Below, one piece after another: positions 1 through 64,000 of a stretch of DNA of 64,000 nucleotides. The notes beneath the pieces were generated by a model. That model saw only the letters and a list, made by a program, of their open reading frames with translations, did no database searches and had not been told where the DNA came from. The translations under genes and the position numbers were made by a program. Positions within the stretch are counted from its first letter, which is position 1. Each line of letters opens with the position of its first letter. Source of the stretch: Candidatus Eiseniibacteriota bacterium (lineage in GTDB: Bacteria; Eisenbacteria; RBG-16-71-46; JABDJR01); assembly GCA_963783375.1 (NCBI GenBank), contig CAWANH010000028.1:366491-430490 (forward strand). Direction: 5' to 3'.

Positions 1-182
1 AACGCCAGCACTTCGCCGATGGGCTGGGGAGCCTGCATCGCCACCGGGGACTGGCGTTAGCGGCCTGCTCCACGAGACATCGGGGCCGTGAACGACCACC
101 ATACAAAGGCGCGGCGAGGTGGAGAACGCGAGGACGATGTGCGGCCGCCGCGCCCCCCTCTACCGGAACGCCGGACCCCCCT

Positions 183-3100
183 CTAGCCCGTCTGCCGCGA
201 GACGGCGCACGGGCTGAATGCCGAGAGAGCTGGGCTGATGAGGGGCGGTGAGCGTGTAACCGCGACCCGGGTGAACGGGCTCTCGCCGTCCACCACCAGG
301 CGCACCAGGTAGATGCCGCTGGCGAGGGCGCGGCAGGTATGGTCCTTGCCGTCCCAGGCGATCTCCTGGCGTCCGGCATCGCGGTTGTCGCCGGTGAGAG
401 TGCGAACCCTGCGTCCGCGGACGTCGAAGACGTCCAGGGTCACCGGGCCCCGGTTCTTGTGATCGAAGGCGATCACCGTCCGGGAGGTGAACGGGTTGGG
501 GTAGGCGGCCATCGGGGGCGCGGTGACCCCCGGGGTCACGGGCACGCCGGTGACCTCGGTGAAGATGAGGTTGTAGTCGGCCGACAGGGCGAGGGAAGGC
601 TCCTGGGCCTTCCACACCGCGATGCAGTAGAGGCCCGCGGTGGGGATCTCGATGGCGACCTGCTCGTCCTCCCCGGCCACCTCGATCCAGGCCGCTCCGT
701 CGGGGAGGGCATGGATGCGGCTCATCACCCCCGTGTTGGGCGGGTGGATGGAGAGCCCGAGGTCCGCCGCGGACAGGTTCTCCAGGTGGATGATGTAGTA
801 CCCGGCGTCCAGATCGACCTCGTGCAGGTTGAGCATCTCGTTGGCCGCCAGGTTGAAGGTTCCATAGGAGCCCGACGGGTTGCTCGCCAGGTAGGTGGAG
901 GACACCACCTCGGCGGTGAAGTCCTGGGTTCGGTACCCGCCGCTCACCCCCACGTCAAAGGGCCCGGGATTCCAGTAGGTGAAATCGATCAGATTGAAGT
1001 CGATCTCCCCCGTGCCGAAATCGGACGTGGTGAGGGCCTCGCCGAACGAGAGATCCACGTCGTCGAGGATCCCGTGGAGCCGAAGCGTGACGTCGGTGGA
1101 ATCGCCCGGCATGACGGCCACGCCGCCCCAGTAGCCGTCCGCCCCGCCGGGATCGAACGCGGGGGTCCGGTAGCCGTCGGCGTTGGACCAGATCACGGTG
1201 GGGTCGCTCAGTCAGATGCTCCCAGCTCCCCAGCGGATCCCCGGGTACGGGAAGCGCGGTGGTCGGCCCCATGGCCAGGGTCTGGGGAGTCCAGGCCCAC
1301 TGCCGGGCGGTATCGTTGTTGGTCTCGGAGATCTCCACGACGTCGTCGGGCCAGTCGATCCGCATGGCGGCGGTGTGCCGGCCGCCCCGCACGTAGAACG
1401 GACCGATGTCGTTGCCGTAGATCGAGCCGTAGGCGGGAAGGTCTCCCCCGAGGAGAGCGGGTAGACGTTCACCCCGTCCAGGTCGAGATCGATGGCGAAC
1501 GACCCGGTGGCCGTCGTGGGGCTGGCGTTGTAGATGATCGCGTTGTAGTAGCTGGACGACGTCCATCCGGGAAGGCTGGTGGGATCGGGAACGCTGGACG
1601 GCGTCCCGTCGGCCGCCGGCCGGACCACCAGCGGTCCGTCCCATCCGGCCAGGGCGCCGGGCACCAGGTCGGGCGGGGTGCGGTCGATGAGGATCTTGTA
1701 GCCGTGGGGATCGGCCGGGCCGTCCTTGGGATCGCGGTAGACGATCAGGCAGGAATAGGTCTCGTGGCTCTCGTTGACGTCGAGGCGGGCGATTCCCTCG
1801 CGGTTGCTCACCGCGGTGGCGGTGTAGTCGTCCATGCCTCCGGTGGTGAAGGGGACATCGAGCCAGGAGATGTGGAAGGTGGCATCGGAGGAGGTCGTGT
1901 CCTGGACCACGAAGCTGACCGCCCCCGTGTCCGCCCCGGCGATGAACACCTCGTGCAGGCTCATCCACTCGTTGGCGCCCAGGGTGAAGGTCGAGGGCAC
2001 CCCGTAGGTCTCCAGCGTGCTCGTGACGTGGCGAACCTCGTAGCCGGCCTGGGCCGGGGTATCGGTGGCCTGGACGATGCCCACGTCCCAGGTGGCGTCT
2101 CCGGTCAGGTTCCGGTTGGCGATCACCGCGTCCAGGCAGTCGGCGGGGCGAGTGGAGGACGCCGCGGTCACCGCGAATCCGTTCCCCGGACCGGTGGAGG
2201 ACGTATGGAGCCGGGCGTCGTAGTCCGCGTCATGGGAGTTGGCGACCAGGGTCACCGCGTTCCACCACTGGGCCCCGCTCGCCGTGGCCTGCATGCGGAC
2301 CCCGTCGCAGTTGAACCAGGAGGTGGCGATGGATCCGTCGAAGCCCCCCATGCGGGCGGGCGGGGCCGCCCGGTAGGTGGACCCGAGGACGGGCAGCACG
2401 TAGGGCGACCAGATCCACTGGGTGGCCCAGTAGTTGTCGTTCTCGTTGGATTCCGCCACCAGGCCGGTGAAATCGTTGAAGGCGCCGAAGGTGTGGCGGC
2501 CCCCGCGCACGGTGATCGGCCCCAGGTTCAGGGCTTCGTAGGTCGCCCCCACCCCGAGGGAGGGGATGGACGCCGCGTGGTCGACCGGGTTCAGGGGGTT
2601 GTAGAAGCCGATACCGTCGGCCTGGACCCAGAGCCCGGTGGAGGGAGCGATGGCTCCCCCCGTGTTTCCTACCGAGGCGTTCCACCAGGTGGCCGCCGCG
2701 TCCCCGGTGAGGCTCGCGGGGAACGGGACGTTGCCGCTCGCGGCATCCGCCGCGGCGCGGGGGACGACGCGGTACGCCCAGCCCGTCTGCAGCACGTGGG
2801 TCAGGTTGGCCGGCCCCGGGGGGGCGATGATGATCGGCCCCAGGGTGTCGTAGCTGCCGTCCCAGTTGCCCGCCGCGTCGCCGGACCGGATGGTGATGTA
2901 GTAGGTCCCCGCGGGAAGGATCGGGGTGGTGTAGGAGCCCGCGTCCCATACCTCGGGAGTGTTGTCCGGAAGCGCGGCGGAGGCGCCCCAGCGGATGGAG
3001 AACTGCGAGGCGGTCTCGCAGTCGTCCGCGGGTCGGGTCCAGGTCAGATCCACCGTGTTGTCGGTGGAAGCCACGCCCACCGTGTGGCTGGGAGAAGCAA

Positions 3101-4244
3101 GGTCGGTCACCGTGGACGGCGGCGTGCTGTCGATGATGTACCCGTTGTTGAGGGCGGTGTGGGAAAGTTCCGAGCAGAGTTCCGGATACGTGGCCCGGAA
3201 CACGTCGAAAAACTCGCCCGGGGTGGACATGGTGTTGCCGGCGAAGAGCCCCAGGATGGGATCCGGCCCCATGCTCAGGTCGTCCCAACCGGGGCCGCCG
3301 AAGATCGTGCCGTGCTCGTTGGTGGCGTCGGAGATGTCCCGGAGTACCGCCGCGAACATCCCGGGGGTGTTCCAGGCCGAAAACGAGTATCCGGGACAGG
3401 CCTGAAGGTTCTCGATGTCCTCTTCGTAGAGGGGAGTGTAGCCGTATCGCGAGGGGAACTCCCCGACGATCTGGTCGGCTGCCCAGGCCGCGAAGCCGAT
3501 GTACCAGGCGATGACATCGCTCTCGGGACACCACAGGCAGTAGCCGCCCCGCGCACTGTATTCCCCCACTTGGGTAGACGCCTCGTCGCAGACCCCGTTG
3601 TTCCCATCCACGGACCACGTTGTTGCATAGGCATTGATCCATTCCTCGGCCAGGATCCGGGCGATGACGCGCTCGTTCCAGGTGTCCGCCAAGGCGAGGT
3701 ACTTGCCCCAGACGGGAGAGTACGCGGAGTACCCCGCGCTCCGAGCCCAGCCCCAGTCGCCGTAGTAGGTGGGCAGGGGGTAGCCGTGCTCTTCGAACCA
3801 TCGCCGGGTCCGGCTCGCGACGGTCAAGATATGGAGGTACTGGCTGGCATTGAAGTCGGTGGGATGAAACGTTCCGTAGTCAATCGTGCCTCCGGCAAAG
3901 TTGGGGGTGATCCCGGTCTGGATACCAAGGGGCGAGGGGCCTACCTTGAGCCGGATGTCGGGATCCGGGTCGCAGAAGAAATCCGGGGAGTACACGACGG
4001 TGAAGTCGAAGTAGCCGTTCTCGTCGGTGACATCGCCTCCCTGGTACGAGAAGGGGCAGAGATCGACGCCGTAGGCCTCCTCCCAGATACCGACAGAGAT
4101 ACCGTCGGCACCCACCAGTTCCCCCCGGGGGTTTTCGTAGACCACCCGCCCCACGGCGTGGATGGTGGTGTCGGCCGCGGCCGGCCGGGCGCCGAGCAGA
4201 CCGACGGCCACGAGAAGGAGGACCGATCCGAGTGCGCGTTTCAT
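183..4244 (-). CDS. Large secreted protein (~1350 aa) with N-terminal signal peptide, internal sequence repeats and a C-terminal T9SS type-A sorting domain (Por_Secre_tail / FlgD-Ig-like). Reading frame is broken twice (about 1445 and about 1207).
   Basis: ORF 1212..4244 starts MKRALGSVLLLVAVGLLGARPAAA (signal peptide). The C-terminal piece (ORF 183..1196) ends YPNPFTSRTVIAFD...VFDVRGRRVRTLT...WDGKD...SGIYLVRLVV, typical of T9SS CTDs. Between about 1207 and 1445 the real protein continues in the frame of ORF 955..1968 (GPFYVRGGRHTAAM...ETNNDTARQWAW, homologous to an upstream repeat GPITVRGGRHTFGA...ESNENDNYWATQWIW). The breaks are at a GGGGG run (1443-1447) and at a tcagtcag duplication (about 1205-1212). 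No catalytic motif recognised. Confidence 0.6.
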
Positions 4245-4253
4245 GACGACCTC

Positions 4254-4733
4254 CTAGCGCTGCCGCTCGGGGCGGGGACGGTTCCCGGGGGCCAGGACCT
4301 TGGGGCCGGCCTCCACCCGCGCCAGCGTCTCCTCGAGCTGGGCCACGGCCTCGCGGTTGTTCTCCTGACGGGCCCAGCGGAGCTGGATCTCGAGCAGCCC
4401 CGCCTCGGTCCCGGACTTGAGGTCGTGGATCTCGCGCATGAGGCGCATGGCCTCGGCGTTGTCGGTGGCGGCGCGGTACCGGGCGGTCAGTTCCTTTACC
4501 TGCTGGTCCCGTCCCTCGAGGAAATCCCGGATCTCCAGGAGCCGCGGGGACAACTCCTCCCGCGGAACGGCCATCAACCCCGGATGAACCGGGGCCGGCT
4601 CGTCGACGGCCTGGGGAACCAGGCCGGGCGCGGCCGGGTTCTGGGCGGCCGTGGCCCCGAGAGCAAGAGCGCCAAGGAGCAACGGGATCAGAACGAAGCG
4701 GGACGGGTGCGTGCGGATGGGGTTCGGGGCCAT
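4254..4733 (-). CDS. Small secreted coiled-coil protein (hypothetical periplasmic protein), 10 nt upstream of the large T9SS-domain gene and probably co-transcribed with it.
   Basis: ATG at 4733..4731 gives MAPNPIRTHPSRFVLIPLLLGALALGATAAQ (signal peptide), followed by a charged helical region (ELTARYRAATDNAEAMRLMREIHDLK...). No family recognised. Confidence 0.45.
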   Translation of the reverse strand: MAPNPIRTHPSRFVLIPLLLGALALGATAAQNPAAPGLVPQAVDEPAPVHPGLMAVPREELSPRLLEIRDFLEGRDQQVKELTARYRAATDNAEAMRLMREIHDLKSGTEAGLLEIQLRWARQENNREAVAQLEETLARVEAGPKVLAPGNRPRPERQR

Positions 4734-5040
4734 GACACCTCCTCGTGGATTGGGCCTTCGAGGGGTAGGGTCGATTCGGAGGTGGGAATGTGACGTCCCC
4801 AGGCCCCGTCGCAGCACCGGGCCGAGCCGCGACATCCCGGAAGCGATCCAAGTTATTCATTATCAACCAGCTCGCCGGACGCTGACTTCGCACCCAGTTG
4901 CCTGATCGCCGGCGGAGGCGTATCACGGACAGCCGGCGGCCGGACCGAATCCCCGAAGTCCACCTCGGCCATGCCGCCGAACGGTATGAAGTGTGAGGTC
5001 CGCCCGTATGCGACGGGTATTCCGCGACGGGCGGAATCGG

Positions 5041-6254
5041 TCAGTGGGCGGTTCGGGATCGGGGGCCCTTGGGGGTCTCGGGACCGGGGCTCTCCGCGTC
5101 CTCGGCGCCGTCCGCCACGGTCTCCCAGAACCGGAGGCTCTCCTGGAGGAAACGCACGCCGGCGGTCGTGGAACCCACCGCGGCGGAACCGGCCTTCCCG
5201 GCCAGGCCGAAGATCTTCTCGAACAGCCCGGTGCCGAAACCCGCCACCCCGCGGGCCGCCCGCGACGTTCCCCGGGCCGCGCCGCCCAGCACGAGCTTCC
5301 GGGTCATGGTGGCCACGCGGTTGGCTCCCTGGCCGACCACCCCGCTCAGGAGCGTCGCCGCCTCGAGGGACGCGCTCCGCGCCACCGCCCGGCGGTCGCC
5401 TTCCAGGCGCACCCCGCAGTACCGGCGCGCCAGCGCGCCGATCCGAAGGGTGAGGAACGCGTTGGCCGAGCCGTCGAGAAGGCTGGTCACCAGGAGGGAC
5501 ACCAGCGGGTCGGCTCCGGCCACCGGGATGAAGCCGGTGATGCCGGCGGTGACCGGCGCCCCCAGAACCGCCAGCACCTCGCTGTCCTGGATCTCTCCGG
5601 CCACGAACGCCGAGGCCCCGACGTTGGCATAGAGCGCCCAGAGTTCCCGGGGACGCGGGCGCTGGTAGTAGACCTCGGCCACCTCCTTCACCATGCGAAG
5701 CTGGGCGGAGATGACGATGACCGAGTCGAGCCGTCCGCTCTGGGAGACCGCGGTGGCGGTGAAGACGGCGGCGGCGTGGCGGGCGACCACGTCCCGGGCC
5801 CGGCGGTCCAGGTGAGCCAGGGTCTTTTCGACCTCGGTCTCGAGAGGGCTCTTCGCCCGCGGTCCGTTCGGCTCGACCGGGGCCGGCACGCGGGCGGAAT
5901 CCTTGTCCTCGAGCGCGGCCTCGAGACCGGCGAAACCGGGATAGCCGAGGCGGACCAGGGAATTCCCGGCCAGGCGGCGGGCGTAGCGCCGGACGAACTT
6001 CTCCCAGTCCGCGCCGTCGGGGTGCTGCGGGCGGACCAGGGCCCCGGGAAGCCGGAGGAGTCCTGGGCCACGGGGTAGATCACGAGCAGGGTGAGACCCG
6101 CCCCCAGGAGCACCAGCACCGCCGCCCCCAGGAGGGGATGGACGCCCGCGGCCTCGCGGTACACCACCAGCCCCGAGCCCACCATCCCCACCACGGCCAG
6201 GATGGCCAGGCCGGTGAGGGCGGGAAGGACGATGTTCCTGAGGGTGCGGATCAT
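5041..6254 (-). CDS. YcjF / DUF697-family membrane protein (UPF0283-like), with an apparent 1-nt frame break near 6050.
   Basis: N-terminal part (frame of ORF 5688..6272) MIRTLRNIVLPALTGLAILAVVGMVGSGLVVYREAAGVHPLLGAAVLVLLGAGLTLLVIYPVAQDS has two TM helices. It then shifts into the frame of ORF 5041..5889, where VISAQLRMVKEVAEVYYQRPRPRELWALYANVGASAFVAGEIQD matches the conserved E. coli YcjF core ([48 protein letters not shown]). The upstream in-frame translation is also protein-like. Confidence 0.5.
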
Positions 6255-6400
6255 GGGGGAAGCATAGCGCACCGGAGGGTGGGCGCCGCCGGCCGGGGGG
6301 CGGGCGCTTGGGCGGGCCGGCGCAACCGGCGACGGCCGGCGCCCGGAGGCGGAGACTCTTGAGCCGTTGTCCCGCCCCGCGCGCGGCCGATCCTCCCGGC

Positions 6401-7015
6401 TCAGCCCTCGAACGCCTCCGGCGGCACCGTCCGGTAGGCGAAGGGGCCCCGGCCCCGGTCGTAGGCCACCGCGATCACCAGCCTGGCCAGCGCCTCGATC
6501 TCCTCCGCCCGGGCCAGCCCTCCCGCGTCCACCGGCTCGAACCCGGCGTCGGTGATGAGTTTCGCGGCGGTTCGTTTGGCCCCCTCGTCGTCACCGCAGA
6601 AGAAGAGGCTGGCCCGGCCGGGAGCCCTGGCCGCCGGTTCGAAGAGCTGGGAGAAGATGGTGTTGAACGCCTTCACCACGTGGGCCCCTCCGGCCTTGGC
6701 GGCGATCGTCTCCGCCCCCGAGCGCGGGAGATCCACGCCGAGATGGTTGGTGGCGTCGATCAGCACCTTCCCGGTGAGGTCCCCCATCTGCTTCAGGGCC
6801 TCGTCCACCGTGCTCCAGGGCGGGGAGAAGAGCACGGCGTCCGCGTCCCGGCAGGCCGCGGCCGGCTCCGCCGAACGCGCCCCGATCTCCTTCGCCTTCG
6901 CCTCGAGCCGGTCCGGATGCCGGCTGAAGCAGAGCGTCACCTCGTGACCCTTCCCCACCCATACCCTGGCCAGGCTCCCCCCGACCCGGCCCGATCCGAC
7001 GACGGCGATCTTCAT
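6401..7015 (-). CDS. NADP-dependent oxidoreductase of the F420-dependent NADP reductase (NpdG-like) / pyrroline-5-carboxylate-reductase-like Rossmann family.
   Basis: MKIAVVGSGRVGGSLARVWVGKGHEVTLCFSRHP... is an N-terminal GxGxxG dinucleotide fold, 204 aa. ATG at 7015 overlaps the stop of the upstream gene (ATGA). Confidence 0.7.
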   Translation of the reverse strand: MKIAVVGSGRVGGSLARVWVGKGHEVTLCFSRHPDRLEAKAKEIGARSAEPAAACRDADAVLFSPPWSTVDEALKQMGDLTGKVLIDATNHLGVDLPRSGAETIAAKAGGAHVVKAFNTIFSQLFEPAARAPGRASLFFCGDDEGAKRTAAKLITDAGFEPVDAGGLARAEEIEALARLVIAVAYDRGRGPFAYRTVPPEAFEG

Positions 7016-8395
7016 GACGATTCCTTTCGATGCGATTGCCACTCCCACCAGGCCTGGACGGGAAGGAGGGCGAGAACCGGCACCACTTCCAGGCCCTTCA
7101 TGAGCATACTTTCCCGCCAGGGTCCGCCGGCCCGGAAAAGCGGGAGCGGGGCGTAGGCCAGGAACACGGTGATCGTCCAGAGCCACCAGGCGGGCTGGCG
7201 GCAGAGCACCGCGGCGGGAAGGAGCCAGAGCACGTACCAGGGGTGGGCGACCGGCGAGACCAGGAGGAGCGCCCCCACCGTCCAGGCGTAGACCGACGGC
7301 AGGGGGCGGCGGAGCGCGATCGTGGTCAGCCAGACAACCCCGACGATGATCGCCCCCCAGAGCTTGGCCTGGCGGAGCGAGGGCTCGAGGGCGCCCGACT
7401 CGCGGAAGAGAAACGTGAACAGGAAGTCGTTGGCCCGCCACTTGGCCGCGAACACTCCGAGGCTCCCCAGCGCATCCACCCCGTGAAGCTGAAACGGCAG
7501 GTAGAGCGCGGCCACGATAACCGGCAGGAAGGCCCATCGCCACCTGAGCCGCGGGAGCAACGCGGGCAGCGCCACCCAGGGCAGGAACTTCACCAGCCCG
7601 GCCAGGGTGAGCGCGACCCCGCTCGCCGTCCAGCGCCGGGCCGCCCACGCGGCCAGGGCCGCGGCCACCAGGCAGAGACCCACCGAATCGGCGTGCCCGC
7701 TCCCCGCGAACTCCACCACCACCAGCGGATGCCAGAGGTAGAGCGCGGCCCATGTCCGGGGCCGGCCGGTCGCGGCCAGCGCGCGCACCAGGAACCAACC
7801 GGTCCCCAGGTCGAAGAGCGTCGCCGCCACCTTCCAGGCGGTCACGGAATGGGAGATCGCGGTCACCGCGGCGAAGAGGAGCTGGAGGAGCGGCGGGTAG
7901 ATGGTGGGGATGTTCGAGTACGGGAGGCGCGCCCACAGGGCGTCGCGAAGCGCGGCCAGCTCGGGCGCGTTGGGCGCGTAGCGGTAGGGGTTGATCCCGT
8001 GAAGCAGGACGTGCCCGTCCCAGAGGTAGCGGTAGAGATCGTCGCTCAGGGTCGGGGGGGTGGTGAGGACCAGCAGCCGGAACACGACCGCCCCCGCCCA
8101 GATGAGCGCCATCAGGCGCCGTTCCGAGGCCTCGGCGGGCGGGCCGGAGGGCGCGGGCGAAGCGGACGCGAGCGGGACGGGTTCGGGGGGAACGCCGCGG
8201 CCGGGTCGAAGGGAGGCGTGCGGGCCGAACGCGGGGCGCGCCACCCCCCAGGCCGCGGCCAGATAGGCCACCATGAGGAGCGCGTACACCGAAGCGAAGC
8301 GAGTGAACTCGAGGCCCCAGTCGGGTATGGTGAGGGCCGTTCCGTAGAGGAGAACCATGGCCAGACCCGAGGGCAGAAGCCACCACATCCGGAGA

Positions 8396-8400
<5 letters not shown>
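7012..8400 (-). CDS. Polytopic integral membrane protein, DUF2029 / GT87-like (GT-C fold) glycosyl- or mannosyltransferase family.
   Basis: From the ATG at 8400: MVLRMWWLLPSGLAMVLLYGTALT..., at least 10 predicted TM segments, motifs LWHPLVVVEFAGSGHADSVGLCL and HPWYVLWLLP. The N-terminal ~110 codons of ORF 7012..8730 are antisense to pyruvate kinase and were rejected. Confidence 0.5.
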
Positions 8401-9939
<1,539 letters not shown>

Positions 9940-10109
9940 GCGGGGCCGGTGGACCGGGGGCGGGCGGGTCAGGGGGAGCGGGCTCGGACTCCGGCGGACC
10001 CTTCCGCCCGGGAGCCGGCGGGCCGGAACCCACCGGCACGGCGCGGGATCCGTCCGGGTCGACCGGCCCGGCGACGGAAGGCGCGCGGCCGGCCGGCCCG
10101 GCGTTCGGC

Positions 10110-10835
10110 ATGTTCGCCAAGCCGCCCCGGCCCGGCGAGGTCAAGACGCGGCTCGTGCCGCCGTTGTCGCCGGAGGGGGCGGCCAGGCTCTACGCGGCGA
10201 TGCTGGCCGACACCGCCGTGGCGCTGGCCGGGGCGGGGGTGGCGTGGGGGGTCGTCTCCACCGACGTCGCAGCCCAGCGGGCGGCGTGGCCCGCGAATGC
10301 GCCCGAGCCGCAGTTCTGGTTGACGCAAACCGGCGCGGATCTCGGGGAGCGTATGTCCAACGCGATGGCGGAACTGATCGGCCGGGGGTATCCCGGTGCG
10401 GTGCTGGTGGGAAGCGACCATCCCGCGGTCGACGCCGAAACCTACCGGCAGGCCGCGGCGCTTCTCGGGTCACCGGCGAGAGGCGGCGTCGCCGCGGAGA
10501 AGGGCGCGGCGGCGGTCTTCGGCCTCGGCCCCGGCGAGGAACTGAACGTCGTGCTCGGACCGACCCACGACGGCGGGTACTACCTGATCGGGCTGACCCG
10601 GCCCAACCCCTCTCTCTTCGGCGGGATCGAGTGGAGCACGCCCAAGGTGCTGGAAGACACGCTGGAGCGTCTGATCGTGATGCGGCTCCAGGCGGCGATG
10701 CTCGGGGCCTGTTGGGACGTGGACCGCCCGGAAGACCTGGAGCGCCTGCGTTCATGGCTGGAGGCCAACGCGGACCGGCCCGAGCCGCCGTGCCATTTCA
10801 CCCGGGAGGTGATGGGGTCGCTGCGTCGGGTTTGA
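10110..10835 (+). CDS. DUF2064 / TIGR04282-family protein (nucleotidyltransferase-like, CofC-like fold).
   Basis: [35 protein letters not shown]... matches the conserved N-terminus of DUF2064 proteins (FAKAPxPGxVKTRL). ATG at 10110 is in frame with ORF 8829..10835, after the pyruvate kinase stop at 9939. Confidence 0.65.
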
Positions 10836-10899
10836 GTTCCATCCCGCAGCCCGAGTGCCGGCGGCGCGCCCGGGGGAACACGGCCGGCGCGAGAGCCTG

Positions 10900-11966
10900 A
10901 CCCCGACGCGCACGGGCCTGACCTCGGCGCGCGGGTCTTTATTGCGAACATGGCTTCCCCGGGGAAGCACGCCGGAGCTTTATTGCGAACCTGGTGTACC
11001 CGGGTGCAAGTCGGAGGGTCAAGAGGCGAATACCCGGGTACCCACCGCCGGCGCGCGGGCCTTTATTGCGAACATTGCTTCCCCGGGGAAGCACGCCGGA
11101 GCTTTATCGCGAACCTGGTGTACCCGGGTGCAACCCAGCGGTTCGCCATGGACCCGGGACCCCGGCGCGCACCAGGCCTTATTGCGAACATTGCTTCCCC
11201 GGGGAAGCACGCCGGAGCTTTATTGCGAACCTGGTGTACCCGGGTGCAACCCAGGGGGTGGAGAGGCGAATACCCGGGTACCCGCCGCCGGCGCGCGGGT
11301 CTTTATTGCGAACATTGCTTCCCCGGGGAAGCACGCCGGAGCTTTATTGCGAACCTGGTGTACCCGGGTGCAACCCAGCGGTTCGCCATGGACCCGGGAC
11401 CCCGGCGCGCACCAGGCCTTATTGCGAACATTGCTTCCCCGGGGAAGCACGCCGGAGCTTTATCGCGAACCTGGTGTACCCGGGTGCAACCCAGGGGGTG
11501 GAGAGGCGAATACCCGGGTACCCGCCGCCGGCGTGCAGGCCTTTATTGCGAACATTGCTTCCCCGGGGAAGCACGCCGGAGCTTTATTGCGAACCTGGTG
11601 TACCCGGGTGCAACCCAGCGGTTCGCCATGGACCCGGGACCCTAGCGCGTGCGGGGGGTCGCCCCGGAATTCACCCGGGTGTGCGCGCGGTTGGGTGCGC
11701 GGGGCCGAGCCCGAAGTCTGCCCGGAGCTGCCAACGCCACCGCGAGCCTTTTTGTTGCGAACCCTTCATTGCGAACATTGCTTCCCCGGGGAAGCACGGC
11801 CGGAGCTTTATCGCGAACCTGGTGTACCCGGGTGCAACCCAGGGGGTGGAGAGGCGAATACCCGGGTACCCACCGCCGGCACGCGGGTCTTTATTGCGAA
11901 CATTGCTTCCCCGGGGAAGCACGCCGGAGCTTTATCGCGAACCTGGTGTACCCGGGTGCAACCCGG
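10900..11966. repeat. Higher-order tandem repeat: a conserved ~76-bp core (tttattgcgaacattgcttccccggggaagcacgccggagctttattgcgaacctggtgtacccgggtgcaac) present 8 times with ~120-bp period, separated by two alternating 'spacer' types (A: ccagcggttcgccatggacccgggaccccggcgcgcaccaggcc; B: ccagggggtggagaggcgaatacccgggtacccgccgccggcgcgcgggt), i.e. a ~240-bp A/B super-unit repeated about 3.5 times.
   Basis: Read directly from the sequence. Each core contains the perfect 16-bp palindrome gcttccccggggaagc and a second palindrome around acccgggt / tacccgggta, plus the direct repeat ttattgcgaac twice. It lies in the 1.8-kb gap between the DUF2064 gene and pcnB. Confidence 0.85.
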
Positions 11967-12119
11967 CGGATCGCCATGGGCCCGGGACCCCGGCCCGCGC
12001 GGGGGGTCGCCCCGGAATTCACCCGGGTGTTCGCGCGATTGTGGGTGCGGGACCGGCCCCGAACTTCACCCGGGACCCCGGCATGGCACCGCGAAGGAAC
12101 CCACGCAATGCGGCAACCG

Positions 12120-12310
12120 GACGAGCTCTGGCCGGCCTTCACCCCCGCCGCCGACTTCACCCGGACTCCAGGCCATCGGGCCGGCCTTCACCCCCGCCGC
12201 CGACTTCACCCGGACTCCAGGCCAGCGGGCCGGCCTTCACCCCCGCCGCCGACTTCACCCGGACTCCACCACGGGCCGGCGGAACCCCCACCTCGACTTC
12301 ACCCGGACCC
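12120..12310. repeat. Tandem ~50-bp repeat (ggccggccttcacccccgccgccgacttcacccggactccaggcca[t/g]cgggcc) about 3.5 copies, followed by a C-rich tract up to about 12500.
   Basis: Direct reading of 12121-12310. The six-frame ORFs spanning the two repeat arrays (10855..12525, 10994..12586 and others) are repeat-driven and not credible genes. Confidence 0.8.
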
Positions 12311-12639
12311 CGGGCCGGCGGCCCGATTCCTGGCGCCACCACGGCCCCGGGAAACGCCGCCGCCGCCCCTCGACGCCCGCCCCCCCCGGCTACCCCGTTC
12401 TCCCACGCCCAACACCCGGCCCCTCAGTCCCCACCCCCGACCCCCCGGGCCCCTGGTCGCGCCCCCCCCCACGCCCCCGCCTGCCCCCGCCGGTCTCAAA
12501 AGAGCCTCAATCTCTTGCGCCATAATATTTTATCCGCACTCACCCCGGCGGACCGTGTTGCCCCCAACCCCTCCGAGCCGGTATGATCTTCTGTCTTCGC
12601 GTCGGCCGCCACCCTCGGCCCTCGGAACCCAATATCATC

Positions 12640-14022
12640 ATGAAACCCACCATCCTCCCGCGCGCCGAACACACCATCTCCCGCAAGCTCATCGACCCCG
12701 ATGCGTTGAAGGTGATGTACCGGCTCCTGAACGCCGGTCACCGGGCCTACCTGGTGGGAGGGGGGGTGCGCGATCTGCTCCTCGGGCGGACCCCCAAGGA
12801 CTACGACGTGGGCACCGACGCCCACCCCCACCAGATCCGGAAGCTCTTCCGGAACTGCCGCCTGGTCGGCCGGCGCTTCCGCCTCGCCCACATCCATTTC
12901 GGCGACAAGATCATCGAGGTCTCGACCTTCCGCCGGCGGGCCGAATTCGACGAGAGCGAGAACGGCGACCGCCTCATCCGCTCCGACAACACCTTCGGCA
13001 CCCCGGAGGAGGACGCGGTCCGGCGGGACTTCACCATCAACGGGCTCTTCTACGACCTGGAGACCTTCTCGGTCCTGGACTACGTGGGGGGGATCGACGA
13101 TCTGAACCGGCGGATCATCCGCAGCATCGGCGACTCCAACGAGCGCATCCCCGAGGATCCCGTCCGCATCCTCCGCGCCATCAAGTTCGGCGCCCGGCTG
13201 GGTTTCGACATCGATCCCGAGCTCTGGGCGGCCATGATCCGCTTCGCCGCCGACATCCACAAGTGCGCCAAGGCCAGGGTGCTGGAGGAGATCTACCGGC
13301 TGCTCCGGGGCGGCGCCGCCGGGGCCTCGTTCCAGCTCATCGAGGAGTCCGGGCTCATGCAGGAGCTCCTCCCCGAGGTCCACGAATACCTCCAGGACCA
13401 GAGCGAGGGGAGGCGCGACCGGAACCGCCTGTTCTGGCAGTACCTGAACATCCTGGACGAACTCAAGAAGGACGAGGTGGAGCTCTCCAACGCGCTCCTC
13501 CTGGGATCGATCGCCGTCCACCTCACCGGGGTCGCGGTGGGGCAGGCGGACGACGTCCAACCCGGAGACCTCAACAAGCGCGTGGACGAGCTCAGCCACG
13601 AGTGGGTCTCGCGGCTCGGGGTAGCCCGCCGCGACCGGGAGCGCATGGCCCACATGCTCCGATCCCAGCCCCGCTTCACCCGCCCGCGGGGCCGCCGCTT
13701 CCGGCCCCGGAGCTTCGTGACCAAGCACTACTACCCCGACGCCGAGGCGCTGTTCGCCCTGGGAGTGCGAGCCACCGGGAAGGAACTCGACACCCTGTCC
13801 CGCTGGCAGGCGGTGCGGGAAGAGGCCGGCGGGGTGATCGAGGAAGCGACCCCCGAGTCGGGAGAACGCTCCCGGCGCCACCGCCGCCGGAGACGCCCCT
13901 CGAGCGCCGCCGCCGCCCCCGCCGAGGCCCCGGCAAACGAATCGAAGAGCGAGGGAGAGAAGAAGTCGAGCCGGAACCGCCGCCGCCGTCGACGCCGCCA
14001 TCGCCGCCCCGCCACGTCCTAG
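12640..14022 (+). CDS. pcnB: Poly(A) polymerase I / tRNA nucleotidyltransferase (CCA-adding) family protein, PcnB-like with an Arg-rich C-terminal tail.
   Basis: From the ATG at 12640: MKPTILPRAEHTISRKLIDPDALKVMYRLLNAGHRAYLVGGGVRDLLLGRTPKDYDVGTDAHPHQIRKLF...RLAHIHFG is the polymerase-beta-like nucleotidyltransferase head. Basic tail RRHRRRRRP...RNRRRRRRRHRR. Confidence 0.8.
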   Translation: MKPTILPRAEHTISRKLIDPDALKVMYRLLNAGHRAYLVGGGVRDLLLGRTPKDYDVGTDAHPHQIRKLFRNCRLVGRRFRLAHIHFGDKIIEVSTFRRRAEFDESENGDRLIRSDNTFGTPEEDAVRRDFTINGLFYDLETFSVLDYVGGIDDLNRRIIRSIGDSNERIPEDPVRILRAIKFGARLGFDIDPELWAAMIRFAADIHKCAKARVLEEIYRLLRGGAAGASFQLIEESGLMQELLPEVHEYLQDQSEGRRDRNRLFWQYLNILDELKKDEVELSNALLLGSIAVHLTGVAVGQADDVQPGDLNKRVDELSHEWVSRLGVARRDRERMAHMLRSQPRFTRPRGRRFRPRSFVTKHYYPDAEALFALGVRATGKELDTLSRWQAVREEAGGVIEEATPESGERSRRHRRRRRPSSAAAAPAEAPANESKSEGEKKSSRNRRRRRRRHRRPATS

Positions 14023-14042
14023 GCCGCCCCACGACCCGCCGC

Positions 14043-14143
14043 GACTATCCCATGACCGAGCCCGACTACCCCACGACCCGCCGCGACCATCCCATGGCCG
14101 AGCCCGACTACCCCATGACCGAGCCCGACTACCCCACGGCCGA
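14043..14143. repeat. Five tandem copies of a 21-bp unit (gactaccccatgaccgagccc and variants) in the short convergent gap between pcnB and the glutamine-synthetase-like gene.
   Basis: Direct reading: gactatcccatgaccgagccc / gactaccccacgacccgccgc / gaccatcccatggccgagccc / gactaccccatgaccgagccc / gactaccccacggccgac. Confidence 0.7.
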
Positions 14144-15610
14144 CAGCGTCTGGTCGATCAGCCCCGGCGGAAACACGCCGCCGGCCTCGAGCGCCGCGCG
14201 GTGATGAGCCAGGGCGGAAGCGGTCTGGGCCGCGCTCCTGGGGACCGCGGGCGCGGAACCCTTCCGGGCGGCCTCGGACCCGGATGCGGTGCGCTTCAAT
14301 AGATCATCCAGGTCCTCGGTCTCACGCCCCAAAACCAGGGCCTGGGCGATCCCGGCCAGGAGAAGATGCGGGTGGGCGGAGCCGTCGGGAAGGCGGAACT
14401 CGATGGTCGGGGGAGCGACCGGCCGGCCGCCGTCGGTGAACGCGGTGATGGGGAGCCGGATCAGGGCCTGGCGGTCGAAGCGCCCCCAGACCACGGCGCT
14501 CGGCGCCTCCTTCCCCTGCCGGAGCCGGAGAAAGGAGCCCTTCCCCCGGTTCCCGAAGGCCATGAGCGCTCCCCCCATCTGGGCCAACCCGGCGATCAGC
14601 CACTGGGCGGAAGGGGCCAGGGAGCCGTCCGCGGCCACGCCCCCCGCGTGATCGCCGTTCACCACCGGGGACATGTGGAAGTGCAGCCCGTTCCCCGGAT
14701 GACCTTCCTTCACGATCGGGTCGAAGGAACAGCGGTAGCCGTGGCGCCGGGCCAGGTTCTGGATCACCCAGCGGGTGAGGACCAGGGCGTCCGCCGCCCG
14801 CGGCAACGGCGCCAGTCCCAGCTCGATCTCGTGCTGTTCCCAGACCGTGCCGTCCTGCTCGCGACCGTCGATCACCCCGACCTCGCTGTGGCCGTACTTG
14901 ACCGGCACCCCGATCTCGCCCAGGGCGACCAGGGCCTCCCGGCGGAGGGCTTCGCCGAACACGAAGGGCGCGGTGGCATGGTAGCCGCGGTCCTCGGGCC
15001 GGGCCGCGGTGTCCCCCGCCCCCACGTCCGCGCCCAGGAAGTACTCCACCTCGCCCAGGGCCCAGAGATCCACCCCGCACTCGGCCAGGACCCGTGCGTG
15101 GGCCTTGCGCACCACGGTGTCCGGCGACTCGGGGAGCGGCTCCCCGTCCCGCCCGACGTGGCCGGAGAGGACGGCCAGGGTGGGAACCGGCGCGAAGGGA
15201 TCGACGAACGCGGTCTGAAGCCGGGGGCGGAGCATGATGTCCGAAGCCCCGCTCTTGAGTCCGGCGAAGAGGCTCGATCCGTCGGCGCGTTCGCCTCCGG
15301 TCAGGATGTCCGTCAGATGGGCCTCGCCGGCCGGGACGAAGTCCAGGGTCTTGAGCCACCCGTCGCCCCCCACGTGCATCAGGCTCACCAGGCGGATTTC
15401 GTTCTCCTGGACGAAGCGCACCAGGTCGTCGACCGTCCACTCGGTGCGCGGCTTGCCGAGCGCCCGTTCCAGGCGGCCGGCGGGAAGGTAACCCGAGGCC
15501 GGCCGGGACACGGTTCCGCCGGCGGACGTCCTGAGGGCGTCCGCGTCGGGCTGAACCGCCACCGGGGTTTCTTCGTGCACGGTCTTTCCGGTCGGATCGA
15601 GAGTCTTCAT
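14129..15610 (-). CDS. Glutamine synthetase family protein (GlnA-like catalytic domain; the subtype, e.g. gamma-glutamyl-amine ligase, cannot be decided).
   Basis: ATG at 15610: MKTLDPTGKTVHEETP..., beta-grasp N-domain (IRLVSLMHVGGDGWLKTLDF) and catalytic-domain motif KEGHPGNGLHFHMSPV (compare NGSGMHxHxS). Confidence 0.75.
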   Translation of the reverse strand: MKTLDPTGKTVHEETPVAVQPDADALRTSAGGTVSRPASGYLPAGRLERALGKPRTEWTVDDLVRFVQENEIRLVSLMHVGGDGWLKTLDFVPAGEAHLTDILTGGERADGSSLFAGLKSGASDIMLRPRLQTAFVDPFAPVPTLAVLSGHVGRDGEPLPESPDTVVRKAHARVLAECGVDLWALGEVEYFLGADVGAGDTAARPEDRGYHATAPFVFGEALRREALVALGEIGVPVKYGHSEVGVIDGREQDGTVWEQHEIELGLAPLPRAADALVLTRWVIQNLARRHGYRCSFDPIVKEGHPGNGLHFHMSPVVNGDHAGGVAADGSLAPSAQWLIAGLAQMGGALMAFGNRGKGSFLRLRQGKEAPSAVVWGRFDRQALIRLPITAFTDGGRPVAPPTIEFRLPDGSAHPHLLLAGIAQALVLGRETEDLDDLLKRTASGSEAARKGSAPAVPRSAAQTASALAHHRAALEAGGVFPPGLIDQTLSAVG

Positions 15611-15901
15611 CCCGCACCCCTTTCGAGCCGCCCCCCACGGGGCGACCCACCCGCCAACGGGCGGCGCCGGGCATTTCCGGCCGCGCCGACGCCGCGTCGA
15701 TTCTGACAACTCCCGCCGGGAATCGGGGGATACACATTACCGAAACCCGATATTGACCGAAATGGACGATTTCAAGCGGCGAACGCCTCCCGAGCCGCTC
15801 CCCAGAGGCCGGAGAGCCGGCCGGCGGAACCCCGTTCGACGGGGTTGCCGGTCTGGTAGGCTTCTCCGAGCACGTCGAACGGGGGAAGCGGGGATATCCG
15901 G

Positions 15902-16726
15902 ATGACCACGAGCAAGCGGCGGCCGCGCCCGGTGGCGGTGCCGCCGGAGTTCTTCAGGCAACTGGCGGAGCTGGCCGCGGAGCGAACCCCGCTGGTCCTG
16001 GTGACCGTGTCCGAGGCCTCGGGGAGCGCGCCGGGAAAGGCCGGGGCCAAGATGATCGTGACCGCCGGCGCCACCCACGGCACCGTCGGCGGCGGCCGGG
16101 TGGAGAAGGCGGCCATCGCCCGCGCCCGCGAGCTTCTGGGCGGGTTCAGCGAGCCCGAGATCCAGCGGGTCAACGTGGTGCAGGACCTGGGTATGTCCTG
16201 CGGGGGGAGCATGAGCCTCATGTACGAAACGGTCACGCCGGCGCCTCGGCTGGTGATCTTCGGCGCCGGTCACATCTCCCAGCCCCTGGCCGCGGTGGCC
16301 GCGGTGGCCGGATTCGACGTCACCGTCTGCGATGAGCGCGCCGACTGGCTCACCGAGGAGCGCTTTCCCGACGCCCGGGAGCGGATCCTGGCCGGGTGGG
16401 ACGACGTGGTGGACCGGGCGAAGCTCGACGGGCAGACCTTCGTGGCCTCGGTCTCCCCCGGCCACGCCTTCGACAAGGAGATCGTGAAGCGGGTGGCGGC
16501 CGGGGCGCCCCGGCCGCGCTACGTGGGGGTGATCGGGAGCCGGCGTAAGGCGGCGATCCTGAAGAAGGAGCTGGTCGCGGAAGGCATCGACCCCGCCTTC
16601 GTGGAGGCGCTTCACATTCCGATGGGATTCAACATCGGGGCGGTGGAACCGCGGGAGATCGCGGTTTCGGTGGTGGCGGAGCTGGTGGCCGAGCTTCGCG
16701 GGATGAATCGGGCGGAGGGCTGGTAG
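15902..16726 (+). CDS. xdhC: XdhC / CoxI-family molybdenum-hydroxylase maturation (Mo-cofactor sulfuration/insertion) protein.
   Basis: N-terminal XdhC_CoxI region (FFRQLAELAAERTPLVLVTVSEASGSAPGKAGAKMIV...THGTVGGGRVE) and C-terminal Rossmann region (RLVIFGAGHISQPLAAVAAVAGFDVTVCDER). Confidence 0.8.
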   Translation: MTTSKRRPRPVAVPPEFFRQLAELAAERTPLVLVTVSEASGSAPGKAGAKMIVTAGATHGTVGGGRVEKAAIARARELLGGFSEPEIQRVNVVQDLGMSCGGSMSLMYETVTPAPRLVIFGAGHISQPLAAVAAVAGFDVTVCDERADWLTEERFPDARERILAGWDDVVDRAKLDGQTFVASVSPGHAFDKEIVKRVAAGAPRPRYVGVIGSRRKAAILKKELVAEGIDPAFVEALHIPMGFNIGAVEPREIAVSVVAELVAELRGMNRAEGW

Positions 16727-16808
16727 CCGTGCCCGCGGCGTTCACCGGGGCGCGCATGGATGCGCGCGCGCGCCGCCGGCGTCATCGCGCGGCGGGAGGA
16801 CGGTAGCC

Positions 16809-17477
16809 GTGCCCGCCTTCCACGAGAGCGCCGGGGGGGTCTCCCCGGGGACCCGCACCCGGGGGCTCCCGTTCCGGGTCCGCGCCGGAGGCTCGGTGGG
16901 CGCGGTGATCCTCGCCGCCGGCCTCGGCCGAAGGATGGGCGGCCGCCCCAAGGCCCTCCTGGACCTGGACGGAACCACGTTCCTCGAGCGGGTGGCCGCC
17001 GCGTGCCGCGAGGGGGGATGCGGCGCCCTGTGGGCGGTGACCAACCCCGAGGTTCCCGGGATCGACGACCTGGCCGGGACCCTGGGACTTCGCACCGTGC
17101 CCAACCCCGACTGGTCCCGCGGCATGTTCTCCAGCGTGGTGGAGGGGTTGCGCGAGGCCCTGGCCGACCGGCCGCGCTCCGACGGATTCCTGATCTTTCC
17201 GGTCGACCATCCGAGAGTCCGGGGCGAGACGGTGGCCCGGCTCCTGGAATCCTTCCGGGTGCGCCCGGCGGGATCGTGGGTGCGGCCCGGTTTCGGGGGG
17301 CGGGGCGGCCACCCGGTGGTGGTGGATGCGGCCTCGGCCGAGGCGCTCACCGCGATGAACCCGGAGATGGCGCTCCGGGACGCCATGGAGACGATCGGAC
17401 TCGCCCCGTTCACGGTGCCGGTGGACGACCCCGGCGTGCTTCGGAACGTGAACACCCCGGAGGATCTGGAGAGCTAG
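16809..17477 (+). CDS. mocA: MobA-like nucleotidyltransferase, probably molybdenum cofactor cytidylyltransferase (MocA / YgfJ-type accessory protein).
   Basis: VGAVILAAGLGRRMGGRPKALLDLDGTTFLE is the MobA-like NTP-transferase signature. It lies directly downstream of xdhC. Confidence 0.7.
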   Translation: MPAFHESAGGVSPGTRTRGLPFRVRAGGSVGAVILAAGLGRRMGGRPKALLDLDGTTFLERVAAACREGGCGALWAVTNPEVPGIDDLAGTLGLRTVPNPDWSRGMFSSVVEGLREALADRPRSDGFLIFPVDHPRVRGETVARLLESFRVRPAGSWVRPGFGGRGGHPVVVDAASAEALTAMNPEMALRDAMETIGLAPFTVPVDDPGVLRNVNTPEDLES

Positions 17478-17539
17478 CCGCCCCGGCGAAAACCGCTATC
17501 CAGACATTCTTCCCCCGCCGCCCGCCGTGATTTGCGACA

Positions 17540-19609
<2,070 letters not shown>

Positions 19610-19639
19610 CCGGCCACCGCCCCGCCGAGGCAATGAGAC

Positions 19640-19672
19640 GGCCGGCCCGCGTGACGGACCGGCCGATTTGAA
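19640..19672. terminator. Possible bidirectional GC-rich hairpin between the convergent DPD-like and carbamate-kinase genes (cggccgg...ccggccg followed by attt).
   Basis: Inverted repeat cggccgg / ccggccg around 19643-19668 in the 116-bp convergent gap. No strong U-tract. Confidence 0.25.
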
Positions 19673-19725
19673 TCCTCCGCCGCCTTCAAGGCTACGCGGC
19701 GGCGCAACGAATCCCGGGATGATCC

Positions 19726-20673
19726 TCAGTCCGGAACGATCCAGGTCCCGGTCTTGCCCTCCAACGCCTTCACGATCGTCTCGGGCTTGGTGACCAGGCC
19801 CTTCCCCTTGGGGTTGGCCTCGAGGAACGCGATCAGGGCCTCGATCTTCGGCCCCATGCTCCCGGCCAGGAAGTGCCCTTCGGCCTGGAGCTTCCTGGCC
19901 TCGCTGAGGGTCATCCGGTCGAGCCACTTCTGATCCGGCTTGTTGAAGTTCACCGCCACCTTCTCCACCGCGGTGGAGATGAGGAACAGGTCGGCCTTGA
20001 GGTCGGCGGCCAGGAGGCTCGAGGCGCGGTCCTTGTCGATCACCGCGTAGACCCCCTTGAGGATTCCCTTTTCGTCCTCGACCACCGGAACCCCGCCCCC
20101 GCCGACCGCGACCACGATGAACCCGTCGTCGATCAGGCGCTGGATCGCATCGCCTTCCACGATCTTCCGCGGAATGGGCGAGGCGATCATGCGCCGCCAG
20201 CCTCGGCCGGCGTCCTCGGTGACCGACCACCCCTGCTTCACGAAGACCTCGGCGTTCTCCTTGGTGGTGAACCCGCCGATCCCCTTGGTGGGGTTCTTGA
20301 AGCCGGGATCGTCCCGGTCAACCAGGACCTGGGTGACCAGCGAGACGACCTGGCGATGGATCCCCCGCTCCTTGAACTCGTTCAACAGCGCCTGGGAGAT
20401 CATGTAGCCGATCGCCCCCTGGGTATCGGCGCTGATCACGTCGAGCGGGGTCGAGTGGACCTCGGGATAGGCGAGCTCGTTCCGCCGCAGAATGAAACCC
20501 ACCTGGGGACCGTTCCCGTGGGTGACCACCACGTTCCAGCCTTGCTCGATCATGGCCGCGATGTGGTTGCAGGTCTCCACCACCGCGTGAACCTGGGACC
20601 CCACGTCCTCGTGCTGCTTGTCGTGAATCAGGGAATTGCCGCCGACGGCCACGACGGCCAGTTTGTCGCTCAT
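19726..20673 (-). CDS. arcC: Carbamate kinase.
   Basis: MSDKLAVVAVGGNSL...VVVTHGNGPQVG...VVAVGGGGVPVV, full-length amino-acid-kinase fold with carbamate-kinase signatures. 315 aa. Confidence 0.85.
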   Translation of the reverse strand: MSDKLAVVAVGGNSLIHDKQHEDVGSQVHAVVETCNHIAAMIEQGWNVVVTHGNGPQVGFILRRNELAYPEVHSTPLDVISADTQGAIGYMISQALLNEFKERGIHRQVVSLVTQVLVDRDDPGFKNPTKGIGGFTTKENAEVFVKQGWSVTEDAGRGWRRMIASPIPRKIVEGDAIQRLIDDGFIVVAVGGGGVPVVEDEKGILKGVYAVIDKDRASSLLAADLKADLFLISTAVEKVAVNFNKPDQKWLDRMTLSEARKLQAEGHFLAGSMGPKIEALIAFLEANPKGKGLVTKPETIVKALEGKTGTWIVPD

Positions 20674-20742
20674 ATAACCGCTCCTTCCACCCGGAGCCGG
20701 GACCGAAGCGGAGGCGCCCGCGCGCCCCCGCCGGCCGCGGTC

Positions 20743-21720
20743 CTACATCGTCAACGCCATGACCGCCTTCTGAGCGTGCATCCGGTTCTCGGCCTCGTCG
20801 TAGACCACCGAGTGCGGTCCGTCCATCACCCCGTCGGTGACCTCGACGTTCCGGTCGGCGGGAAGCGGGTGCATGTAGATCGCATCCGGCTTGGCCAGGG
20901 CCATCCGCCGCTCGTCGGTGATCCAGCTCGAGTACTTCTTGATGATCTTCGCGCCTTCGTCGGCGTCCGGGGTATGCACCATGGCGCCCCAGGACTTCGC
21001 ATAGACGATGTCCGCGTCCTTGAACGCGGCGTCCATGTCGTCCACCACCTCGAAACCGGCGCCGAACTTGCGCGCCTGCTCCCGGGCCTGTTCCATGATC
21101 CCGGGCATGAGCTTGAACTCCGGCGGGTGGGCCAGAACCACGTCCATGCCGAAGCGGGGCATCTGGAGGATCAGGGACTGGGGGACCGACATCGGCTTCT
21201 GATAGGACGAGGCGTAGGCCCACGACACCACCATCTTCTTCCGGCGGAGGTCCCGGCCCTTCTTCTCGACGATGGTCATGAGATCGGCCAGGCACTGGAA
21301 GGGATGGTAGATGTCGCACTGCATGTTGAGCACCGGCACCCGGGAGTGCTCGGCCACCGCGTTCAGGTAGCCGTTCCCCGCCCCCCAGTCCACCTGGCGA
21401 ATGGCGATCCCGTCGTAGTAGCGGCCGAATATCTGGCCGATCTCCTTGGGGGTGTCGCCGTGGGCGATCTGGGTGCTCTTGCTCTCGATGAACGCGGCGT
21501 GGCCGCCGAGCTGGGCCATCCCCGCCTCGAAGGAGCCGCGGGTGCGGGTGCTGGAGAAGAAGAAGAGCATGGCCAGGACCTTGTCGCGCAGGTAGGGATG
21601 AGCCTCCCCCAGGGCGCGCTTCCGCTTCAGGTCGAAGGCCACGTCGAGAACGGTCTCGACCTCTTCCTTCGTGAAATCGAGGTCGCCGATCAGGTCGCGA
21701 CCATGGAGCCAGGTCTGCAT
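20743..21720 (-). CDS. ygeW: YgeW-like carbamoyltransferase (the oxamate-carbamoyltransferase-type member of the ATCase/OTCase superfamily).
   Basis: STRTR motif (FFSSTRTRGSFE) and HPxQ motif (CDIYHPFQCLADL). Long collinear matches to E. coli YgeW: QIAHGDTPKEIG vs QIAHGETVRETA, and KKMVVSWAYASSYQKPMSVPQSLILQMPRFGMDVVLAHP vs KKIAMTWAYSPSYGKPLSVPQGIIGLMTRFGMDVTLAHP. Confidence 0.8.
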   Translation of the reverse strand: MQTWLHGRDLIGDLDFTKEEVETVLDVAFDLKRKRALGEAHPYLRDKVLAMLFFFSSTRTRGSFEAGMAQLGGHAAFIESKSTQIAHGDTPKEIGQIFGRYYDGIAIRQVDWGAGNGYLNAVAEHSRVPVLNMQCDIYHPFQCLADLMTIVEKKGRDLRRKKMVVSWAYASSYQKPMSVPQSLILQMPRFGMDVVLAHPPEFKLMPGIMEQAREQARKFGAGFEVVDDMDAAFKDADIVYAKSWGAMVHTPDADEGAKIIKKYSSWITDERRMALAKPDAIYMHPLPADRNVEVTDGVMDGPHSVVYDEAENRMHAQKAVMALTM

Positions 21721-21763
21721 TGGAGCCTCCTCTGCTGTCGTGCTGACGGGAGCGGGCGGGAAG

Positions 21764-22717
21764 TTACTCCATCGCCCCGAGGATGAGGGCGAGGAGCGAC
21801 ATCCGCATCACCACGCCGTTGAAAGCCTCCTGCCAGTAGCGCGACCAGCGGGTCATGTCCACGTCGGGCGGGATCTCGTCCATGCGCGGGAGGGAATGGA
21901 GGAGGATCGCGTCGGACTTCGCCTTGGTGGCCAGGAGCTCCCGGGTGATCTTGTAGTTGGCCGGGGTGAGGCCGGCGTCGCCGGTCCGCTCGTCGCGGGC
22001 CTTGGTGTAGTCGGGCTGGACCACCGGCTCGACCAGGATCACGTCGGCGTCGCCGATCGCCTGCTCCACGTGCTCCGCTTCCTTGAAGTTCAGGCTGTAC
22101 CCTTCGAGCTCCTCCTTGAACTCGGGGGTGAGGCTCATCTCGGGGGGAGAGACGAAGGTGACGGGGCAGTCGAACTGGGTGAGGGCATGGCCCAGCGAGT
22201 GCATGGTGCGCATGCGCATGTCCCCCACCGCCAGCCACTTGAGCCCGTCGAGCCGGCCCTTCTCCTGGAGAACGGTGTAGAGGTCGGTGAGGACCTGGGT
22301 GGGGTGTTCTCCCCAGCCGTCCCCGCCGTTGATGATCGGGATCGAGGCCCACTTGGCCGCCTCGTGGGGCGCGCCCTGCTGGAAGTGGCGCATCACGATG
22401 ACGTCGCCGTAGTACTCCAGCATCTTGACCGTGTCCTTGATCGTCTCCTGGTAGAAGTCGCCGGCCCGGGTCATCTTGGCGTCGGCGAACCCGGTCACAT
22501 GACCACCCAGGCGGTGCATGGCCGCCTCGTGGGCCAGCCGGGTGCGGGTGGACGGCTGGTAGAACGCCGTCACCATGGTCTTTTCCTTCAAGATGTCGCT
22601 GTTCCGGCGGCTGCGCGCGATCGGCTCCAGCTCCTTGGCCACATCGAAAACCCGCATGAACTCATTGCGCTCAAAATCCTTGAGCGAAAGAATGTCGCGT
22701 CCTGAAAAGCTCTTCAT
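21764..22717 (-). CDS. Aspartate/ornithine-carbamoyltransferase-family protein (PyrB-like size and motifs).
   Basis: FYQPSTRTRLAHE, GEHPTQ, LLHSLPR (HxLP), 317 aa. The substrate cannot be assigned from sequence alone. Confidence 0.65.
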   Translation of the reverse strand: MKSFSGRDILSLKDFERNEFMRVFDVAKELEPIARSRRNSDILKEKTMVTAFYQPSTRTRLAHEAAMHRLGGHVTGFADAKMTRAGDFYQETIKDTVKMLEYYGDVIVMRHFQQGAPHEAAKWASIPIINGGDGWGEHPTQVLTDLYTVLQEKGRLDGLKWLAVGDMRMRTMHSLGHALTQFDCPVTFVSPPEMSLTPEFKEELEGYSLNFKEAEHVEQAIGDADVILVEPVVQPDYTKARDERTGDAGLTPANYKITRELLATKAKSDAILLHSLPRMDEIPPDVDMTRWSRYWQEAFNGVVMRMSLLALILGAME

Positions 22718-22973
22718 TGCCGTTCTCCTGAGAATTCAGTCCCGCCGCACCGCACGTCACCGCGCAGCCGGTCATCCGGCCCTTCCCGCCCCGAGCGCGG
22801 TAATGCGCTCCGCGAGCCGTCCGGGCCAATCACGAGCCCCATTTGAGCTCAACCTTTCGCAAGCTGCGAATAGCCGACCATCATACCGAATCCCGCGGCC
22901 CGGAACCATATGGGGAATGCGGACACTTCGGCGCCAATCCCGGCCGACCGCCGTGAGGGGGACTACCGCCTCA

Positions 22974-23003
22974 TTGAAAAATGACTTAACTTGTCGCTAT
23001 TGT
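22974..23003 (+). promoter_or_regulatory. Candidate sigma70-type promoter for the GNAT gene: -35 TTGAAA (22974-22979), 18-nt spacer, -10 TATTGT (22998-23003).
   Basis: Motif reading in the AT-richer divergent intergenic region. The spacer contains aatgacttaa, also found at 24564-24573. Confidence 0.3.
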
Positions 23004-23071
23004 CGCGCCACCTCCACCGTCGGCCCGGATCCGGTCGCACCCAGGCGTCCGGTCTCGGGTACCATGGCCGG

Positions 23072-23530
23072 ATGGACGTACAAATCGCGCATCTCAAGGA
23101 CCACCCCGAGCACTTTCCCACCGTGGCCCGGTGGATTCACGAGGAGTTCTGGACGGGCCGGGAGGGGCACAGCCCGGAGCGGATGGAGGCGCGGCTACGC
23201 ACCGCCTCGGACCCGGACCGGATCCCCCTCTCGCTCCTGGCCCTGGTGGACGGCGAGCCGGCGGGCACGGTGAACCTGGTGGAGAACGACGACGAGGAGC
23301 GGGAGCACCTCACGCCGTGGCTGGCCGCGCTGCTGGTGATCCCCGAGCGCCGGGGACAGGGGATCGGGTCGCGCCTGGTCCGGGAGCTGGGCGCCCACGC
23401 CCGGCGCCTGGGGGTGGAGCGGATGTACCTGGGGACGGACATCCCGGCGTATTACGAGCGGCTGGGGGCGCGCGTTCACGAGCAGGTGACCGAGGCGTTC
23501 TGCGTGATGGTGATCGAGGTCTCGGGGTGA
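23072..23530 (+). CDS. GNAT-family N-acetyltransferase.
   Basis: MDVQIAHLKDHPEHFPTVARWIHEEFW...LVIPERRGQGIGSRLVRELGAHARRLGVERMYL is the acetyl-CoA-binding Q/RxxGxG/A motif. 152 aa. Confidence 0.6.
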   Translation: MDVQIAHLKDHPEHFPTVARWIHEEFWTGREGHSPERMEARLRTASDPDRIPLSLLALVDGEPAGTVNLVENDDEEREHLTPWLAALLVIPERRGQGIGSRLVRELGAHARRLGVERMYLGTDIPAYYERLGARVHEQVTEAFCVMVIEVSG

Positions 23531-23597
23531 CGCGCGCAGGGGCGCGGGATGCCCGCGGGGCCTGGAACGGCCGGCGCGGCTCCGGCCGCCAGTTTCC

Positions 23598-24455
23598 CTA
23601 CCGCTCCGCGGCCAGCTCGGCGAACCGGCCGGACTGAAGCTCCTTCAGGGTCTCGGCGATCTCCTCCCGGGTGTTCATGACGAAGGGGCCGTACCGGGCG
23701 ACCGGCTCCCCGATCGGCTGGCCCGACACCAGGAGGAAACTCGCGGGGCCGTCCACCGGGTTCACGGCCACGGCGTCGCCGTCCCCGAAGACCACCAGCC
23801 GGAGCGCGTCGGCCCGGGCCCGGTCGTCGCCGAACTCCGCCGTGCCGTCGTAGAGGTAGGCGAAGGCGGTATGGCCCCGGGGGACGGGATGCACGAAGCG
23901 GTTCCCCTCGGGTACGTGCACGTCGAGGTAGGTCGGCCGGGCGGCGATGTCGGTGACCGCGCCCTTCACCCCGTCCACCTCGCCGGCCACGATCTTCACC
24001 CGGGTGCCGTCGGGAAGGGTGGACTCGGGGATGCCGTTCGCCGGGAACTCCTGGTAGCGGGGTCGCATCATCTTGAGGCCGGAGGGCAGGTTCACCCAGA
24101 GCTGGAACCCGAAGTTCCCCTCCGGGGCCACCTGGGGCATCTCCTCGTGGAGGATCGCCCGCCCGGCGGTCATCCACTGGACGTCGCCCTCCTTGATCAC
24201 CCCTTCCCGGCCGGTCGAATCCTTGTGGCGCACCGAGCCGCGGAGCATGTAGGTCACGGTCTCGATCCCGCGATGCGGATGCATGGGGAACCCGGCACGA
24301 TAGTCGTCGGGGTTCTCGGAGCCGAAATGATCCAGCAGCAGGAACGGGTCCAGGTAGTCCAGCGCCCGGGAGGCGATGCTCCGGCGAAGGCGCACCCCGG
24401 CGCCGTCCTGGGTGACCTCGGGGGTGATCTGGGTGGCGACCTCTCGCGTCTTCAT
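23598..24455 (-). CDS. Pirin-family protein (bicupin).
   Basis: FPMHPHRGIETVTYMLRGSVRHKDSTGREGVIKEGDVQWMTAGRAILHEE is the pirin N-domain metal-binding signature. 285 aa. Confidence 0.8.
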   Translation of the reverse strand: MKTREVATQITPEVTQDGAGVRLRRSIASRALDYLDPFLLLDHFGSENPDDYRAGFPMHPHRGIETVTYMLRGSVRHKDSTGREGVIKEGDVQWMTAGRAILHEEMPQVAPEGNFGFQLWVNLPSGLKMMRPRYQEFPANGIPESTLPDGTRVKIVAGEVDGVKGAVTDIAARPTYLDVHVPEGNRFVHPVPRGHTAFAYLYDGTAEFGDDRARADALRLVVFGDGDAVAVNPVDGPASFLLVSGQPIGEPVARYGPFVMNTREEIAETLKELQSGRFAELAAER

Positions 24456-24687
24456 GGGATGGCTCCTTTCAAACCGAACCGAAATGATCGCATGTCGAGG
24501 CGCCGTGGTGGAGATCGTCTTGAGGGCCGGCTCGGGTTGTACCCGGGTATCTTGGCTTTACGTAATGACTTAATGGTCTTGATTATTGTAACGTACCGCT
24601 CGCGGCGAGCCGGTCGGCCCGGGCCAGGACCGACCCGCCCCGACCACCTTCGATTGACGATGAGCCCCAGAGCCGATCGGCCGGCGG

Positions 24688-27414
24688 CTACTTCATCAGG
24701 AGCGCCTTCCGCACCTGGCTCTGCTCCCCCGCTCGGAGCCGGATCAGGTAGAACCCCGCGGCGGCACGGCCGCCGGTCGCCAGCCGGCCGTCCCATGATG
24801 CCTCGTGCGCCCCCGCCGGTTCCGTCCCCTCCACCAGCATCGCCACGCGGCGCCCCTGCACGTCGAACACGTCCACGCGGACCTGGGTCGCACGCGGCAG
24901 GGTGTAGGCGATCCGCGTCGCTTCCCGGAACGGGTTCGGGCTGGCCGGCGCCATGGCGAACGCGAACCGAGCCGCCGCCGCCGGGAGCGTCACCGGCCCC
25001 AGCCACCTCGTCCCCCCGCTTCGCGCCCGCTCGGCCAGCCAGTAGTCGGCGGCGGTGGCCGGAGCTTCGGCGTCCACGAACTCGTAGTGGGTGGAACCGG
25101 AGACCAGCCCGTCGTTCAGCTTCACCCGCTCCCCCGCTCCCACCTGGCGGTACACGTCGAACCCGGCGTGGTCCGTCGCCTCGGCCACCGACCACCGGAG
25201 CGCCGCGCCTTCCGGCGCGCGGGTGACGGTGAAGCTCGACAGCCTCACCGGGATGGGCTGCTCCGCGGAGCGGAACCAGTCGATGCTCCGGTTGAACACC
25301 TCCTGGGCCTGGGCGGGCTTCATCCAGTAGAGATCGAAGCCGAACCACTGGACCGCCCCCTGGGAGGGATTCGGGTTCATGTCGTGCCAGCGGATCGCGG
25401 TAAGCTTCAGGTCGTAGTGTGAGTTCAGCGCCTTGGCCCGGTAGACATAGAGCGAGTCGAGTACCCCGGTGAACCCCGGGATGTCCCCGGCTTCGATCGG
25501 GTCGAACACCGCGTCCGCGAACGGGATCGACTGCCGGAAGGGATTCCAGCGGTCGGGATCCTGTTGGAGGCCCGGATAAATGACCGGCTTCCCGGGGAAG
25601 GGATCCGCCCCTACCATGTTGTCGGTCGAACGGGTGCCCAGCCGGTTCCCGGCCAGGGCGTTCTCGATCCGACCCGAGGCCAGCTTCATGAAATCGTAGG
25701 CGAAGTCCCCGGGCGCGGGGGCCAAGGGATAATTGGTGGGCGCGCTGGTCACGCCCCGCATCATGCCGGCGACGGTCTGGCTACCCACCACCCACAACTG
25801 TCCTCCGGCGGCCATGTACGCCTGCAGGTTACGGTTCCGGTACCCGGTCGACTGGTAGAGCGCGCTCAGCCCGTTGTAGCCGAGGTCCGCGTACCAGATG
25901 AGGAGCCGGTAACGTCCCAAGACACTTAGATCCGGGGGCAGCGGCGGGAGATACTGCGAGTCGTTCAACCCGTAACAATCATAGCTCCACACGCTGTCGG
26001 AGGGGGTGCCGCCGAAGCGCCCCGAGTTGTCGAAGAGCTGCTGCCAGAAGGCGTCCACCGTCTGGTCGGTCGGCTCGACGGTCCCGCCCAGACTCTTCAG
26101 GTCGTCCACCCACAGCGTGCTGCGGTCGAAGGGCATGGGGACCACGTGCAGAACCACGGCCAGCCGGCTGATCGAGCCCTGGCTGTCCCGCGCCTCCACG
26201 TACAGGGTGTGGTCGCCCGGGTCGGGGAACCGGATCTCGGGGAGGGCGTTGCGATCGGCCCACGCCGACCAGCCCGTCTCACCGTTCGGATCGGTAAGAT
26301 CGATACCCCAACGATTCTCCGCGCATACTCCGCCGTACGTTTCCGCGCTGCAGAACACCCGGACGTGTAGAGGGGTGGCCTGGGGAACGTCCCGCTCCAC
26401 CAGGGTGTCGGACCCGCTTCCCTCGATGAGACCCAGAATCGGGTCGTCCAGGAGAATCGTGGGGCTGGGCGGGACGGCGAGCGCTTTGATCTTGACGACG
26501 TTTCTGGCGATATCCAGGAACGGCTCGGCGGCGCCGTCGGCGTCCACCGCCCGCACGCCAAGGAGATACTCCCCGCCCGGCTCCAGGCTCAGCTGGACGG
26601 GGAAGGCGTCCGTGCTCTCGTAGATCCACGGCCCGCCCCGCGTGAACAGGAAGCTGATGGGCACCAGATAGAGGGGCGGTGGGGGATACAGCGTGTCGAC
26701 GCGCAGGAGCTTGTAGAGGTAGCCCGCGGGGGAATCGGGGGTGTCGGCGTCCGTCCCGGCCGGTACCACCTGCAGGTTGGGCCCGGCGTAGATGTAGCTG
26801 GAGCTGGTCTGGCCGGAGAGGTCGGGGCTCGCGATCACCGACTGCGGGGTATGGTTGAGAGCCTTGAAGCTCGATCCTGTCCCGCCGTAGGCCCCGTTAC
26901 CGTCCAGCGCCCGGACGTAGAGCTCGTGCAGGCCGTAGTAGTCGCCCGACGGGGCAGGACAGCACCCCACGACGGCGGAGTCCGGATAAGGAGCGGTGAA
27001 CACGAAGTTCCGGCTCGTGTCCGGGGTCTCGATCCAGTCGAAGGTGTAGACGGTGCCGCCGTCGTCCTTGGAGACCCGCAGGGTGTCGCTATCCGGCCCC
27101 GGCCCCGGAACGACCTGGATCGTGATCCCCGGGTAGTCCTCGGGGTGCAGCACTTCGTCCTCGGTGAACGCGGCGGGCGGATCCAGCGCGTACTCGGACC
27201 GGACGATCCCCACGCCGCCGCCATCGACGCTCCAGATCGCATCGCTTCGATAGGGCACGGAGGTGCCCGCCGCAGGAGCCAGAAGGGTCACGACTGGCTC
27301 GGCAAGTACCCCCGGCACCGATCCCGGTCCGATCAAGCCCAGGATCAGAAGGCACGCGGAGAGAATCAAGCGATCCGGGTTCTTCCAAGAGGAAGTCGAG
27401 TCCGTCCTGCGCAT
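24688..27414 (-). CDS. Secreted protein (908 aa) with signal peptide and C-terminal T9SS type-A sorting domain; function unknown.
   Basis: ATG at 27414: MRRTDSTSSWKNPDRLILSACLLILGLIGPGSVPGVLA. C-terminus ASPNPFREATRIAYTLPRATQVRVDVFDVQGRRVAMLVEG...AGFYLIRLRAGEQSQVRKALLMK. Upstream codons of ORF 24688..28935 are antisense to the GH53 gene and were rejected. Confidence 0.6.
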   Translation of the reverse strand: MRRTDSTSSWKNPDRLILSACLLILGLIGPGSVPGVLAEPVVTLLAPAAGTSVPYRSDAIWSVDGGGVGIVRSEYALDPPAAFTEDEVLHPEDYPGITIQVVPGPGPDSDTLRVSKDDGGTVYTFDWIETPDTSRNFVFTAPYPDSAVVGCCPAPSGDYYGLHELYVRALDGNGAYGGTGSSFKALNHTPQSVIASPDLSGQTSSSYIYAGPNLQVVPAGTDADTPDSPAGYLYKLLRVDTLYPPPPLYLVPISFLFTRGGPWIYESTDAFPVQLSLEPGGEYLLGVRAVDADGAAEPFLDIARNVVKIKALAVPPSPTILLDDPILGLIEGSGSDTLVERDVPQATPLHVRVFCSAETYGGVCAENRWGIDLTDPNGETGWSAWADRNALPEIRFPDPGDHTLYVEARDSQGSISRLAVVLHVVPMPFDRSTLWVDDLKSLGGTVEPTDQTVDAFWQQLFDNSGRFGGTPSDSVWSYDCYGLNDSQYLPPLPPDLSVLGRYRLLIWYADLGYNGLSALYQSTGYRNRNLQAYMAAGGQLWVVGSQTVAGMMRGVTSAPTNYPLAPAPGDFAYDFMKLASGRIENALAGNRLGTRSTDNMVGADPFPGKPVIYPGLQQDPDRWNPFRQSIPFADAVFDPIEAGDIPGFTGVLDSLYVYRAKALNSHYDLKLTAIRWHDMNPNPSQGAVQWFGFDLYWMKPAQAQEVFNRSIDWFRSAEQPIPVRLSSFTVTRAPEGAALRWSVAEATDHAGFDVYRQVGAGERVKLNDGLVSGSTHYEFVDAEAPATAADYWLAERARSGGTRWLGPVTLPAAAARFAFAMAPASPNPFREATRIAYTLPRATQVRVDVFDVQGRRVAMLVEGTEPAGAHEASWDGRLATGGRAAAGFYLIRLRAGEQSQVRKALLMK

Positions 27415-27732
27415 GGCGCCCCCGATTCGTTTCAAACCCTGGATCATTGCGGCCGCGGGGGATCGCGGGGCGCCGGTGGGGGGAATTCCTCGGGCGCCGG
27501 GATGCGAATCCATTCTATAGCACAAGCCCGGACTTGTGATGCGGAAACAGGACACGGCGCGAGCCCGCCTTCCCGCCCCCGGGCAGAAACCGGACACCGG
27601 TGCTACACTCCGCCCCCGAATCGCCGGTCCCGGAACCGGCCCAAGCCCAAGGAGGTTCGTCCGTTGCTCTCCGGCTCCTTCACGCCCGTCGATACCCGAC
27701 CGCATCGCTCGGTTTTCCGGCCGGCCGTCGCC

Positions 27733-28866
27733 ATGCTGCTCCTCGCGGCGGCCGGTTTGCTCGGGAACTCCCTGGCTCCGGCGCCGGTTCACGCCCGGCC
27801 CCTGAACGATCCCCCCGACACCCTGGCCTTCATGCTCGGCGCCGACCTGTCGTATCTGGCCCAGCTCGAGGCCTCGGGGGCGGCGTACACCGAGAAGGGG
27901 GAGACCCGCGACCCGATTCGTCTCCTGCGCGCGAACGGGATCGACACCATCAGACTTCGCCTCTGGCACACCCCGGCCTCCGGGCACGACGACCTGGCCG
28001 AGACCATCCGGATGGCCCAGCGCGCCCGCGCCGCCGGGCTCCGCATCCTCCTCGACATCCAGTACTCCGATACCTGGGCCGATCCCGGCCACCAGACCAA
28101 ACCGGCGGCGTGGAAGAACCTGGATTTCGAGGAACTCCAGAAGAGCGTCCGTTCCTATACCGCCACCGCGGTCGGCGCCCTGCGCATGGCCAACGCCCTG
28201 CCGGAGGTAGTCCAGGTCGGAAACGAGATCACCGGCGGGTTCCTCTGGGACGACGGACGGGTGGACGGCGCCCACGGGGACGACCAACAATGGCGCCGGT
28301 TCGCCGCGCTCCTGAACGCGGCCATCGCCGGGGTGCATGACCCGCTGGACAGGAACGACCACGTACAGGTCATGATCCACATCGACCGTGGCGGAGACCC
28401 GGCCGGGGCCCGGGCCTTTTTCGACCGGCTCCAGGACGAGAAGGTCTCCTTCGACGTGATCGGCCTTTCCTACTACCCCTGGTGGCAGGGATCGATGGAC
28501 GATCTGTCCCGGACCATGAACGTCCTTGCCGACCGGTACGGGAAGCCGATCGTGGTGGCCGAGACCGCCTACCCATGGACCCTGTCCTGGTTCGACGACG
28601 TGCACAACGTGGTGGGAGAGCCGGACCAGATTCTTCCCGCCTACGAAGCCACCCCCGAGGGGCAGGCCGCGTTCCTCCGCGACCTCCTGAAGACGGTCGC
28701 CGCGGTTCCCGGGGGCCTCGGCCGGGGGGTCGTCTACTGGTCCCCCGAAGACGTCTCCGTTCCCAACGTCGGCTCGAGCTGGGAGAACCTGACCCTCTTC
28801 GACTACAACGGCGATATCCTCCCCGCGGCCGGCGCGTTCAAGGAGTTCCGCGCGGCGCGGCCCTAG
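27733..28866 (+). CDS. Glycoside hydrolase family 53 endo-beta-1,4-galactanase (arabinogalactan endo-galactosidase), secreted.
   Basis: ATG at 27733: MLLLAAAGLLGNSLAPAPVHA. GADLSYLAQLEASGAAYTEKGETRDPIRLLRANGIDTIRLRLW (GH53 N-terminal signature), acid/base VQVGNEI and nucleophile VVAETAYPW. Confidence 0.8.
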   Translation: MLLLAAAGLLGNSLAPAPVHARPLNDPPDTLAFMLGADLSYLAQLEASGAAYTEKGETRDPIRLLRANGIDTIRLRLWHTPASGHDDLAETIRMAQRARAAGLRILLDIQYSDTWADPGHQTKPAAWKNLDFEELQKSVRSYTATAVGALRMANALPEVVQVGNEITGGFLWDDGRVDGAHGDDQQWRRFAALLNAAIAGVHDPLDRNDHVQVMIHIDRGGDPAGARAFFDRLQDEKVSFDVIGLSYYPWWQGSMDDLSRTMNVLADRYGKPIVVAETAYPWTLSWFDDVHNVVGEPDQILPAYEATPEGQAAFLRDLLKTVAAVPGGLGRGVVYWSPEDVSVPNVGSSWENLTLFDYNGDILPAAGAFKEFRAARP

Positions 28867-28903
28867 ACTCCGCGGCCCACCCGCCCACCACCGAGGAGGC
28901 GTC

Positions 28904-29338
28904 ATGGCTCCCGAAAACGATCCCGTCCTCGACACCGCCCGCCGCTTCGCCGAGGCTCTCGACCGCGAGGATTACGTCGCGGCGGCGGCCCTACTCACCC
29001 CCGACACCCGGTATCGGATCGGCGACGATGAGTTCGTGGGCGCCGAGGCCATCGTCGCCTCGTACCGAGAGAACGGCGAGTGGGCGCTGGCCACCCTGGA
29101 CGCGGTGAGCTACGAAAGTCGCGTGGAGGCCGCGGGCCCCGGGCGGGCGGCGATCACCTTCGTGGACCACCTGGAACATGCGTTGCGCCGGCACACCCAC
29201 ACCTGCCGCCAGGAGATCACGGTGGGCCCGGACGGCCGGATCACCGGGATCGAGCACCACGATCTTCCCGGCGAGCCGGAGCGCCTCGACGCGTTCTTCC
29301 GCGAAACCGGGGTCAAGCGGTCCGGGGACCACCCGTGA
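28904..29338 (+). CDS. NTF2-like / SnoaL-like superfamily protein (hypothetical).
   Basis: 144 aa, cone-shaped alpha+beta fold pattern (FAEALDREDYVAAAALLTPDTRYRI...). Weak family call. Confidence 0.4.
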   Translation: MAPENDPVLDTARRFAEALDREDYVAAAALLTPDTRYRIGDDEFVGAEAIVASYRENGEWALATLDAVSYESRVEAAGPGRAAITFVDHLEHALRRHTHTCRQEITVGPDGRITGIEHHDLPGEPERLDAFFRETGVKRSGDHP

Positions 29339-29396
29339 GCCCCACCGCACTCCCCGAACGGAGCCCGGCAACGCGGTAATCCCCGCGGAGGATCCC

Positions 29397-29852
29397 ATGC
29401 CCGATTCCCTCAGCCAGCTCATCCCCGACATCCAGGCCGCGATCGGCCCGGTGATCCTCATCTCCGGGGTGGGGCTCCTCCTCCTCACCATGACCAACCG
29501 GTACGGCCGGATCATCGACCGCTGCCGTCACCTCGCGGCGGAGGCGCCCACCGCCCACGGCGCCGGCCGGGCGAAGAAGCTCACCCAGCTCACCATTCTC
29601 TCCCGGCGGCTCCGCATCATGCGATCTTCCATCTTCCTGGCCACGCTCTGCGTGCTCTTCGTGAGCCTCCTCATCATCGTTCTCTTCCTGGCCTCGATGC
29701 TGAGGACCCAGGCGACCTGGCTGGTAGTGTCGTTCTTCGTGGCCGCGCTGATCTGCCTGATCCTCTCCCTGATCGCCTTCATGCGGGACATCCACATCTC
29801 CCTGGTGGCGGTGGAACTGGAGCTGCGGCAGGAGGACGCCGGCCCGGAGTGA
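29397..29852 (+). CDS. DUF2721-family small membrane protein.
   Basis: ATG at 29397: MPDSLSQLIPDIQAAIGPVILISGVGLLLLTMTNRYGRIIDRCRHL... plus two further TM helices. 151 aa. Confidence 0.55.
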   Translation: MPDSLSQLIPDIQAAIGPVILISGVGLLLLTMTNRYGRIIDRCRHLAAEAPTAHGAGRAKKLTQLTILSRRLRIMRSSIFLATLCVLFVSLLIIVLFLASMLRTQATWLVVSFFVAALICLILSLIAFMRDIHISLVAVELELRQEDAGPE

Positions 29853-29933
29853 CTCCGGGCGCCCGCACCGCCCGCCGAGGCCTCGGCGGGCGCGCACCGG
29901 GGCCGGGGCCGCCGCCGGCCGGCCGAGAAGACC

Positions 29934-30488
29934 CTACCCGGCTACCCGCACCAGCAACGCCTTCAGCGAATCGTAGTTGGCGGGGACGGAGAGGTCGTGC
30001 TCGGTGAGGTTGTAGACCGCGGCGACGCGGTTCTCGGGGTCGAGCACCACGACGTCCCGGTAGGTCACCTTCCAGTCGCTCCAGACGTGCTCGGAGTCGG
30101 TGTCCTGGAGCCAGGGGATGGTCCTTCCGGACACGATGAGGGAGTTTCCCGACTCCTGCCCGGCTTCGTTGATCCCCAGGATCCGGATCGGGTGTGCGGT
30201 GTTGACGCTGTCGATCTCGCCCTGCATCCGGTTCAGGAAGCCGAACTGGCTCCGGCAGTAGCCTCAGGTCGAGTGTCCGAAGTACCAGGCCGAGACGTCG
30301 CCCAGCTCGTCGCGGGGGGAGACCGTGGAGTCGTGGGTGGCGGAGTTGGGGTTGACGTCGGTGAGGGCGAAATCGGGAACCTCGTCCCCGACCGGCACCC
30401 GGGGTTTGGTCGGGGTGTCGTCGCCGCATCCCGCGGCCAGGATCAGGGCAGCAAACAGGATCGGGAGCAGGTGTCTGAGTCGGAACAT
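29934..30488 (-). CDS. Candidate selenoprotein: thioredoxin-fold (TlpA/redoxin-like) lipoprotein with in-frame UGA (30266..30264) at the first position of the CxxC motif (read as U-G-Y-C), 184 codons.
   Basis: ATG 30488 preceded by GAGGGGAGACC. MFRLRHLLPILFAALILAAGCGDD (signal peptide + lipobox-like AGC) ...VPDFALTDVNPNS...SAWYFGHST-[TGA]-GYCRSQFGFLNR-MQGEIDSVNTAHPIRILGINEAGQESGNSLIVSGRTIPWLQDTDSEHVWSDWKVTYRDVVVLDPENRVAAVY. ORFs 30264..30590 and 29934..30227 are in the same frame and separated only by the TGA and 12 codons. Hairpin GGAGCC-AGUUC-GGCUUC (30253..30237) begins 10 nt 3' of the UGA. Confidence 0.55.
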
Positions 30489-30725
30489 GGTCTCCCCTCG
30501 GGCGGACGGTGCGGCGAAGCGGCGGGGATCGGGCGGTTGAGCGCCGGTCCGGGCGCGTCCGTTCATGCTACCAGATCGCTCCGGGCCCACCTTCCCGGAC
30601 GCGGCGGGAAACTTTTGAACCTTTCCGGTCCGGGACTCGTCCTACCTAGTGGCCGACGAGGTGCGGCCGCCCCTCAGCTTACCCATAACCTGTTTGCAAA
30701 CAAGCAGTTGGAAAGCGGAGTCGCC

Positions 30726-33431
30726 ATGCCCCACTCGCCCCGGTGTGTCCCCGGGACGGGCCCCCTGCGCCTGCCCCTGCTCGTCGCTTGCTTCGCGCTC
30801 GCGGTTCTGGGGGCGGACGGCCGTGCCGTGACCCCGGCCGCCGCCGCTCCCCCACCCGAGGCCCCAAAGCGCTACGAGGCGCACCGCCTCACCACCCCCG
30901 TCCGCGTCGACGGGGTGCTGGACGAAGCGGCCTGGCAGGGTCCCGGGAACGAGGGCCTCATCCAGAACGAACCTCTGAACGGGGTCGCCCCGGCGCAGAA
31001 GAGCGTGTGGTGGATCGCCTACGACCAGGACGCGCTCTACGCCGCGTTCCGGTTCTACGACGCGGCCCCTGAGTCCATCGACACCTCGATCGCCCGGCGG
31101 GACGGCGACCTCAACACCGACATGGCGATCCTGGAGCTGGACCCCTACAACGACGACCGGAACGGGTACCTCTTCCTGGTCGGGGCCGGGGGCTACGTCT
31201 ACGACTCGGCCATGTACAACGACGGCTCCGAGGACCCGTCGTGGGACGGCGTCTGGGACTCCGCAGCGCGGGTGGACTCCCTGGGCTGGACTGCCGAGTT
31301 GCGGATCCCCCTGAACCAGATCCGCTTCCCCAACCGGGAGGACCAGGTCTGGGGGGTCAACGTGAGCCGGCGGATCAAGCGCACCCACGGGCGGGACGAC
31401 CTCTTCCTGCGTCCCCGAAACGAGTCCGGCCACATCAGCCGCTTCCCCGACCTGGCCGGGCTTCACGGGATCCGGAACCGGGCGGACCGCGAAGCCATCC
31501 TCTACGGGGTGGGAAAGGGCGAGTACCTCCAGCACCCGGCCGGGGACCCCTTCAACGACGGCTCGGCCTATCGCTACCAGATGGGCGGGGACCTCAAGTG
31601 GGGTCTCACCAGCAACCTGAACCTGAACGCCACCCTGAACCCCGACTTCGGCCAGGTGGAGGTGGACCCCGCGGTGGTGAACCTGTCCGACTCCGAGACG
31701 TTTTTCAACGAGAAGCGGCCGTTCTTCGTCGAGGACAGCAACATCTTCTCGTTCGGAAACGGCGGCACCTCCAGCAACTGGAACTTCAACTGGAGCGATC
31801 CCCAGCTCTTCTATTCGCGGCGGATCGGGCGGAACCCGCAGCTCGGGCCGACGGGGAACCCGGAGTTCACCGACCGGCCCGACGGCACCACCATTCTCGG
31901 CGCGGCCAAGGCCACCGGGAAGATCGGCGGGGCGGAGATCGGCGCCCTGGGCGCGCTCACCGACAAGGAGACCTTCCGGCTCTCCGACGGCGCCCGGGAG
32001 TGGAGCCAGCTCGCCGAGCCCATGACCGGGTACACCGCCCTCCGGGTGAACCGGAACGCCCACGACCGTCGCTCCGCGGTGGGGGCCATGTTCACCGCGG
32101 TCCGGCGGGACCTGAGCGATAGCTTGAGCCGGGCCACCCTGGTGCGCGGGGCCTACGCCGGGGGCATCGACGGCTGGACGAAGTTCGGGGCCAACGACGC
32201 GTGGGCGGTGCGGGGATACCTGGCCGGAAGCCTCGTGGAGGGCGATGCGGCCGCCCTGGCCGGCGAACAGACCAGCTCGCGACGCTACTATCAGCGGCCC
32301 GACGCGTCCCATCTTCACTACGACTCGTTGCGAACCTCGCTCTCCGGATGGATCTCCCGGGTCCTGGTGAACCGCGAGAAGGGGAACCTCATGTTCAACG
32401 CGTCCCTCGGCGCGTCCTCTCCCGGCTTCGAGATCAACGACCTGGGGTACAACTCCCGGAGCGACCTCATCAACACCAGCGTGGTGGCGGGGCACCAGTG
32501 GACCGAGCCGGACCGGTTCTTCCGGGACAAGTGGATCGCCATGACCACCTACTGGACGTGGGATTTCGGGGGAACCCGGAACGGCGGCGGCCTGGGGCCC
32601 TTCTTCGGCGCCGACTTCGCGAACTACTGGTCGATGGACGGCCACCTGTTCCTGAACCCCCGGGCGGACAACACCCGGGCGACCCGGGGCGGGCCCATCA
32701 TGCGATCGCCGGTGAACCGGGAGATCGAACTCGCCCTCTCCACCGATTCACGGAAGGCGTACCAGGTGAACTTTTCCGGCTTCGTCTTCGGCGACGGGGC
32801 CGGGAGCAACGGGCAGAGCGGGGAAATCACCCTCTCGGTCCGGCCCACCCCGGCCCTGAAGTTGAGCTTCGGGCCCTATTACGAACGGACCCACGATACC
32901 TACCATTACGTCACCACGGTGGCCGACGCCGCGGCTACCGGAACCTACGGCCACCGCTACGTCTTCGCCGACCTCATGTACCGCGAGATCACCATGAGCA
33001 CCCGGGTGGACTGGGCGTTCACCCCGCGTCTCACCCTTCAGACCTACGTCCAGCCCCTGATCGCGGTCGGGGACTACAGCGGGTTGAAGGAGTTCTCGGA
33101 CCCGGGTGGGTTCGCCTTCCGGAAGTACGGGGAAGACGGGGGGGCGATCTCGCGGGACCCGGCTTCGGGCGACTACGCGGTGGACCCCGGAGACGGCGGG
33201 CAGAGCTTCAAGGTCGGAAACCCCGACTTCAACTTCAAGTCGCTCCGGCTGAACCTGGTGCTCCGGTGGGAGTACCGGCCCGGCTCCACCCTCTTCCTGG
33301 CCTGGACCCGGAACGGGACCGACACCGGGCACCCCGGGGACCTGGCCTTCGGGCGGGACCTGGACGCGCTCTTCTCCGCCCGGACCGACGACGTGGTTCT
33401 GGTCAAGGTGACGCGGTGGCTGGATTTCTAG
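30726..33431 (+). CDS. DUF5916-family secreted / outer-membrane-type protein with an N-terminal CBM9-like (DOMON-like) domain.
   Basis: ATG 30726 with GGAG upstream: MPHSPRCVPGTGPLRLPLLVACFALAVLG (signal peptide). VRVDGVLDEAAWQGPGNEGLIQNEP...WWIAYDQDALYAAFRFYD (CBM9-like). Long beta-rich region ending ...VLVKVTRWLDF, a C-terminal Phe typical of OM beta-barrels. 901 aa. Confidence 0.5.
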   Translation: MPHSPRCVPGTGPLRLPLLVACFALAVLGADGRAVTPAAAAPPPEAPKRYEAHRLTTPVRVDGVLDEAAWQGPGNEGLIQNEPLNGVAPAQKSVWWIAYDQDALYAAFRFYDAAPESIDTSIARRDGDLNTDMAILELDPYNDDRNGYLFLVGAGGYVYDSAMYNDGSEDPSWDGVWDSAARVDSLGWTAELRIPLNQIRFPNREDQVWGVNVSRRIKRTHGRDDLFLRPRNESGHISRFPDLAGLHGIRNRADREAILYGVGKGEYLQHPAGDPFNDGSAYRYQMGGDLKWGLTSNLNLNATLNPDFGQVEVDPAVVNLSDSETFFNEKRPFFVEDSNIFSFGNGGTSSNWNFNWSDPQLFYSRRIGRNPQLGPTGNPEFTDRPDGTTILGAAKATGKIGGAEIGALGALTDKETFRLSDGAREWSQLAEPMTGYTALRVNRNAHDRRSAVGAMFTAVRRDLSDSLSRATLVRGAYAGGIDGWTKFGANDAWAVRGYLAGSLVEGDAAALAGEQTSSRRYYQRPDASHLHYDSLRTSLSGWISRVLVNREKGNLMFNASLGASSPGFEINDLGYNSRSDLINTSVVAGHQWTEPDRFFRDKWIAMTTYWTWDFGGTRNGGGLGPFFGADFANYWSMDGHLFLNPRADNTRATRGGPIMRSPVNREIELALSTDSRKAYQVNFSGFVFGDGAGSNGQSGEITLSVRPTPALKLSFGPYYERTHDTYHYVTTVADAAATGTYGHRYVFADLMYREITMSTRVDWAFTPRLTLQTYVQPLIAVGDYSGLKEFSDPGGFAFRKYGEDGGAISRDPASGDYAVDPGDGGQSFKVGNPDFNFKSLRLNLVLRWEYRPGSTLFLAWTRNGTDTGHPGDLAFGRDLDALFSARTDDVVLVKVTRWLDF

Positions 33432-33432
33432 G

Positions 33433-35052
33433 TCAACCGAGCTGCTCGAAGAAGTCGTTCCCCTTGTCGTCCACCAGGATGAACGCGGGGAAGTTCTCGA
33501 CCTCGATCCGGTAGATCGCCTCCATCCCCAGCTCGGGGTACTCCAGGAGGTCCACTTTCCGGATGTTGTCCTGGGCCAGGATCGCGGCGGGGCCGCCGAT
33601 CGAGCCCAGGTAGAACCCGCCGTGCTCCTTGCAGGCGTCGGTGACCTGCTTCGAGCGGTTCCCCTTGGCGATCATGACCATCGAGCCGCCGTGGGACTGG
33701 AAGAGGTCCACGTAGGAGTCCATGCGCCCGGCGGTGGTGGGGCCGAAGGATCCCGAGGGGAGCCCTTCCGGCTTCTTGGCCGGGCCCGCGTAGTAGACCG
33801 GATGGTCCTTCATGTACTGGGGGAGGTCCTCGCCCCGGTCGAGCCGCTCCTTGAGCTTGGCGTGGGCGATGTCCCGCGCCACCACCATCGGCCCGGTCAA
33901 GGAGAGCTGGGTCTTGATCGGGTACTTGGCCAGCTCGGCCAGGATCTCCGGCATGGGACGGTTGAGGTCGATCTTCACCACCCCGTGCTCGTGCTTCCCG
34001 CGGTACGTCTCGGGAATGAACCGGCCGGGGTTTCGCTCCATGGCCTCGATCCAGATGCCGTCGCGGTTGATCCGGGCGCGGACGTTCCGGTGCGCCGAGC
34101 ACGACACCCCCATCCCCACCGGACACGAGGCCCCGTGGCGCGGAAGGCGCACCACCCGGACGTCGAGCGCGAAGTACTTCCCGCCGAACTGGGCCCCGAT
34201 CCCGGTGCCCTGGGCGGCGACGAGGAGCTTCTGCTCCAGCTCCACGTCGCGGAAGGCGCGGCCCTGGTCGTTTCCGGTGGTGGGGAGGCCGTCCAGGTAG
34301 TGGGTGCTGGCAAGCTTCACGGTCTTCAGTGTGCTCTCGGCCGAGGTGCCGCCGATCACGAAGGCCACGTGGTAGGGCGGGCAGGCCGCGGTCCCCAGGG
34401 TCTTCATCTTCTCGACCAGGAACTTCTCGAGGCTCTCCGGGTTCAGGAGCGCCTTGGTTTCCTGGAAGAGGTAGGTCTTGTTGGCCGAGCCGCCGCCCTT
34501 GGCCACGAAGAGGAAGGTGTACTCGTTCCCGTCGGTGGCCAGGATGTCGATCTGGGCGGGGAGGTTGTTGCCGGAGTTCTTCTCCTCGTACATGGTGAGC
34601 GGCACGGTCTGGGAGTAGCGGAGGTTCTCGCGCTCGTAGGTTTGGCGGATGCCCTCGGTCAGGTAGGCTTCGTCCTTCACCCCGGTCCAGACCCGCTGGC
34701 CCTTCTTCCCCATCACGATCGCCGTCCCGGTGTCCTGGCACATGGGAAGGGTGCCGCGGGCGGCGACCTCGGCGTTCTTGAGCATGGCCAGGGCCACCCC
34801 GCGGTCGTTGGGGCTCGCCTCGGGGTCGTCGAGGATGGCCGCCACCTGCTCCAGGTGCGCGGTGCGATGGAGGAACGAGGCGTCGCGCAGGGCCTCGGCG
34901 GCGAGGAGCGTGAGCGCCTCGGGCTCGATCTTGAGGATCTCCTCGCCCTCGAACCGCGCCACCGACACGTGGTCCTTGGTGAGGAGCCGGTACGGAGTCG
35001 TGTCCTTGGCCAGGGGAAAGGGATCCTGATAGGGGATCGCCACGTCGGTCAT
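33433..35052 (-). CDS. fumA: Class I (Fe-S) fumarate hydratase, FumA/FumB type.
   Basis: ATG 35052: [14 protein letters not shown]...[16 protein letters not shown]...[18 protein letters not shown]...[15 protein letters not shown]. 539 aa, both alpha and beta regions of the class I enzyme present. Confidence 0.85.
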
Positions 35053-35244
35053 CGCTCGCTCCTTCCGAGGTTCCAAAGGTCCGGACCTACTCGTCATCCG
35101 ATGCCGCCGGCCCCGTAGGGCCGGAGGCGGGCCGGGACCGGATGATTCTTGCACGGACCTATTCCATGATCCACCATTCCCCCGGGGAAGGATCCGCCGA
35201 AGGCCTTCCCGGGCCTTACCTTTTTTGGAAGAGAGGTTTCAGCC

Positions 35245-35811
35245 ATGGCTCAGAAACGTCATACGACCGCGTTCAGCCTCCTGGTCGCCGCCGTCCTGAT
35301 GGGCGTGGTGGGCGCCGACCCGGCCCGCGCCGCGGACCCCCCGGCTGGAGCCGGGGAGGGGTTCGGGGCCCGGGCCGCGTTCGCCATGCTCAGTAATCTG
35401 GCCGGCGACTGGGTGGGGACCGCCGGCGGCGAGGGGGAGGAGGGACAGGCGACCGCCGCGGCGTGGCGCGTCACCTCCGGCGGCCACACCGTCATGGAGA
35501 CCCAGTTTCCGGGGACCGGCCACGAGATGATCTCGATGTACTACCTGGACGGAGAGGATCTGGCCCTCAAGCATTTCTGCGCGGTGGGGAACCAGCCGGA
35601 GATGCGGCTCGATCCCAAAGCCTCATCCTCCCAAAGGCTGGTGTTCACCTTCACCGGCGGCTCCAACCTGGACCCCGCGGTCGACGGCCACATTCACGGC
35701 GGCGTGATCGACCTCGAGGGGCCGGACACCATGCACGCCGCGTGGTCCTTCTACCGGGAGGGCAAGGAGGAGGGGAAGAACGTCTTCACGCTGGCGCGGA
35801 AGAAACCCTGA
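35245..35811 (+). CDS. Secreted hypothetical protein (188 aa), possibly a small beta-barrel / lipocalin-like fold.
   Basis: MAQKRHTTAFSLLVAAVLMGVVGADPARA is a signal peptide. No confident family. Confidence 0.4.
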   Translation: MAQKRHTTAFSLLVAAVLMGVVGADPARAADPPAGAGEGFGARAAFAMLSNLAGDWVGTAGGEGEEGQATAAAWRVTSGGHTVMETQFPGTGHEMISMYYLDGEDLALKHFCAVGNQPEMRLDPKASSSQRLVFTFTGGSNLDPAVDGHIHGGVIDLEGPDTMHAAWSFYREGKEEGKNVFTLARKKP

Positions 35812-35829
35812 AACCTCAGGTCGACCGGG

Positions 35830-36252
35830 CTACTCCACCACCGCGCGAAAGCGCTCCGGGGTCGCGCCCACCCGCTTCGCGGCGTAGTCGTAGAACAGCA
35901 ACCCGGTCCTGGCGAGGGCGACGATCTCGTCGCTGGCGCGGTCGCGCACACGGTAGAACAGCTCCGCGCCGCGCGAGCCGACCTCGCCCGCCGCGACGTC
36001 GATGGAGAGCACCTGGCCGTGGAACGCCTCGCGCCGGTAGCTCACCGCGAGGTCGACCAGGATGATCCCCAGGCCGTCCACGTCCCACTCCTCCATCCCT
36101 CGGGCGTGGAGGAACGCGACCCGCGCCTCGTGAAGCATGGAGACGAGCTTGTCGTGGGCGAGGTGCTTCCCGTAGTTCACGTCGGTGATGCGGACCGCGA
36201 TGTCTTCGGTGTGGAGGGTGCGTTCGGGGTAGTCGATGCGGATGCGTTCCAT
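35830..36252 (-). CDS. Hotdog-fold acyl-CoA thioesterase (4HBT / YbgC-like).
   Basis: ATG 36252: MERIRIDYPERTLHTEDIAVRITDVNYGKHLAHDKLVSMLHEARVAFL...GIILVDLAVSYRREAF. 140 aa. Starts 2 nt after the upstream PLP-enzyme stop. Confidence 0.65.
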   Translation of the reverse strand: MERIRIDYPERTLHTEDIAVRITDVNYGKHLAHDKLVSMLHEARVAFLHARGMEEWDVDGLGIILVDLAVSYRREAFHGQVLSIDVAAGEVGSRGAELFYRVRDRASDEIVALARTGLLFYDYAAKRVGATPERFRAVVE

Positions 36253-36254
36253 CC

Positions 36255-37730
36255 CTACCTCGTCCGGCCGGTGAAGAGCACCGCCGCGCGCTCCCCGTGC
36301 GCGATCTCCCCGCGGCGGGCCAGGTCCACCAGCCCCGCGAACCCCGCCGAGCCGGTGGGGTCCACCGGGATCCCGGTCCCCTCGCGCCCGAGCCGGTTGG
36401 CCTCGGACAGCACCTCCTCGGAGACCACGAGCGGATGGCCGCCGGTCAACAGCATCCCCCACACCACCGTCGCCCAATCATAGGTCTCGTCGTCCAGGAT
36501 TCCGTGGGCGATGCTCCTGGGTTCGCTCTCCCACGGCCACATGAACCCGCTCCGGTGACGCATGGCGTGGTGAAGCTCCTCCTCGACCCACTCCCGCGGG
36601 ACGCGGTCGCGGATGAAGAGCGCGCGGCCCTCGTCGTCGTCGGGCGGAGCGTCGCCGGACCCGTCCCGGCCCCAGCGGGCCAGCACCGCCGCCACCACCC
36701 GGTCGTAGGCGCGCTTCAAGGGCCAGGCTCCCTCGGTCTGCACGGTGTGGACCCGGGGAAGCACATCCAGCGCCCCCAGGGCGCGCGCCTCGAAGAGCCC
36801 CTGGATGCACGCGCTGGCCAGGGCCCCGCCCCCGACCTGGACGAACAGCCGATCGATACCGGCCCCGGCCGCGGCCAGGTCCGAAGCCAGCTCCCAGATG
36901 AGCGTCATCCCGCCCTCGACGGTGAGCCCGTTCTCGTTTCCCTGGACGGTGAAGGGCAGGGCGCCCGCGGCCACCGCCTTCCGGAACCGGTGATAGCACG
37001 GGTCGCCGGGGGTGCGGCCGTCGCGGGGGCACGAAACCAGCGAAGCCCCCAAGGCGCTCAATCGCTCCATCACCGGAACCTCGGCGTCGGGGGGGACGTA
37101 GACCTGGATCGGCCACGCCGCCGCCCGGGCCACCACCGCCGCGGCCAGGGCCGCGTTCCCGCAGCTCGCGATGGCCAGGGGCGGCGCGCCCGCTGATGCG
37201 CCGGCCGGGCCCTCGGCGGAGCGCACGCCGGAGCCGGGCGCCAGCCCCACCCGCCGGGCCACTTCCAGCCAGAGCATGATCCCCATCAAATGCCGGCCCT
37301 TGTGGGAGCCGGAGACGTTCCCCGTCTCGTCCTTCACCCAGAGCGTTCCCAACCCCAGCTCGGCGGCCAGAGCGTCGGCCCGGACCAGCGGCGTGGCCCG
37401 AAAGCCGTGACCGTCCACCTCCGCCACCCGCCGGTCCAGGTCCCGGACCAGGGTGACGAACCCGTCGTCGGTGAGCCCGCGCTCGGTCCCGGTGTGCCAG
37501 GCATGGAAGAGCTTCCGGTAGCGGACGAAGGGGTTGGGCTCGGGGTCGGCGAAGAGCGCCTTGGTGTCGATCGCCGCCCGCAGACGGTCCACGTCGATCG
37601 CCCGCCGGAGCACGTGGTCGACGTCGTCCCCTTCCCGGGCGGCGGGGCAACGGAAGGGATACGGCTCATCGTCGGCGACGACGGCTCCACACCCCTCGCA
37701 ACGCATGGAGGTGACCGGCGGGGCGGTCAT
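36255..37730 (-). CDS. Fold-type II PLP-dependent enzyme (tryptophan-synthase-beta / threonine-synthase-like superfamily) with an N-terminal Cys4 zinc-ribbon.
   Basis: ATG 37730 overlaps the upstream stop (ATGA). [29 protein letters not shown] (zinc ribbon). [21 protein letters not shown] holds the PLP-lysine motif (compare TGSHKINN of TrpB, GSFKDRG of ThrC). Glycine-rich loop [11 protein letters not shown]. 491 aa. Confidence 0.6.
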
Positions 37731-39226
37731 AGGGAGTTCAGCACCCCCGTCCGCTCGTTGAACTCGTCGATCATCCGGTCCCAGGCGGGAATCAGGTCGC
37801 GAAGGCCCCGCCAGAACCCCTGGTCCCGCCGGGAGGTGAAGTCGGCGATCGAGATCCCCTGCTGCTCCACCCAGGTGAAGTAGCCGAGGTTGAAGATCCG
37901 CTGGCGGTCCTGGTGGGTGAGCTCCAGCAGGTGATCCACCCCCGTCCCCAGCATGTGGCGACCGAAGGTCTCGCCCGCCGCCACCTGATCGAACGAGCCC
38001 CCGAACTCCTGGGCCAGGGTCTTGTCCCGCTCGGTCTCGTACATGGCGGCTCCGTCGGTGGCCACGGTGACGATCACGTCGTCCGGACCCATCCCGTAGT
38101 ACTTCGCGGTCTTGATCGCCGAGAGCACGTTGCAGATCGAGGACACCCCCATGAAGCCGAGCTGCTCGACCAGGCCCGCGGGGACGTCGCGCCGCTGGGC
38201 CAGGTACTCGCGGCCGGCCGGAGTGTTGAACACCACGTTCAGCCCGTCGGTGCTCTCGTCGGAGATCGCGGCCACCAGGTCGGTGTTCATGACGTTGTGG
38301 ATGTAGGGAACGTGCTTGTCCCCGATCCCCTGGATGTTGTGCTCGCCGAACCCGTTCATGAGGAGGGTCGGGCATTCCAACGCCTCGGCGGCCACGATCA
38401 TGGCCCCGAGCCGCTCTTTCAGGTAGTCGCCGGTCCCCAGGGTTCCCGCCGAACCGGTGGCGGAGACGAAGGCCCGGAGCCGGAGCCCCTTTCCCCCGCC
38501 CCCCATCGACTCGAACACCCGCTCCAGCGCCTTCCCGGTGCAGAGGTAGTGGGCCAGGTAGTTACCGAACTCGCTGAACTGGTTGAAGATGATGTTCTCG
38601 GGATCTTGGTCCAGCTCCGCGCACCTGTCGTAGATCTCCTTGACGTTGCTCTCGGTTCCCGGGGTGCGGATGATGTCCGAGGGATCGGCCACCCACTTCT
38701 CCAGCCACCGGAAACGCTCCTGGCTCATGCCCTCGGGGAGAACCGCCACCCCGCGGCAGCCCATGATGCGCGAGATGGCCACCCCGCCGCGGCAGTAGTT
38801 CCCGGTGGAGGGCCAGATCGCCTTGTGCCCGGTGGGATCGAACTGCCCGGTGATGATCCGGGGGGCGAGGCACCCGTAGGCGGCCAGAACCTTGTGGGCG
38901 TGGATCATGGGGAAGCGGTCGCCGCGGGCGACCACGATCTTCGCCTTCACCCCGGTCAACGACTCCGGCAGCACGAAGTGCTCGGGCACCGAGGTCCACT
39001 CGTTCGACCCGCCGGTGTTGTACCAGTGGACGCGGAAGAGGTTCAAGGGGTGGGGGCCGTCGCGGTCCACGCCCGCCACCGCCTCCTTCACCTTGGCCGG
39101 AATCCGCTCCGGCTCGCAGAGCTGAGCGAAGGTGGGAAGGGCGATCTTCGCCTCGCGGAAGCGCTTCACGCTGTTTTCATAGACCGACCGATCGACGACG
39201 TGCTTTTCCAGTCCGAGTTCAGGCAA
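37727..39226 (-). CDS. Fold-type II PLP-dependent enzyme of the cysteine-synthase / CBS-like family with a ~100-aa N-terminal extension.
   Basis: [46 protein letters not shown] parallels the CysK region TSGNTGIxLA...MPxxMSxERxxLLxAxGA. Candidate lysine in [14 protein letters not shown]. 499 aa. Translationally coupled to the next PLP enzyme. Confidence 0.6.
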
Positions 39227-39319
39227 GTTGCTAACCCCTCTTCATCGAGCCCGTGGGCCCGTCCCTCTGTTCGCTCCCGCGAACCGTGAATGCCGCTCCC
39301 GGCAAATTGACCGATTATT

Positions 39320-40111
39320 CTACAGGTTTTGCGAACCGGCCAGGCGGCCAAAGTAGGCCGGCGGATCCGCGGTGAACGTGAGCCGCTCCCCGGTGAAGGG
39401 GTGGGTGAACGTGATCGATCTCGCGTGAAGGGCCAGCCCGGCCGCCCGCTCCCCGGTCTTCCCGTACTTCCGGTCCCCGACCACCGGGTGGCCCAGACCG
39501 GCCAGGTGCACCCGGATCTGGTGCTTCCGCCCGGTCAGGAGATCGATCTCCAGCAGGCTGACCTTCCCCCGGGCGGCGAGCACCCGGTAGGCGGTCCGGG
39601 AGAGCTTTCCCTTGGCGGGATCGGCGGTGGCGTAGACCACGTGCGCCCGGTTCTCGGCCAGGTAGCCGGTGATCGTCCCCTCGGGCGGATCGGGCCGGCC
39701 GTGTACGACCGCAAGGTACTGCTTCGCCGTCTCCTCCCACCCGTCCTGCAACCGCCGCTTGGCGTCCCCGGTCCGGGCGAACACCAGCACGCCGGAGGTC
39801 TCCCGGTCCAGCCGATGCACGATGAAGACCCGGTTCCGCGATCGGACCGTGCCCCGGCGAACGTAGTCGGTCAGGATCGAGTACGCGGTCCGCGCCTTCT
39901 CCCGTTCGGTGGCGATGGTGAGGAGCCCGGCCGGCTTGGCCACCACCAGGACGTGGTCGTCCTCGAACAGGATCACCAGCCCCTGCCGAAGCGCGAGCGT
40001 CTTCCCCCCCCGCGTTCCGCCGGCCCCCGCCCGGCGCGCCGGTCGGGGCTTGCCCTGCTTCGGCCTCTGCGTCCCCCGACCCTCCGGTCGCGGGCCCCGT
40101 CCGGCAGGCAC
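39320..40111 (-). CDS. RluA-family pseudouridine synthase.
   Basis: LVVAKPAGLLT...VHRLDRETSGVLVFARTGDAKRRL...KQYLAVVHG is the catalytic Asp in the HRLDxxTSG motif. The start codon is uncertain because the N-terminus is Arg/Gly-rich. Confidence 0.75.
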   Translation of the reverse strand: MPAGRGPRPEGRGTQRPKQGKPRPARRAGAGGTRGGKTLALRQGLVILFEDDHVLVVAKPAGLLTIATEREKARTAYSILTDYVRRGTVRSRNRVFIVHRLDRETSGVLVFARTGDAKRRLQDGWEETAKQYLAVVHGRPDPPEGTITGYLAENRAHVVYATADPAKGKLSRTAYRVLAARGKVSLLEIDLLTGRKHQIRVHLAGLGHPVVGDRKYGKTGERAAGLALHARSITFTHPFTGERLTFTADPPAYFGRLAGSQNL

Positions 40112-40117
40112 GGCCGG

Positions 40118-41482
40118 CTACAATCGCTTCAGCCGCTCCCACACCTTGGGAGCCTCGGCCGAGGCCTCGGCGCGGATCGCCTCGGGGTCGGCGGTGAGCA
40201 GTCGCCCATCCCGCACCACCAGGCGCCCCGCCACCAGTACGTGCTCCACGTTCCTCGCTTCGCCCTGACCGCTCGCCGGCGCTTCGAACTCCAACCCGTC
40301 GCGGGCCGCGGCGTCGAACACCGCCGCGTCGGCGGCGACGTCGGCTCCCAGGGGCGCGAAGGGGAGGCCGAAGCGTTCGGCGGCCAGTTCCCCACCGGCC
40401 TCGAGCCGTTCCCGGAGCGTCGCCGGGGGTTCGCCCGCTTCCCCGCCCGGGCCGCCGGCCGCGCCCGCGCCCGCGCCCCCCGGCGCGAACGCCGTCACTT
40501 CCTTCCACATCTCGGCCGGATACCCGTCGGTCCCGAGCGCCACCCGCCCGCTCGCCCCGAGCGCGCCCGGGTAGCCCACCCGGTTCCCGATATTCGACCG
40601 CGGGTTCTGCACCAGCCAGAGCCCCCGGTCCGCGGCCCGGCGCACCAGTTCGGCGTCCAGATGCACCCCATGGGCCAGAATGGAGCCGGGGGGCAACGCG
40701 TCCAGCGCGAGCAACCGCTCCAAGGGCCCGGGATATCCCCGTTCCGCCGCGTCGCGGACGTCGGCCGCGTCCTCGGCGAGGTGGACGTGCATCACCGTGT
40801 CCAGCTCGCGGCAGAGGTTCCCGGCCTCGCGGATCGTCTCGTCCGAAACGGTGAACGAGGCGTGGAGCCCGACCACCCCGCGAACCGTCCTCTTCCGGTT
40901 CCCCCGGATGAAGCGACGGCACTCGGCCAGGCCCCGCCGGGCCTCCTCGCGGCCGCCGTTTCGCTCGGTGGCCCCGTAGCAGAGGACGGCCCGGATTCCC
41001 ATCTCGTCGCAGACGTCGGCGATCACCTCCAGCGAACCCTCGATGAAACCGGGGGATTCGTGGTGGTCGAAGAGGGTGGTGGTTCCGGCCAGAAGCGCCT
41101 CGGCCGCGTAGAGCCGCGCCGAAACCCGCAAGGACGCTTCATCCAGCGCCCGGTCCAGCCGCCACCAGACCCGCTCCAGGATCTGGAGAAAGTTCCCGGG
41201 GGGCGGTTCCGGCGGGGGCATGCCGAAGGGGGCGAGCGCGCTGTAGATGTGGGTGTGGGCGTTCACCCGGCCGGGGACGATCCGCGCGCCCGCGCAGTCC
41301 ACCGGAACCGGGGCGGCAAAGGCGGGACCGCCGACGGGGTCGCTTGCCGGCGGGAGGTCGGTGAACTCCGCGGGACCGGTCGCCGCCGGGCGCGAGCCCG
41401 GGCCGAACCAGAGGACCCGGTCCCCGCCGCTCAAGAGGACGTTCCCGGAGGCGTCGGGGCCGAGCTCGACCGGAGGGTTCAC
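40118..41482 (-). CDS. ssnA: Amidohydrolase-superfamily protein, SsnA / chlorohydrolase / aminohydrolase type.
   Basis: [17 protein letters not shown] is the metal-binding HxH. ...[11 protein letters not shown]...[13 protein letters not shown]...[11 protein letters not shown]...LAHGVHLD...LGTDGY. Located directly downstream of the xdhD-like gene, as ssnA is in the E. coli ygfK-ssnA-ygfM-xdhD cluster. Confidence 0.65.
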
Positions 41483-41504
41483 GCGCGGGCCGCCGGCGAC
41501 GCCG

Positions 41505-44139
<2,635 letters not shown>

Positions 44140-44147
<8 letters not shown>

Positions 44148-45009
44148 TTCCGTTTTTCCTCGCGCCGAGCACCATCCGGCGAACCGCCCGTCCCAGGACG
44201 TGGAGGCGGTAGGCCGCGGTGGAACGTACGTCGTCGATGGGAACCACCTCGCCCATGGCCGCTCGCGCGGCGCCGTCGGCCAGGCTCTCGTCGGGCACCA
44301 TGCCCTCGCAGATCCGCTCGACGGCGGTGAGGCGAACCGGGGTCGCGGCCACGCTCCCCGCCCCGAAGCGGACGAGAGAGAGCCGTCCCCCATGCTCCCG
44401 CGCGCTCATGGCCAGGACCACCTTGCTGATGGACTGGGCTTCGCGGGTCCCGATCTTCCAGAACTGCTGGATCGACCCCGCCGGCGGATCGGGGATCCAG
44501 ATCCAGGCGATCAACTCTCCGGCCCCGAGCGCGGTCTTCCGGTAGCCGGTGTGAAACTTGTCGTAGTGAACCTCCCGCTCCCCCTGGGGACCGGCCAGGG
44601 TCACCGAGGCGTCCAGCGCCAACAGCACCGGAAGCGAGTCCCCGGCGGGGCTCGCGTTGGCCATGTTCCCCCCCAGGGTGGCTCGATTCTGGATCTGCCA
44701 CCCCCCCACCTGGGAGGCGGCTTCGGCCAGGATCGGAAGCGCGTTCCGAAGCCCCTCGTGCCGCTGGATCTCGGTGAAGGTGGTGGCGGCGCCGATCCGC
44801 CAACCCCCGTCGTGGCGGGTGATGCCGCGAAGCTCCGGGATGGACATGAGGTTCAGGATCGGTCCGTAGTTCGCGCGCTCCTCCAGGGTCCGCACCATGA
44901 GATCGGTGCACCCGGCCACCGGTCGGAGACCGGGCTCCCGCCGGAGGGCGTCGATCGCTTCGGCCAAGGACCTGGGGGTGACGGCGGCCGGCGCCGCGGC
45001 CCGGGTCAC
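44140..45009 (-). CDS. Molybdenum hydroxylase FAD-binding subunit (CoxM / XdhB / YgfM-like).
   Basis: GTG 45009 overlapping the upstream TGA (GTGA). TPRSLAEAIDALRREPGLRPVAGCTDLMVRT...RIGAATTFTEIQ...NRATLGGNMANASPAGDSLPVLLALDASV (FAD_binding_5 / CO_deh_flav_C). The first ~220 codons of ORF 44140..45678 are low-complexity antisense and were rejected. Confidence 0.75.
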
Positions 45010-45461
45010 TTCGCCGCCTCCCCTTCGAGGCCCCGGAGGATGGCCTCGTAGCCCGTGCACCGGCAGAGGTTCCCGGCCAGGGCGGTCCGGATCTCCTCGC
45101 GCTCCAGCCGGTCCTTCCCCTGGGCCAGCCGCCACGCGGTCACGATGATCCCGGGGGTGCAGGCGCCGCACTGGGTGCCGCCCTCCCGGATGAACCGGTC
45201 GAGGAACGCCCGCGCCTCGGGGATGGCCGCCACCCCCTCCACGCTCAGGATCTCCTTCCCCTCGCACTGCACCAGCGGCACCAGGCAGGAGAGCACCGGC
45301 TCCCCGTCCATGAGCACGGTGCAGGCCCCGCATTCGCCCTCGCCGCAGCCTTCCTTGGTGCCGGTGAGACCGAGATCCTCCCGGAGCACGTCCAGGAGGC
45401 GGTCCATGGGAGCGCCGTCCACCGAGACCGGTTTGCCGTTCAGCCGGAACGCGACCTTCAT
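45006..45461 (-). CDS. Molybdenum hydroxylase [2Fe-2S] small subunit (CoxS / XdhC-iron-sulfur type).
   Basis: ATG 45461 overlaps the upstream stop (ATGA). MKVAFRLNGKPVSVDGAPMDRLLDVLREDLGLTGTKEGCGEGECGACTVLMDG...QCGACTPGI...CRCTGY. 151 aa. Confidence 0.8.
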   Translation of the reverse strand: MKVAFRLNGKPVSVDGAPMDRLLDVLREDLGLTGTKEGCGEGECGACTVLMDGEPVLSCLVPLVQCEGKEILSVEGVAAIPEARAFLDRFIREGGTQCGACTPGIIVTAWRLAQGKDRLEREEIRTALAGNLCRCTGYEAILRGLEGEAAK

Positions 45462-47730
45462 CGCGTCGCCTCCTTCTCCGCCGCCTCCGCCGCGGTGAGC
45501 CCGGCCTCGCGCCAGGCGTGGAGCCGCTCCGGAGTGGCCGGGATGTCCGGGGCCACGATGCCGGTGGCGTTTTCCACCGCCTGGACGAAGGCGGGGGCGC
45601 CGCCGTCCATGGGAAGCTCCCCCACCCCCTTGGCCCCCGAGGGGCCCCCTTCCCACGGCCGTTCCAGGAGCTCCACATCCATCCGCGGGGTGTCCTTGAT
45701 GGTGGGGATGATGTAGGTGGCGAGGCGGTCGTTCAGGTAGCGGCCGTTCTCGAGCTTCATCTCCTCGAGGTAGGCCCACCCGATGGCCTGGAGGGTGCCG
45801 CCCTCGATCTGCCCGCGGCAGAGCGCGGGATGCACCACCTTCCCCACCTCGGTCACCACCGTGGCGGTCACCGGTCTCACCTCCAGGGTGTCGGGATCCA
45901 CCTCCACCTCGATCACGTCCGCCCCCCAGCCGTAGGTGGCGTAGGCCGTCCCCTGATAGGTCGTCTCGTCGAAGGTCTGCCAGGCCGGGGGCTCGTGGAG
46001 AATCGTGCGCTCCAGGTTCCCGTGGCCGGCGAACACGTCCTTGGCGCGGTCGCGAAAGCTCCCGAGGGCGCCGTCGCCCCCGATCACCCGGCCGCCCTCG
46101 ATCCGCAGCCCCTCGCCGAGCTTGGCCAGCACGTCGTCCCGGAGCCCGGCCACCGCCCGGGCGATGGTTCCCCCCACCACCATGGTGGTCCGCGACGCCA
46201 CCGTGGGCCCGGAGTCGGGCACCTTGCCGGTGTCGGCGTCGGGAAAGACCACGTCGTCGAGTTCGACCCCGGCGGCGTCGGCGGCGATCAGCGGGAGCAC
46301 GGTCATCGCCCCCTGCCCCATGTCGGTCATGGCGGTCAGCACCTCGATCCGCCCGTCGGCGGTGAGCCGCACGGTGACCGGGGAGCGCATGCGGTGCTCC
46401 CCCTGGCCGGTGAACCCGGCCCCGTGGAAGTACAGGCTGAGGCCGATCCCGCGTAGCGGCTCGCCGTCGGTCCGGCGGGCCCGCGCCTCCTCCAGCTCCA
46501 GCCAGCGCCGTCGGAAGCCGGTCTTCGCTTCCACCCCCTCCAGGCACAACCGGCCCGAGGCGTCGTCCTTCAGCACCTGCCCGGTGGCCAGGCTGTCTCC
46601 GGGCCCGAGCACGTTCCGCTCGCGGACGGTGTAGGGATCGATTCCCAGCGCGCGCCCGATCCGGTCCATGTGCCGCTCGGCGGCGAAGATCACCTGGGGG
46701 GCGCCGAAGCCCCGGAAGGCGGCGTTGGGGGCGGTGTTGGTGCGGAGCGCCCTCCCCCGGATACGAACGTGGGGACAGCGGTAGGCGCCGGTGGCGTGGA
46801 GCACCGCGCGCGACAGCACCACCGGCGACAGGGTCCGGTAGGCGCCCCCGTCCAGGTCCACCAGGACGTCCATGGCGTTCAGGCGGCCGTCCTTCATGAC
46901 CCCGGTCTTGATGCGAACCCGGCCGGGATGGCGCTTGGTGGTGGCCACGATGTCCTCGTGGCGATCGTAGACCAGCTTCACCGGGCGCCCGGCGGCCCGG
47001 GCCAGGAGCGCGGCGTGGATGGCGATGAGGCTCGGGTAGTCCTCTTTCCCTCCGAAGCCGCCGCCGATGGCCGCGGGGCGGACGTGGAGCTGGTTCTCGC
47101 CCAGATCGAAGACGTGCAGCAGCGCGTTGTGCACGTAGAACGGGCACTGCATCGATCCGATCATGATCCAGGGCGCCGTCCGGCTCGAACCAGGCCAGCA
47201 TCCCCTGGGGCTCGATGTAGATGTGCTCCTGGTGGCCGGTCCGGTACTCCCCCTCCACGATCGCGTCGGACCCGGCCAGGCCGCGCTCCACGTCGCCGTG
47301 GTTCATGGCCGAGCTCGTTCAGGGGCTCGACCGCTTCGGCCTCCTCCCAGGTGAGGACCGGGGGGAGCGGCTCGTACTCGACTTCGATGGCCTGAAGCGC
47401 GAGGCGGGCGTCCAGGCGGGTGGGCGCGGCGACCAGGGCCACCGCCTCGCCCACGTGGCGGACGACATCCGAGGCCAGGACCGGCCAGGTGTCGTCGAGG
47501 AGCTGGACGCCGTTCGCCCCGGGAAGGTCGCGGGCGGTCACGCAGACCGAGCCTTCCGGCGCCCGGTCGGGGCGCCACTTCAGGCTCTTGATCCGTGCGT
47601 GCGGATGGGGGGAGCGCAGGGTCGCTCCAAAGACCATGCCGGGGACGGTGAGGTCGTCGGTGTACCGGGCGCCGCCGGTGACCTTGGCCAGGCCGTCCGG
47701 CCTTGGGGGGCTTTCGCCGATCTTGATCAT
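45458..47730 (-). CDS. Molybdenum hydroxylase molybdopterin-binding large subunit (xanthine dehydrogenase / CO dehydrogenase family), with two apparent 1-nt frame breaks (about 47310 and about 47170).
   Basis: N-terminal piece MIKIGESPPRPDGLAKVTGGARYTDDLTVPGMVFGATLRSPHPHARIKS (ORF 47161..47730); middle piece NHGDVERGLAGSDAIVEGEYRTGHQEHIYIEPQGMLAWFEPDGAL (start of ORF 45006..47306); remainder IMIGSMQCPFYVHNALLHVFDLGENQLHVRPAAIGGGFGGKEDY... (ORF 45458..47164). The three pieces are collinear with XDH-family large subunits. Confidence 0.75.
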
Positions 47731-48080
47731 TCAGGCACTCCAACCCGCCCATTTCGGTACGGGGGATAAGAATACGGAATCGAGGGGCCGGGACGCCACT
47801 CCCAATGCCGGTGCGCCCCTCCGGAGCCGGAACGGCTCTGACGACGGCGCGGAGGCCGTTTCGAGGTCGCGATGCGCCGCCCGGCCCGCTCCGGGCTACC
47901 GTGGGAAGTCGATCGACAACCGTACCACTTCATCCGCGCCGGTTCAGGAAAATGGGGATATCCACGGGCGCGCAAGACGGGGGCGGGGAGGACCACCGCC
48001 TCGATCGCTGCCGGATCGGCGGTGCGACGGGGCCGCCCGGGTCCGGAGGTAATCCGGAGCCGAAAAAGCCATCGGGAGGG

Positions 48081-48109
48081 TTGACTCGGCCTGGTTATGG
48101 GCATATGCT
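48081..48109 (+). promoter_or_regulatory. Candidate sigma70 promoter: -35 TTGACT (48081-48086), 17-nt spacer, -10 TATGCT (48104-48109), with RBS AAGGAGAGG (48121-48129) before the ATG at 48132.
   Basis: Direct reading of the 400-bp divergent intergenic region between the Mo-hydroxylase operon (-) and the DUF134 gene (+). Confidence 0.45.
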
Positions 48110-48131
48110 TATAACCACGAAAGGAGAGGCG

Positions 48132-48716
48132 ATGCCCCGACCCCACAAGTGCCGGTTCGTCGGCCTCGATCCCACGGTCACCGTGTTCAAACCGCGCGGC
48201 GTGCCCTCGGGCGAGCTGACCGCGGTGGAACTCCCCCGGGACGAGCTGGAGGCGATTCGCCTCGCCGATCTCGAGGGCCTCTACCAGGATGAGGCGGCGG
48301 AGCGGATGGGCGTCTCCCGGGCCACCCTCGGCCGGCTGGTCCGTTCGGGCCGGGCCAAGGTGGCCGATGCCCTCGTGAACGGAAAGATGATCAGTTTCAA
48401 AGGTGGAGTGATTGCCATGACGACAGAAAGACGTTTCGAATGCGAAGTCTGCGGGGAGGCCTTCGAGGTCCCCCAGGGAACGGGAAGGCCGGCGGCCTGC
48501 CCCGCCTGCGGATCCGGCCGCTTTCACCGAACCGACGACGCCCCCGGGCGGGGTGCGCGCGGCCCCGGTCGAGGCGGCATGGGAGCCTCCGGGGGGGAGG
48601 AGGAGGAGGGCGGCGGATCCAGGCCCGCCGCCGGCGTCGCGACGGCACCGGCCGAAAGACCCGGGTCGCCGCCGTGGAAAAGGAGAAACCGTGAGAATTG
48701 CCGTGGCCTCGGATGA
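48132..48716 (+). CDS. DUF134 (UPF0251) family putative DNA-binding protein with a C-terminal Cys4 zinc ribbon and a disordered tail.
   Basis: MPRPHKCRFVGLDPTVTVFKPRGVPSGELTAVELPRDELEAIRLADLEGLYQDEAAERMGVSRATLGRLVRSGRAKVADALVNGK is the DUF134 signature (MPRPxKxR...FKPxG...EALRLxDxEGL...VSRxTF). Then CEVCGEAFEV...CPACGSGRF. The 3' end is uncertain and overlaps the next gene by 26 nt. Confidence 0.6.
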   Translation: MPRPHKCRFVGLDPTVTVFKPRGVPSGELTAVELPRDELEAIRLADLEGLYQDEAAERMGVSRATLGRLVRSGRAKVADALVNGKMISFKGGVIAMTTERRFECEVCGEAFEVPQGTGRPAACPACGSGRFHRTDDAPGRGARGPGRGGMGASGGEEEEGGGSRPAAGVATAPAERPGSPPWKRRNRENCRGLG

Positions 48717-49080
48717 CGAACGCGGAGTGGCCGGGCATCCCGGACGGGTGAGGGGATTCGTGATCCTGGCCCGCGAAGAAGGAGTCTTCCGCCGGGTCGA
48801 GTACCGGCTGAACCCCATGGCCCACCATCACGCGGAGCGGATGGCGGGGGGCGGGGACGATCACCACGGCCACCACGACCATGGGAGCCTGATCGGCGCC
48901 CTCGGCGACTGCGAGGCGCTGATCGTGGGGGGGATCGGCCCGCGGCTGGTCGACGACCTGAACGCCCACCGGATCGGGGTCTACGTGAGCGACGCGCTCA
49001 CCGTCGAGGAGGCGGCGGGCCGGCTGGCCGCCGGGCGGATCCAGCCCTTGCGTTCAGGCGGTGCCTGCCACGAACATTGA
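48691..49080 (+). CDS. Dinitrogenase Fe-Mo-cofactor-binding domain protein (NifX/NifB-C-terminal/NafY-like, PF02579).
   Basis: GTG 48691 preceded by AAAGGAGAAACC. VRIAVASDDERGVAGHPGRVRGFVIL...HHGHHDHGSLIGALGDCEALIVGGIGPRLVDDLNAHRIGVYV follows the Nitro_FeMo-Co domain pattern. 129 aa. Confidence 0.65.
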   Translation: MRIAVASDDERGVAGHPGRVRGFVILAREEGVFRRVEYRLNPMAHHHAERMAGGGDDHHGHHDHGSLIGALGDCEALIVGGIGPRLVDDLNAHRIGVYVSDALTVEEAAGRLAAGRIQPLRSGGACHEH

Positions 49081-49083
49081 ACC

Positions 49084-49572
49084 ATGACGCGGGACGTGGC
49101 CCCGAACACTTCGGGATTGTCCGACAGCGACGCCGAGGAACACCTCGCGGGGGAGACGATCGACTTTGCCCGGTCGTGTCACCCCGCCTGCTTCGCGTGC
49201 CGTGAGCCGGGCCGCGGGGGGCTGGGGCTCCGGTTCCGGACCCGGGCCGACGGCTCGGTGACCGCGCGGTTCCCGGACCCGTCGGGTTACCAGGGGTACC
49301 CGGAGCGCATGCACGGCGGCATCGTGGCCATGCTGGTCGATGCCGCCATGACCCATTGCCTGTTCGCCCGCCGCGTCCAGGCGGTGACTGCCCGCCTGGA
49401 CATCCGCTACCGCCGCCCGGTGAGTACCGAGTGCCCCATCCGGGTGACCGCGCGGTTGCTTCGCCGGCGGAAGCGTCTCTACGTCCTCGTCGCGGAGATC
49501 ATCCAGGAAGGCGTGGTGCGCGCGAGCGCCGAGGGCCGGTTCCTGGAGCCGCCCGGGGAGAGCCCGGCCTGA
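49084..49572 (+). CDS. PaaI / hotdog-fold thioesterase family protein.
   Basis: ...SCHPACFACREPGRGGLGLRF...GYPERMHGGIVAMLVDAAMTHCLF is the PaaI-type (4HBT_2) signature. 162 aa. Confidence 0.6.
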   Translation: MTRDVAPNTSGLSDSDAEEHLAGETIDFARSCHPACFACREPGRGGLGLRFRTRADGSVTARFPDPSGYQGYPERMHGGIVAMLVDAAMTHCLFARRVQAVTARLDIRYRRPVSTECPIRVTARLLRRRKRLYVLVAEIIQEGVVRASAEGRFLEPPGESPA

Positions 49573-49651
49573 CCCGTCGCGCCGCGGACGCGCCCCGGAT
49601 CCGGCCTGCCCGTGGGTCGGACGCGACCGGATTCGGGGTCCGCCCGAACCT

Positions 49652-50590
49652 CTACCGGTTGAGCAGCACCTTCCGGGTGGTGCGGACATCGCCGGCCCGG
49701 AGCTCCACGAAGTAGATCCCCGAAGGCGCGGCACCTCCTCCCGTGTCCCGCCCGTCCCAGCTCAGGGCGTGGGTCCCGGCGGAGAACTCCCGGTCGGCCA
49801 AGACGGCCACCCGGCGCCCGTCGATCCCGTACACCGTCACCGCGGCCGGACCGTCCGCGGCCAGGAAGAACTGGACCGAGGTGGCGCCGGCGAAGGGGTT
49901 CGGTTCGGGGTTCATGAGGAAGGCGGGAACGTTCGCGGCGATCTGGGGATCTCCGACCCCGGTCTGTCCGCAGTCGGTCCTCCGGTAGATCACGTAGAAG
50001 ATCCAGTCCCCGCCCAGGCCCTGGGAGCAGATGTCCTGCCAGCCGCCGGGGATGGCCTTGATCACGTTCTTTCCGCCCCCGGTGCAGCCGTTTCCGTCGT
50101 GGACCACGCTCCCCGCGTTCAGATCGTTGGCGTTGTCCGAGGCGAATTCCAGGGTCACGGTGAAGGGCCCCGAGTTCAGGATCACGTTTCCGACCTGGGA
50201 TTCCAGGTTGAACTCGTTGATGGCCCCGTCGGTGAGGACCGGGCCGAGGAGGTCGTAGAGCCTCGCTCCGGGATTGGGGAGCCCGGCGCCGTAGACGTTG
50301 ATGGCCTGTTCCAGGGTCTGGCCGGAGACGCCGAAATAGGATGCCCAGCCTACCCCGACCTTCAGGATCTCGATCGGATAGTCGCCGGCGGGGGCGTCCA
50401 GCACCACCCCGGCCTCCTCCCCGGCCACGAAGCAGGGGCAGACGACCTGGCCCCCACCCGAGTACCACTGAAGCGGCGCTTCGGGGGGGCAGGTCTGGGC
50501 CGAAGCGCCGGAAGCGGCGCCCAGGAAACCCAGGAGGCAGGGAAGAAGGAGGGCGGACGAGAGCCGGAGACCCGAGCGCAAGGAAGTCAT
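49652..50590 (-). CDS. Secreted protein (312 aa) with signal peptide and C-terminal T9SS type-A sorting domain; function unknown.
   Basis: ATG 50590: MTSLRSGLRLSSALLLPCLLGFLGAASGASA. C-terminus NPEPNPFAGATSVQFFLAADGPAAVTVYGIDGRRVAVLADREF...SGIYFVELRAGDVRTTRKVLLNR. Confidence 0.55.
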   Translation of the reverse strand: MTSLRSGLRLSSALLLPCLLGFLGAASGASAQTCPPEAPLQWYSGGGQVVCPCFVAGEEAGVVLDAPAGDYPIEILKVGVGWASYFGVSGQTLEQAINVYGAGLPNPGARLYDLLGPVLTDGAINEFNLESQVGNVILNSGPFTVTLEFASDNANDLNAGSVVHDGNGCTGGGKNVIKAIPGGWQDICSQGLGGDWIFYVIYRRTDCGQTGVGDPQIAANVPAFLMNPEPNPFAGATSVQFFLAADGPAAVTVYGIDGRRVAVLADREFSAGTHALSWDGRDTGGGAAPSGIYFVELRAGDVRTTRKVLLNR

Positions 50591-50792
50591 GGGGGGACCT
50601 CGCTTTCGGGACGGGTTGGGTTGTCGATGGTCGCGACGAGGTTTGATTGTAGCGATTTCAGGACCCTCGAACAAGAATCCCGTGTCCAATTCCATCCCCG
50701 CGGGCCAAATGCCCCATTCCGTCGACCCTGGCGCGCCGGGAAGCGGCCTCGTACACTGGAGGCGGTCCCCGAACCACAAGGAGCGGCCCGTC

Positions 50793-51932
50793 ATGACCCC
50801 ATCCGTTCCCCCCTCCGAGCCGGATCCCGGCGTCCGGCCCGAAAACGGCGCCGGCGCCCAGGACGCGATGAGCCTCCTGGACGCGGCCTCGTCCCAGACC
50901 CCGATCATCGACCCCCGACTCGACGCCCAGCGCCGGACCGCCGCCGATCCGAGCCTCCCCCTGGAGGACCGCCTGGAGGCCTACGAGGACATCATGGAGT
51001 CCGAGGTCGGGGACACCGTGCTCACCCGGGCCCGGAACATCGAGCGTGAGGTGGGCCTCCGCCAGATCTTCCTCAAGTTCGAGGGAGGAAACCCCACCGG
51101 GAGCCAGAAGGACCGCATCGCCTTCGCCCAGGTCCTCGACGCGATGCGCCGGGGCTTCGACGCCATCACCGTGGCCACCTGCGGAAACTTCGGCGCCGCG
51201 ATGGCGGTGGCCGCCGCCTTCGCCAACCTGCGCTGCATCATCCACATTCCGGTGAGCTACCACTCCCGGCGGGTGAAGGAGATCACCGACCAGGGAGCGG
51301 AAATCGTGCGGGTGGAGGGCGACTACGAGGCGGCGGTGCAGAAATCCCAGCGCGAGGCCGAGGAACACGATTACTACGACGCCAACCCCGGCGGGCCGAA
51401 CACGCCGCTCCAGCTTCGCGGCTACGGCGAGATCGCCTACGAGATCTACGACGACCTCCGCGACGCCCCCGCCGCGGTGGCCGTCCCGGTGTCCAACGGC
51501 ACCACCCTGGCCGGAATCTACCGGGGCTTCGTGAGCCTCCATCGCCGCGGGAAGACCTCGCGCATTCCGCGCATGATCGCCGGGTCCTCCTACAACAAGA
51601 ACCCCATCATCCAGGCCTGGCTGAAGAACCTCCCCGCCTGTGAGGACCTGAAGCCGGAATCGGTGAAGGAAACCCCGGTGAACGAACCCCTCATCAACTG
51701 GCACTCCATCGACGGGGACTACGCCCTGGAAGCGGTGCGGGGGACCGGGGGGTGGGCATCCTACGGGAGCGACAAGGCCATGCTCGCCGAGGCCCGCCGG
51801 ATCCGGGACAGCGAGGGGCTGAACGTGCTCCCCGCCTCCACCGCCGGGCTCCTGGGCCTCCTCGACCGTCACGCCCGCGAACCCCTGGCCCCCGACCGTT
51901 ACGTGGTCGTCCTCACCGGGAGAAAACAATGA
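50793..51932 (+). CDS. Fold-type II PLP-dependent enzyme (threonine-synthase / Trp-synthase-beta-like superfamily), 379 aa.
   Basis: ATG 50793 with AAGGAG 10 nt upstream. IFLKFEGGNPTGSQKDRIAFAQVLDAMRRG is the PLP-lysine motif (S-x-K-D-R). Its stop overlaps the next start (ATGA). Confidence 0.65.
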   Translation: MTPSVPPSEPDPGVRPENGAGAQDAMSLLDAASSQTPIIDPRLDAQRRTAADPSLPLEDRLEAYEDIMESEVGDTVLTRARNIEREVGLRQIFLKFEGGNPTGSQKDRIAFAQVLDAMRRGFDAITVATCGNFGAAMAVAAAFANLRCIIHIPVSYHSRRVKEITDQGAEIVRVEGDYEAAVQKSQREAEEHDYYDANPGGPNTPLQLRGYGEIAYEIYDDLRDAPAAVAVPVSNGTTLAGIYRGFVSLHRRGKTSRIPRMIAGSSYNKNPIIQAWLKNLPACEDLKPESVKETPVNEPLINWHSIDGDYALEAVRGTGGWASYGSDKAMLAEARRIRDSEGLNVLPASTAGLLGLLDRHAREPLAPDRYVVVLTGRKQ

Positions 51933-53023
51933 GCGGCTTCCCCGAGGGAAACGCGATCGTCTATTGCGAGGGGTCCTTCGGGACCCCCAACGGCAAGACC
52001 GCCCACGGGCTGGTCCGCCGCACCCGCCGCTACCGGGTGCTGTCGGTGGTGGACTCGGGGAACGCGGGGCGGGACGCCGGGGAGATCCTCGACGGTCGCC
52101 CGAACCGCGTCCCGGTCCTCGCATCGATCCCCGAGGCCGTCGCGCGCGCGGCGGAGGCCGGCCGGCCGGCCACCCACCTCGTGGTGGGCCTCGCTCCCGA
52201 CGGGGGGCGCCTGAGCCCGGCCGCCCGGCGCGATGTCCTGGCCGCGCTGGAGCGGGGACTCCATGTGGACTGCGGCCTCCACGACTTCCTGTCCGAGGAC
52301 CCCGAAGTCGAGTCGACGGCCATCGCGCACAACGCGCGGATCCGCGACGTCCGAAAGCCTCCGCCCCGGGACGAGCTCCACTTCTTCAGCGGCAGGATCG
52401 AGGAGGTGACCGCGTTCAAGATCGCGGTCCTCGGCACGGATTCCGCGGTGGGGAAACGCACCACCGCCTGGATCCTGGCCGACGCCTTTCGCGAAGCCGG
52501 CCGCTCGGTGGAGATGGTGGGGACCGGCCAGACCGCCTGGATGCAGGGGGTCGGCTACGGCATCATCCTCGACTCCCTGGTGAACGATTTCGTGGCCGGA
52601 GAGATCGAGCACGCGGTGTGGTCGGCGTGGAAGGAAACCGGGGCCGACGTGATCCTGATCGAGGGCCAGGGGAGCCTCATGAACCCGGCCTACCCCGGCG
52701 GGTACGAGATCCTGGCCGCCGGACGCCCCGACGCGGTGGTCCTCCAGCACGCCCCCGCACGTAAGGAATACGACGGGTTCCCGGGGTACCCGCTCCACCC
52801 GGTGGACACCCAGATCCAGGCCATCGAGCTCATCTCCGGAAGGCCGGTGGCCGCGGTGACCGTGAACCACGAGGGGCTGGCCGGCGACGCGATCCCCGCC
52901 GCCTGCGCCGAGATCACCCGGATCACCCACCTCCCCGCGGTGGACGTCCTCATGGACGGGGCCGGCGCGGTGGCGGGGGCCATCATGAACCGGTTCCCGG
53001 TTCCTGGAAAGGAACGTCGATGA
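51929..53023 (+). CDS. DUF1611-family protein (N-terminal Rossmann-like domain plus P-loop-like C-terminal domain; DgcN-like).
   Basis: ATG 51929: MSGFPEGNAIVYCEGSFGTPNGKTAHGLVRRTRRYRVLSVVD...KIAVLGTDSAVGKRTTAWILADAF...VILIEGQGSL is the conserved DUF1611 architecture. 364 aa. Confidence 0.6.
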   Translation: MSGFPEGNAIVYCEGSFGTPNGKTAHGLVRRTRRYRVLSVVDSGNAGRDAGEILDGRPNRVPVLASIPEAVARAAEAGRPATHLVVGLAPDGGRLSPAARRDVLAALERGLHVDCGLHDFLSEDPEVESTAIAHNARIRDVRKPPPRDELHFFSGRIEEVTAFKIAVLGTDSAVGKRTTAWILADAFREAGRSVEMVGTGQTAWMQGVGYGIILDSLVNDFVAGEIEHAVWSAWKETGADVILIEGQGSLMNPAYPGGYEILAAGRPDAVVLQHAPARKEYDGFPGYPLHPVDTQIQAIELISGRPVAAVTVNHEGLAGDAIPAACAEITRITHLPAVDVLMDGAGAVAGAIMNRFPVPGKERR

Positions 53024-55449
53024 GCGAGGACCGCCGCCGCGGAACCGAACGCCGGAAGCTCTCCCGGTCCGCCTCCCCGGGGCGGCGGAACTACGATTCG
53101 CCCGGCGCCGAATCCGACCCGCTCAGGACCCTCGTCGTCCTCGATCGCCTCGAGGTAGGTCCCCCCAAGGTGGAGACGCGCCGGGTGGTCACGCCCTATA
53201 CGGTGCGGGCGGGAAAGACCGTGGATACCTTCGAGTTCGTCTACCGGTACGAGGAGGACGTGTTCGACCCCTCCGAGGCCGGCTCGGTGAACCTGGCCGC
53301 CATGCTCACCGCCCAGCTCGCCCTCAACTACGGCCTCTTCGCCCGGGAGATCGCCTTCGCCGGCCCCTTCGACCGCCACGACCGGCGCTTCCTCACCGAC
53401 ATGGCCCGGAACACCGCCCGCGAGATCTACGTGAAGAAGTTCCTGGAGCCGAACCCCTTCCTGACCGGGGCGGCGGCGGAGCTTCCGGCGGTGGAGCGGG
53501 AGAGCTACCTGGCCGCCGAACTCGAGTTCCCGGACGCCGAGGAGCCCGGGCGGAAAGGCGGCCCGCGAGCGGAGCCGTGGAGGAGCGACCCCGCGCGCCA
53601 TGCCGTCCTCTCCAGCGGCGGGAAGGACAGCCTCCTCTCCTTCGGGCTCCTCCGGGAGATGGGGAAGGAACCGCACCCGATCTTCGTGAACGAATCGGGG
53701 AAGCACTGGTTCACCGCCTTGAACGCCTACCAGGCCCAGGCCGCGCGCTATTCGGAAACCGCGCGGGTCTGGACCAACTCCGACCGGCTCTTCGCCTGGA
53801 TGGCCCGCCGGCTCCCCTTCATTCGCGAGGACTTCCAGAAGCTCCGCTCCGATGAGTACCCGGTGCGGCTCTGGACAGTGGCGGTGTTCCTGTTCGGTGC
53901 GCTCCCGCTGCTCCGCAAACGCGGGATCGGACGTATCGTTATCGGGGACGAGTACGATACCTCGCGGAAGGTCACCACCCGGGGGATTCCCCACTACGAC
54001 GGCCTCTACGACCAGAGCGCCTACTTCGATCATGCCCTCTCCCGCTACTACCGGCTGAAAGGCTGGGGGCTCTCCCAGTTCTCCATCCTCCGTCCCCTTT
54101 CGGAGATGCTGATCGAGAAGACCCTGGTCGAGCGCTATCCCGACCTGCAGAAGGACCAGGTCTCCTGTCACGCCGCCCACAAGGAGGAAGACCGGGTCCA
54201 TCCCTGCGGACAGTGCGAGAAGTGCCGGCGGATCGTGTCGATGCTCACCGCCTTCGAGGCCGACCCGGGGCGCTGCGGCTACTCCCCGGAACAGATCCAG
54301 CGGTGCCTCAAATGGGTGGCGGAGAAGGGCGTGCACCAGGTCAGCGGCGACGCCGAACACCTGGCCTTTCTCCTGGAATCCAGCGGGAAGATCGGCGGAC
54401 CATCGCCCGGTCTCCCCCCGGCCCGCGAACACCCCGAGATCATGCAGCTCCGCTTCGACCCCGACCGCTCACCGGTGACGGCGATCCCGGTGGACCTGCG
54501 CGAGCCCCTGTACCGCATCCTGCTGGAGCATGCCCGGGGCGCGGTGCGAAAGAGCGGCCGGGTGTGGATCGACTACGATCTCCTCGCCGATCCCGCGCTC
54601 ATGCGGCCCTACCGGTTCGAGTCGCCGGGGAAGGGAACCGTGGAGATCTCGGGGAAGGACGCCGGGCCCCGCGCCTATCTCCTGGGCGAGCTCACCTGGC
54701 CCCAGGCCGAAACCCTGCTCAAGACGGTGGACGTGGCGCTCCTCCCGGTGGGCTCCATCGAACAGCACGGACCCCACCTGCCGCTCGACACCGACGCCTT
54801 CGACGCGGACTACCTCTCGCGGGAGGTGGCCAAGGCCTGCAGCGACCCCAAGCCGCTGGTGCTTCCCCTCATCCCCTACGGGGTCTCCTACCATCACGAT
54901 GATTTCAAGGGGACCCTGAGCATCAGTCCCGAGACCCTTTCCCGGCTGGTGTTCGAGATCGGAATGAACGCGGCCCGGAACGGCATCGCCAAGCTGGTGA
55001 TCGTGAACGGCCACGGCGGGAACGCCCCCAGCCTCCACTTCGCCGCCCAGATGATCAACCGCGACGCCCACATCTTCACCTGTGTGGATACCGGCGAGTC
55101 GAGCGATCAGGAGCTGGAGGCGATGAGCGAGACCCAGAACGACGTCCATGCCGGGGAGATCGAGACCAGCACCACGCTGGCCGTGCGGCCGGGCCTGGTG
55201 GATCTCAAGCGGGTCAAGAAGTTCATCCCCCGCTTCTCCAACGACTACCTGGAGTTCAGCTCGGGCCGGAGCGTGGGATGGTACGCCCGCACGGCCAAGA
55301 TCTCCTCCAGCGGGGTGATGGGCGACCCCACCAAGGCGAGCCGGGAGAAGGGGGAGAAGATGTGGGCGGTCATGATCAAGAACCTGGTCGAGTTGGTGGA
55401 GGACATCAAGGGGATGAGCCTCGACGAGATCTACCACTCCCGGTTGTGA
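53020..55449 (+). CDS. Multidomain enzyme (809 aa): N-terminal domain of unknown function, a QueC-like PP-loop ATP pyrophosphatase domain with a Cys-rich Zn site, and a C-terminal creatininase-family (creatinine amidohydrolase / MptB/ArfB-like) hydrolase domain.
   Basis: ATG 53020 overlaps the DUF1611 stop (ATGA). PP-loop AVLSSGGKDSLLSFGL (SGGxDS). VSCHAAHKEEDRVHPCGQCEKCRR resembles the QueC C-terminal zinc motif. Creatininase signatures VALLPVGSIEQHGPHLPLDTDA, LVIVNGHGGN, HAGEIETS. Confidence 0.6.
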   Translation: MSEDRRRGTERRKLSRSASPGRRNYDSPGAESDPLRTLVVLDRLEVGPPKVETRRVVTPYTVRAGKTVDTFEFVYRYEEDVFDPSEAGSVNLAAMLTAQLALNYGLFAREIAFAGPFDRHDRRFLTDMARNTAREIYVKKFLEPNPFLTGAAAELPAVERESYLAAELEFPDAEEPGRKGGPRAEPWRSDPARHAVLSSGGKDSLLSFGLLREMGKEPHPIFVNESGKHWFTALNAYQAQAARYSETARVWTNSDRLFAWMARRLPFIREDFQKLRSDEYPVRLWTVAVFLFGALPLLRKRGIGRIVIGDEYDTSRKVTTRGIPHYDGLYDQSAYFDHALSRYYRLKGWGLSQFSILRPLSEMLIEKTLVERYPDLQKDQVSCHAAHKEEDRVHPCGQCEKCRRIVSMLTAFEADPGRCGYSPEQIQRCLKWVAEKGVHQVSGDAEHLAFLLESSGKIGGPSPGLPPAREHPEIMQLRFDPDRSPVTAIPVDLREPLYRILLEHARGAVRKSGRVWIDYDLLADPALMRPYRFESPGKGTVEISGKDAGPRAYLLGELTWPQAETLLKTVDVALLPVGSIEQHGPHLPLDTDAFDADYLSREVAKACSDPKPLVLPLIPYGVSYHHDDFKGTLSISPETLSRLVFEIGMNAARNGIAKLVIVNGHGGNAPSLHFAAQMINRDAHIFTCVDTGESSDQELEAMSETQNDVHAGEIETSTTLAVRPGLVDLKRVKKFIPRFSNDYLEFSSGRSVGWYARTAKISSSGVMGDPTKASREKGEKMWAVMIKNLVELVEDIKGMSLDEIYHSRL

Positions 55450-55459
55450 GGAGGCGGCG

Positions 55460-56530
55460 GTGAAGATCATCCGGGTGGAGGCCGAGGCGGTCTCCATGCG
55501 TCTCTCCGAGCCCTACTCGATCGCCTACGAATCGGTGGATACCGCGGTCAACGTCATGCTCCGGGTCGAGACCGACACCGGCCTCGTCGGTCTCGGGTGT
55601 TCGGCCCCCGACCAGCCGGTGACCGGCGAGACCCCGGAGTCGGTGCTCCGGGCGGTGGACGGGATCGCCGCTCCCGCGCTCCGGGGCGAGGATCCCCTGT
55701 GCTGGACCCGGCTCCTCGAGCGTCTGCGGGAACCGATGGCGATCCGGCCCGCGGCCCTGGCCGGGGTGGACATGGCCCTCTTCGACCTCCTGGGGAAGGC
55801 GGCGGGGATCGGGGTATGGAAGATCCTGGGAGGATACCGCGACCGCATCGAGACCTCGGTCACCATCGGGATCCTCCCCGAGGCGGAGACCGTGGCCCGG
55901 GCCCGGGCCCGCGCCGCCGAGGGTTTCCGCCGGATCAAGATGAAGGGAGGCCTCGACGTGGAGCTCGACATCGCCCGGGTGCGGCGGGTCCGCGAGGCCC
56001 TGGGGGACGGGGTGGAGCTCCGGTTCGACGCCAACCAGGGCTACTCGGTGGACCAGGCGCTCCGGTTCGTGGACGGAACCAAGGCGGCCCGGCTGGAGAT
56101 CCTGGAACAACCCACCCCCCGAGGCGAGCCCGACCTCATGGGACGGGTGACCCGCGAGGCCGCGGTCCCGGTCATGGCCGACGAGAGCCTGATGACCCTC
56201 CGCGACGTGTACAACCTCGCCCGTCGCGAGCTCGCCGACATGGTGAACGTGAAGCTCATGAAGGTGGGGGGGATCGCCGAGGCGCTCCAGATCAACGGGG
56301 TGGCCCGTTCGGCCGGGCTCGAGGTCATGGTGGGCTGCATGGACGAGGCCGCCCTGGGCATCGCGGCGGGTCTTCACTTCGCCCTGTCCCGCCCCAACGT
56401 GGAGTACGCCGACCTGGACGGACACCTGGGGCTCATCGGGGATCCCAGCGAGGGAGCGGTGATCCTCCGTGACGGCACCCTCTACCCGAGCCAGGGTCCC
56501 GGGTTCGGCTGGGAGCCGGCCGGACCCTGA
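55460..56530 (+). CDS. Enolase-superfamily enzyme of the mandelate racemase/muconate lactonizing (MR/MLE) subgroup, dipeptide-epimerase / N-acyl-amino-acid-racemase-like.
   Basis: GTG 55460 preceded by GAGGAGG. Catalytic signatures RRIKMKGG (KxK), RFDANQGY (metal Asp), EILEQP (Glu), VMADESL (Asp), VKLMKVGG (second Lys). 356 aa. Confidence 0.8.
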   Translation: MKIIRVEAEAVSMRLSEPYSIAYESVDTAVNVMLRVETDTGLVGLGCSAPDQPVTGETPESVLRAVDGIAAPALRGEDPLCWTRLLERLREPMAIRPAALAGVDMALFDLLGKAAGIGVWKILGGYRDRIETSVTIGILPEAETVARARARAAEGFRRIKMKGGLDVELDIARVRRVREALGDGVELRFDANQGYSVDQALRFVDGTKAARLEILEQPTPRGEPDLMGRVTREAAVPVMADESLMTLRDVYNLARRELADMVNVKLMKVGGIAEALQINGVARSAGLEVMVGCMDEAALGIAAGLHFALSRPNVEYADLDGHLGLIGDPSEGAVILRDGTLYPSQGPGFGWEPAGP

Positions 56531-56591
56531 CGCCCTCCACGGGGGCGGTCCGCGCCGTGCCCGGGCGCCGGAGGCCTCGATCGGGCTTCGA

Positions 56592-57632
56592 TCAGGAAGG
56601 AACGGAGACCGTGGCCCCGCTCGGGGTCGCCGGCTGCCGGGCCGCCTTGAACCCCACCATCCGGCCGCTCTTGTCGTCGAAGAGACGCAGCCCCAGGGTG
56701 TGAAAGCTCGACCGGAAGGTGATGGTCGGCGCCTTCTGAAACTCGGGGTTCTCCCGATGGCAGGCCTCGAGCCGGTAGTTGGGAATCCGGGCGTTCAGAT
56801 GATGGATGTGGTGGAACCCGATGTTCCCGGAGAACCACTGCATGATCCGGGGGAGGTGGAAGTAGGAGCTTCCCTCCATGGCCGTCCGCGCGTAGTCCCA
56901 ATCGTCATGATGACGCCAGTAGACCCCGTCGAACTGGTGCTGGACGTAGAAGAGCCAGATCCCCGCGCTCCCGGACATCAGGAACACCGGCAGGTGCACG
57001 AGGACGTAGGCCTTCCATCCGATGGTGAGGCAGAGGGCGGTGACCGCGGCCGCGAGGGCCAGGTTCGTCCAGTGCACGCTCAGCTTCTCCCGCCGGCCGC
57101 CCTTGGGATGTGGAAAGCGGTTCACAATGACGAACATGAGGAACGGGCCTACGAAGAGCATGAAGAACGGGTTCCGGAAGAACCAGTAGGCCAGGCGGGT
57201 GAATCGTGGCGCCGCGCGGTACTCCTCCACGGTCATGGTCCAGACGTCGCCCACCCCCCTCCGGTCGAGATCGCCGGCGGTGGCGTGATGGATGGCGTGC
57301 TCGTGCCACCACTGATAGTTCGGGGTCAGGGTGAAGACCCCGGCGACGAACCCCATCAGATCGTTGACGCGGCGGGAAGGGAAGAACGATCCGTGGCCGC
57401 AATCATGGAAGATGATGAAGATGCGAACCAGGAAGCCGGCCGCGACCACCGCCAACCCGAGGGTCAGCCAGTAGGAGACCGAGAGGCTCTTCACCATCAG
57501 GATCCAGAGGGCGATATAGGGGATGAAGGAGTTCGCCACCTGCCAGAGGCTCCGGCGGAGATCGGGGCCCTGGTATCGGGCCATGGAGCGGGCGGACAGG
57601 TTCTCGGAGAGCGATGAGCTGGATGATTTCAA
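56592..57632 (-). CDS. Membrane fatty-acid desaturase (DesA / delta-12-type acyl-lipid desaturase family).
   Basis: Three histidine boxes HDCGH, HEHAIHH and HHIHH with intervening TM helices. 346 aa. Confidence 0.8.
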   Translation of the reverse strand: MKSSSSSLSENLSARSMARYQGPDLRRSLWQVANSFIPYIALWILMVKSLSVSYWLTLGLAVVAAGFLVRIFIIFHDCGHGSFFPSRRVNDLMGFVAGVFTLTPNYQWWHEHAIHHATAGDLDRRGVGDVWTMTVEEYRAAPRFTRLAYWFFRNPFFMLFVGPFLMFVIVNRFPHPKGGRREKLSVHWTNLALAAAVTALCLTIGWKAYVLVHLPVFLMSGSAGIWLFYVQHQFDGVYWRHHDDWDYARTAMEGSSYFHLPRIMQWFSGNIGFHHIHHLNARIPNYRLEACHRENPEFQKAPTITFRSSFHTLGLRLFDDKSGRMVGFKAARQPATPSGATVSVPS

Positions 57633-57815
57633 AATGTGCTGTTCTTTCAGGTGCCCAACCGGGGGGCAAGGTCGAGGCTTTGGTGCTCGCCCTTACACGG
57701 AGATACCCGGAACTCGCACCCGAAGTTCCCTTGGAACGACGGTCGAGACCCGCGGCGCCCGCAGAGGCGACGCAACCCCTCTTCCCGGGGCCCTCCTGAC
57801 ACCCTGGAACGGGAC

Positions 57816-57860
57816 TATAAAAAGAAAGGCCGGGGCCGGCGAAACCGCCGGGCCCCGGCC
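57816..57860 (-). terminator. Rho-independent terminator of the RRM-protein gene (minus strand): 14-bp GC stem (ggccggggccggcg / cgccgggccccggcc, one bulge), 3-nt loop, followed on the transcript by a U-rich tract (plus-strand tataaaaagaaa at 57816-57827).
   Basis: Direct reading, 70 bp downstream of the RRM gene stop. Confidence 0.55.
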
Positions 57861-57931
57861 CAAGGTTCCACCCAGATCCGCGCTCCGGTCAAACGCCAAT
57901 CAGGCGCGACCCGGCGCGGCTCGGGTTGGAT

Positions 57932-58219
57932 CTACCAGCGCGAGCGGCCACCGCCGCCGCCGCCACGGTTCGACTCGCGCGGACGAGCCTCGTTCACGGT
58001 CAGATTCCGACCGCCGAACTCCTTCTGGTCGAGCGCACTGACGGCCGCGTCGGCCCCTTCCGCAGCCATCTCCACGAAACCGAAACCGCGCGGGCGGCCG
58101 GTGTCGCGGTCGGTGATGAGATTCACCGACTCGACGGTGCCGTACTGAGAGAACAGGTCGCGGATGTCTTCCTCGGTCGCATTGAAAGGAAGGTTACCGA
58201 CGTAGAGCTTCTTGGACAT
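57932..58219 (-). CDS. Small glycine-rich RNA-binding protein with a single RRM domain.
   Basis: RNP-2 KLYVGNL and RNP-1 RGFGFVEM, C-terminal GGGGGGRSR tail. 95 aa. Confidence 0.85.
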
Positions 58220-58644
58220 TTTTCCTCACTTCGCCCGCTCGAATCCGGGCTCACTGACAGCGGCCCCCACGGGGACCTAGCTAGCGTAAGCGCTCACCGT
58301 GCACGAGGCATGGGTAACGCGCATGGACTTCAACCCAACGGGAACGAAGGGAATTCGGCGGAGACTCGGGAGGATCCGCGGAGACGATCCACGGTACTTC
58401 AGAGGAAACCAACCCAACTACCTCGGTCCACTCCACCCCACACTTCTCCACAAATTTACGGCCGAGAATTGGGAAACACAAGAAATTTCGTCCAGGATCC
58501 GGGATCGTGGGGGGATTCTTTCCCCCCTTGCCGGGCCGGACCGGCTCGGCGCCGGGGGTGCCTTGGAAAACTAACCTGCAACGTGCCAATAGCTTGAAGG
58601 CGCACCGGTGGACGGGAACCCCTGGGGGTGCCCGACATCCGGCC

Positions 58645-59076
58645 CTAGGGCGCGTCTTGCGCTTCGGGCTCCGCCGCCGGGGCCTCGAGCCCCAGGGTCT
58701 CCCGCACCCGGGCCAGGCGCTCCCGGGCGTCCCCGTCCCAGGAAGCGGGATCGGCCACCGGCGAAGGGAGGGTGGGGAGGCGCCCGGCGGGGCGGAAGCC
58801 TTCCAGCTCCAGGAGTGCCTTCACCCGGGTCTCGTTCCAGGTCCCGGTGCGGATCTCCAGGGTCCCGAAACGGTCCAGAAAGAGTTCCACCCCCTCGGTG
58901 GGCGAGAACACGGCCAGGTCCACCACCCCCCGGCCCCAGAGATCGCGGAGCTGGAGGAGCGCGCCCAGCACGCGGCCTCGGTCCAGCCCCTGGGCGGACC
59001 ACTCCCGGGAGGGACCGTGAACCTCGACCAGCACCACCCCGAAAACCCCGGTCAGGGCGCGCACCGTCTCCACCAT
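58645..59076 (-). CDS. Hypothetical protein (about 143 aa from the ATG at 59076; the start codon is uncertain).
   Basis: Coding-like C-terminal part of ORF 58645..61209 (MVETVRALTGVFGVVLVEVHGPSREW...). The upstream ~700 codons are antisense to the amylase gene and were rejected. No family recognised, no clear RBS. Confidence 0.3.
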   Translation of the reverse strand: MVETVRALTGVFGVVLVEVHGPSREWSAQGLDRGRVLGALLQLRDLWGRGVVDLAVFSPTEGVELFLDRFGTLEIRTGTWNETRVKALLELEGFRPAGRLPTLPSPVADPASWDGDARERLARVRETLGLEAPAAEPEAQDAP

Positions 59077-59303
59077 CACCTGAACCGCCCCGGGCTGATC
59101 CCCCCGGGCGGTGAAGTAGAGCACGCCGTCGGGAGCGGGGCGCACCGAGTAGGAGGGAAACTCGGGGCCCGGCCGCCGGCGCCGCCGGGGCCAGAGCCGC
59201 CGGGGCCAGCTGCGCCAGGCCCCCAGCCGCTTCCGGAGCCGGAGCCGGAGCCCGGGGCAGGGCTCGGGCCGGGGTTCCGGACCGGCGGGCGGACGAACCA
59301 GCC

Positions 59304-62300
59304 TCACCGAAGCACCACCCGGGCCGCGGCCACCGGCCGCTCGTCGACGACCAGGCGCAGGAAGTAGACCCCGCGGGCGATCCCCACCCCGCGAAGATCG
59401 ATGGAGACGGTGTCGGTTCCCGCCTCGAGCGGCCCGCTGAAGGGGACCGCGACTTCCCGCCCCTGGAGGTCGTACATCACGAGTCGCGCGGTTCCCCCGC
59501 GCTCCAGGTTCACCTCCACGCGACCGGCGCCGGTGAGCGGGTTGGGAAAGACCCGGAGCCGGACCGTCGGCGGGGGCGGCGTTCCTTCCGTTCCCACCTG
59601 GGTGTCGGAAGCGATGCGGATGATCCTCGCGGTGGCGTTTCCGCCGCTGGTGTCGGTGAAGGGCTCGCCGGAGCCGGTGTCCACCACGAAGAGCGCGCCG
59701 TCGGTCCCGATCGCCAGGCAGTCGCTGGAGAAGAGGTTCCCGAAGCCCGAGGCAAGCACGCTGATCGCCCCCTGGGGGGTCACCCGGAGCACCCGCTCCA
59801 GGGCGATGTCGGCCACCAGGAGATCTCCCCCGAAGCCCCCGCCGGTGTCCACCAGGAGCGCGGACGCTCCTCCGAGAAGGGCGGCATCCTGGACGAAGGG
59901 GCTCAGGGTTCCGGCGGCGTCCACGGTCAGGATGGCCCCCGGTCCGTCGATGCTCGACGCGTAGGCGGTGAGATCGGGGTCGGCGACCAGGAGCTTCTCG
60001 CCCCCACCGAAGAGCCCCCATCCCGGGGTCACCCCTTCGAACCCGTTCACCGGGGAGGCGAAGGGGACGAAGCCCGTCCCCGGCTCGTAGCGCTCCACCC
60101 GGTTCGAGGCGCTGGTGCCGAGATACGGGTACCCCCCGAAGACCCCGGGGGGAAGCGAGGCCAGCGCCCCGGTGTTGGTGCTGCTCGTCCCGGGGGCGAT
60201 CTGGCTCACCGCCCCGGCCGCGGTCACCCGGAGGAGTCCGTTCACGTCGGCCACCAGGAGATCGCCCCCCCACTGTCCGCCGTGGTCGAAGTCCAGCCCC
60301 TCGGGTTTCCCCAGCAGGGCATCGGTGGCGAGCGTCGTCACCCCGCCCACCGGGGTCACGCGAAGGATGCGGTGCCCGCCGGCGTCCCCCACGAAGAAGT
60401 CGCTCCCCCAGGCCCCGCCCTCGCCGAGGGCGATTCCCTCCGGGGTACCGAGGGCGCTCCCCGAGGCCAGAACCTCGGCATGATAGCCGGGGGCCACGGT
60501 GAGCCCGGGCGCTCCCCCCGCGATCACGAAGAACGTCTCGAAGGCGGCGGTGGGGTGGTCGCCGCCCGAAGCGGCGGTGGCGGACGGCGCCAGCCGCACG
60601 GTCAACCGGGTGCCGTCGGCGATGTCGGCGGAGGGGGTGAAGGTCACCGCGGAGTCCGCCTCCCAGGAGAAGCTCCCGGAGACCGGCGGGTCCAGGCCGA
60701 GCGCCGCCTCGACCGACGCGTGATCCATGCTCCGGTTGAAGCCCAGCCGGATGGGCGGGCGGGAGAGGCTCACGGTATCGCCGTGGGCGGGAGACTGGCT
60801 CCAGACCACCGGGGTCTCGGGCACGACCGCCGCGGACCGCACCAGAACCCGCGCCGAGCGGGCGGGCACGCTCACGTTCACCACCCCCGCCGCCTGCGCG
60901 TTCCGGCTGAAGGCCGGGTCGAGGAGATCGGCCAGCGCTTCCCCCGACGACCATCCGGTGGCCAGCGCCCCGCTCGACCGGACCGAGGTCTCGGTGTTGA
61001 TCACCACCACCACGTTCTCGCTCGCGCCGGACCGGCGGAAGGCGTAGATCCCGGGCGAGCCCTCGCTGGCCAGCTCGGTGAACCCCCCGGTCCGGAGCGC
61101 GTCGTAGTGGGCGCGGATGTCCAGCAACCGCCGGGTGGTGAGGTAGAGGGGGTGGGTCATGTTGAAGTTGTCGCCCACGCTGGGGCCGTAGTCCCACTCC
61201 CCGTCCCACATGTCCTCGCGGTCGTAGGGATCGCCCCCGCCGTCGAACCCCTGCTCCGTCCCCTGGTAGACGCAGGGCACCCCGCGGGTGAGGAGGAGGA
61301 AGTCCAGCGCGGTCCGGAGCTTCGACCAGTCCTGGCTCGCCACCCCCGCACTCAGGAACCGCGACACGTCGTGGTTGTCGAGGAAGCCCACCAGCCGGTC
61401 GCGGGCCGCCGGGTCGTAGTCCCCCAGGTTCGCGTAGCGGTTGGTGATCTCATCGGTCGGCCCCCCCTGCCCGAAGACGTACCTCATGGTGTAGTGCATC
61501 GGGAAATAGAGGACGGAGTTGAGGGCGAAAGCGCCTCCGGCCTCGGTGCCGGTGTAGGAGCCGCACTTGGCGTCGCTCCCGTCGAACACCTCGCCGTAGA
61601 AGAAGAAGTTGCTCTTGCCGAGGCTGTCGGCGTGGGCCCGGACCGCCGGGGTCCAGGTCTGCCAGAACGCCATGTCCACGTGCTTCACGGTGTCGATCCG
61701 GAACCCGTCGCAGTCGGTGACGTCGATCAGCCACCGGGTGGCGTTCACCAGGGCGTTTCGCACCGTGGGGTCCTCGGTCTTCAGGTCGTCGAGGCCGGCC
61801 AGCTCCCCCAGCACCTGGTCGGGATCCACGTAGTTCTGGATCTCCCCGTTGTTGTGGAACCAGGCCAGGTTGTTGAAGGGGGCGGCGGGGCGGGTCGAGC
61901 TTCGCCACTTGAGGACGTAGGGGCTCGGGTTGTCGTGGAAGGTCGGATACCCCGAGGTCGTCGAGTAGATCATGTTCCCCATGTGATTGGTCACGATGTC
62001 GATGATGAGATACATGCCGCGGGCGTGGAGGGCGTCGGCCAGGGCGCGGAGCTCGATCTGGGTCCCGAAGTGGGGGGCGATGGCCTCGAAGTCGCGGGCG
62101 GCGTAGCCGTGGTACTCCCCGTTGGCGTTCAGGACCACCGGGCTGATCCACACCGCCTTGAACCCCAGGGACTGGATGTAGTCGAGCTTCTGGAGGACCC
62201 CGGCGAAATCCCCGCCGTGGACGTTTCCCGGGCGCCAGGTGCCGGTGGTGGATCCGGGGTCGTAGCTCCCCTCGGCGTTGTTGTTGGAGGGATCCCCGTC

Positions 62301-62438
62301 CCAGAACCGGTCGGTGAAGATCTGGTAGATGGGGACGGCCCGCCAGTCGGCCGGCGACGGGGTGTACTGGGCCAGCGCGGGGCGGGCGACGCCGAGGGTC
62401 GCGGCCAGAAAGACGAGGGCGACGGTGCCGAGGCGCAT
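59304..62438 (-). CDS. Secreted multidomain GH13 alpha-amylase-family glycosidase (1044 aa): N-terminal catalytic domain, Ig-like linker, Gly-rich beta-propeller (NHL/SMP-30-like) repeats, and C-terminal T9SS type-A sorting domain.
   Basis: Signal peptide MRLGTVALVFLAATLGVARPALA. GH13 conserved regions DIVTNHMG (region I), GFRIDTVKHV (region II, catalytic Asp), FFYGEVF (region III Glu), FLDNHD (region IV). C-terminus RVFPNPLTGAGRVEVNLERGGTARLVMYDLQGREVA...GVYFLRLVVDERPVAAARVVLR. Confidence 0.75.
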   Translation of the reverse strand: MRLGTVALVFLAATLGVARPALAQYTPSPADWRAVPIYQIFTDRFWDGDPSNNNAEGSYDPGSTTGTWRPGNVHGGDFAGVLQKLDYIQSLGFKAVWISPVVLNANGEYHGYAARDFEAIAPHFGTQIELRALADALHARGMYLIIDIVTNHMGNMIYSTTSGYPTFHDNPSPYVLKWRSSTRPAAPFNNLAWFHNNGEIQNYVDPDQVLGELAGLDDLKTEDPTVRNALVNATRWLIDVTDCDGFRIDTVKHVDMAFWQTWTPAVRAHADSLGKSNFFFYGEVFDGSDAKCGSYTGTEAGGAFALNSVLYFPMHYTMRYVFGQGGPTDEITNRYANLGDYDPAARDRLVGFLDNHDVSRFLSAGVASQDWSKLRTALDFLLLTRGVPCVYQGTEQGFDGGGDPYDREDMWDGEWDYGPSVGDNFNMTHPLYLTTRRLLDIRAHYDALRTGGFTELASEGSPGIYAFRRSGASENVVVVINTETSVRSSGALATGWSSGEALADLLDPAFSRNAQAAGVVNVSVPARSARVLVRSAAVVPETPVVWSQSPAHGDTVSLSRPPIRLGFNRSMDHASVEAALGLDPPVSGSFSWEADSAVTFTPSADIADGTRLTVRLAPSATAASGGDHPTAAFETFFVIAGGAPGLTVAPGYHAEVLASGSALGTPEGIALGEGGAWGSDFFVGDAGGHRILRVTPVGGVTTLATDALLGKPEGLDFDHGGQWGGDLLVADVNGLLRVTAAGAVSQIAPGTSSTNTGALASLPPGVFGGYPYLGTSASNRVERYEPGTGFVPFASPVNGFEGVTPGWGLFGGGEKLLVADPDLTAYASSIDGPGAILTVDAAGTLSPFVQDAALLGGASALLVDTGGGFGGDLLVADIALERVLRVTPQGAISVLASGFGNLFSSDCLAIGTDGALFVVDTGSGEPFTDTSGGNATARIIRIASDTQVGTEGTPPPPTVRLRVFPNPLTGAGRVEVNLERGGTARLVMYDLQGREVAVPFSGPLEAGTDTVSIDLRGVGIARGVYFLRLVVDERPVAAARVVLR

Positions 62439-62571
62439 GGAGTCTCCGGGGTGAATTTGGGGGATTCCGGGGCCGGGGAAACCCTGATTCTACCACGACG
62501 CCGCAGGCTTGGACCGGTCCAACCGGGGTCGCCGGGAGCGGCATCTCGCCGGTCGAACACCGCGATTCCGG

Positions 62572-63531
62572 TCAGTTCCCGCCCGCGGGGGGATCCACCA
62601 GAACCTCGTCCATGATCCGGCCCTCCGCCGGAATCCGCCCCAGCCCCAGGATGTAAGCCACGGTGACCGCGACATCCTCCTGGCAGTGCGGCCGGTCGCT
62701 GACCGTCCCCGCCCGGATGTCCGGCCCGATGGCCACGAAGGGGAGAGCCCGGCACCCCGGGCAATCGTCCCCATGGTTCGAGAACCCGCCGTGGGCATCG
62801 TCGTGCCGGCCATGATCGGCGGTCACGAAGAGATCGGTGTCTCCGGCCAGGATCGAATCGGATTGAATCGCGATCCATAGCGCGCCGACCAGGGAATCCG
62901 CCCCGGCCAGGGCGCGGAGGTACCGGGCCCAATCTCCGGAGTGGCCGGCCATGTCCACCGACGCGAAGTTGATGCAGGTGAAGACCGGGCGGGGCGTCCG
63001 GGTGAGGGCGCGGATCGCCGCCGCGTAGGTGAGCGTGTCGGCGCGCAGCGTATCGTCCGAGGCCGCCTGGTAGGCCTCCCCGAACCCGGGATCGGTGCTG
63101 AAGCAGAGGCTTCGGAGCTTGTCCTTCCCCCCCACCATCCAGACCGCTCCGCCTTGTAGGCCACGGGCCTTCCGCAGCCGCTCGAAGAGGGTGGGGCGGG
63201 TCGGATGCTCGGAGCCGTTGTTGGCGATGGGTTGGGGGTCGCCGGTCAAAAGCGCGCCGTGGCCGCACATGGTTACGGTTCGATCGCAATTCCGGAACGC
63301 GGTGGCGCGGGCCCCCCGGGGGGCGAGCACCGTGGCCAGGACGCGGGCGTTCGGGGTCCCCGGCTCGTCCAGGAACTCGGTGTGGCGGGGGCCGTCGATC
63401 ACCACCAGGACCACGTGGCCCGCGGCGAGGCCTCGCTGGGGCGATCCGAAGAGCCCGAGCAGGAGAATCAGCGCGGCGAGCCGCGCGCGGCCCCGGCCCC
63501 CGCGGAACCAGGGAGGTTGAAATTGGGTCAT
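62572..63531 (-). CDS. Secreted alkaline-phosphatase-superfamily metalloenzyme (iPGM / phosphopentomutase / nucleotide-pyrophosphatase-like core).
   Basis: ATG 63531 preceded by GGAGGG. MTQFQPPWFRGGRGRARLAALILLLGLFGSPQRGLAAG (signal peptide). LVVIDGPRH (metal-binding Asp) and VTADHGRHDDAHGG (DHG motif). Confidence 0.55.
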   Translation of the reverse strand: MTQFQPPWFRGGRGRARLAALILLLGLFGSPQRGLAAGHVVLVVIDGPRHTEFLDEPGTPNARVLATVLAPRGARATAFRNCDRTVTMCGHGALLTGDPQPIANNGSEHPTRPTLFERLRKARGLQGGAVWMVGGKDKLRSLCFSTDPGFGEAYQAASDDTLRADTLTYAAAIRALTRTPRPVFTCINFASVDMAGHSGDWARYLRALAGADSLVGALWIAIQSDSILAGDTDLFVTADHGRHDDAHGGFSNHGDDCPGCRALPFVAIGPDIRAGTVSDRPHCQEDVAVTVAYILGLGRIPAEGRIMDEVLVDPPAGGN

Positions 63532-63747
63532 CCAGCCCTCCGACATTGCAAAAGCCGAAACTCAACCCTATAGTCGCCGGGATCACACGCCGATCCCAGG
63601 GTCGAGGACCCAGCCTGCGGGGGGGCAGGCGCGAAACGGGTCGGCGTCCCCTCCAAGAGCGACTTCAACATCCCAGACGGCCTCAACATACCCGGGCTCG
63701 AGCAGGAAAGCGAGAAGGTGGCGAGTACAACCCGCAGATCGACGTTC

Positions 63748-64000
63748 ATGACCCGAGGTGCAGGACGCTTCCGCATCTTCACGGGATTGTGCCTGGCCGC
63801 AGCCGCCTTCACCCTCCTGCTTCCGGTTCCCCTCCGCGCCGACTTCGCGGTCTTCCGCGCCCCCTCTCACATCTTGAGCCTCTTCGCGCTACCGGGAGAG
63901 ACGGTTCCCTTCGACCTGGCCACCTACGCGGGGGCCGCCCCCCAGCTCCTCCCCCGCTACCGGATCGAGGCTTCGCCAGGGATCCGCGTCGAGCTGGGGT
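63748..64000 (+). CDS. 5' end of a gene for a signal-peptide-bearing protein (partial; it runs off the window).
   Basis: ATG 63748: MTRGAGRFRIFTGLCLAAAAFTLLLPVPLRADFAVF... open to the end of the window. Not in the supplied ORF track because there is no stop codon. Confidence 0.3.
   Translation, partial: MTRGAGRFRIFTGLCLAAAAFTLLLPVPLRADFAVFRAPSHILSLFALPGETVPFDLATYAGAAPQLLPRYRIEASPGIRVELG

Follow-up and report, generated by a model that had tools for sequence, protein, structure and literature searches.

The 1.75-kb gap ahead of pcnB, the poly(A) polymerase gene, of an uncultured Eisenbacteria-like bacterium contains a tandem array of palindrome-bearing cores arranged in higher-order units. 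The region is best, if tentatively, explained as a lineage-specific, non-coding minisatellite of a REP-like "tagged hairpin" element, which a putative trans-acting factor would recognize. To our knowledge, kilobase-scale higher-order tandem arrays are rare on bacterial chromosomes. We know of no repeat families described for Eisenbacteria, nor of any cultured members of this phylum.

The gap extends from the stop codon of the DUF2064 gene at 10835 to pcnB at 12583/12640 of the window, i.e., the 64-kb stretch of DNA analyzed here, and all of its modules are given on the + strand. The left flank after the DUF2064 stop (10836-10935) includes a 21-bp repeat of 2.6 copies (10884-10935), one copy more than in the corresponding flank of the relative L016, and terminates in sequence similar to the 3' end of spacer A. 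In unit 1 (10936-11059), core 1 (10938-11009) is followed by an edge variant of spacer A, the ortholog of which is the first spacer in L016, and unit 2 (11060-11175) consists of core 2 (11062-11133) and spacer B. Units 3 and 4 form a single 240-bp higher-order unit (11176-11415; core 3 with A, core 4 with B), and units 5 and 6 combine core 5 with A and core 6 with a shortened B (11416-11652). Between cores 6 and 7 lies the 110-bp module C (11653-11762), which carries TTCACCCGGGTG at 11670 and terminates in a degenerate extra tag, TTGTTGCGAAC, at 11752. Units 7 and 8 (11763-12000; core 7 with A, core 8 with B') are followed by module C' (about 12001-12128), where the head of C, again bearing TTCACCCGGGTG (12018), is joined to a distinct tail holding CTTCACCCGGGAC at 12065. 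A 49-bp tandem repeat of 3.9 copies, identified by TRF and containing two CTTCACCC motifs per unit (12130-12316), and a C-rich tract recognized by base composition (12317-12495; 55% C and 24% G over 12101-12495) complete the series. The overall order is thus (core-A, core-B) three times and C, then core-A, core-B and C', the 49-bp repeat and the C-rich tract, with a second motif, TTCACCCGG(GTG), occurring exactly seven times between 11670 and 12298. A conserved block upstream of pcnB (12496-12587) lies outside the repeat and marks the right-hand limit of the array; it includes a sigma-70-like promoter (TTGCCC-18 nt-TATGAT, 12558-12587).

The palindrome GCTTCCCCGGGGAAGC, 16 bp in length, is present in eight perfect copies at 10953, 11077, 11193, 11317, 11433, 11557, 11780 and 11905, compared with 0.13 expected from shuffles, and does not occur in the remainder of the window. 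The 11-mer TTATTGCGAAC, allowing at most one mismatch, is found 17 times between 10939 and 11942, always on the + strand (0.12 expected), i.e., twice per core and once more at 11752. TRF reports a 240-bp period (3.0 copies, 96% matches, 10939-11649) and a 124-bp period of 5.8 copies. Individual units carry their own substitutions, and those at the edges of the array are the least homogenized. Much of the original prediction, namely eight cores with a perfect 16-bp palindrome and two 11-mers each, two alternating spacers in a super-unit of ~240 bp, and a second tandem repeat ahead of a C-rich tract, is therefore confirmed. Some of its elements have to be amended: the eight cores do not form one run but are split by module C, the second palindrome exists but is imperfect, as GTACCCGGGTGC includes a T.G pair, and the 76-bp core is a repeat unit that is itself composed of two half-units.

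The gap had been described as non-coding, which is supported by the GC content at codon position 3, flat over the frames of the array (0.65-0.68) as opposed to 0.93/0.70/0.46 in pcnB, and by a Pfam search that gave no match for the 556-aa open reading frame (ORF). A repetitive protein-coding gene might be suspected from the long ORFs in all three forward frames, and gene callers did predict ORFs here, P0361 and P0362. However, successive units put the core in different frames, since neither 124 nor 116 bp is divisible by 3, and a protein search of 1.84 billion cluster representatives returned only P0361 and P0362, the false ORFs of the same array. The coding gene was rejected on the basis of flat GC3, missing Pfam match and shifting frames. 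A degenerate CRISPR array could likewise be suggested by the palindrome in the repeats and by their 3' part, which ends in ...ATTGCGAAC and loosely resembles the ATTGAAAC tail of CRISPR repeats. Here, however, only 5 nt separate the half-units, just three "spacer" types recur and the window lacks cas genes, so that the earlier verdict against CRISPR holds. The spacer, cas, GC3, frame and Pfam evidence has already refuted both the CRISPR and the coding-gene explanation.

At the same site, L021 (~97% nucleotide identity, 2.39-Mb contig) carries five cores, compared with eight in the window as assembled. Its order is cA, cBC, cBC, cA, cBC' as opposed to cA, cB, cA, cB, cA, cBC, cA, cBC' (c, core), with two full copies of C plus the C' variant. 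The 49-bp repeat is present in about 2 copies in L021, and its C-rich tract contains an extra array in which a doubled ~21-bp unit (CGCCACCACCTCCCCGGGAAA) matches ~6 times with overlaps. The contig of L016, a short-read assembly at ~91% identity, stops inside the first unit. In the sister species L022, a single inverted core occupies the site, and where pcnB shares just 65-70% amino-acid identity, the gene is preceded by a gap of only 0-132 bp and the element is missing. Judging from these sequence comparisons, the array is recent and lineage-specific, as distant pcnB loci lack it and the sister species has one core, and it is turning over rapidly between strains. The array thus shows the polymorphic copy number of head-to-tail intergenic units that characterizes a minisatellite or VNTR, and the satellite-like behavior that had been considered for the region finds support in the higher-order A/B units and in the difference of eight versus five cores at ~97% identity. 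Other intergenic tandem repeats nearby likewise differ between strains.

The neighboring pyruvate kinase gene is frameshifted in both long contigs, which is compatible with indel errors, and fine details of the repeat may therefore contain errors. Together with the disagreement of the assemblies on copy number, this could be taken to indicate a collapsed, expanded or chimeric repeat. Such an artefact, already named as an alternative in the original prediction, is nevertheless very improbable, as three independent assemblies (the window, L021 and the short-read L016) show the same core at the same site, the flanks of the window and L021 are collinear at ~97% identity, module boundaries are clean and substitutions are unit-specific.

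Cores were also identified downstream of dinB in L064 and L068, a site that is empty in L067 and holds only hairpin remnants in L066. A further core in L007 belongs to a unit that shares 91% identity with the one downstream of dinB in L068, as far as the L068 contig extends, and was set aside as an independent third locus. The two may represent the same locus after an inversion, and two loci are therefore claimed. For the same reason, the evidence for transposition consists of the presence or absence of the element and its inversion in L022. Neither the window nor the fetched loci with Pfam-labeled genes contain a transposase, and no target-site duplication or clean empty-site junction was definable. 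The scanned collection yielded two core matches in the one relative genome it contained. The search for further copies thus revealed a second locus in relatives and, within 202 kb of sequence from the genus, no core outside the two loci, which speaks against a generic REP element dispersed genome-wide. So far, the element is known at two places per genome, in one genus. A universal TTATTGCGAAC motif was rejected: a scan for two 11-mers 24-36 nt apart gave ~45 matches, which are unrelated tandem repeats (14-, 21- and 35-47-bp units) of low-GC genomes or metagenomes. In viral contigs, three shuffled 11-mers gave 1, 1 and 5 matches as opposed to 0 for the real one, and paired matches elsewhere are treated as the chance outcome of requiring any 11-mer twice. 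Literature on the 11-mer sequence consisted of primers only.

Each of the two ~41-bp half-units that make up the core (~76-80 bp) contains CTTTATYGCGAAC, 3-5 nt and a palindrome, amounting to 16 copies in the array. From 5' to 3', the core reads tag TTATTGCGAAC, 3 nt, HP1 (GCTTCCCCGGGGAAGC), linker, second tag, 5 nt and HP2 (GTACCCGGGTGC). The tag has the consensus TTATYGCGAAC, lies 3-5 nt 5' of the stem and recurs in the window at spacings of 41, 83 and 75 bp. The hairpins span 16-18 nt (HP1) and 12-16 nt (HP2), and every copy is intergenic. Between the window and L022, tag positions are identical in 22/22 cases compared with 22/59 in the remaining core (Fisher p = 7e-8), which indicates that the tag is under selection. 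This invariance of the tag implies recognition by some factor. The center of the stem is located 11 nt from the tag in 6/7 half-unit variants and 13 nt in the other (1/7). Between species, the outer palindrome positions differ by compensating substitutions (T.A to C.G, C.G to A.T), and the same 11-mer precedes three different palindromes; HP1 of L068 shows an uncompensated G.A mismatch. All three non-Watson-Crick pairs among the seven half-unit variants are G.T pairs on the tag strand, for which p is only 1/8. The 10-bp palindrome CACCCGGGTG is kept at every locus, including the L066 remnant, and could be a candidate dimer-binding site. Folding of single units was not better than that of GC-matched shuffles (z -1.9 to +0.5). 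Whole-unit folds are dominated by pairing among the repeated palindromes and hence uninformative.

The same features bear on the question of whether the array offers double-stranded binding sites for one or more host proteins, comparable to a centromere, an iteron cluster or a nucleoid organizer. In this scenario, a protein on the direct 11-mers and/or a dimer on the CCCGGG-centered palindromes would build a nucleoprotein complex upstream of pcnB. The invariant tag, the presence of CACCCGGGTG at all loci, window tag spacings near whole helical turns and the formal resemblance of the 41-bp half-unit, which encloses a 16-bp inverted repeat, to F-plasmid sopC would agree with it, and two loci suit specific sites better than selfish repeats. 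Nonetheless, such a site array is considered unlikely. The window contains no mobile-element, rep, par or cas genes, no DNA-binding genes were found nearby, and similarity to plasmids or phages was not detected. Copy number is unstable across strains, the tag spacing of L022 (38 bp) is out of helical phase, and the element is dispensable because relatives with the same gene order are without it. Moreover, covarying rather than conserved outer positions and three palindromes behind one 11-mer suggest that hairpin formation fits the palindrome variation better than one dimeric operator. A resemblance to parS- or Noc-like half-sites (TTCAC / TTCCC) was treated as coincidence, since a 4-bp central insertion would be needed. 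A replication origin was also rejected: the region (66-77% GC) shows no GC-skew switch beyond local effects of genes and the C tract, and relatives sharing the gene order lack the array.

Alternatively, the array might be transcribed and act as RNA, either as tandem small RNAs or as a sponge whose ~16 single-stranded UUAUUGCGAAC motifs, exposed between stable stem-loops, would titrate an RNA-binding protein or a complementary RNA. sRNA seed regions usually consist of an invariant single-stranded motif between covarying stems, a pattern that the conservation of tag and stems matches, and the AU-rich tags between GC-rich hairpins look like Hfq or RNase E sites. The restriction of G.U-compatible pairs to the tag strand and the weak bidirectional terminator predicted at HP1 of L022 point in the same direction. 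This explanation is quite doubtful all the same: no Rfam family matches the array even at E <= 1, a tRNA search found none, and promoter-like sites were not detected inside or ahead of the array on either strand, nor did sigma-54 or ECF-type promoter spacing fit by eye. Terminators do not recur per unit, the single terminator-like match being at the left edge only, and tandem sRNA genes were rejected on these grounds. In addition, the L022 element is reversed relative to the flanking operon, so that read-through would yield the opposite strand, folding does not exceed that of shuffles, and close relatives lack the element.

According to the preferred model of a REP-like tagged hairpin, the functional unit is the ~80-bp core, in which two invariant unpaired tags are each accompanied by a GC-rich hairpin or palindrome at a fixed distance. 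Within one Eisenbacteria genus, the core inserted between DUF2064 and pcnB, where it underwent head-to-tail amplification, and it occupies a second locus downstream of dinB. A ~120-bp unit duplicated and diverged into the 240-bp A/B higher-order unit, and strains now differ in copy number and module order. Cores would be gained and lost through unequal recombination among the direct repeats or through slippage during replication. Persistence of the core may be due to a trans-acting factor that reads the tag and the adjoining stem-loop on the tag-bearing strand, in the form of single-stranded DNA or RNA. Candidates are an HUH-type or other transposase or recombinase, by analogy to REPs and RAYT, or else a protein that binds RNA. 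The host is probably affected only incidentally, if at all, and the stem-loops could serve as transcriptional insulator or 3'-end stabilizer between DUF2064 and pcnB; a host function would account equally well for the strictly conserved tag and CACCCGGGTG. Points against the REP-like model are the restriction to two loci, far below REP numbers, the absence of a transposase or other trans factor from the examined sequences, and units that fold no better than shuffles. A more far-reaching version, which appears improbable, regards the array and its sister locus as working platforms for a putative factor that reads the 11-nt single-stranded tag and the adjacent stem-loop. The platforms might constitute a low-copy hairpin-guided DNA transaction system, possibly the substrate of a new HUH or bridge-type recombinase, or a multi-site RNA sponge controlling an RNA-binding regulator, and in either form changes in copy number would provide a means of tuning.

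At present, the array is a descriptive curiosity, the value of which would rise if the factor turned out to be an RNA regulator or hairpin-guided enzyme of a new kind. It is a clean natural case of satellite-style evolution in a prokaryote, displaying duplication-divergence of A/B units, homogenization, edge effects and gain or loss at the strain level, and it defines a new tag-plus-hairpin motif in an uncultured phylum. In practical terms, it interrupts short-read assemblies, gives rise to false ORFs in public databases and could serve as a strain marker.

Among known systems, CRISPR arrays share the regular spacing of palindrome-bearing repeats, whereas the spacers here are A, B and C only, none of them unique, their spacing is wrong and cas genes are absent. 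In F-plasmid sopC, a 43-bp direct repeat is present in 12 copies, and SopB binds the 16-bp inverted repeat within each of them (PMC3177203). Direct repeats of ~41-43 bp that each contain a 16-bp inverted repeat are thus common to both; in contrast to sopC and iterons, however, the array lies on the chromosome and has neither sopA/sopB-like nor rep genes in its vicinity, its inverted repeats covary between species, units have two to three different palindromes, and copy number is unstable, with relatives lacking the array. Mycobacterial MIRUs and the pneumococcal BOX element, boxA-(boxB)n-boxC, are modular intergenic units of 40-120 bp. Like these and VNTRs in general, the array varies in copy number between strains and has related units at more than one locus, but it differs in its higher-order A/B periodicity, its tag-plus-hairpin unit and its far fewer loci. 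REP/BIME elements of Enterobacteria, Pseudomonas and Stenotrophomonas, which are associated with RAYT transposases, likewise combine a short GC-rich extragenic palindrome with an unpaired conserved tag at one end, and HP1 and HP2 correspond to the short (20-40 nt), imperfect GC-rich palindromes that characterize REPs in extragenic DNA. They also lie downstream of genes in modular composite clusters with alternating linkers, and are species-specific and fast-evolving. The REP tag is an unpaired GTAG or CGTC (PMC3733652), REPs are dispersed in >100 copies per genome (PMC2817692), and the hairpin formed by one of the strands is regarded as their active form (PMC3733652, PMC2817692). The array, in contrast, has an 11-mer tag with no GTAG or CGTC beside its stems, its units are all direct (17/17 tags on the + strand) where REPs alternate, it is limited to two loci, and no RAYT gene occurs in the window or the fetched Pfam-labeled loci. 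With its 240-bp higher-order unit it is also far more regular than REP/BIME elements, as had been anticipated. In eukaryotic alpha-satellites, diverged monomers are homogenized as a larger unit by unequal crossing-over, leaving divergent edges. Although the array measures ~1 kb instead of megabases and resides in a bacterial host outside any centromere context, its core+A and core+B monomers are homogenized together in the same manner, with the most divergent units at the edges.

The 1.75 kb between the stop codon of the DUF2064 gene (10835) and pcnB, which starts with an ATG at 12583 or 12640 and whose product matches Pfam PolyA_pol, contain no credible gene. Instead, they hold a tandem, higher-order, strain-variable array built of a tag-plus-hairpin core. 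Within the 64 kb, the 16-bp palindrome GCTTCCCCGGGGAAGC is confined to the array, with eight perfect copies (expected 0.13), and the tag TTATTGCGAAC occurs 17 times with at most one mismatch, on the + strand only and entirely within 10939-11942 (expected 0.12). TRF reported periods of 240 bp (3.0 copies, 96% matches) and 124 bp for the array and, at 12130-12316, a distinct 49-bp repeat (about 3.9 copies). A BLAST module map resolved the order as core-A, core-B, core-A, core-B, core-A, core-B, followed after the sixth core unit by module C (11653-11762; 110 bp, with a further, degenerate tag besides the palindrome TTCACCCGGGTG), another core-A, core-B pair and the related module C' (about 12001-12128), the 49-bp repeat and a tract with 55% C. 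The palindromes, tags and A/B alternation bear out the repeat array of the original prediction. Its 76-bp core is a real repeated unit, but is itself an internal duplication of half-units of about 41 bp: a repeat search of the window found 16 of these, with the form CTTTATYGCGAAC + 3-5 nt + palindrome, type 1 carrying the hairpin HP1 (GCTTCCCCGGGGAAGC) and type 2 HP2 (GTACCCGGGTGC). As spacers A and B can be aligned, the 240-bp unit represents a diverged duplicate of a unit of about 120 bp, i.e., a higher-order repeat.

In a relative with a 99% identical pcnB and flanks of 97-98% nucleotide identity (L021; ENA ERZ25039549, 2.39-Mb contig), the array occupies the identical site with five cores (core-A, core-B-C, core-B-C, core-A, core-B-C') and only about two copies of the 49-bp unit. 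At 9660-9805, within its C-rich tract, a doubled ~21-bp unit, CGCCACCACCTCCCCGGGAAA, matches about six times with overlaps; in the window, this unit does not form an array. The contig of L016, a short-read MAG (91-94% identity), breaks off within the first unit. Its own first spacer corresponds to the distinctive one at the start of the window's array, which makes the edge units orthologs and the array older than the split between the two. L022/L023 (pcnB 86%, flanks 82-90%) exhibit one core at the corresponding intergenic site, in opposite orientation and with a different palindrome as HP1, GCGCCCCTGGGGGCGC, adjoined by TTCACCCGGGTGAA. In three loci with 65-70% pcnB identity (L053, L055 and L056), the 0-132 bp upstream of pcnB carry no trace of the element. 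The array is therefore recent, dispensable and unstable within the species. Since independent assemblies agree on it, the array is real, and an assembly artefact, which the original prediction had allowed for, is very improbable.

The window (70% GC) has an ordinary chromosomal gene content, including pyruvate kinase (PK), glutamine synthetase, XdhC, ornithine carbamoyltransferases, fumarase, xanthine-dehydrogenase-type molybdoenzymes, amylase and secreted proteins with Por_Secre_tail; the closest named pcnB homologues, at about 70% identity, belong to Candidatus Eisenbacteria. At 8357-10835, PK is split: positions 2-139 of the Pfam PK profile lie in the ORF 8357-8992 and positions 147-328 in another frame, within a 668-aa ORF (8829-10835) that also holds DUF2064. 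Consequently, a frameshift near 8830-8990 interrupts PK and leaves its C-terminal portion in one reading frame with DUF2064. L022 encodes PK and DUF2064 in two intact, separate genes, and L021 is fragmented as well; this suggests pseudogenes or else assembly indel errors. The PK-DUF2064 linker contains a G-rich tandem repeat (9449-9549; 15-bp unit GGCGGGGCGTGGAGC, 4.5 copies), and in L022, which is without this stretch, the stop of PK and the start of DUF2064 overlap. The convergent stops of pcnB and glutamine synthetase enclose a 21/42-bp tandem repeat (14027-14143; 5.6/2.8 copies), which is probably another strain-variable VNTR: the gap between them measures 107 bp in the window versus 60 bp in L021 (~97% identical). 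Both of these nearby intergenic repeats vary between strains, as the array does. Upstream of pcnB (window 12496-12587, L022 9865-9950), a promoter-like site (TTGCCC, 17-18 nt, TATNNT) is kept in four species, and the ~50-bp block directly upstream of it is conserved between the window and L022. The region 12101-12495 shows strong strand asymmetry (+ strand 55% C, 24% G, for example in the run CCCCACCCCCGACCCCCC), so that G-runs abound on the - strand directly upstream of the pcnB promoter. A replication origin was rejected for the array, as no origin-like skew was found.

The array region is non-coding. In every frame, third-codon-position GC is flat at 0.65-0.68 (pcnB, 0.93/0.70/0.46), and all three forward frames are open across the array, as a GC content of 66-77% permits. 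Successive units read the identical core in differing frames, the 556-aa ORF of the array lacks a Pfam match, and no cas, transposase, rep, par or phage gene is present in the window; that the array is a CRISPR or a coding gene has a negligible probability. Public databases hold it as gene-caller “proteins” of 530 aa (P0361, on a 2.04-Mb NCBI/ENA contig and 100% identical to the false ORF 10994-12586) and 261 aa (P0362, on a 2,386,780-bp contig, agreeing in length and contig with the ORF called in L021). These were the only matches of the array translation among 1.84 billion representatives (~15 billion proteins). An array of RNAs, or an RNA sponge, is improbable: promoter, terminator and Rfam support are all absent (no Rfam match over the array at E <= 1, nothing at gathering score over the whole window), and L022 carries the core in the opposite orientation. 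A tRNA search found none. HP1 folds as DNA with -7.8 kcal/mol; single-unit folds are unremarkable against GC-matched shuffles (z-scores -1.9 to +0.5), and whole-unit folds are dominated by pairing among the repeated palindromes.

The core occurs at two loci, and its presence and orientation differ among close relatives. The second locus lies downstream of dinB, where L064 carries two half-units, the hairpin of one being cut off, and L068 at least 1.5 units with a period of about 108 bp. The unit of L007 is 91% identical to that of L068, of whose locus it may be the far end. At this site the element is absent from L067, and L066 has just two untagged palindromes, GTTCCCCAGGGAAC and TGCACCCGGGTGCA. 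In L064 (15125-15262), an 11-bp inverted repeat, TGGACTCCTCC ... GGAGGAGTCCA, comes after the truncated hairpin (GCGCCCCTG...) and would mask a ribosome-binding site. The contig then ends in the start of an ORF, MQLTIAVDLAK. The arrangement resembles a putative insertion sequence lying within the hairpin, with an N-terminus recalling IS110-family transposases. A scan for two tags 27-33 nt apart, covering one genome each for 185,579 species, gave two relevant matches, L016 and L007, both contig ends of one relative MAG, and an nhmmer core profile with a tag-plus-stem scan found no further copy in 202 kb of the genus. The core family is low-copy and genus-restricted, which contradicts a generic, genome-wide REP. 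Many tandem repeats in unrelated low-GC genomes contain the identical 11-mer, including a 21-bp unit, CAATTACATGTTATTGCGAAC, at L002, L003, L009 and L034, and others at L014, L027/L039/L048 and L040. The 21-bp arrays are long, non-coding, often at contig ends and iteron-type in appearance. They were rejected as relatives and put down to chance, as shuffled 11-mers give equal or more matches, and a literature search for the 11-mer returned primers only.

The tag is under strong constraint: 22/22 tag positions are identical between the window and L022 versus 22/59 of the other core columns (Fisher p = 7e-8). Four lineages supplied seven distinct half-unit variants, in which the distance from the tag to the centre of the palindrome is 11 nt, except for one with 13 nt. 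Compensating changes set the stems apart: counted from the loop, the second pair is C.G or A.T, the third T.A, C.G or T.G, and the fourth T.A, G.C or A.T. Three non-Watson-Crick pairs occur among these variants, and each is a G.T when read on the tag strand, where the opposite strand would give A.C; one uncompensated G.A pair occurs in L068. The identical tag precedes three different palindromes, whose centres CCCCGGGG and CACCCGGGTG are conserved while the positions further out covary. Such conservation suggests a putative factor that would read the tag by sequence and the adjoining element as a one-strand stem-loop; a single dimeric operator protein fits less well. A set of duplex binding sites, although resembling F sopC in geometry (PMC3177203), is unlikely, as partner genes are absent and the stems covary; the 240-bp unit also shows no similarity to plasmids or phages.

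In the proposed scenario, unequal recombination or slippage would expand and contract the array, and recognition by a trans factor would maintain the core. Identification of a cognate hairpin-guided enzyme, or of a role as RNA, would add to the importance of the array. A REP-like, selfish or near-neutral element is tentatively judged the most likely reading of the core. REPs are thought to be mobilised by RAYTs as single-stranded hairpins (PMC3733652, PMC2817692); no transposase was found for the core, and its tag sequence, orientation and copy number all set it apart from REPs. The core shares with them tagged palindromes located downstream of genes in modular clusters (PMC3733652, PMC2817692). 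The array is a genuine, unusual-looking feature, and the evidence places it in a known class, that of extragenic tagged-hairpin repeats, here amplified into a minisatellite of narrow distribution.

What the first reader, a model, noticed from the sequence alone, without database searches (positions are those of the whole stretch)
29934..30488. In-frame TGA at the first Cys position of a thioredoxin CxxC motif: candidate selenoprotein (U-G-Y-C) with a downstream SECIS-like hairpin
Two same-frame minus-strand ORFs (30264..30590 and 29934..30227) are separated only by a TGA plus 12 codons. Joined, they give one complete TlpA/redoxin-like lipoprotein: signal peptide + Cys lipobox, PDFALTD...SAWYFGHST-[UGA]-GYCRSQ..., then the rest of the fold. 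The TGA sits exactly where the nucleophilic Cys of CxxC is expected and the resolving Cys follows two residues later, so two independent proteins split here would be structurally meaningless. A 6-bp stem / 5-nt loop hairpin (GGAGCC AGUUC GGCUUC, 30253..30237) starts 10 nt 3' of the UGA, the position where bacterial SECIS elements lie. Sec replacing the first Cys of a redox motif is the commonest kind of bacterial selenoprotein. The window also encodes molybdenum-hydroxylase maturation genes of the type linked to selenium-dependent hydroxylases, consistent with a selenium-using organism. The alternative is a nonsense-mutated pseudogene.
Basis: partly seen in the sequence, partly recalled or inferred. 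Interest (0 to 1): 0.7.

Follow-up and report, generated by a model that had tools for sequence, protein, structure and literature searches.

The report
Exported thioredoxin-fold selenoprotein (TUGYCR family)

Summary
A minus-strand ORF (30488..29934, 184 codons) carries one in-frame TGA (30266..30264) in ...FGHST-U-GYCR..., followed after 10 nt by a 6-bp/5-nt-loop hairpin.

The selenoprotein reading is strongly supported:
- In 80 related loci from at least five phyla, the aligned codon is TGA in 75 of 86 domain copies and TGC/TGT in 8.
- The hairpin pairs in 97.7% of cells. Five of its six pairs show compensatory changes, and the loop is always AGUUY.
- 70 of 76 TGA copies (window included) keep all six pairs. 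None of the 11 Cys or other copies does.
- TGA is the ordinary stop of 19 of 34 window genes. This is the only TGA in the 64 kb with coding-like sequence on both sides.

The joined product matches NCBIfam NF053656.1, "TUGYCR motif thioredoxin fold (seleno)protein", at 230.9 bits (cutoff 100), so the family is already curated.

A model of a Cys homologue is closest to the extracytoplasmic thiol-disulfide oxidoreductases ResA, DsbE and Etrx. The substrate is unknown and there are no conserved neighbours.

Sec machinery genes could not be checked, because only the window is available. Public gene calls split this gene in two.

Verdict: correct, already known, low-to-moderate interest.

The parts
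29934..30488 (-). Complete selenoprotein gene: ATG 30488..30486, Sec-UGA 30266..30264, TAG stop 29936..29934. Product is 184 aa and a member of NCBIfam NF053656 (TUGYCR motif thioredoxin fold selenoprotein).
   Evidence: sequence and translation. (NF053656.1, E 4.8e-69, 230.9 bits against cutoff 100, profile positions 1-145 of 146). (GC3 0.82 upstream and 0.95 downstream of the TGA). (public gene calls split it into 74 aa + 97 aa).
30264..30266 (-). UGA codon read as selenocysteine (residue 75), the first position of the U-G-Y-C redox motif.
   Evidence: the aligned codon is TGA in 75 of 86 homologous domain copies and TGC/TGT in 8; it aligns with Cys in the full-length homologues P0003, P0004, P0006, P0007, P0009 and P0014; it is the only TGA in the window flanked by coding-like sequence on both sides.
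30255..30257 (-). TGC codon of the resolving cysteine (Cys78) of the UxxC motif.
   Evidence: It is an invariant column in alignment A1. It is present in all TGA and TGC/TGT copies.
30237..30253 (-). SECIS hairpin: 6-bp stem (30253..30248 with 30242..30237) and 5-nt loop AGUUC (30247..30243). It starts 10 nt after the UGA, so the loop starts 16 nt after it. It lies within codons R-S-Q-F-G-F.
   Evidence: fold, -7.4 kcal/mol, z -2.95. (76 sequences: 97.7% of cells paired, 5 of 6 pairs with compensatory changes, 0 of 500 shuffles reach the observed values, slid controls at most 52.5%). (RNAalifold predicts the same hairpin). (70 of 76 TGA copies have 6/6 pairs against 0 of 11 Cys/other copies; loop AGUUY in 76 of 76).
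30426..30488 (-). Signal peptide with lipobox (MFRLRHLLPILFAALILAAG|C, Cys21), predicting an exported, lipid-anchored protein.
   Evidence: Read directly from the sequence. Comparable lipoboxes or signal peptides are present in the full-length homologues P0001-P0004, P0007 and P0014. No signal-peptide predictor was available, so this is inference.
30057..30059 (-). Codon of the invariant Arg144 (..VTYRDVVVLD..), which aligns with the cis-proline position of TlpA-like thioredoxin-fold proteins.
   Evidence: Invariant column. The HMM alignment to PDB 2lrn_A places this Arg on the Pro of 'GFP' (weak E-value of 0.098). In the model of P0003 the equivalent Arg132 directly precedes strand 133-137.

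Best explanation
The region is one gene for a 184-residue exported lipoprotein with a thioredoxin fold. Its active site is Thr-Sec-Gly-Tyr-Cys-Arg.

Translation step. The UGA at 30266..30264 is decoded as selenocysteine. [quoted passage not shown] SelB delivers Sec to the UGA in place of release factor 2. The hairpin lies inside the coding sequence and dictates the codons of the R-S-Q-F-G-F stretch.

Protein step. The finished protein would be exported through the Sec translocon, lipid-modified at Cys21 and anchored outside the cytoplasm. There the selenol of Sec75 is the attacking nucleophile, and Cys78 resolves the intermediate as a selenenylsulfide. This is a ResA/TlpA/Etrx-type extracytoplasmic thiol-disulfide oxidoreductase made faster by selenium.

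What is shown: the UGA/Cys pairing, the hairpin and its covariation, the link between hairpin and UGA, membership of the curated TUGYCR family, and the fold.

What is inferred: SelB binding, actual selenium incorporation, export and lipidation, the direction of the redox reaction, and the substrate.

The confidence of 0.93 applies to 'genuine Sec-encoding gene of the TUGYCR family'. Confidence in the specific reductase function is much lower, about 0.6.
For: (1) The sequence is as described.

(2) Membership of NF053656.1, 'TUGYCR motif thioredoxin fold (seleno)protein': 230.9 bits against a cutoff of 100, over the full profile length.

(3) 80 loci were recovered with a peptide pattern that does not involve the Sec codon. 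They come from Eisenbacteria, Krumholzibacteria, Myxococcota (including the cultured Plesiocystis pacifica SIR-1), Planctomycetota, Verrucomicrobiota and others. TGA sits at the aligned codon in 75 of 86 domain copies and TGC/TGT in 8. The protein sequence is conserved in frame on both sides of it.

(4) About 45 of 82 database homologues are 101-106-aa fragments that start just after the TGA, and several others end at ...SAWYFGHAT. These are the signature of mis-split selenoprotein genes. Two 'Trp' variants, P0002 and P0011, have a stop codon at that position in table 11, and their DNA shows TGA.

(5) Hairpin covariation: 97.7% of cells paired, 5 of 6 pairs with double changes, 56 compensatory cells against 13.4 expected, 0 of 500 shuffles reaching the observed values, and slid controls at most 52.5%. 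RNAalifold finds the same structure independently. The synonymous third base of the Gly codon always pairs with the base opposite it (pair 17-27: 73 of 73 paired, GC 51, CG 20).

(6) The hairpin is tied to UGA and not to the protein sequence. 70 of 76 TGA copies have 6/6 pairs. None of the 11 Cys/other copies does, including L037 and L054, which keep Q-F-G but use CAA and so lose the loop G.

(7) The hairpin fits the published bacterial SECIS model (loop 3-9 nt, stem 4-16 bp, G in the first two loop positions, 16-37 nt from UGA to loop; PMC13188914). Here the loop is 5 nt, the stem 6 bp, G is at loop position 2, and the spacing is 16 nt.

(8) UGA is a normal stop here, ending 19 of 34 domain-supported genes. 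This is the only coding-flanked TGA in the window.

(9) The AF2 model of the 56%-identical Cys homologue P0003 has pLDDT 93.6. Its best PDB matches are ResA, DsbE and the pneumococcal surface lipoprotein thioredoxins Etrx1/2, with TM about 0.8.

(10) The window also encodes a TIGR03311 selenium-dependent xanthine dehydrogenase above cutoff. This is consistent with a selenophosphate-making organism.
Against: No selA, selB, selD or tRNA-Sec lies in the window, and the rest of the genome could not be searched. The organism's Sec-decoding capacity is therefore inferred and not shown.

No Rfam family matches the hairpin. This is weak evidence: nothing from Rfam's 4227 families matched even at E up to 10, and bacterial SECIS elements share little sequence or structure with one another (PMC13188914).

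The hairpin is short. Alone it reaches -7.4 kcal/mol, just short of the -7.5 threshold of the published model, and the single-sequence fold of the wider context is not significant (z -0.57).

The functional assignment is weak. Pfam AhpC-TSA and Redoxin hits are below their gathering scores. No gene neighbour is conserved. The cis-Pro typical of ResA/TlpA appears to be replaced by an invariant Arg, as in peroxiredoxins, so a peroxidase-like chemistry is not excluded.

Selenium incorporation has not been demonstrated for any family member that I could find.
Confidence: 0.93

Rival explanations
1. Same selenoprotein and same decoding mechanism, but the chemistry is peroxidase-like and not disulfide reduction. 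Sec75 would be oxidised by a peroxide to a selenenic acid, assisted by the invariant Arg144. It would then be resolved by Cys78, as in peroxiredoxins and glutathione peroxidases.
For: The best Pfam hit is AhpC/TSA across the whole domain (profile 1-123 of 124, E 7e-4). The invariant Arg aligns with the cis-Pro position of a TlpA-like protein, which is the position of the catalytic Arg in peroxiredoxins (the peroxiredoxin comparison is from my own knowledge of the thioredoxin-fold suprafamily). The profile also aligns U-G with the catalytic C-G of GPx7. A peroxiredoxin (Bcp4) is among the fold matches (rank 43).
Against: The Pfam hit is below the gathering score (20 against 26 bits). The peroxiredoxin PxxxTxxC motif is absent; here it is T-U-x-x-C. 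The GPx catalytic Gln position is not conserved. A UxxC dyad at the N-terminus of helix 1 is the hallmark of disulfide oxidoreductases. The best structural matches are ResA, DsbE and Etrx. All the alignments that support this rival have weak E-values (0.1-0.5).
Confidence: 0.25
2. Nonsense-mutated pseudogene: a Cys codon (TGC/TGT) mutated to TGA, and the downstream half is no longer translated.
For: A single base separates TGC/TGT from TGA. No Sec machinery genes are visible in the window.
Against: The same TGA is present in 75 of 86 homologous domain copies from several phyla. The downstream half keeps strong coding signal (GC3 0.95) and conserved motifs (PWLQDT, YRDVVVLD, YNLTEHDL). A covarying hairpin accompanies the TGA and is absent from the Cys forms. 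The family is curated as a selenoprotein.
Confidence: 0.01
3. UGA is read through or reassigned without selenium: an alternative genetic code (UGA = Trp or Gly) or near-cognate suppression inserting Trp or Cys.
For: Some public gene calls translate the codon as W (P0001, P0002, P0011). P0008 shows G at the position.
Against: TGA terminates 19 of 34 domain-supported genes in this window, and only one coding-flanked TGA exists in 64 kb. The W calls checked, P0002 and P0011, have a stop codon there in table 11, and the DNA shows TGA, so they are artefacts of the gene caller's code choice. The position pairs with Cys, not Trp or Gly, in genuine sense-codon homologues. A SECIS-type hairpin is specifically associated with the TGA.
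Confidence: 0.02
4. Two separate small genes: a 74-aa secreted peptide ending at the TGA, and an independent 97-aa protein starting at ATG 30227. This is how public annotation calls them.
For: Gene callers produce exactly this split. An in-frame ATG exists 12 codons after the TGA.
Against: The split would cut a thioredoxin fold through its active site. The 12 codons between the TGA and the ATG, including the invariant resolving Cys and Q-F-G, are conserved in frame in all homologues. Cys-containing homologues are single continuous ORFs. The downstream ATG (Met of ..NRMQ..) is an internal conserved residue and not a conserved start.
Confidence: 0.01

Closest known systems
NCBIfam NF053656.1 'redoxin_TUGYCR' - TUGYCR motif thioredoxin fold (seleno)protein
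   Same: Full-length match (residues 37-181 to profile 1-145 of 146, 230.9 bits against cutoff 100). The window protein carries the eponymous motif exactly (S-T-U-G-Y-C-R). The family name already states that members can be selenoproteins.
   Different: Nothing substantive: this is a member. The database entry gives no function. I found no paper that names the family, and the May 2026 review table of prokaryotic selenoprotein families does not list this accession.
ResA / TlpA / CcmG(DsbE) / Etrx extracytoplasmic thiol-disulfide oxidoreductases (e.g. PDB 1su9, 3gl3, 4hqz)
   Same: Thioredoxin fold with N-terminal extension and central insert. The best structural matches have TM about 0.8 normalised to the target. 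The redox dyad XxxC sits at the start of helix 1. The location is membrane-anchored or lipoprotein and extracytoplasmic, and Etrx1/2 are also surface lipoproteins.
   Different: Only 16-25% identity. Pfam Redoxin and AhpC-TSA scores are below gathering. Sec replaces the nucleophilic Cys. An invariant Arg sits where these proteins have the cis-Pro (weak alignment). There is no linkage to cytochrome c maturation, CcdA/DsbD or methionine sulfoxide reductase genes.
Previously listed UxxC thioredoxin-fold selenoprotein families (Prx-like thiol:disulfide oxidoreductase, thiol:disulfide interchange protein, thiol-disulfide isomerase-like protein, redoxin family protein; Table 1 of PMC13188914)
   Same: Sec at the first position of UxxC in an AhpC/TSA-, redoxin- or TlpA-like fold. 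All were predicted by Sec/Cys pairing plus a downstream bacterial SECIS.
   Different: Whether any of those generically named entries is the same family could not be determined. They are defined by other domain identifiers (PF00578, PF13098, cd02966, PF08534), and the example accessions could not be retrieved here.
Bacterial SECIS elements (consensus model in PMC13188914; E. coli fdhF minimal SECIS)
   Same: A stem-loop immediately 3' of the UGA inside the ORF. Loop 5 nt, stem 6 bp, G at loop position 2 followed by U, and 16 nt from UGA to loop: all within the published model. From my own knowledge, the E. coli fdhF minimal element is likewise a 17-nt upper stem-loop about 11 nt from the UGA, with a loop G-U contacted by SelB.
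   Different: It sits at the short, minimal end of the model. There is no conserved lower stem or bulged U. The hairpin alone reaches -7.4 kcal/mol, marginally weaker than the model's -7.5 threshold. No Rfam family matched it.

Membership tests
NCBIfam NF053656 (TUGYCR motif thioredoxin fold selenoprotein) | Score against the family HMM above the curated cutoff, over the full domain | tested here: met
   230.9 bits against cutoff 100, E 4.8e-69, profile positions 1-145 of 146.
NCBIfam NF053656 (TUGYCR motif thioredoxin fold selenoprotein) | T-U/C-G-Y-C-R active-site motif, with UGA (or Cys) at the second position | tested here: met
   ...GHS-T-[TGA]-G-Y-C-R-SQ...; the same column is TGA in 75 and TGC/TGT in 8 of 86 homologous copies.
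Bacterial selenoprotein gene (SelB/SECIS-dependent UGA recoding) | In-frame UGA aligning with Cys in sense-codon homologues, with conserved coding sequence on both sides | tested here: met
Bacterial selenoprotein gene (SelB/SECIS-dependent UGA recoding) | Stem-loop immediately downstream that fits the bSECIS model (loop 3-9 nt, stem 4-16 bp, G in first two loop nt, 16-37 nt UGA-to-loop, MFE at most -7.5) | tested here: met
   loop 5 nt, stem 6 bp, loop A-G-U-U-Y, spacing 16 nt. The energy criterion is borderline: -7.4 kcal/mol for the bare hairpin and -13.1 for UGA plus 39 nt.
Bacterial selenoprotein gene (SelB/SECIS-dependent UGA recoding) | The structure is conserved by compensatory change and is specific to UGA-containing homologues | tested here: met
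   97.7% of cells paired, 5 of 6 pairs compensatory, 0 of 500 shuffles. 70 of 76 Sec copies are fully paired against 0 of 11 Cys/other copies.
Bacterial selenoprotein gene (SelB/SECIS-dependent UGA recoding) | The genome encodes selA, selB, selC (tRNA-Sec) and selD | not testable with these tools
   None is in the window or near homologues. The 2.39-Mb source contig could not be read beyond the window. There is only indirect support: a TIGR03311 Se-dependent xanthine dehydrogenase in the window.
Bacterial selenoprotein gene (SelB/SECIS-dependent UGA recoding) | Selenium demonstrably incorporated at the UGA position | not testable with these tools
   This needs 75Se labelling or mass spectrometry. 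No such report was found for this family.
TlpA/ResA/CcmG-like extracytoplasmic thiol-disulfide oxidoreductases | Thioredoxin fold with TlpA-type N-terminal hairpin and central insert | tested here: met
   on the model of the 56%-identical Cys homologue P0003: ResA, DsbE and Etrx are the top hits, E 5e-10, TM 0.8 normalised to the target.
TlpA/ResA/CcmG-like extracytoplasmic thiol-disulfide oxidoreductases | Sequence membership (Pfam Redoxin / AhpC-TSA above gathering score) | tested here: not met
   AhpC-TSA 20 bits (cutoff 26); Redoxin 13 bits (cutoff 26.6).
TlpA/ResA/CcmG-like extracytoplasmic thiol-disulfide oxidoreductases | Conserved cis-proline loop facing the CxxC motif | tested here: inconclusive
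   the invariant Arg144 aligns with the Pro of 'GFP' in 2lrn_A, which suggests the cis-Pro is replaced. The alignment E-value is only 0.098, and model coordinates could not be inspected.
Peroxiredoxin (AhpC/TSA) | PxxxTxxC peroxidatic motif plus conserved catalytic Arg | tested here: not met
   The motif here is G-H-S-T-U-G-Y-C (T directly precedes U). An invariant Arg is present at the expected place, but the Pfam score is below gathering.
Glutathione peroxidase | Catalytic Sec/Cys followed by Gly, plus conserved Gln, Trp and Asn | tested here: not met
   U-G aligns with C-G of GPx7, but the Gln position of 'NQFG' is a variable residue (mostly Glu) in this family. E-value 0.31.

The most novel reading that the evidence does not exclude
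The family is catalogued by name only, and I found no paper about it. The most novel reading still open has three parts.

(a) These are cell-surface or periplasmic selenoproteins with a hybrid active site: a UxxC dyad of the disulfide-oxidoreductase type, together with a peroxiredoxin-style Arg in place of the cis-Pro. They may carry out an extracytoplasmic redox reaction not yet described.

(b) Some members are polyproteins with several Sec residues. L078 has five tandem domains, with Sec in the first and the fifth.

(c) The minimal 17-nt SECIS with an invariant AGUUY loop has travelled with the gene across at least five phyla. It would make a compact, portable, naturally validated Sec-insertion cassette whose sequence imposes the conserved Q-F-G on the protein.
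Probability: 0.2. Interest if true: 0.5.

Novelty: already known. Interest (0 to 1): 0.3.

Why it matters
Scientifically, it adds one more instance to a selenoprotein family that NCBI already curates.

The practical value is for annotation. In the public gene calls for this contig the gene is cut into 74-aa and 97-aa 'hypothetical proteins'. More than half of the database homologues are similar fragments, or are mistranslated with Trp at the Sec position.

The data assembled here are about as clean a computational validation of a bacterial SECIS as one can get: 76 Sec copies, a matched set of Cys copies that lack the hairpin, and compensatory changes at synonymous sites. They could serve to benchmark SECIS predictors.

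Biologically, the gene marks the organism (an Eisenbacteria-like, 70% GC bacterium) as a probable selenium user that places a selenoenzyme outside the cytoplasm. The function of the family remains open.

Tried and rejected
- Rfam at gathering threshold on the whole window, and at E up to 10 on 29900-30600. Only chance-level hits appeared (a miRNA and an IRES). This is weak evidence, because bacterial SECIS elements share little sequence or structure with one another.
- Single-sequence fold significance of the 76-nt context (z -0.57). Not significant, so I used comparative data instead.
- tRNA-Sec search in the window and in 60 homologous loci. None was found. This is expected and uninformative, because sel genes need not be linked to the selenoprotein gene.
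- Pfam and NCBIfam scans of about 45 window ORFs for selA, selB and selD. None was found.
- Conserved gene-neighbourhood analysis within 7 kb either side of the Sec codon in 81 loci. No neighbour is shared by more than 6 loci, so context gives no functional clue.
I modelled the Cys homologue P0003 instead.
- Synonymous/non-synonymous comparison with the near-identical locus L001. The downstream half is identical at the nucleotide level and the upstream part of L001 is masked, so it is uninformative. My first slice in that call was also off by one base. Codon-position differences to more distant loci were saturated.
- Literature. 'TUGYCR' occurs in no searchable paper. Haft & Tolstoy 2025 (PMC12013261) is not held. 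Peng et al. 2016 does not mention the family.
- GPx-like and peroxiredoxin membership were considered and rejected on motif grounds.
Full report
**1. The observation**

On the minus strand an ORF starts at ATG 30488..30486. It is preceded by a purine-rich GAGGGGAGA and runs to TAG 29936..29934, with a single in-frame TGA at 30266..30264.

The joined product is 184 aa. It begins MFRLRHLLPILFAALILAAG|C (signal peptide plus lipobox) and reads ...PDFALTDVNPNS...SAWYFGHST-[UGA]-GYCRSQFGFLNRMQ....

The hairpin GGAGCC-AGUUC-GGCUUC occupies 30253..30237, 10 nt after the UGA. It is part of the minimum-free-energy structure. Alone it folds at -7.4 kcal/mol, z = -2.95. The 76-nt context is not significantly structured on its own (z = -0.57).

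Both halves look coding: GC3 is 0.82 and 0.95 in a 70% GC window. Among all TGA codons of the 64 kb on both strands, this is the only one flanked in frame by at least 40 codons of strongly coding-like sequence on each side. TGA is otherwise an ordinary stop here, ending 19 of 34 domain-supported genes.

**2. What the product is**

Pfam gives only sub-threshold AhpC/TSA (20 bits) and Redoxin (13 bits) hits. NCBIfam gives a full-length match to NF053656.1, 'redoxin_TUGYCR: TUGYCR motif thioredoxin fold (seleno)protein'. The match has E 4.8e-69 and 230.9 bits against a curated cutoff of 100, covering profile positions 1-145 of 146. The window protein carries the eponymous motif literally (S-T-U-G-Y-C-R). 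The family, and the fact that it contains selenocysteine, is therefore already known to NCBI's curators.

**3. Comparative evidence for Sec**

A search of 5.8 billion proteins returned 82 homologues.
- A handful are full length, with Cys at the TGA column: CGYC, CQIC, CSYC, CSIC and CPLC.
- About 45 are 101-106-residue fragments that begin just after the TGA position.
- Several end at ...SAWYFGHAT.

This is the typical footprint of selenoprotein genes cut by gene callers. Three 'full-length' entries show Trp at the column. For the two whose DNA could be fetched, the position is a stop codon in table 11, and the DNA shows TGA. They are therefore Sec forms translated with the wrong code.

A scan of one genome per species recovered 80 loci. 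A pattern ending at the Sec column can only match Cys or Trp codons, so the TGA-carrying loci must have been found through the PWLQD pattern, which does not involve the Sec codon. The loci come from Eisenbacteria, Krumholzibacteria, Myxococcota (including the cultured Plesiocystis pacifica SIR-1 and a Nannocystaceae isolate), Planctomycetota, Verrucomicrobiota, Acidobacteriota and others.

By tblastn, the codon aligned with residue 75 is TGA in 75 of 86 domain copies and TGC/TGT in 8. It is a non-Cys codon only in three inner domains of a five-domain protein. The resolving Cys78 is invariant. A pseudogene, a split gene or a sequencing error cannot explain this pattern.

**4. The SECIS element**

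The 48 nt from the UGA align without gaps in 76 Sec copies. I tested the structure of 13 unpaired, 6 paired, 5 loop and 6 paired positions.
- 97.7% of cells form standard pairs.
- Five of six pairs show changes on both sides, with 56 compensatory cells against 13.4 expected.
- No shuffle out of 500 reaches the observed pairing, covariation score or number of pair types.
- Sliding the 3' arm by 1-3 nt drops pairing to 26-53%.
- RNAalifold predicts the same hairpin unaided.

Examples of stem variants are GGAGCC/GGCUUC (window), GUAGCC/GGCUAC, GUGGCC/GGCCAC, GUGCCC/GGGCAC, GCGCCC/GGGCGC and GAAACC/GGUUUC. Another is GGUCGC/GCGAUC, where even the conserved Gly becomes Ala to keep the pair.

Pair 17-27 joins a non-synonymous base to the synonymous third base of the Gly codon, and it is paired in 73 of 73 distinct sequences. 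The constraint therefore acts on the RNA and not only on the protein.

The loop is AGUUY in all 76 copies.

The decisive control is the set of homologues without TGA. None of these 11 has six pairs (median three), against 70 of 76 Sec copies. L037 and L054, which retain Q-F-G, use CAA for Gln and lose the loop G.

The element fits the published bacterial SECIS model: loop 3-9 nt, stem 4-16 bp, G within the first two loop nucleotides, and 16-37 nt between UGA and loop (PMC13188914). Here the values are 5 nt, 6 bp, G at position 2, and exactly 16 nt. Only the energy criterion is borderline (-7.4 against -7.5 kcal/mol for the bare hairpin; -13.1 with context).

Rfam returned nothing relevant, which I regard as weak evidence.

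**5. Fold and likely chemistry**

The joined window sequence could not be submitted for modelling, so I modelled the 56%-identical Cys homologue P0003 with a 20-sequence alignment. The model has pLDDT 93.6 and pTM 0.84. Foldseek against the PDB puts the following on top, at E about 1e-9 and TM about 0.8 normalised to the target:
- ResA;
- a DsbE/CcmG-like protein;
- a Bacillus thiol-disulfide oxidoreductase;
- the pneumococcal surface lipoprotein thioredoxins Etrx1/2.

With the N-terminal lipobox this supports an extracytoplasmic, membrane-anchored thiol-disulfide oxidoreductase. Some relatives carry C-terminal dockerin, TSP3, Calx-beta or PEP-CTERM-like tails, which point the same way. Sec75 would be the nucleophile and Cys78 would resolve a selenenylsulfide.

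Two features blur this assignment. The profile's best Pfam relative is AhpC/TSA. A weak HMM alignment to the TlpA-like 2lrn_A places the family's invariant Arg144 on the cis-Pro of that protein. From my own knowledge of the thioredoxin-fold suprafamily, this is the position peroxiredoxins use for their catalytic Arg. I therefore keep a peroxidase-like chemistry as a 25% rival.

GPx membership is rejected because the catalytic Gln position is not conserved.

No gene neighbour is conserved across 81 loci. In the window the neighbours are DUF2721, DUF5916 and a class I fumarase. The substrate is therefore unknown.

**6. Selenium context**

There is no tRNA in the window. No selA, selB or selD appears among about 45 scanned ORFs. 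The window comes from a 2.39-Mb ENA contig that I could not read beyond the window, so the organism's Sec machinery is untested.

Indirect support comes from a purine-catabolism-type cluster in the window:
- A protein at 41508-44405 (-) scores 948.9 bits against TIGR03311, 'selenium-dependent xanthine dehydrogenase' (cutoff 830.45).
- SsnA-like and YgfK-like proteins score below their cutoffs.
- XdhC and a MocA-like cytidylyltransferase are present.

The TIGR03311 assignment does imply selenophosphate use.

**7. Comparison with what is known, and novelty**

The gene is a straightforward member of NF053656. In mechanism it is a standard bacterial selenoprotein gene, with Sec at the first position of UxxC, an intragenic SECIS, and Cys orthologues.

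I found no paper naming the family, and the May 2026 review table does not list the accession. It may hide under a generic label such as 'redoxin family protein' or 'thiol-disulfide isomerase-like protein', but I could not resolve that.

The rating is 'already known'. The residual interest lies in three points: the systematic mis-annotation, the unusually clean SECIS covariation data set, and the uncharacterised biochemistry of an exported selenoprotein with an Arg at the cis-Pro position.

**8. Verdict**

- Confidence that this is a genuine Sec-encoding gene of the TUGYCR family is about 0.93.
- Confidence in the specific reductase function is much lower.
- Interest: 0.3.

Noticed in passing
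window 41508-44405 (-), with 40121-41581 (-), 17531-19606 (+), 15860-17474 (+), 19729-22735 (-): A purine-catabolism-type cluster resembling the E. coli ygeW-xdhD region. One protein is above the cutoff of TIGR03311 'selenium-dependent xanthine dehydrogenase' (948.9 against 830 bits). The cluster also holds SsnA-like and YgfK-like proteins (below their cutoffs), XdhC, a MocA-like cytidylyltransferase, a carbamate-kinase-like protein and two carbamoyltransferases. No YqeB/YqeC markers were seen.
   Followed up: partly
window 45461-47302 (-) and upstream 47303-48420: A second molybdenum hydroxylase large subunit begins only at profile position 62 of MoCoBD_1 and lacks the a/b-hammerhead domain. 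The in-frame sequence upstream has several stops and looks out of frame. It may be a frameshift, a truncated paralogue or an assembly error.
   Followed up: partly
window ~9900-10832 (+), same stop-to-stop segment as a pyruvate-kinase barrel domain at 8793-~9400: A TIGR04282 (DUF2064) 'arsenosugar biosynthesis glycosyltransferase' scores above cutoff (158.5 against 134 bits). It shares one open frame with a partial pyruvate kinase domain, so the gene boundaries are unclear.
   Followed up: no
L078:8870-11370 (Candidatus Eisenbacteria MAG MFD01476.bin.1.183): One continuous reading frame of about 830 codons encodes five tandem TUGYCR-type domains. The first and fifth have TGA plus the hairpin. 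The three inner ones have lost the Sec/Cys (Q-TRD, D-TAC, D-PAC) and the hairpin. It is a two-Sec polyprotein. L018 and L021 also carry two Sec copies close together.
   Followed up: partly
L081:2740-3294 (ENA ERZ25039549 contig_24514, the window's probable source) and the protein hits: Public gene calls split this selenoprotein into 74-aa and 97-aa hypothetical proteins. About 45 of 82 database homologues are such C-terminal fragments. Some callers instead used an alternative code and wrote Trp at the Sec position (P0002 and P0011 verified; P0001 not verifiable). P0008 shows Gly there, which may be a code-25 call.
   Followed up: partly
window 186-1211 (-), 24691-27399 (-), 49655-50980 (-), 59307-62489 (-): Several large secreted proteins end in FlgD_ig / Por_Secre_tail (type IX secretion) C-terminal domains. 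The closest homologues of the target come from Eisenbacteria and Krumholzibacteria MAGs. Together these suggest an Eisenbacteria-like (FCB-group) origin for this 70% GC window.
   Followed up: no
window 10835-12526: About 1.7 kb with no ORF of high third-position GC on either strand in my scan. No Rfam hit or tRNA lies there. Its content is unexplained.
   Followed up: no

What the first reader, a model, noticed from the sequence alone, without database searches (positions are those of the whole stretch)
50793..56530. Translationally coupled cluster: PLP enzyme – DUF1611 (DgcN-like) – QueC-like PP-loop::creatininase fusion – enolase-superfamily racemase/epimerase
Four same-strand genes are tightly linked, with ATGA overlaps at 51929 and 53020 and a 10-nt gap before 55460. 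DUF1611 proteins paired with an MR/MLE enolase-superfamily racemase are the hallmark of the DgcN/DgcA D-glutamate (N-acetyl-D-amino-acid) conversion module. Here the pair is interrupted by an 809-aa protein fusing an unknown N-domain, a QueC-like ATP-pyrophosphatase domain (SGGKDS, Cys-rich Zn site) and a creatininase-family amidohydrolase domain. I do not recognise this architecture. A fold-II PLP enzyme (SQKDR) leads the operon. Together these suggest an uncharacterised pathway acting on a D- or N-acyl-amino acid or a cyclic amide (lactam, hydantoin or pterin-like) substrate, with adenylation (PP-loop), ring opening (creatininase fold), racemisation and a PLP-dependent beta/gamma-replacement or elimination step.
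Basis: partly seen in the sequence, partly recalled or inferred. Interest (0 to 1): 0.65.

Follow-up and report, generated by a model that had tools for sequence, protein, structure and literature searches.

The report
Conserved uncharacterised four-enzyme amino-acid cassette
Four tightly coupled genes, including a new ATP-using enzyme domain fused to a creatininase-type hydrolase, form a cassette kept intact in hundreds of bacterial species, with a three-gene core also in Thermoplasma-type archaea; its product is unknown, so it marks an undescribed piece of amino-acid or dipeptide metabolism.

Summary
Four + strand genes (50793-56530) are translationally coupled. They encode a threonine-synthase-like PLP enzyme, a DUF1611 protein, an 809-aa fusion and an enolase-superfamily epimerase. 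The fusion is a real single ORF. Residues ~30-535 form a PP-loop domain (SSGGKDS, Cys4 motif) with no Pfam model. It has a QueC/QatC/Cap9 fold and a faint match to the MurL model. Residues 557-793 are a creatininase domain with all metal ligands. More than 100 full-length homologs share 62-69% identity, and at least 419 species genomes encode a relative. Of 59 loci with room on both sides, 55 keep the same four-gene order, across about a dozen phyla. PALP–DUF1611–PP-loop also forms an operon in Thermoplasmatales, without the creatininase or epimerase. A rare variant instead fuses DUF1611 to the PP-loop domain. The DgcN/DgcA reading is not supported. Both scores are far below cut-off, and the epimerase has the dipeptide-epimerase DxD motif, with Glu where YkfB has Arg24. 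No publication or curated family covers the cassette. My best guess, at low to moderate confidence, is biosynthesis of a small dipeptide-like amide by activation, adenylation-driven amide formation, hydrolysis or ring chemistry, and C-terminal epimerisation.

The parts
50793..51932 (+). Gene 1: fold-type-II PLP enzyme (379 aa), threonine-synthase-like, with PLP lysine in GSQKDR and an N-terminal extension of ~65 aa that the archaeal orthologs lack
   Evidence: Pfam PALP 188 bits. NCBIfam PRK06381 'threonine synthase' 417 bits against a cut-off of 266, but TIGR00260 thrC only 105 against 167. The nearest PDB entries are threonine synthases at ~100 bits. Median identity to orthologs in 70 loci is 67%.
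51929..53023 (+). Gene 2: DUF1611 protein (364 aa) with a Rossmann-like N-domain and a P-loop C-domain carrying the conserved GTDSAVGKRTT motif
   Evidence: Pfam DUF1611_N 81 bits and DUF1611 214 bits. DgcN model 146.5 bits, below the cut-off of 480. Nearest PDB entries are 2g0t (TM0796), 2obn and 7xrj. The P-loop is conserved in 71 orthologs. The ATGA overlap with gene 1 is shown.
53020..55449 (+). Gene 3: 809-aa fusion protein (PP-loop N-domain :: creatininase domain)
   Evidence: It is a single ORF. More than 100 full-length homologs share 62-95% identity. AF2 full-length model has pLDDT 74. The ATGA overlap with gene 2 is shown.
53110..54624 (+). N-domain of gene 3 (aa ~31-535). It has an alpha/beta N-subdomain (31-180), a PP-loop Rossmann core, a Cys4 ribbon and a helical C-subdomain. 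It represents a new family without a Pfam model.
   Evidence: The N-domain-only AF2 model has pLDDT 89.9 and pTM 0.91. Foldseek hits are QatC 9y02_B at E 1.5e-5, QueC 2pg3/3bl5, YcfA, Cap9 9nto_B and TtuA, plus phage QueC proteins. Pfam gives only a faint QueC match of 12.6 bits. The NCBIfam MurL model scores 20.8 bits on the window protein and 37.9 bits (E 7e-10) on family member P0256. Only 453 representatives reach E<=1e-3 among 1.84 billion proteins.
53611..53631 (+). PP-loop ATP-pyrophosphatase motif SSGGKDS (aa 198-204)
   Evidence: Translation. The motif is invariant in bacterial and archaeal family members.
54166..54225 (+). Cys-rich motif C383-x12-C396-x2-C399-x2-C402, a QueC-like zinc-ribbon pattern
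   Evidence: Translation. All four Cys are invariant. The canonical QueC motif is C(x)8CxxCxxC (PMC13329287).
54688..55398 (+). Creatininase-family domain (aa 557-793) with a complete binuclear-metal and catalytic set: E581, H583, D592, H665, H710, E715
   Evidence: Pfam Creatininase 239.7 bits. MftE model 152 bits against 172, and creatininase model 98 against 235. Alignment to P. putida creatininase matches EQHGxH...D, NGH and HxGxxETS. These residues are invariant in 25 homologs. Foldseek hits 3no4 and 1q3k.
55460..56530 (+). Gene 4: enolase-superfamily dipeptide-epimerase-like protein (356 aa). It has the KxK pair, a strand-6 Lys and the DxD pair (ADLDGH), with Glu24 where B. subtilis YkfB has Arg24.
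   Evidence: Pfam MR_MLE_N and MR_MLE_C. The best PDB matches are dipeptide epimerases 3rit at 237 bits, 1jpm/1tkk at 224 and 3jva at 224, against N-acylamino-acid racemase 2zc8 at 110. Conservation in 68 orthologs is shown. A 10-nt spacer with GGAGG precedes the GTG start.

Best explanation
This is a self-contained biosynthetic cassette that builds a small amino-acid-derived amide, most likely a dipeptide-like compound with a D-configured C-terminal residue.

Shown:
- Four translationally coupled enzymes keep a fixed order across about a dozen phyla.
- Gene fusions vary (PP-loop::creatininase here, DUF1611::PP-loop elsewhere), which ties these three activities into one pathway.
- The catalytic motifs of all five domains are intact.
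- The epimerase carries the free-ammonium (DxD) signature of dipeptide epimerases.

Inferred order of steps:
1. DUF1611 activates or protects an amino-acid precursor by acyl or phosphoryl transfer. It is a relative of the acetyl-CoA-dependent N-acetyltransferase DgcN, and its P-loop domain resembles that of BioD (from memory).
2. The threonine-synthase-like PLP enzyme makes or remodels the amino-acid building block by beta/gamma-replacement or elimination.
3. The PP-loop domain adenylates a carboxylate (ATP to AMP + PPi). An amine then displaces AMP to give an amide, as in QueC, Cap9 and QatC.
4. The fused creatininase domain hydrolyses or closes an amide in the same intermediate, either by deprotection or by ring chemistry.
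5. The enolase-type epimerase inverts the alpha-carbon of the C-terminal residue of the resulting free-amine dipeptide-like product. Glu24 replaces the Arg24 that binds the Glu side chain in YkfB, so this residue's side chain is probably not acidic and may be basic.

Thermoplasmatales would stop after step 3. The physiological role may be stress protection (a solute or protectant), but this is only hinted at by the neighbouring genes.
For: Cassette integrity: 55 of 59 loci are collinear, and all four proteins share 52-72% identity whatever the phylum.

No conserved transporter, peptidase or regulator accompanies the cassette. The flanks vary, and the commonest neighbours are YitT/DUF2179 membrane proteins (14 of about 58 loci), MscS, HSP20, Usp, GroEL and sigma-54 activators.

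Rosetta-stone fusions link the activities. The PP-loop::creatininase fusion is found in more than 100 homologs. The DUF1611::PP-loop fusion, followed by a separate creatininase and MR_MLE, is found in P0124.

The core triad forms an operon in the wall-less Thermoplasma volcanium and in Picrophilus, which argues against peptidoglycan recycling.

The PP-loop and Cys4 motifs are invariant, and the fold is that of QueC, QatC and Cap9. These are carboxylate-adenylating amide formers whose amine can be ammonia or a protein N-terminus (PMC13279940).

The cassette contains no other ligase type, yet its epimerase has the dipeptide-type DxD and KxK/K set.

The creatininase metal site is complete.

The PLP enzyme belongs to the threonine-synthase branch, which is typically biosynthetic.
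Against: No substrate or product has been identified, and every step assignment is by family analogy. DUF1611 has only one characterised relative (DgcN), and that enzyme is catabolic. The weak sequence link of the PP-loop domain is to MurL, which is an epimerase and not a ligase. Some variants lack parts: L059 has no DUF1611 or epimerase; L012 and L040 have no epimerase; the archaeal operon has neither creatininase nor epimerase. The five-step order therefore cannot be universal. The stress-gene neighbourhood is loose, each partner occurring in 24% of loci or fewer. The full-length model is too uncertain in the creatininase part (pLDDT below 50 in several segments) to judge whether the two active sites communicate.
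Confidence: 0.35

Rival explanations
1. ATP-driven stereoinversion machine. DUF1611 N-acylates an L-amino acid. The PP-loop domain, like MurL, adenylates the alpha-carboxylate of the N-acyl amino acid and epimerises it unidirectionally. The fused creatininase domain hydrolyses the activated or cyclic intermediate, or removes the acyl group, and so releases a D-amino acid. That D-amino acid is used by the PLP enzyme or incorporated into a dipeptide.
For: The only sequence-level link of the N-domain to a characterised enzyme is the MurL model: 20.8 bits on the window protein, 19 bits on P0124 and P0133, and 37.9 bits (E 7e-10) on P0256. MurL uses ATP, releases AMP and acts on the C-terminal residue of an N-acylated Glu (PMC5808125, PMC8788868). 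DgcN N-acetylates an amino acid before racemisation, according to the NCBIfam names and PMC10845958. The DUF1611::PP-loop and PP-loop::creatininase fusions fit a sequence of acylate, activate, then hydrolyse.
Against: All MurL scores are far below the 700-bit cut-off and cover only part of the model. No MurD2 or other Mur ligase is among the recurrent neighbours. The bacterial cassette would then contain two epimerases. Every solved relative by fold (QueC, Cap9, QatC) forms an amide and does not epimerise.
Confidence: 0.2
2. Catabolic or salvage module for D-amino-acid-containing peptides (necromass or muropeptide fragments), an elaborated DgcN/DgcA-type pathway. The creatininase domain would act as a peptidase, the epimerase would convert L-X-D-Y to L-X-L-Y, DUF1611 would acylate a D-amino acid, and the PLP enzyme would deaminate the product.
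For: DUF1611 and MR/MLE are the two families of the Dgc pathway. The characterised dipeptide epimerases YkfB and YcjG are thought to serve peptidoglycan recycling (PMC5808125). The best NCBIfam hit of the creatininase domain is the peptidase MftE. Most carriers are MAGs, many with sediment- or groundwater-type isolate labels. Sigma-54 activators lie upstream in 7-15 loci.
Against: The DgcN and DgcA cut-offs are missed by a wide margin. The epimerase has Glu24 instead of Arg24, which argues against L-Ala-D/L-Glu as substrate. No conserved transporter or peptidase is a neighbour. The core triad is present in wall-less Thermoplasmatales without the epimerase. An AMP-forming activation step is unusual in a degradative route.
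Confidence: 0.15
3. Purine, 7-deazapurine or pterin-type heterocycle chemistry. The QueC-like domain would amidate or conjugate a carboxylated heterocycle. The creatininase domain, like the formamide hydrolase ArfB, would open or deformylate a ring.
For: All the closest folds (QueC, Cap9, QatC, YcfA) act on guanine-like substrates. The creatininase family includes ArfB. JGI annotates some homologs as '7-cyano-7-deazaguanine synthase'.
Against: The N-domain fails the QueC Pfam model (12.6 bits against 22). No QueD, QueE, FolE or TGT family appeared among the families listed for the two nearest genes on each side. ArfB is the weakest creatininase-family hit at 34 bits. The three partner enzymes all belong to amino-acid or peptide families.
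Confidence: 0.07
4. Ordinary threonine metabolism. Gene 1 would be a genuine threonine synthase and DUF1611 a non-orthologous homoserine kinase.
For: The NCBIfam PRK06381 'threonine synthase' cut-off is exceeded (417 against 266). DUF1611 has a conserved Walker-A-like P-loop.
Against: The TIGR00260 thrC cut-off is not reached. In the alignment to T. thermophilus ThrC, the positions I recall as phosphate-binding (T85, T88, S155, R160; from memory) are C, F, P and an invariant Q. This reading does not explain the PP-loop, creatininase and epimerase partners. It also does not explain why the cassette is patchily distributed.
Confidence: 0.03

Closest known systems
DgcN-DgcA D-glutamate conversion pair (NCBIfam NF041892, NF042940)
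   Same: It uses the same two protein families, DUF1611 and an MR/MLE enolase-superfamily racemase, encoded together. The logic is plausibly the same: modify the amino group, then invert the alpha-carbon.
   Different: Scores are 146.5 against 480 and 162.8 against 400 bits. The two genes are separated by an 809-aa gene. The epimerase keeps the free-ammonium DxD motif of dipeptide epimerases. The conserved partners here, a PLP enzyme and a PP-loop domain, are not among the components I know for the Dgc pathway.
[quoted passage not shown]
   Same: It is the only characterised enzyme with detectable, though weak, sequence similarity to the N-domain family. It is AMP-forming and acts on the C-terminal carboxylate of an N-acylated amino acid (PMC5808125).
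   Different: Similarity is 20-38 bits against a 700-bit cut-off. There is no MurD2 or cell-wall context. The family is present in wall-less archaea. Here the domain is fused to a creatininase domain and paired with DUF1611 and a PLP enzyme.
QueC family PP-loop enzymes (QueC, Cap9, QatC)
   Same: They share the SGGxDS PP-loop, a C-terminal CxxCxxC-containing Cys4 motif and the overall fold. The chemistry is carboxylate adenylation followed by attack of an amine.
   Different: The N-domain fails Pfam PF06508. It carries an extra ~150-aa N-subdomain and a ~120-aa C-subdomain, and the spacing between the first two Cys is 12 residues rather than 8. No 7-deazaguanine or defence genes are nearby, and PADLOC gives no hit.
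Dipeptide epimerases of the enolase superfamily (B. subtilis YkfB 1tkk, M. capsulatus 3rit, E. faecalis 3jva)
   Same: They are the best structural and sequence matches at 224-237 bits. The KxK pair, the strand-6 Lys, the metal ligands and the DxD ammonium-binding pair are conserved.
   Different: Scores are below the L-Ala-D/L-Glu epimerase equivalog cut-offs (217 against 500 and 89.5 against 343). The specificity position Arg24 is a conserved Glu. The genomic context is not peptidoglycan recycling.
Creatininase family (creatinine amidohydrolase, MftE, IolN, ArfB)
   Same: There is a strong Pfam match with the complete binuclear metal site and the catalytic His.
   Different: The domain is below the cut-off of every characterised equivalog. 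It is fused to a PP-loop domain. I found no description of that architecture in the searched literature.

Membership tests
DgcN/DgcA D-glutamate module | DUF1611 protein reaches the DgcN equivalog score (480 bits) | tested here: not met
   146.5 bits
DgcN/DgcA D-glutamate module | MR/MLE protein reaches the DgcA equivalog score (400 bits) | tested here: not met
   162.8 bits. The L-Ala-D/L-Glu epimerase models and PDB dipeptide epimerases score higher.
DgcN/DgcA D-glutamate module | Racemase acts on an N-acyl (blocked) amino group | tested here: inconclusive
   The DxD pair that binds the free alpha-ammonium group in YkfB is invariant in 68 orthologs (bioRxiv 10.1101/2022.05.01.490185). This argues against an N-acyl substrate, but no assay was possible.
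Dipeptide epimerase (enolase superfamily) | KxK on strand 2, Lys on strand 6 and the three metal ligands | tested here: met
   IKMKGG, NVKLMK, FDANQG, LEQP and MADES align with YkfB K160/K162 and K268 and are conserved.
Dipeptide epimerase (enolase superfamily) | DxD motif at the end of strand 8 | tested here: met
   ADLDGH aligns with YkfB D321-F-D323 and is invariant.
L-Ala-D/L-Glu epimerase specifically | Arg24 in the capping loop, which binds the Glu side chain, and the equivalog score | tested here: not met
   Glu24 is conserved in at least 85% of orthologs. NF041118 scores 217 against 500 and PRK15129 scores 89.5 against 343.
QueC family (PF06508) | SGGxDS PP-loop | tested here: met
   SSGGKDS at aa 198-204 is invariant.
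QueC family (PF06508) | C(x)8CxxCxxC zinc motif | tested here: inconclusive
   The motif here is C(x)12CxxCxxC, with all four Cys invariant. The canonical spacing is taken from PMC13329287.
QueC family (PF06508) | Pfam gathering score (22 bits) | tested here: not met
   12.6 bits, covering aa 339-404 only.
QueC family (PF06508) | Fold similarity to solved QueC, Cap9 and QatC structures | tested here: met
   Foldseek E-values run from 1.5e-5 to 1.2e-3, with TM-score up to 0.7 normalised to the target.
MurL | NCBIfam NF041275 cut-off (700 bits) | tested here: not met
   20.8 bits on the window protein. The best score in the family is 37.9 bits, on P0256.
MurL | Adjacent MurD2-type Mur ligase | tested here: not met
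   No Mur ligase family is among the 25 most frequent Pfam families listed for the two nearest genes on each side (110 downstream and 126 upstream ORFs scanned).
MurL | ATP-dependent, AMP-forming unidirectional epimerisation | not testable with these tools
   This needs an enzyme assay.
Creatininase family (PF02633) | Pfam gathering score and the binuclear metal ligands with catalytic His | tested here: met
   239.7 bits against 31.3. E581, H583, D592, H665, H710 and E715 align with the creatininase EQHGxH..D, NGH and HxGxxETS motifs and are invariant.
MftE / creatinine amidohydrolase equivalogs | Equivalog cut-offs (172 and 235 bits) | tested here: not met
   152.4 and 97.9 bits.
Threonine synthase | Curated model cut-offs | tested here: inconclusive
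   PRK06381 is met (417 against 266). TIGR00260 thrC (105 against 167) and four other threonine synthase models are not met.
Threonine synthase | Substrate-phosphate-binding residues of T. thermophilus ThrC (T85, T88, S155, R160; residue roles recalled from memory) | tested here: not met
   The aligned residues are C, F, P and Q, and the Q is invariant in 68 orthologs.
Anti-phage defence systems (QatABCD, CBASS type IV) | Match to PADLOC models | tested here: not met
   None of the four proteins gives a hit.

The most novel reading that the evidence does not exclude
The cassette encodes an undescribed pathway shared by many anaerobic and sediment bacterial phyla, with its core also in Thermoplasmatales archaea. 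It is centred on a new PP-loop enzyme family, the missing link between QueC-type amide ligases and the orphan epimerase MurL. That enzyme would use ATP to AMP to forge or stereo-invert an amino-acid carboxylate while handing the intermediate directly to a fused metal-dependent amidohydrolase. The product would be a previously unknown D-residue-containing dipeptide-like metabolite, for example a stress protectant.
Probability: 0.3. Interest if true: 0.8.

Novelty: new variant of a known kind. Interest (0 to 1): 0.6.

Why it matters
Every domain belongs to a known enzyme superfamily. The combination, however, is strictly conserved across at least 419 species genomes and is not covered by any curated family or by any paper I could find. 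The PP-loop domain has no Pfam model at all. Solving the cassette would assign function to four large groups of 'creatininase family', 'threonine synthase', 'NAD-dependent epimerase/dehydratase family' and 'muconate cycloisomerase' annotations, which are probably all misleading. It would give DUF1611 a second characterised role. It could also clarify the mechanism and ancestry of MurL, which has been described as lacking known domains. Cultured carriers exist (Desulfosarcina variabilis, D. alkanivorans, strain NaphS2, Thermoplasma volcanium, Picrophilus), so the question can be tested directly.

Tried and rejected
- Frameshift or mis-assembly origin of the 809-aa ORF: rejected, because it is full length in more than 100 homologs and 80 genomes.
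- Defence-system membership, suggested by the QatC and Cap9 fold hits: rejected, with no PADLOC hit and no Qat or CBASS partners.
- Riboswitch or other RNA leader that might name a ligand: no Rfam hit in the 64-kb window, and only one tRNA in 8 related loci.
- General sigma-54 promoter upstream of gene 1: found in only 4 of 69 loci.
- A fixed fifth gene such as a transporter or regulator: none found. The census of the two nearest genes on each side shows only loose recurrences.
- Homolog search from the MurL-positive member P0256, intended to reach named MurL proteins: it returned only 6 proteins, none named.
- The searches aimed at this architecture (DUF1611; QueC-like + creatininase; COG3367/PF07755/TM0796/PRK06381; creatininase + epimerase + threonine synthase) found no description of it.
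- The primary DgcN paper and the Lukk and Kalyanaraman dipeptide-epimerase papers were not held.
- Genuine threonine synthase: considered unlikely.

Full report
**What is in the sequence.** The window has about 70% G+C. Between 50793 and 56530 there are four + strand ORFs. ATGA overlaps occur at 51929 and 53020. A TGA at 55447-55449 is followed by a 10-nt GGAGG-containing spacer and a GTG start at 55460. An AAGGAG precedes the ATG at 50793. The upstream gene is divergent: a secreted protein with a FlgD_ig domain. The downstream gene is convergent: a fatty-acid desaturase. The four genes therefore form a self-contained unit.

**Domain content.** Gene 1 is a fold-type-II PLP enzyme (PALP 188 bits). 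Gene 2 has both DUF1611 domains. Gene 3 (809 aa) matches Pfam only through a creatininase domain at aa 557-793 (240 bits). Gene 4 has MR_MLE_N and MR_MLE_C. The NCBIfam results refine this:

| Gene | Model | Score (bits) | Cut-off (bits) |
|---|---|---|---|
| 1 | PRK06381 'threonine synthase' | 417 | 266 |
| 1 | TIGR00260 thrC | 105 | 167 |
| 2 | DgcN | 146.5 | 480 |
| 3, C-domain | MftE | 152 | 172 |
| 3, C-domain | creatininase | 98 | 235 |
| 3, C-domain | IolN | 67 | 245 |
| 3, C-domain | ArfB | 34 | 180 |
| 4 | L-Ala-D/L-Glu epimerase (NF041118) | 217 | 500 |
| 4 | DgcA | 163 | 400 |

The MurL model also gives a faint hit of 20.8 bits at aa 333-414 of gene 3.

**The fusion protein.**
- The N-terminal 550 residues have no Pfam family. 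At E<=10 only a 12.6-bit QueC match appears, over the Cys-rich region.
- An AlphaFold2 model of residues 30-534 is confident (pLDDT 89.9, pTM 0.91).
- Foldseek places this model with QatC (9y02_B, E 1.5e-5), QueC (2pg3, 3bl5), YcfA, Cap9 (9nto_B) and TtuA, and with phage QueC proteins.
- The PP-loop SSGGKDS (aa 198-204) and four cysteines (C383, C396, C399, C402) are invariant in bacterial and archaeal relatives. So are further family motifs: NESGxHW, GDE[FY]D, HYxGxYDQS and QxSCH.
- The C-terminal domain aligns with Pseudomonas creatininase at all six metal-binding or catalytic positions (E581, H583, D592, H665, H710, E715). These residues are invariant in 25 homologs.
- Both halves therefore look catalytically competent.
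- The full-length model (pLDDT 74) is too uncertain in the creatininase part to say how the two active sites face each other.

**Is the fusion real and conserved?** Yes. A word-indexed search found 2,804 hits. The best 120 are proteins of 770-839 aa covering 95-100% of the query at 62-95% identity. The 80 best come from these groups, according to the record titles:
- Desulfobacterota, including cultured Desulfosarcina variabilis, D. alkanivorans and strain NaphS2
- Acidobacteriota (Aminicenantes, Thermoanaerobaculia)
- Planctomycetota
- Gemmatimonadota
- Latescibacterota
- Krumholzibacteriota
- Zixibacteria
- KSB1
- Calditrichota
- Ignavibacteria
- others

I ran tblastn of the four window proteins against these loci. 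Of 59 loci with room on both sides, 55 carry PALP–DUF1611–fusion–MR_MLE in the same order. Median identities are 67, 66, 62 and 63%. Identity is about the same whatever the phylum, which suggests horizontal spread of a strongly constrained module.

**What is the core?** An exhaustive profile-free search with the N-domain alone found only 453 representatives at E<=1e-3 among 1.84 billion proteins. These include several kinds of relative:
- Stand-alone forms of 460-520 aa.
- A DUF1611::N-domain fusion (P0124, 855 aa).
- Distant N-domain::creatininase fusions (P0149, P0155).

Their gene contexts are informative:
- P0133: DUF1611–N-domain–MR_MLE, without a creatininase.
- P0145: PALP and DUF1611 lie near the N-domain gene.
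- P0124: PALP, then the DUF1611::N-domain fusion, then a separate 267-aa creatininase, then MR_MLE.
- P0172 and its relatives are Thermoplasmatales proteins annotated 'metal-binding protein'. They occur in Thermoplasma volcanium GSS1, Picrophilus, Ferroplasma and Acidiplasma.
- In T. volcanium and Picrophilus the operon is PALP (316 aa)–DUF1611 (344 aa)–N-domain (466-470 aa), with no creatininase or epimerase gene in the 17-kb stretches read.
- The archaeal proteins are about 40%, 46% and 26-29% identical to the window proteins.

The conserved core is thus PALP + DUF1611 + PP-loop domain. The creatininase and the epimerase are additions found in bacteria. The alternative fusion partitions tie DUF1611, the PP-loop domain and the creatininase to consecutive steps of one pathway. 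A few variants lack parts: L059 has no DUF1611 or epimerase, and L012 and L040 have no epimerase.

**The epimerase.**
- Its closest solved relatives are dipeptide epimerases: 3rit at 237 bits, YkfB 1jpm/1tkk at 224 and 3jva at 224. N-acylamino-acid racemase 2zc8 scores only 110.
- The gapless alignment with YkfB conserves the KxK pair, the strand-6 Lys and the D-x-D pair (ADLDGH).
- Here the DxD pair is invariant in 68 orthologs, whereas position 24 is a conserved Glu.
- The substrate is therefore probably a dipeptide-like molecule with a free amino terminus and a non-acidic, possibly basic, C-terminal side chain. It is unlikely to be N-acetyl-glutamate or L-Ala-D/L-Glu.

**The PLP enzyme.** It aligns with Thermus threonine synthase at about 100 bits and has the PLP lysine in GSQKDR. 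The positions I recall as binding the substrate phosphate (T85, T88, S155, R160; residue roles from memory) are C, F, P and an invariant Q. A genuine threonine synthase is therefore unlikely.

**Surroundings.**
- There is no riboswitch or other Rfam element.
- A sigma-54 promoter pattern is present in only 4 of 69 loci.
- There is no PADLOC hit.
- A census of the two nearest genes on each side found no fixed partner.
- Downstream, DUF2179-containing membrane proteins (YitT or DUF5698 type) occur in 14 of about 58 loci. MscS and NIF3 follow with 4 each, then HSP20 and Usp with 3 each.
- Upstream, sigma-54 activators occur in 7 loci, Ser/Thr kinases in 5 and GroEL in 4.
- Clustering of all flank ORFs also showed CorA in 10 loci and MgtE in 7.
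- The flavour is stress and ion homeostasis, but each association is weak. No transporter or peptidase travels with the cassette.

**Interpretation.** The facts above favour a biosynthetic module working on ordinary intracellular precursors:
- It is self-contained.
- It is translationally coupled.
- It contains a threonine-synthase-branch PLP enzyme and an AMP-forming activating enzyme.
- It is present in wall-less archaea.

The cassette holds a dipeptide-type epimerase but no ATP-grasp, NRPS or Mur-type ligase. The simplest reading is that the PP-loop domain makes the amide bond. QueC-family enzymes do this with ammonia or with a protein N-terminus (PMC13279940). DUF1611 and the PLP enzyme would prepare the building block. 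The fused creatininase would then deprotect or ring-open the product, and the epimerase would invert its C-terminal residue. I give this 0.35.

The main rival, at 0.2, takes the weak MurL link at face value. In that reading the N-domain is an ATP-driven epimerase of an N-acyl amino acid made by DUF1611, and the creatininase releases the product. A Dgc-like catabolic role gets 0.15. It is weakened by the sub-threshold scores, by Glu24, by the lack of transport genes and by the archaeal triad. Heterocycle chemistry (0.07) and ordinary threonine metabolism (0.03) are minor options. The remainder is 'something else'.

**Novelty.** The searches aimed at this architecture found no description of it, of DUF1611 in this context, or of a QueC-like::creatininase fusion. 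A 2026 survey of PF06508 does not include this family. Each domain belongs to a known superfamily, so I rate the cassette as a new variant of a known kind, with an unmodelled PP-loop family at its centre. It is experimentally tractable because cultured carriers exist.

Noticed in passing
window 41505-47730 (- strand): Two xanthine-dehydrogenase-family molybdoenzyme gene sets lie here. The first is an 875-aa protein with [2Fe-2S], hammerhead and both MoCo-binding domains, next to an FAD_binding_5/CO_deh_flav_C subunit. In the second set the hammerhead domain (47161-47730) and the MoCo-binding domains (45458-47164) are separate ORFs overlapping by 4 nt, so it is either split or frameshifted.
   Followed up: partly
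window 47805-49572 (+ strand): A DUF134/zinc-ribbon protein, a NifX/NifB-like Nitro_FeMo-Co domain protein and a 4HBT thioesterase lie just upstream of the cassette region. None recurs next to the cassette in other genomes.
   Followed up: partly
window 49652-50590 (-) and 59304-62438 (-): A small secreted protein and a 1044-aa alpha-amylase-like protein both end in a similar FlgD_ig / T9SS-type C-terminal tail (...FPNP...YDLQGR.V...). This hints at a Fibrobacteres-Chlorobi-Bacteroidetes-group or Gemmatimonadota-like host. The Pfam check was run only on the small protein.
   Followed up: partly
window 1-64000: The whole 64-kb window gives no Rfam match at gathering threshold, not even a tRNA.
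   Followed up: yes
L086 417-5373 and L087 328-5284: A distant N-domain::creatininase fusion (P0149, 781 aa, about 38% identical by tblastn) lacks PALP, DUF1611 and MR_MLE neighbours. It is instead followed by a 421-aa protein with no Pfam match and a CofD-family protein. This looks like a second, different cassette built on the same fusion.
   Followed up: partly
L096 2599-3999: P0271, from the branch of the N-domain family that scores best with the MurL model, sits in an 11.5-kb contig made only of short same-strand ORFs without Pfam hits. This looks phage-like.
   Followed up: no
JGI contig of P0124 (no DNA held), genes at 32-6262: This is an alternative fusion partition of the same pathway: PALP, then a DUF1611::N-domain fusion (855 aa), then a separate 267-aa creatininase, then MR_MLE, followed by an Ion_trans_2/TrkA potassium channel.
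   Followed up: yes
L001-L084, downstream flanks: DUF2179-containing membrane proteins (YitT or DUF5698 type) are the most frequent neighbour of the cassette, in 14 of about 58 loci. Mg2+ transporters (CorA in 10 loci, MgtE in 7) and MscS channels also recur. The function of YitT/DUF2179 proteins is itself unknown.
   Followed up: partly
L094 5966-12523 and L095 6017-9916: In Thermoplasmatales the PALP–DUF1611–PP-loop operon is always followed by a convergent Tsr3 (Ribo_biogen_C) gene. In T. volcanium a D-aminoacyl-tRNA deacylase (PF04414) lies two genes further on. This may be mere synteny within the order.
   Followed up: no
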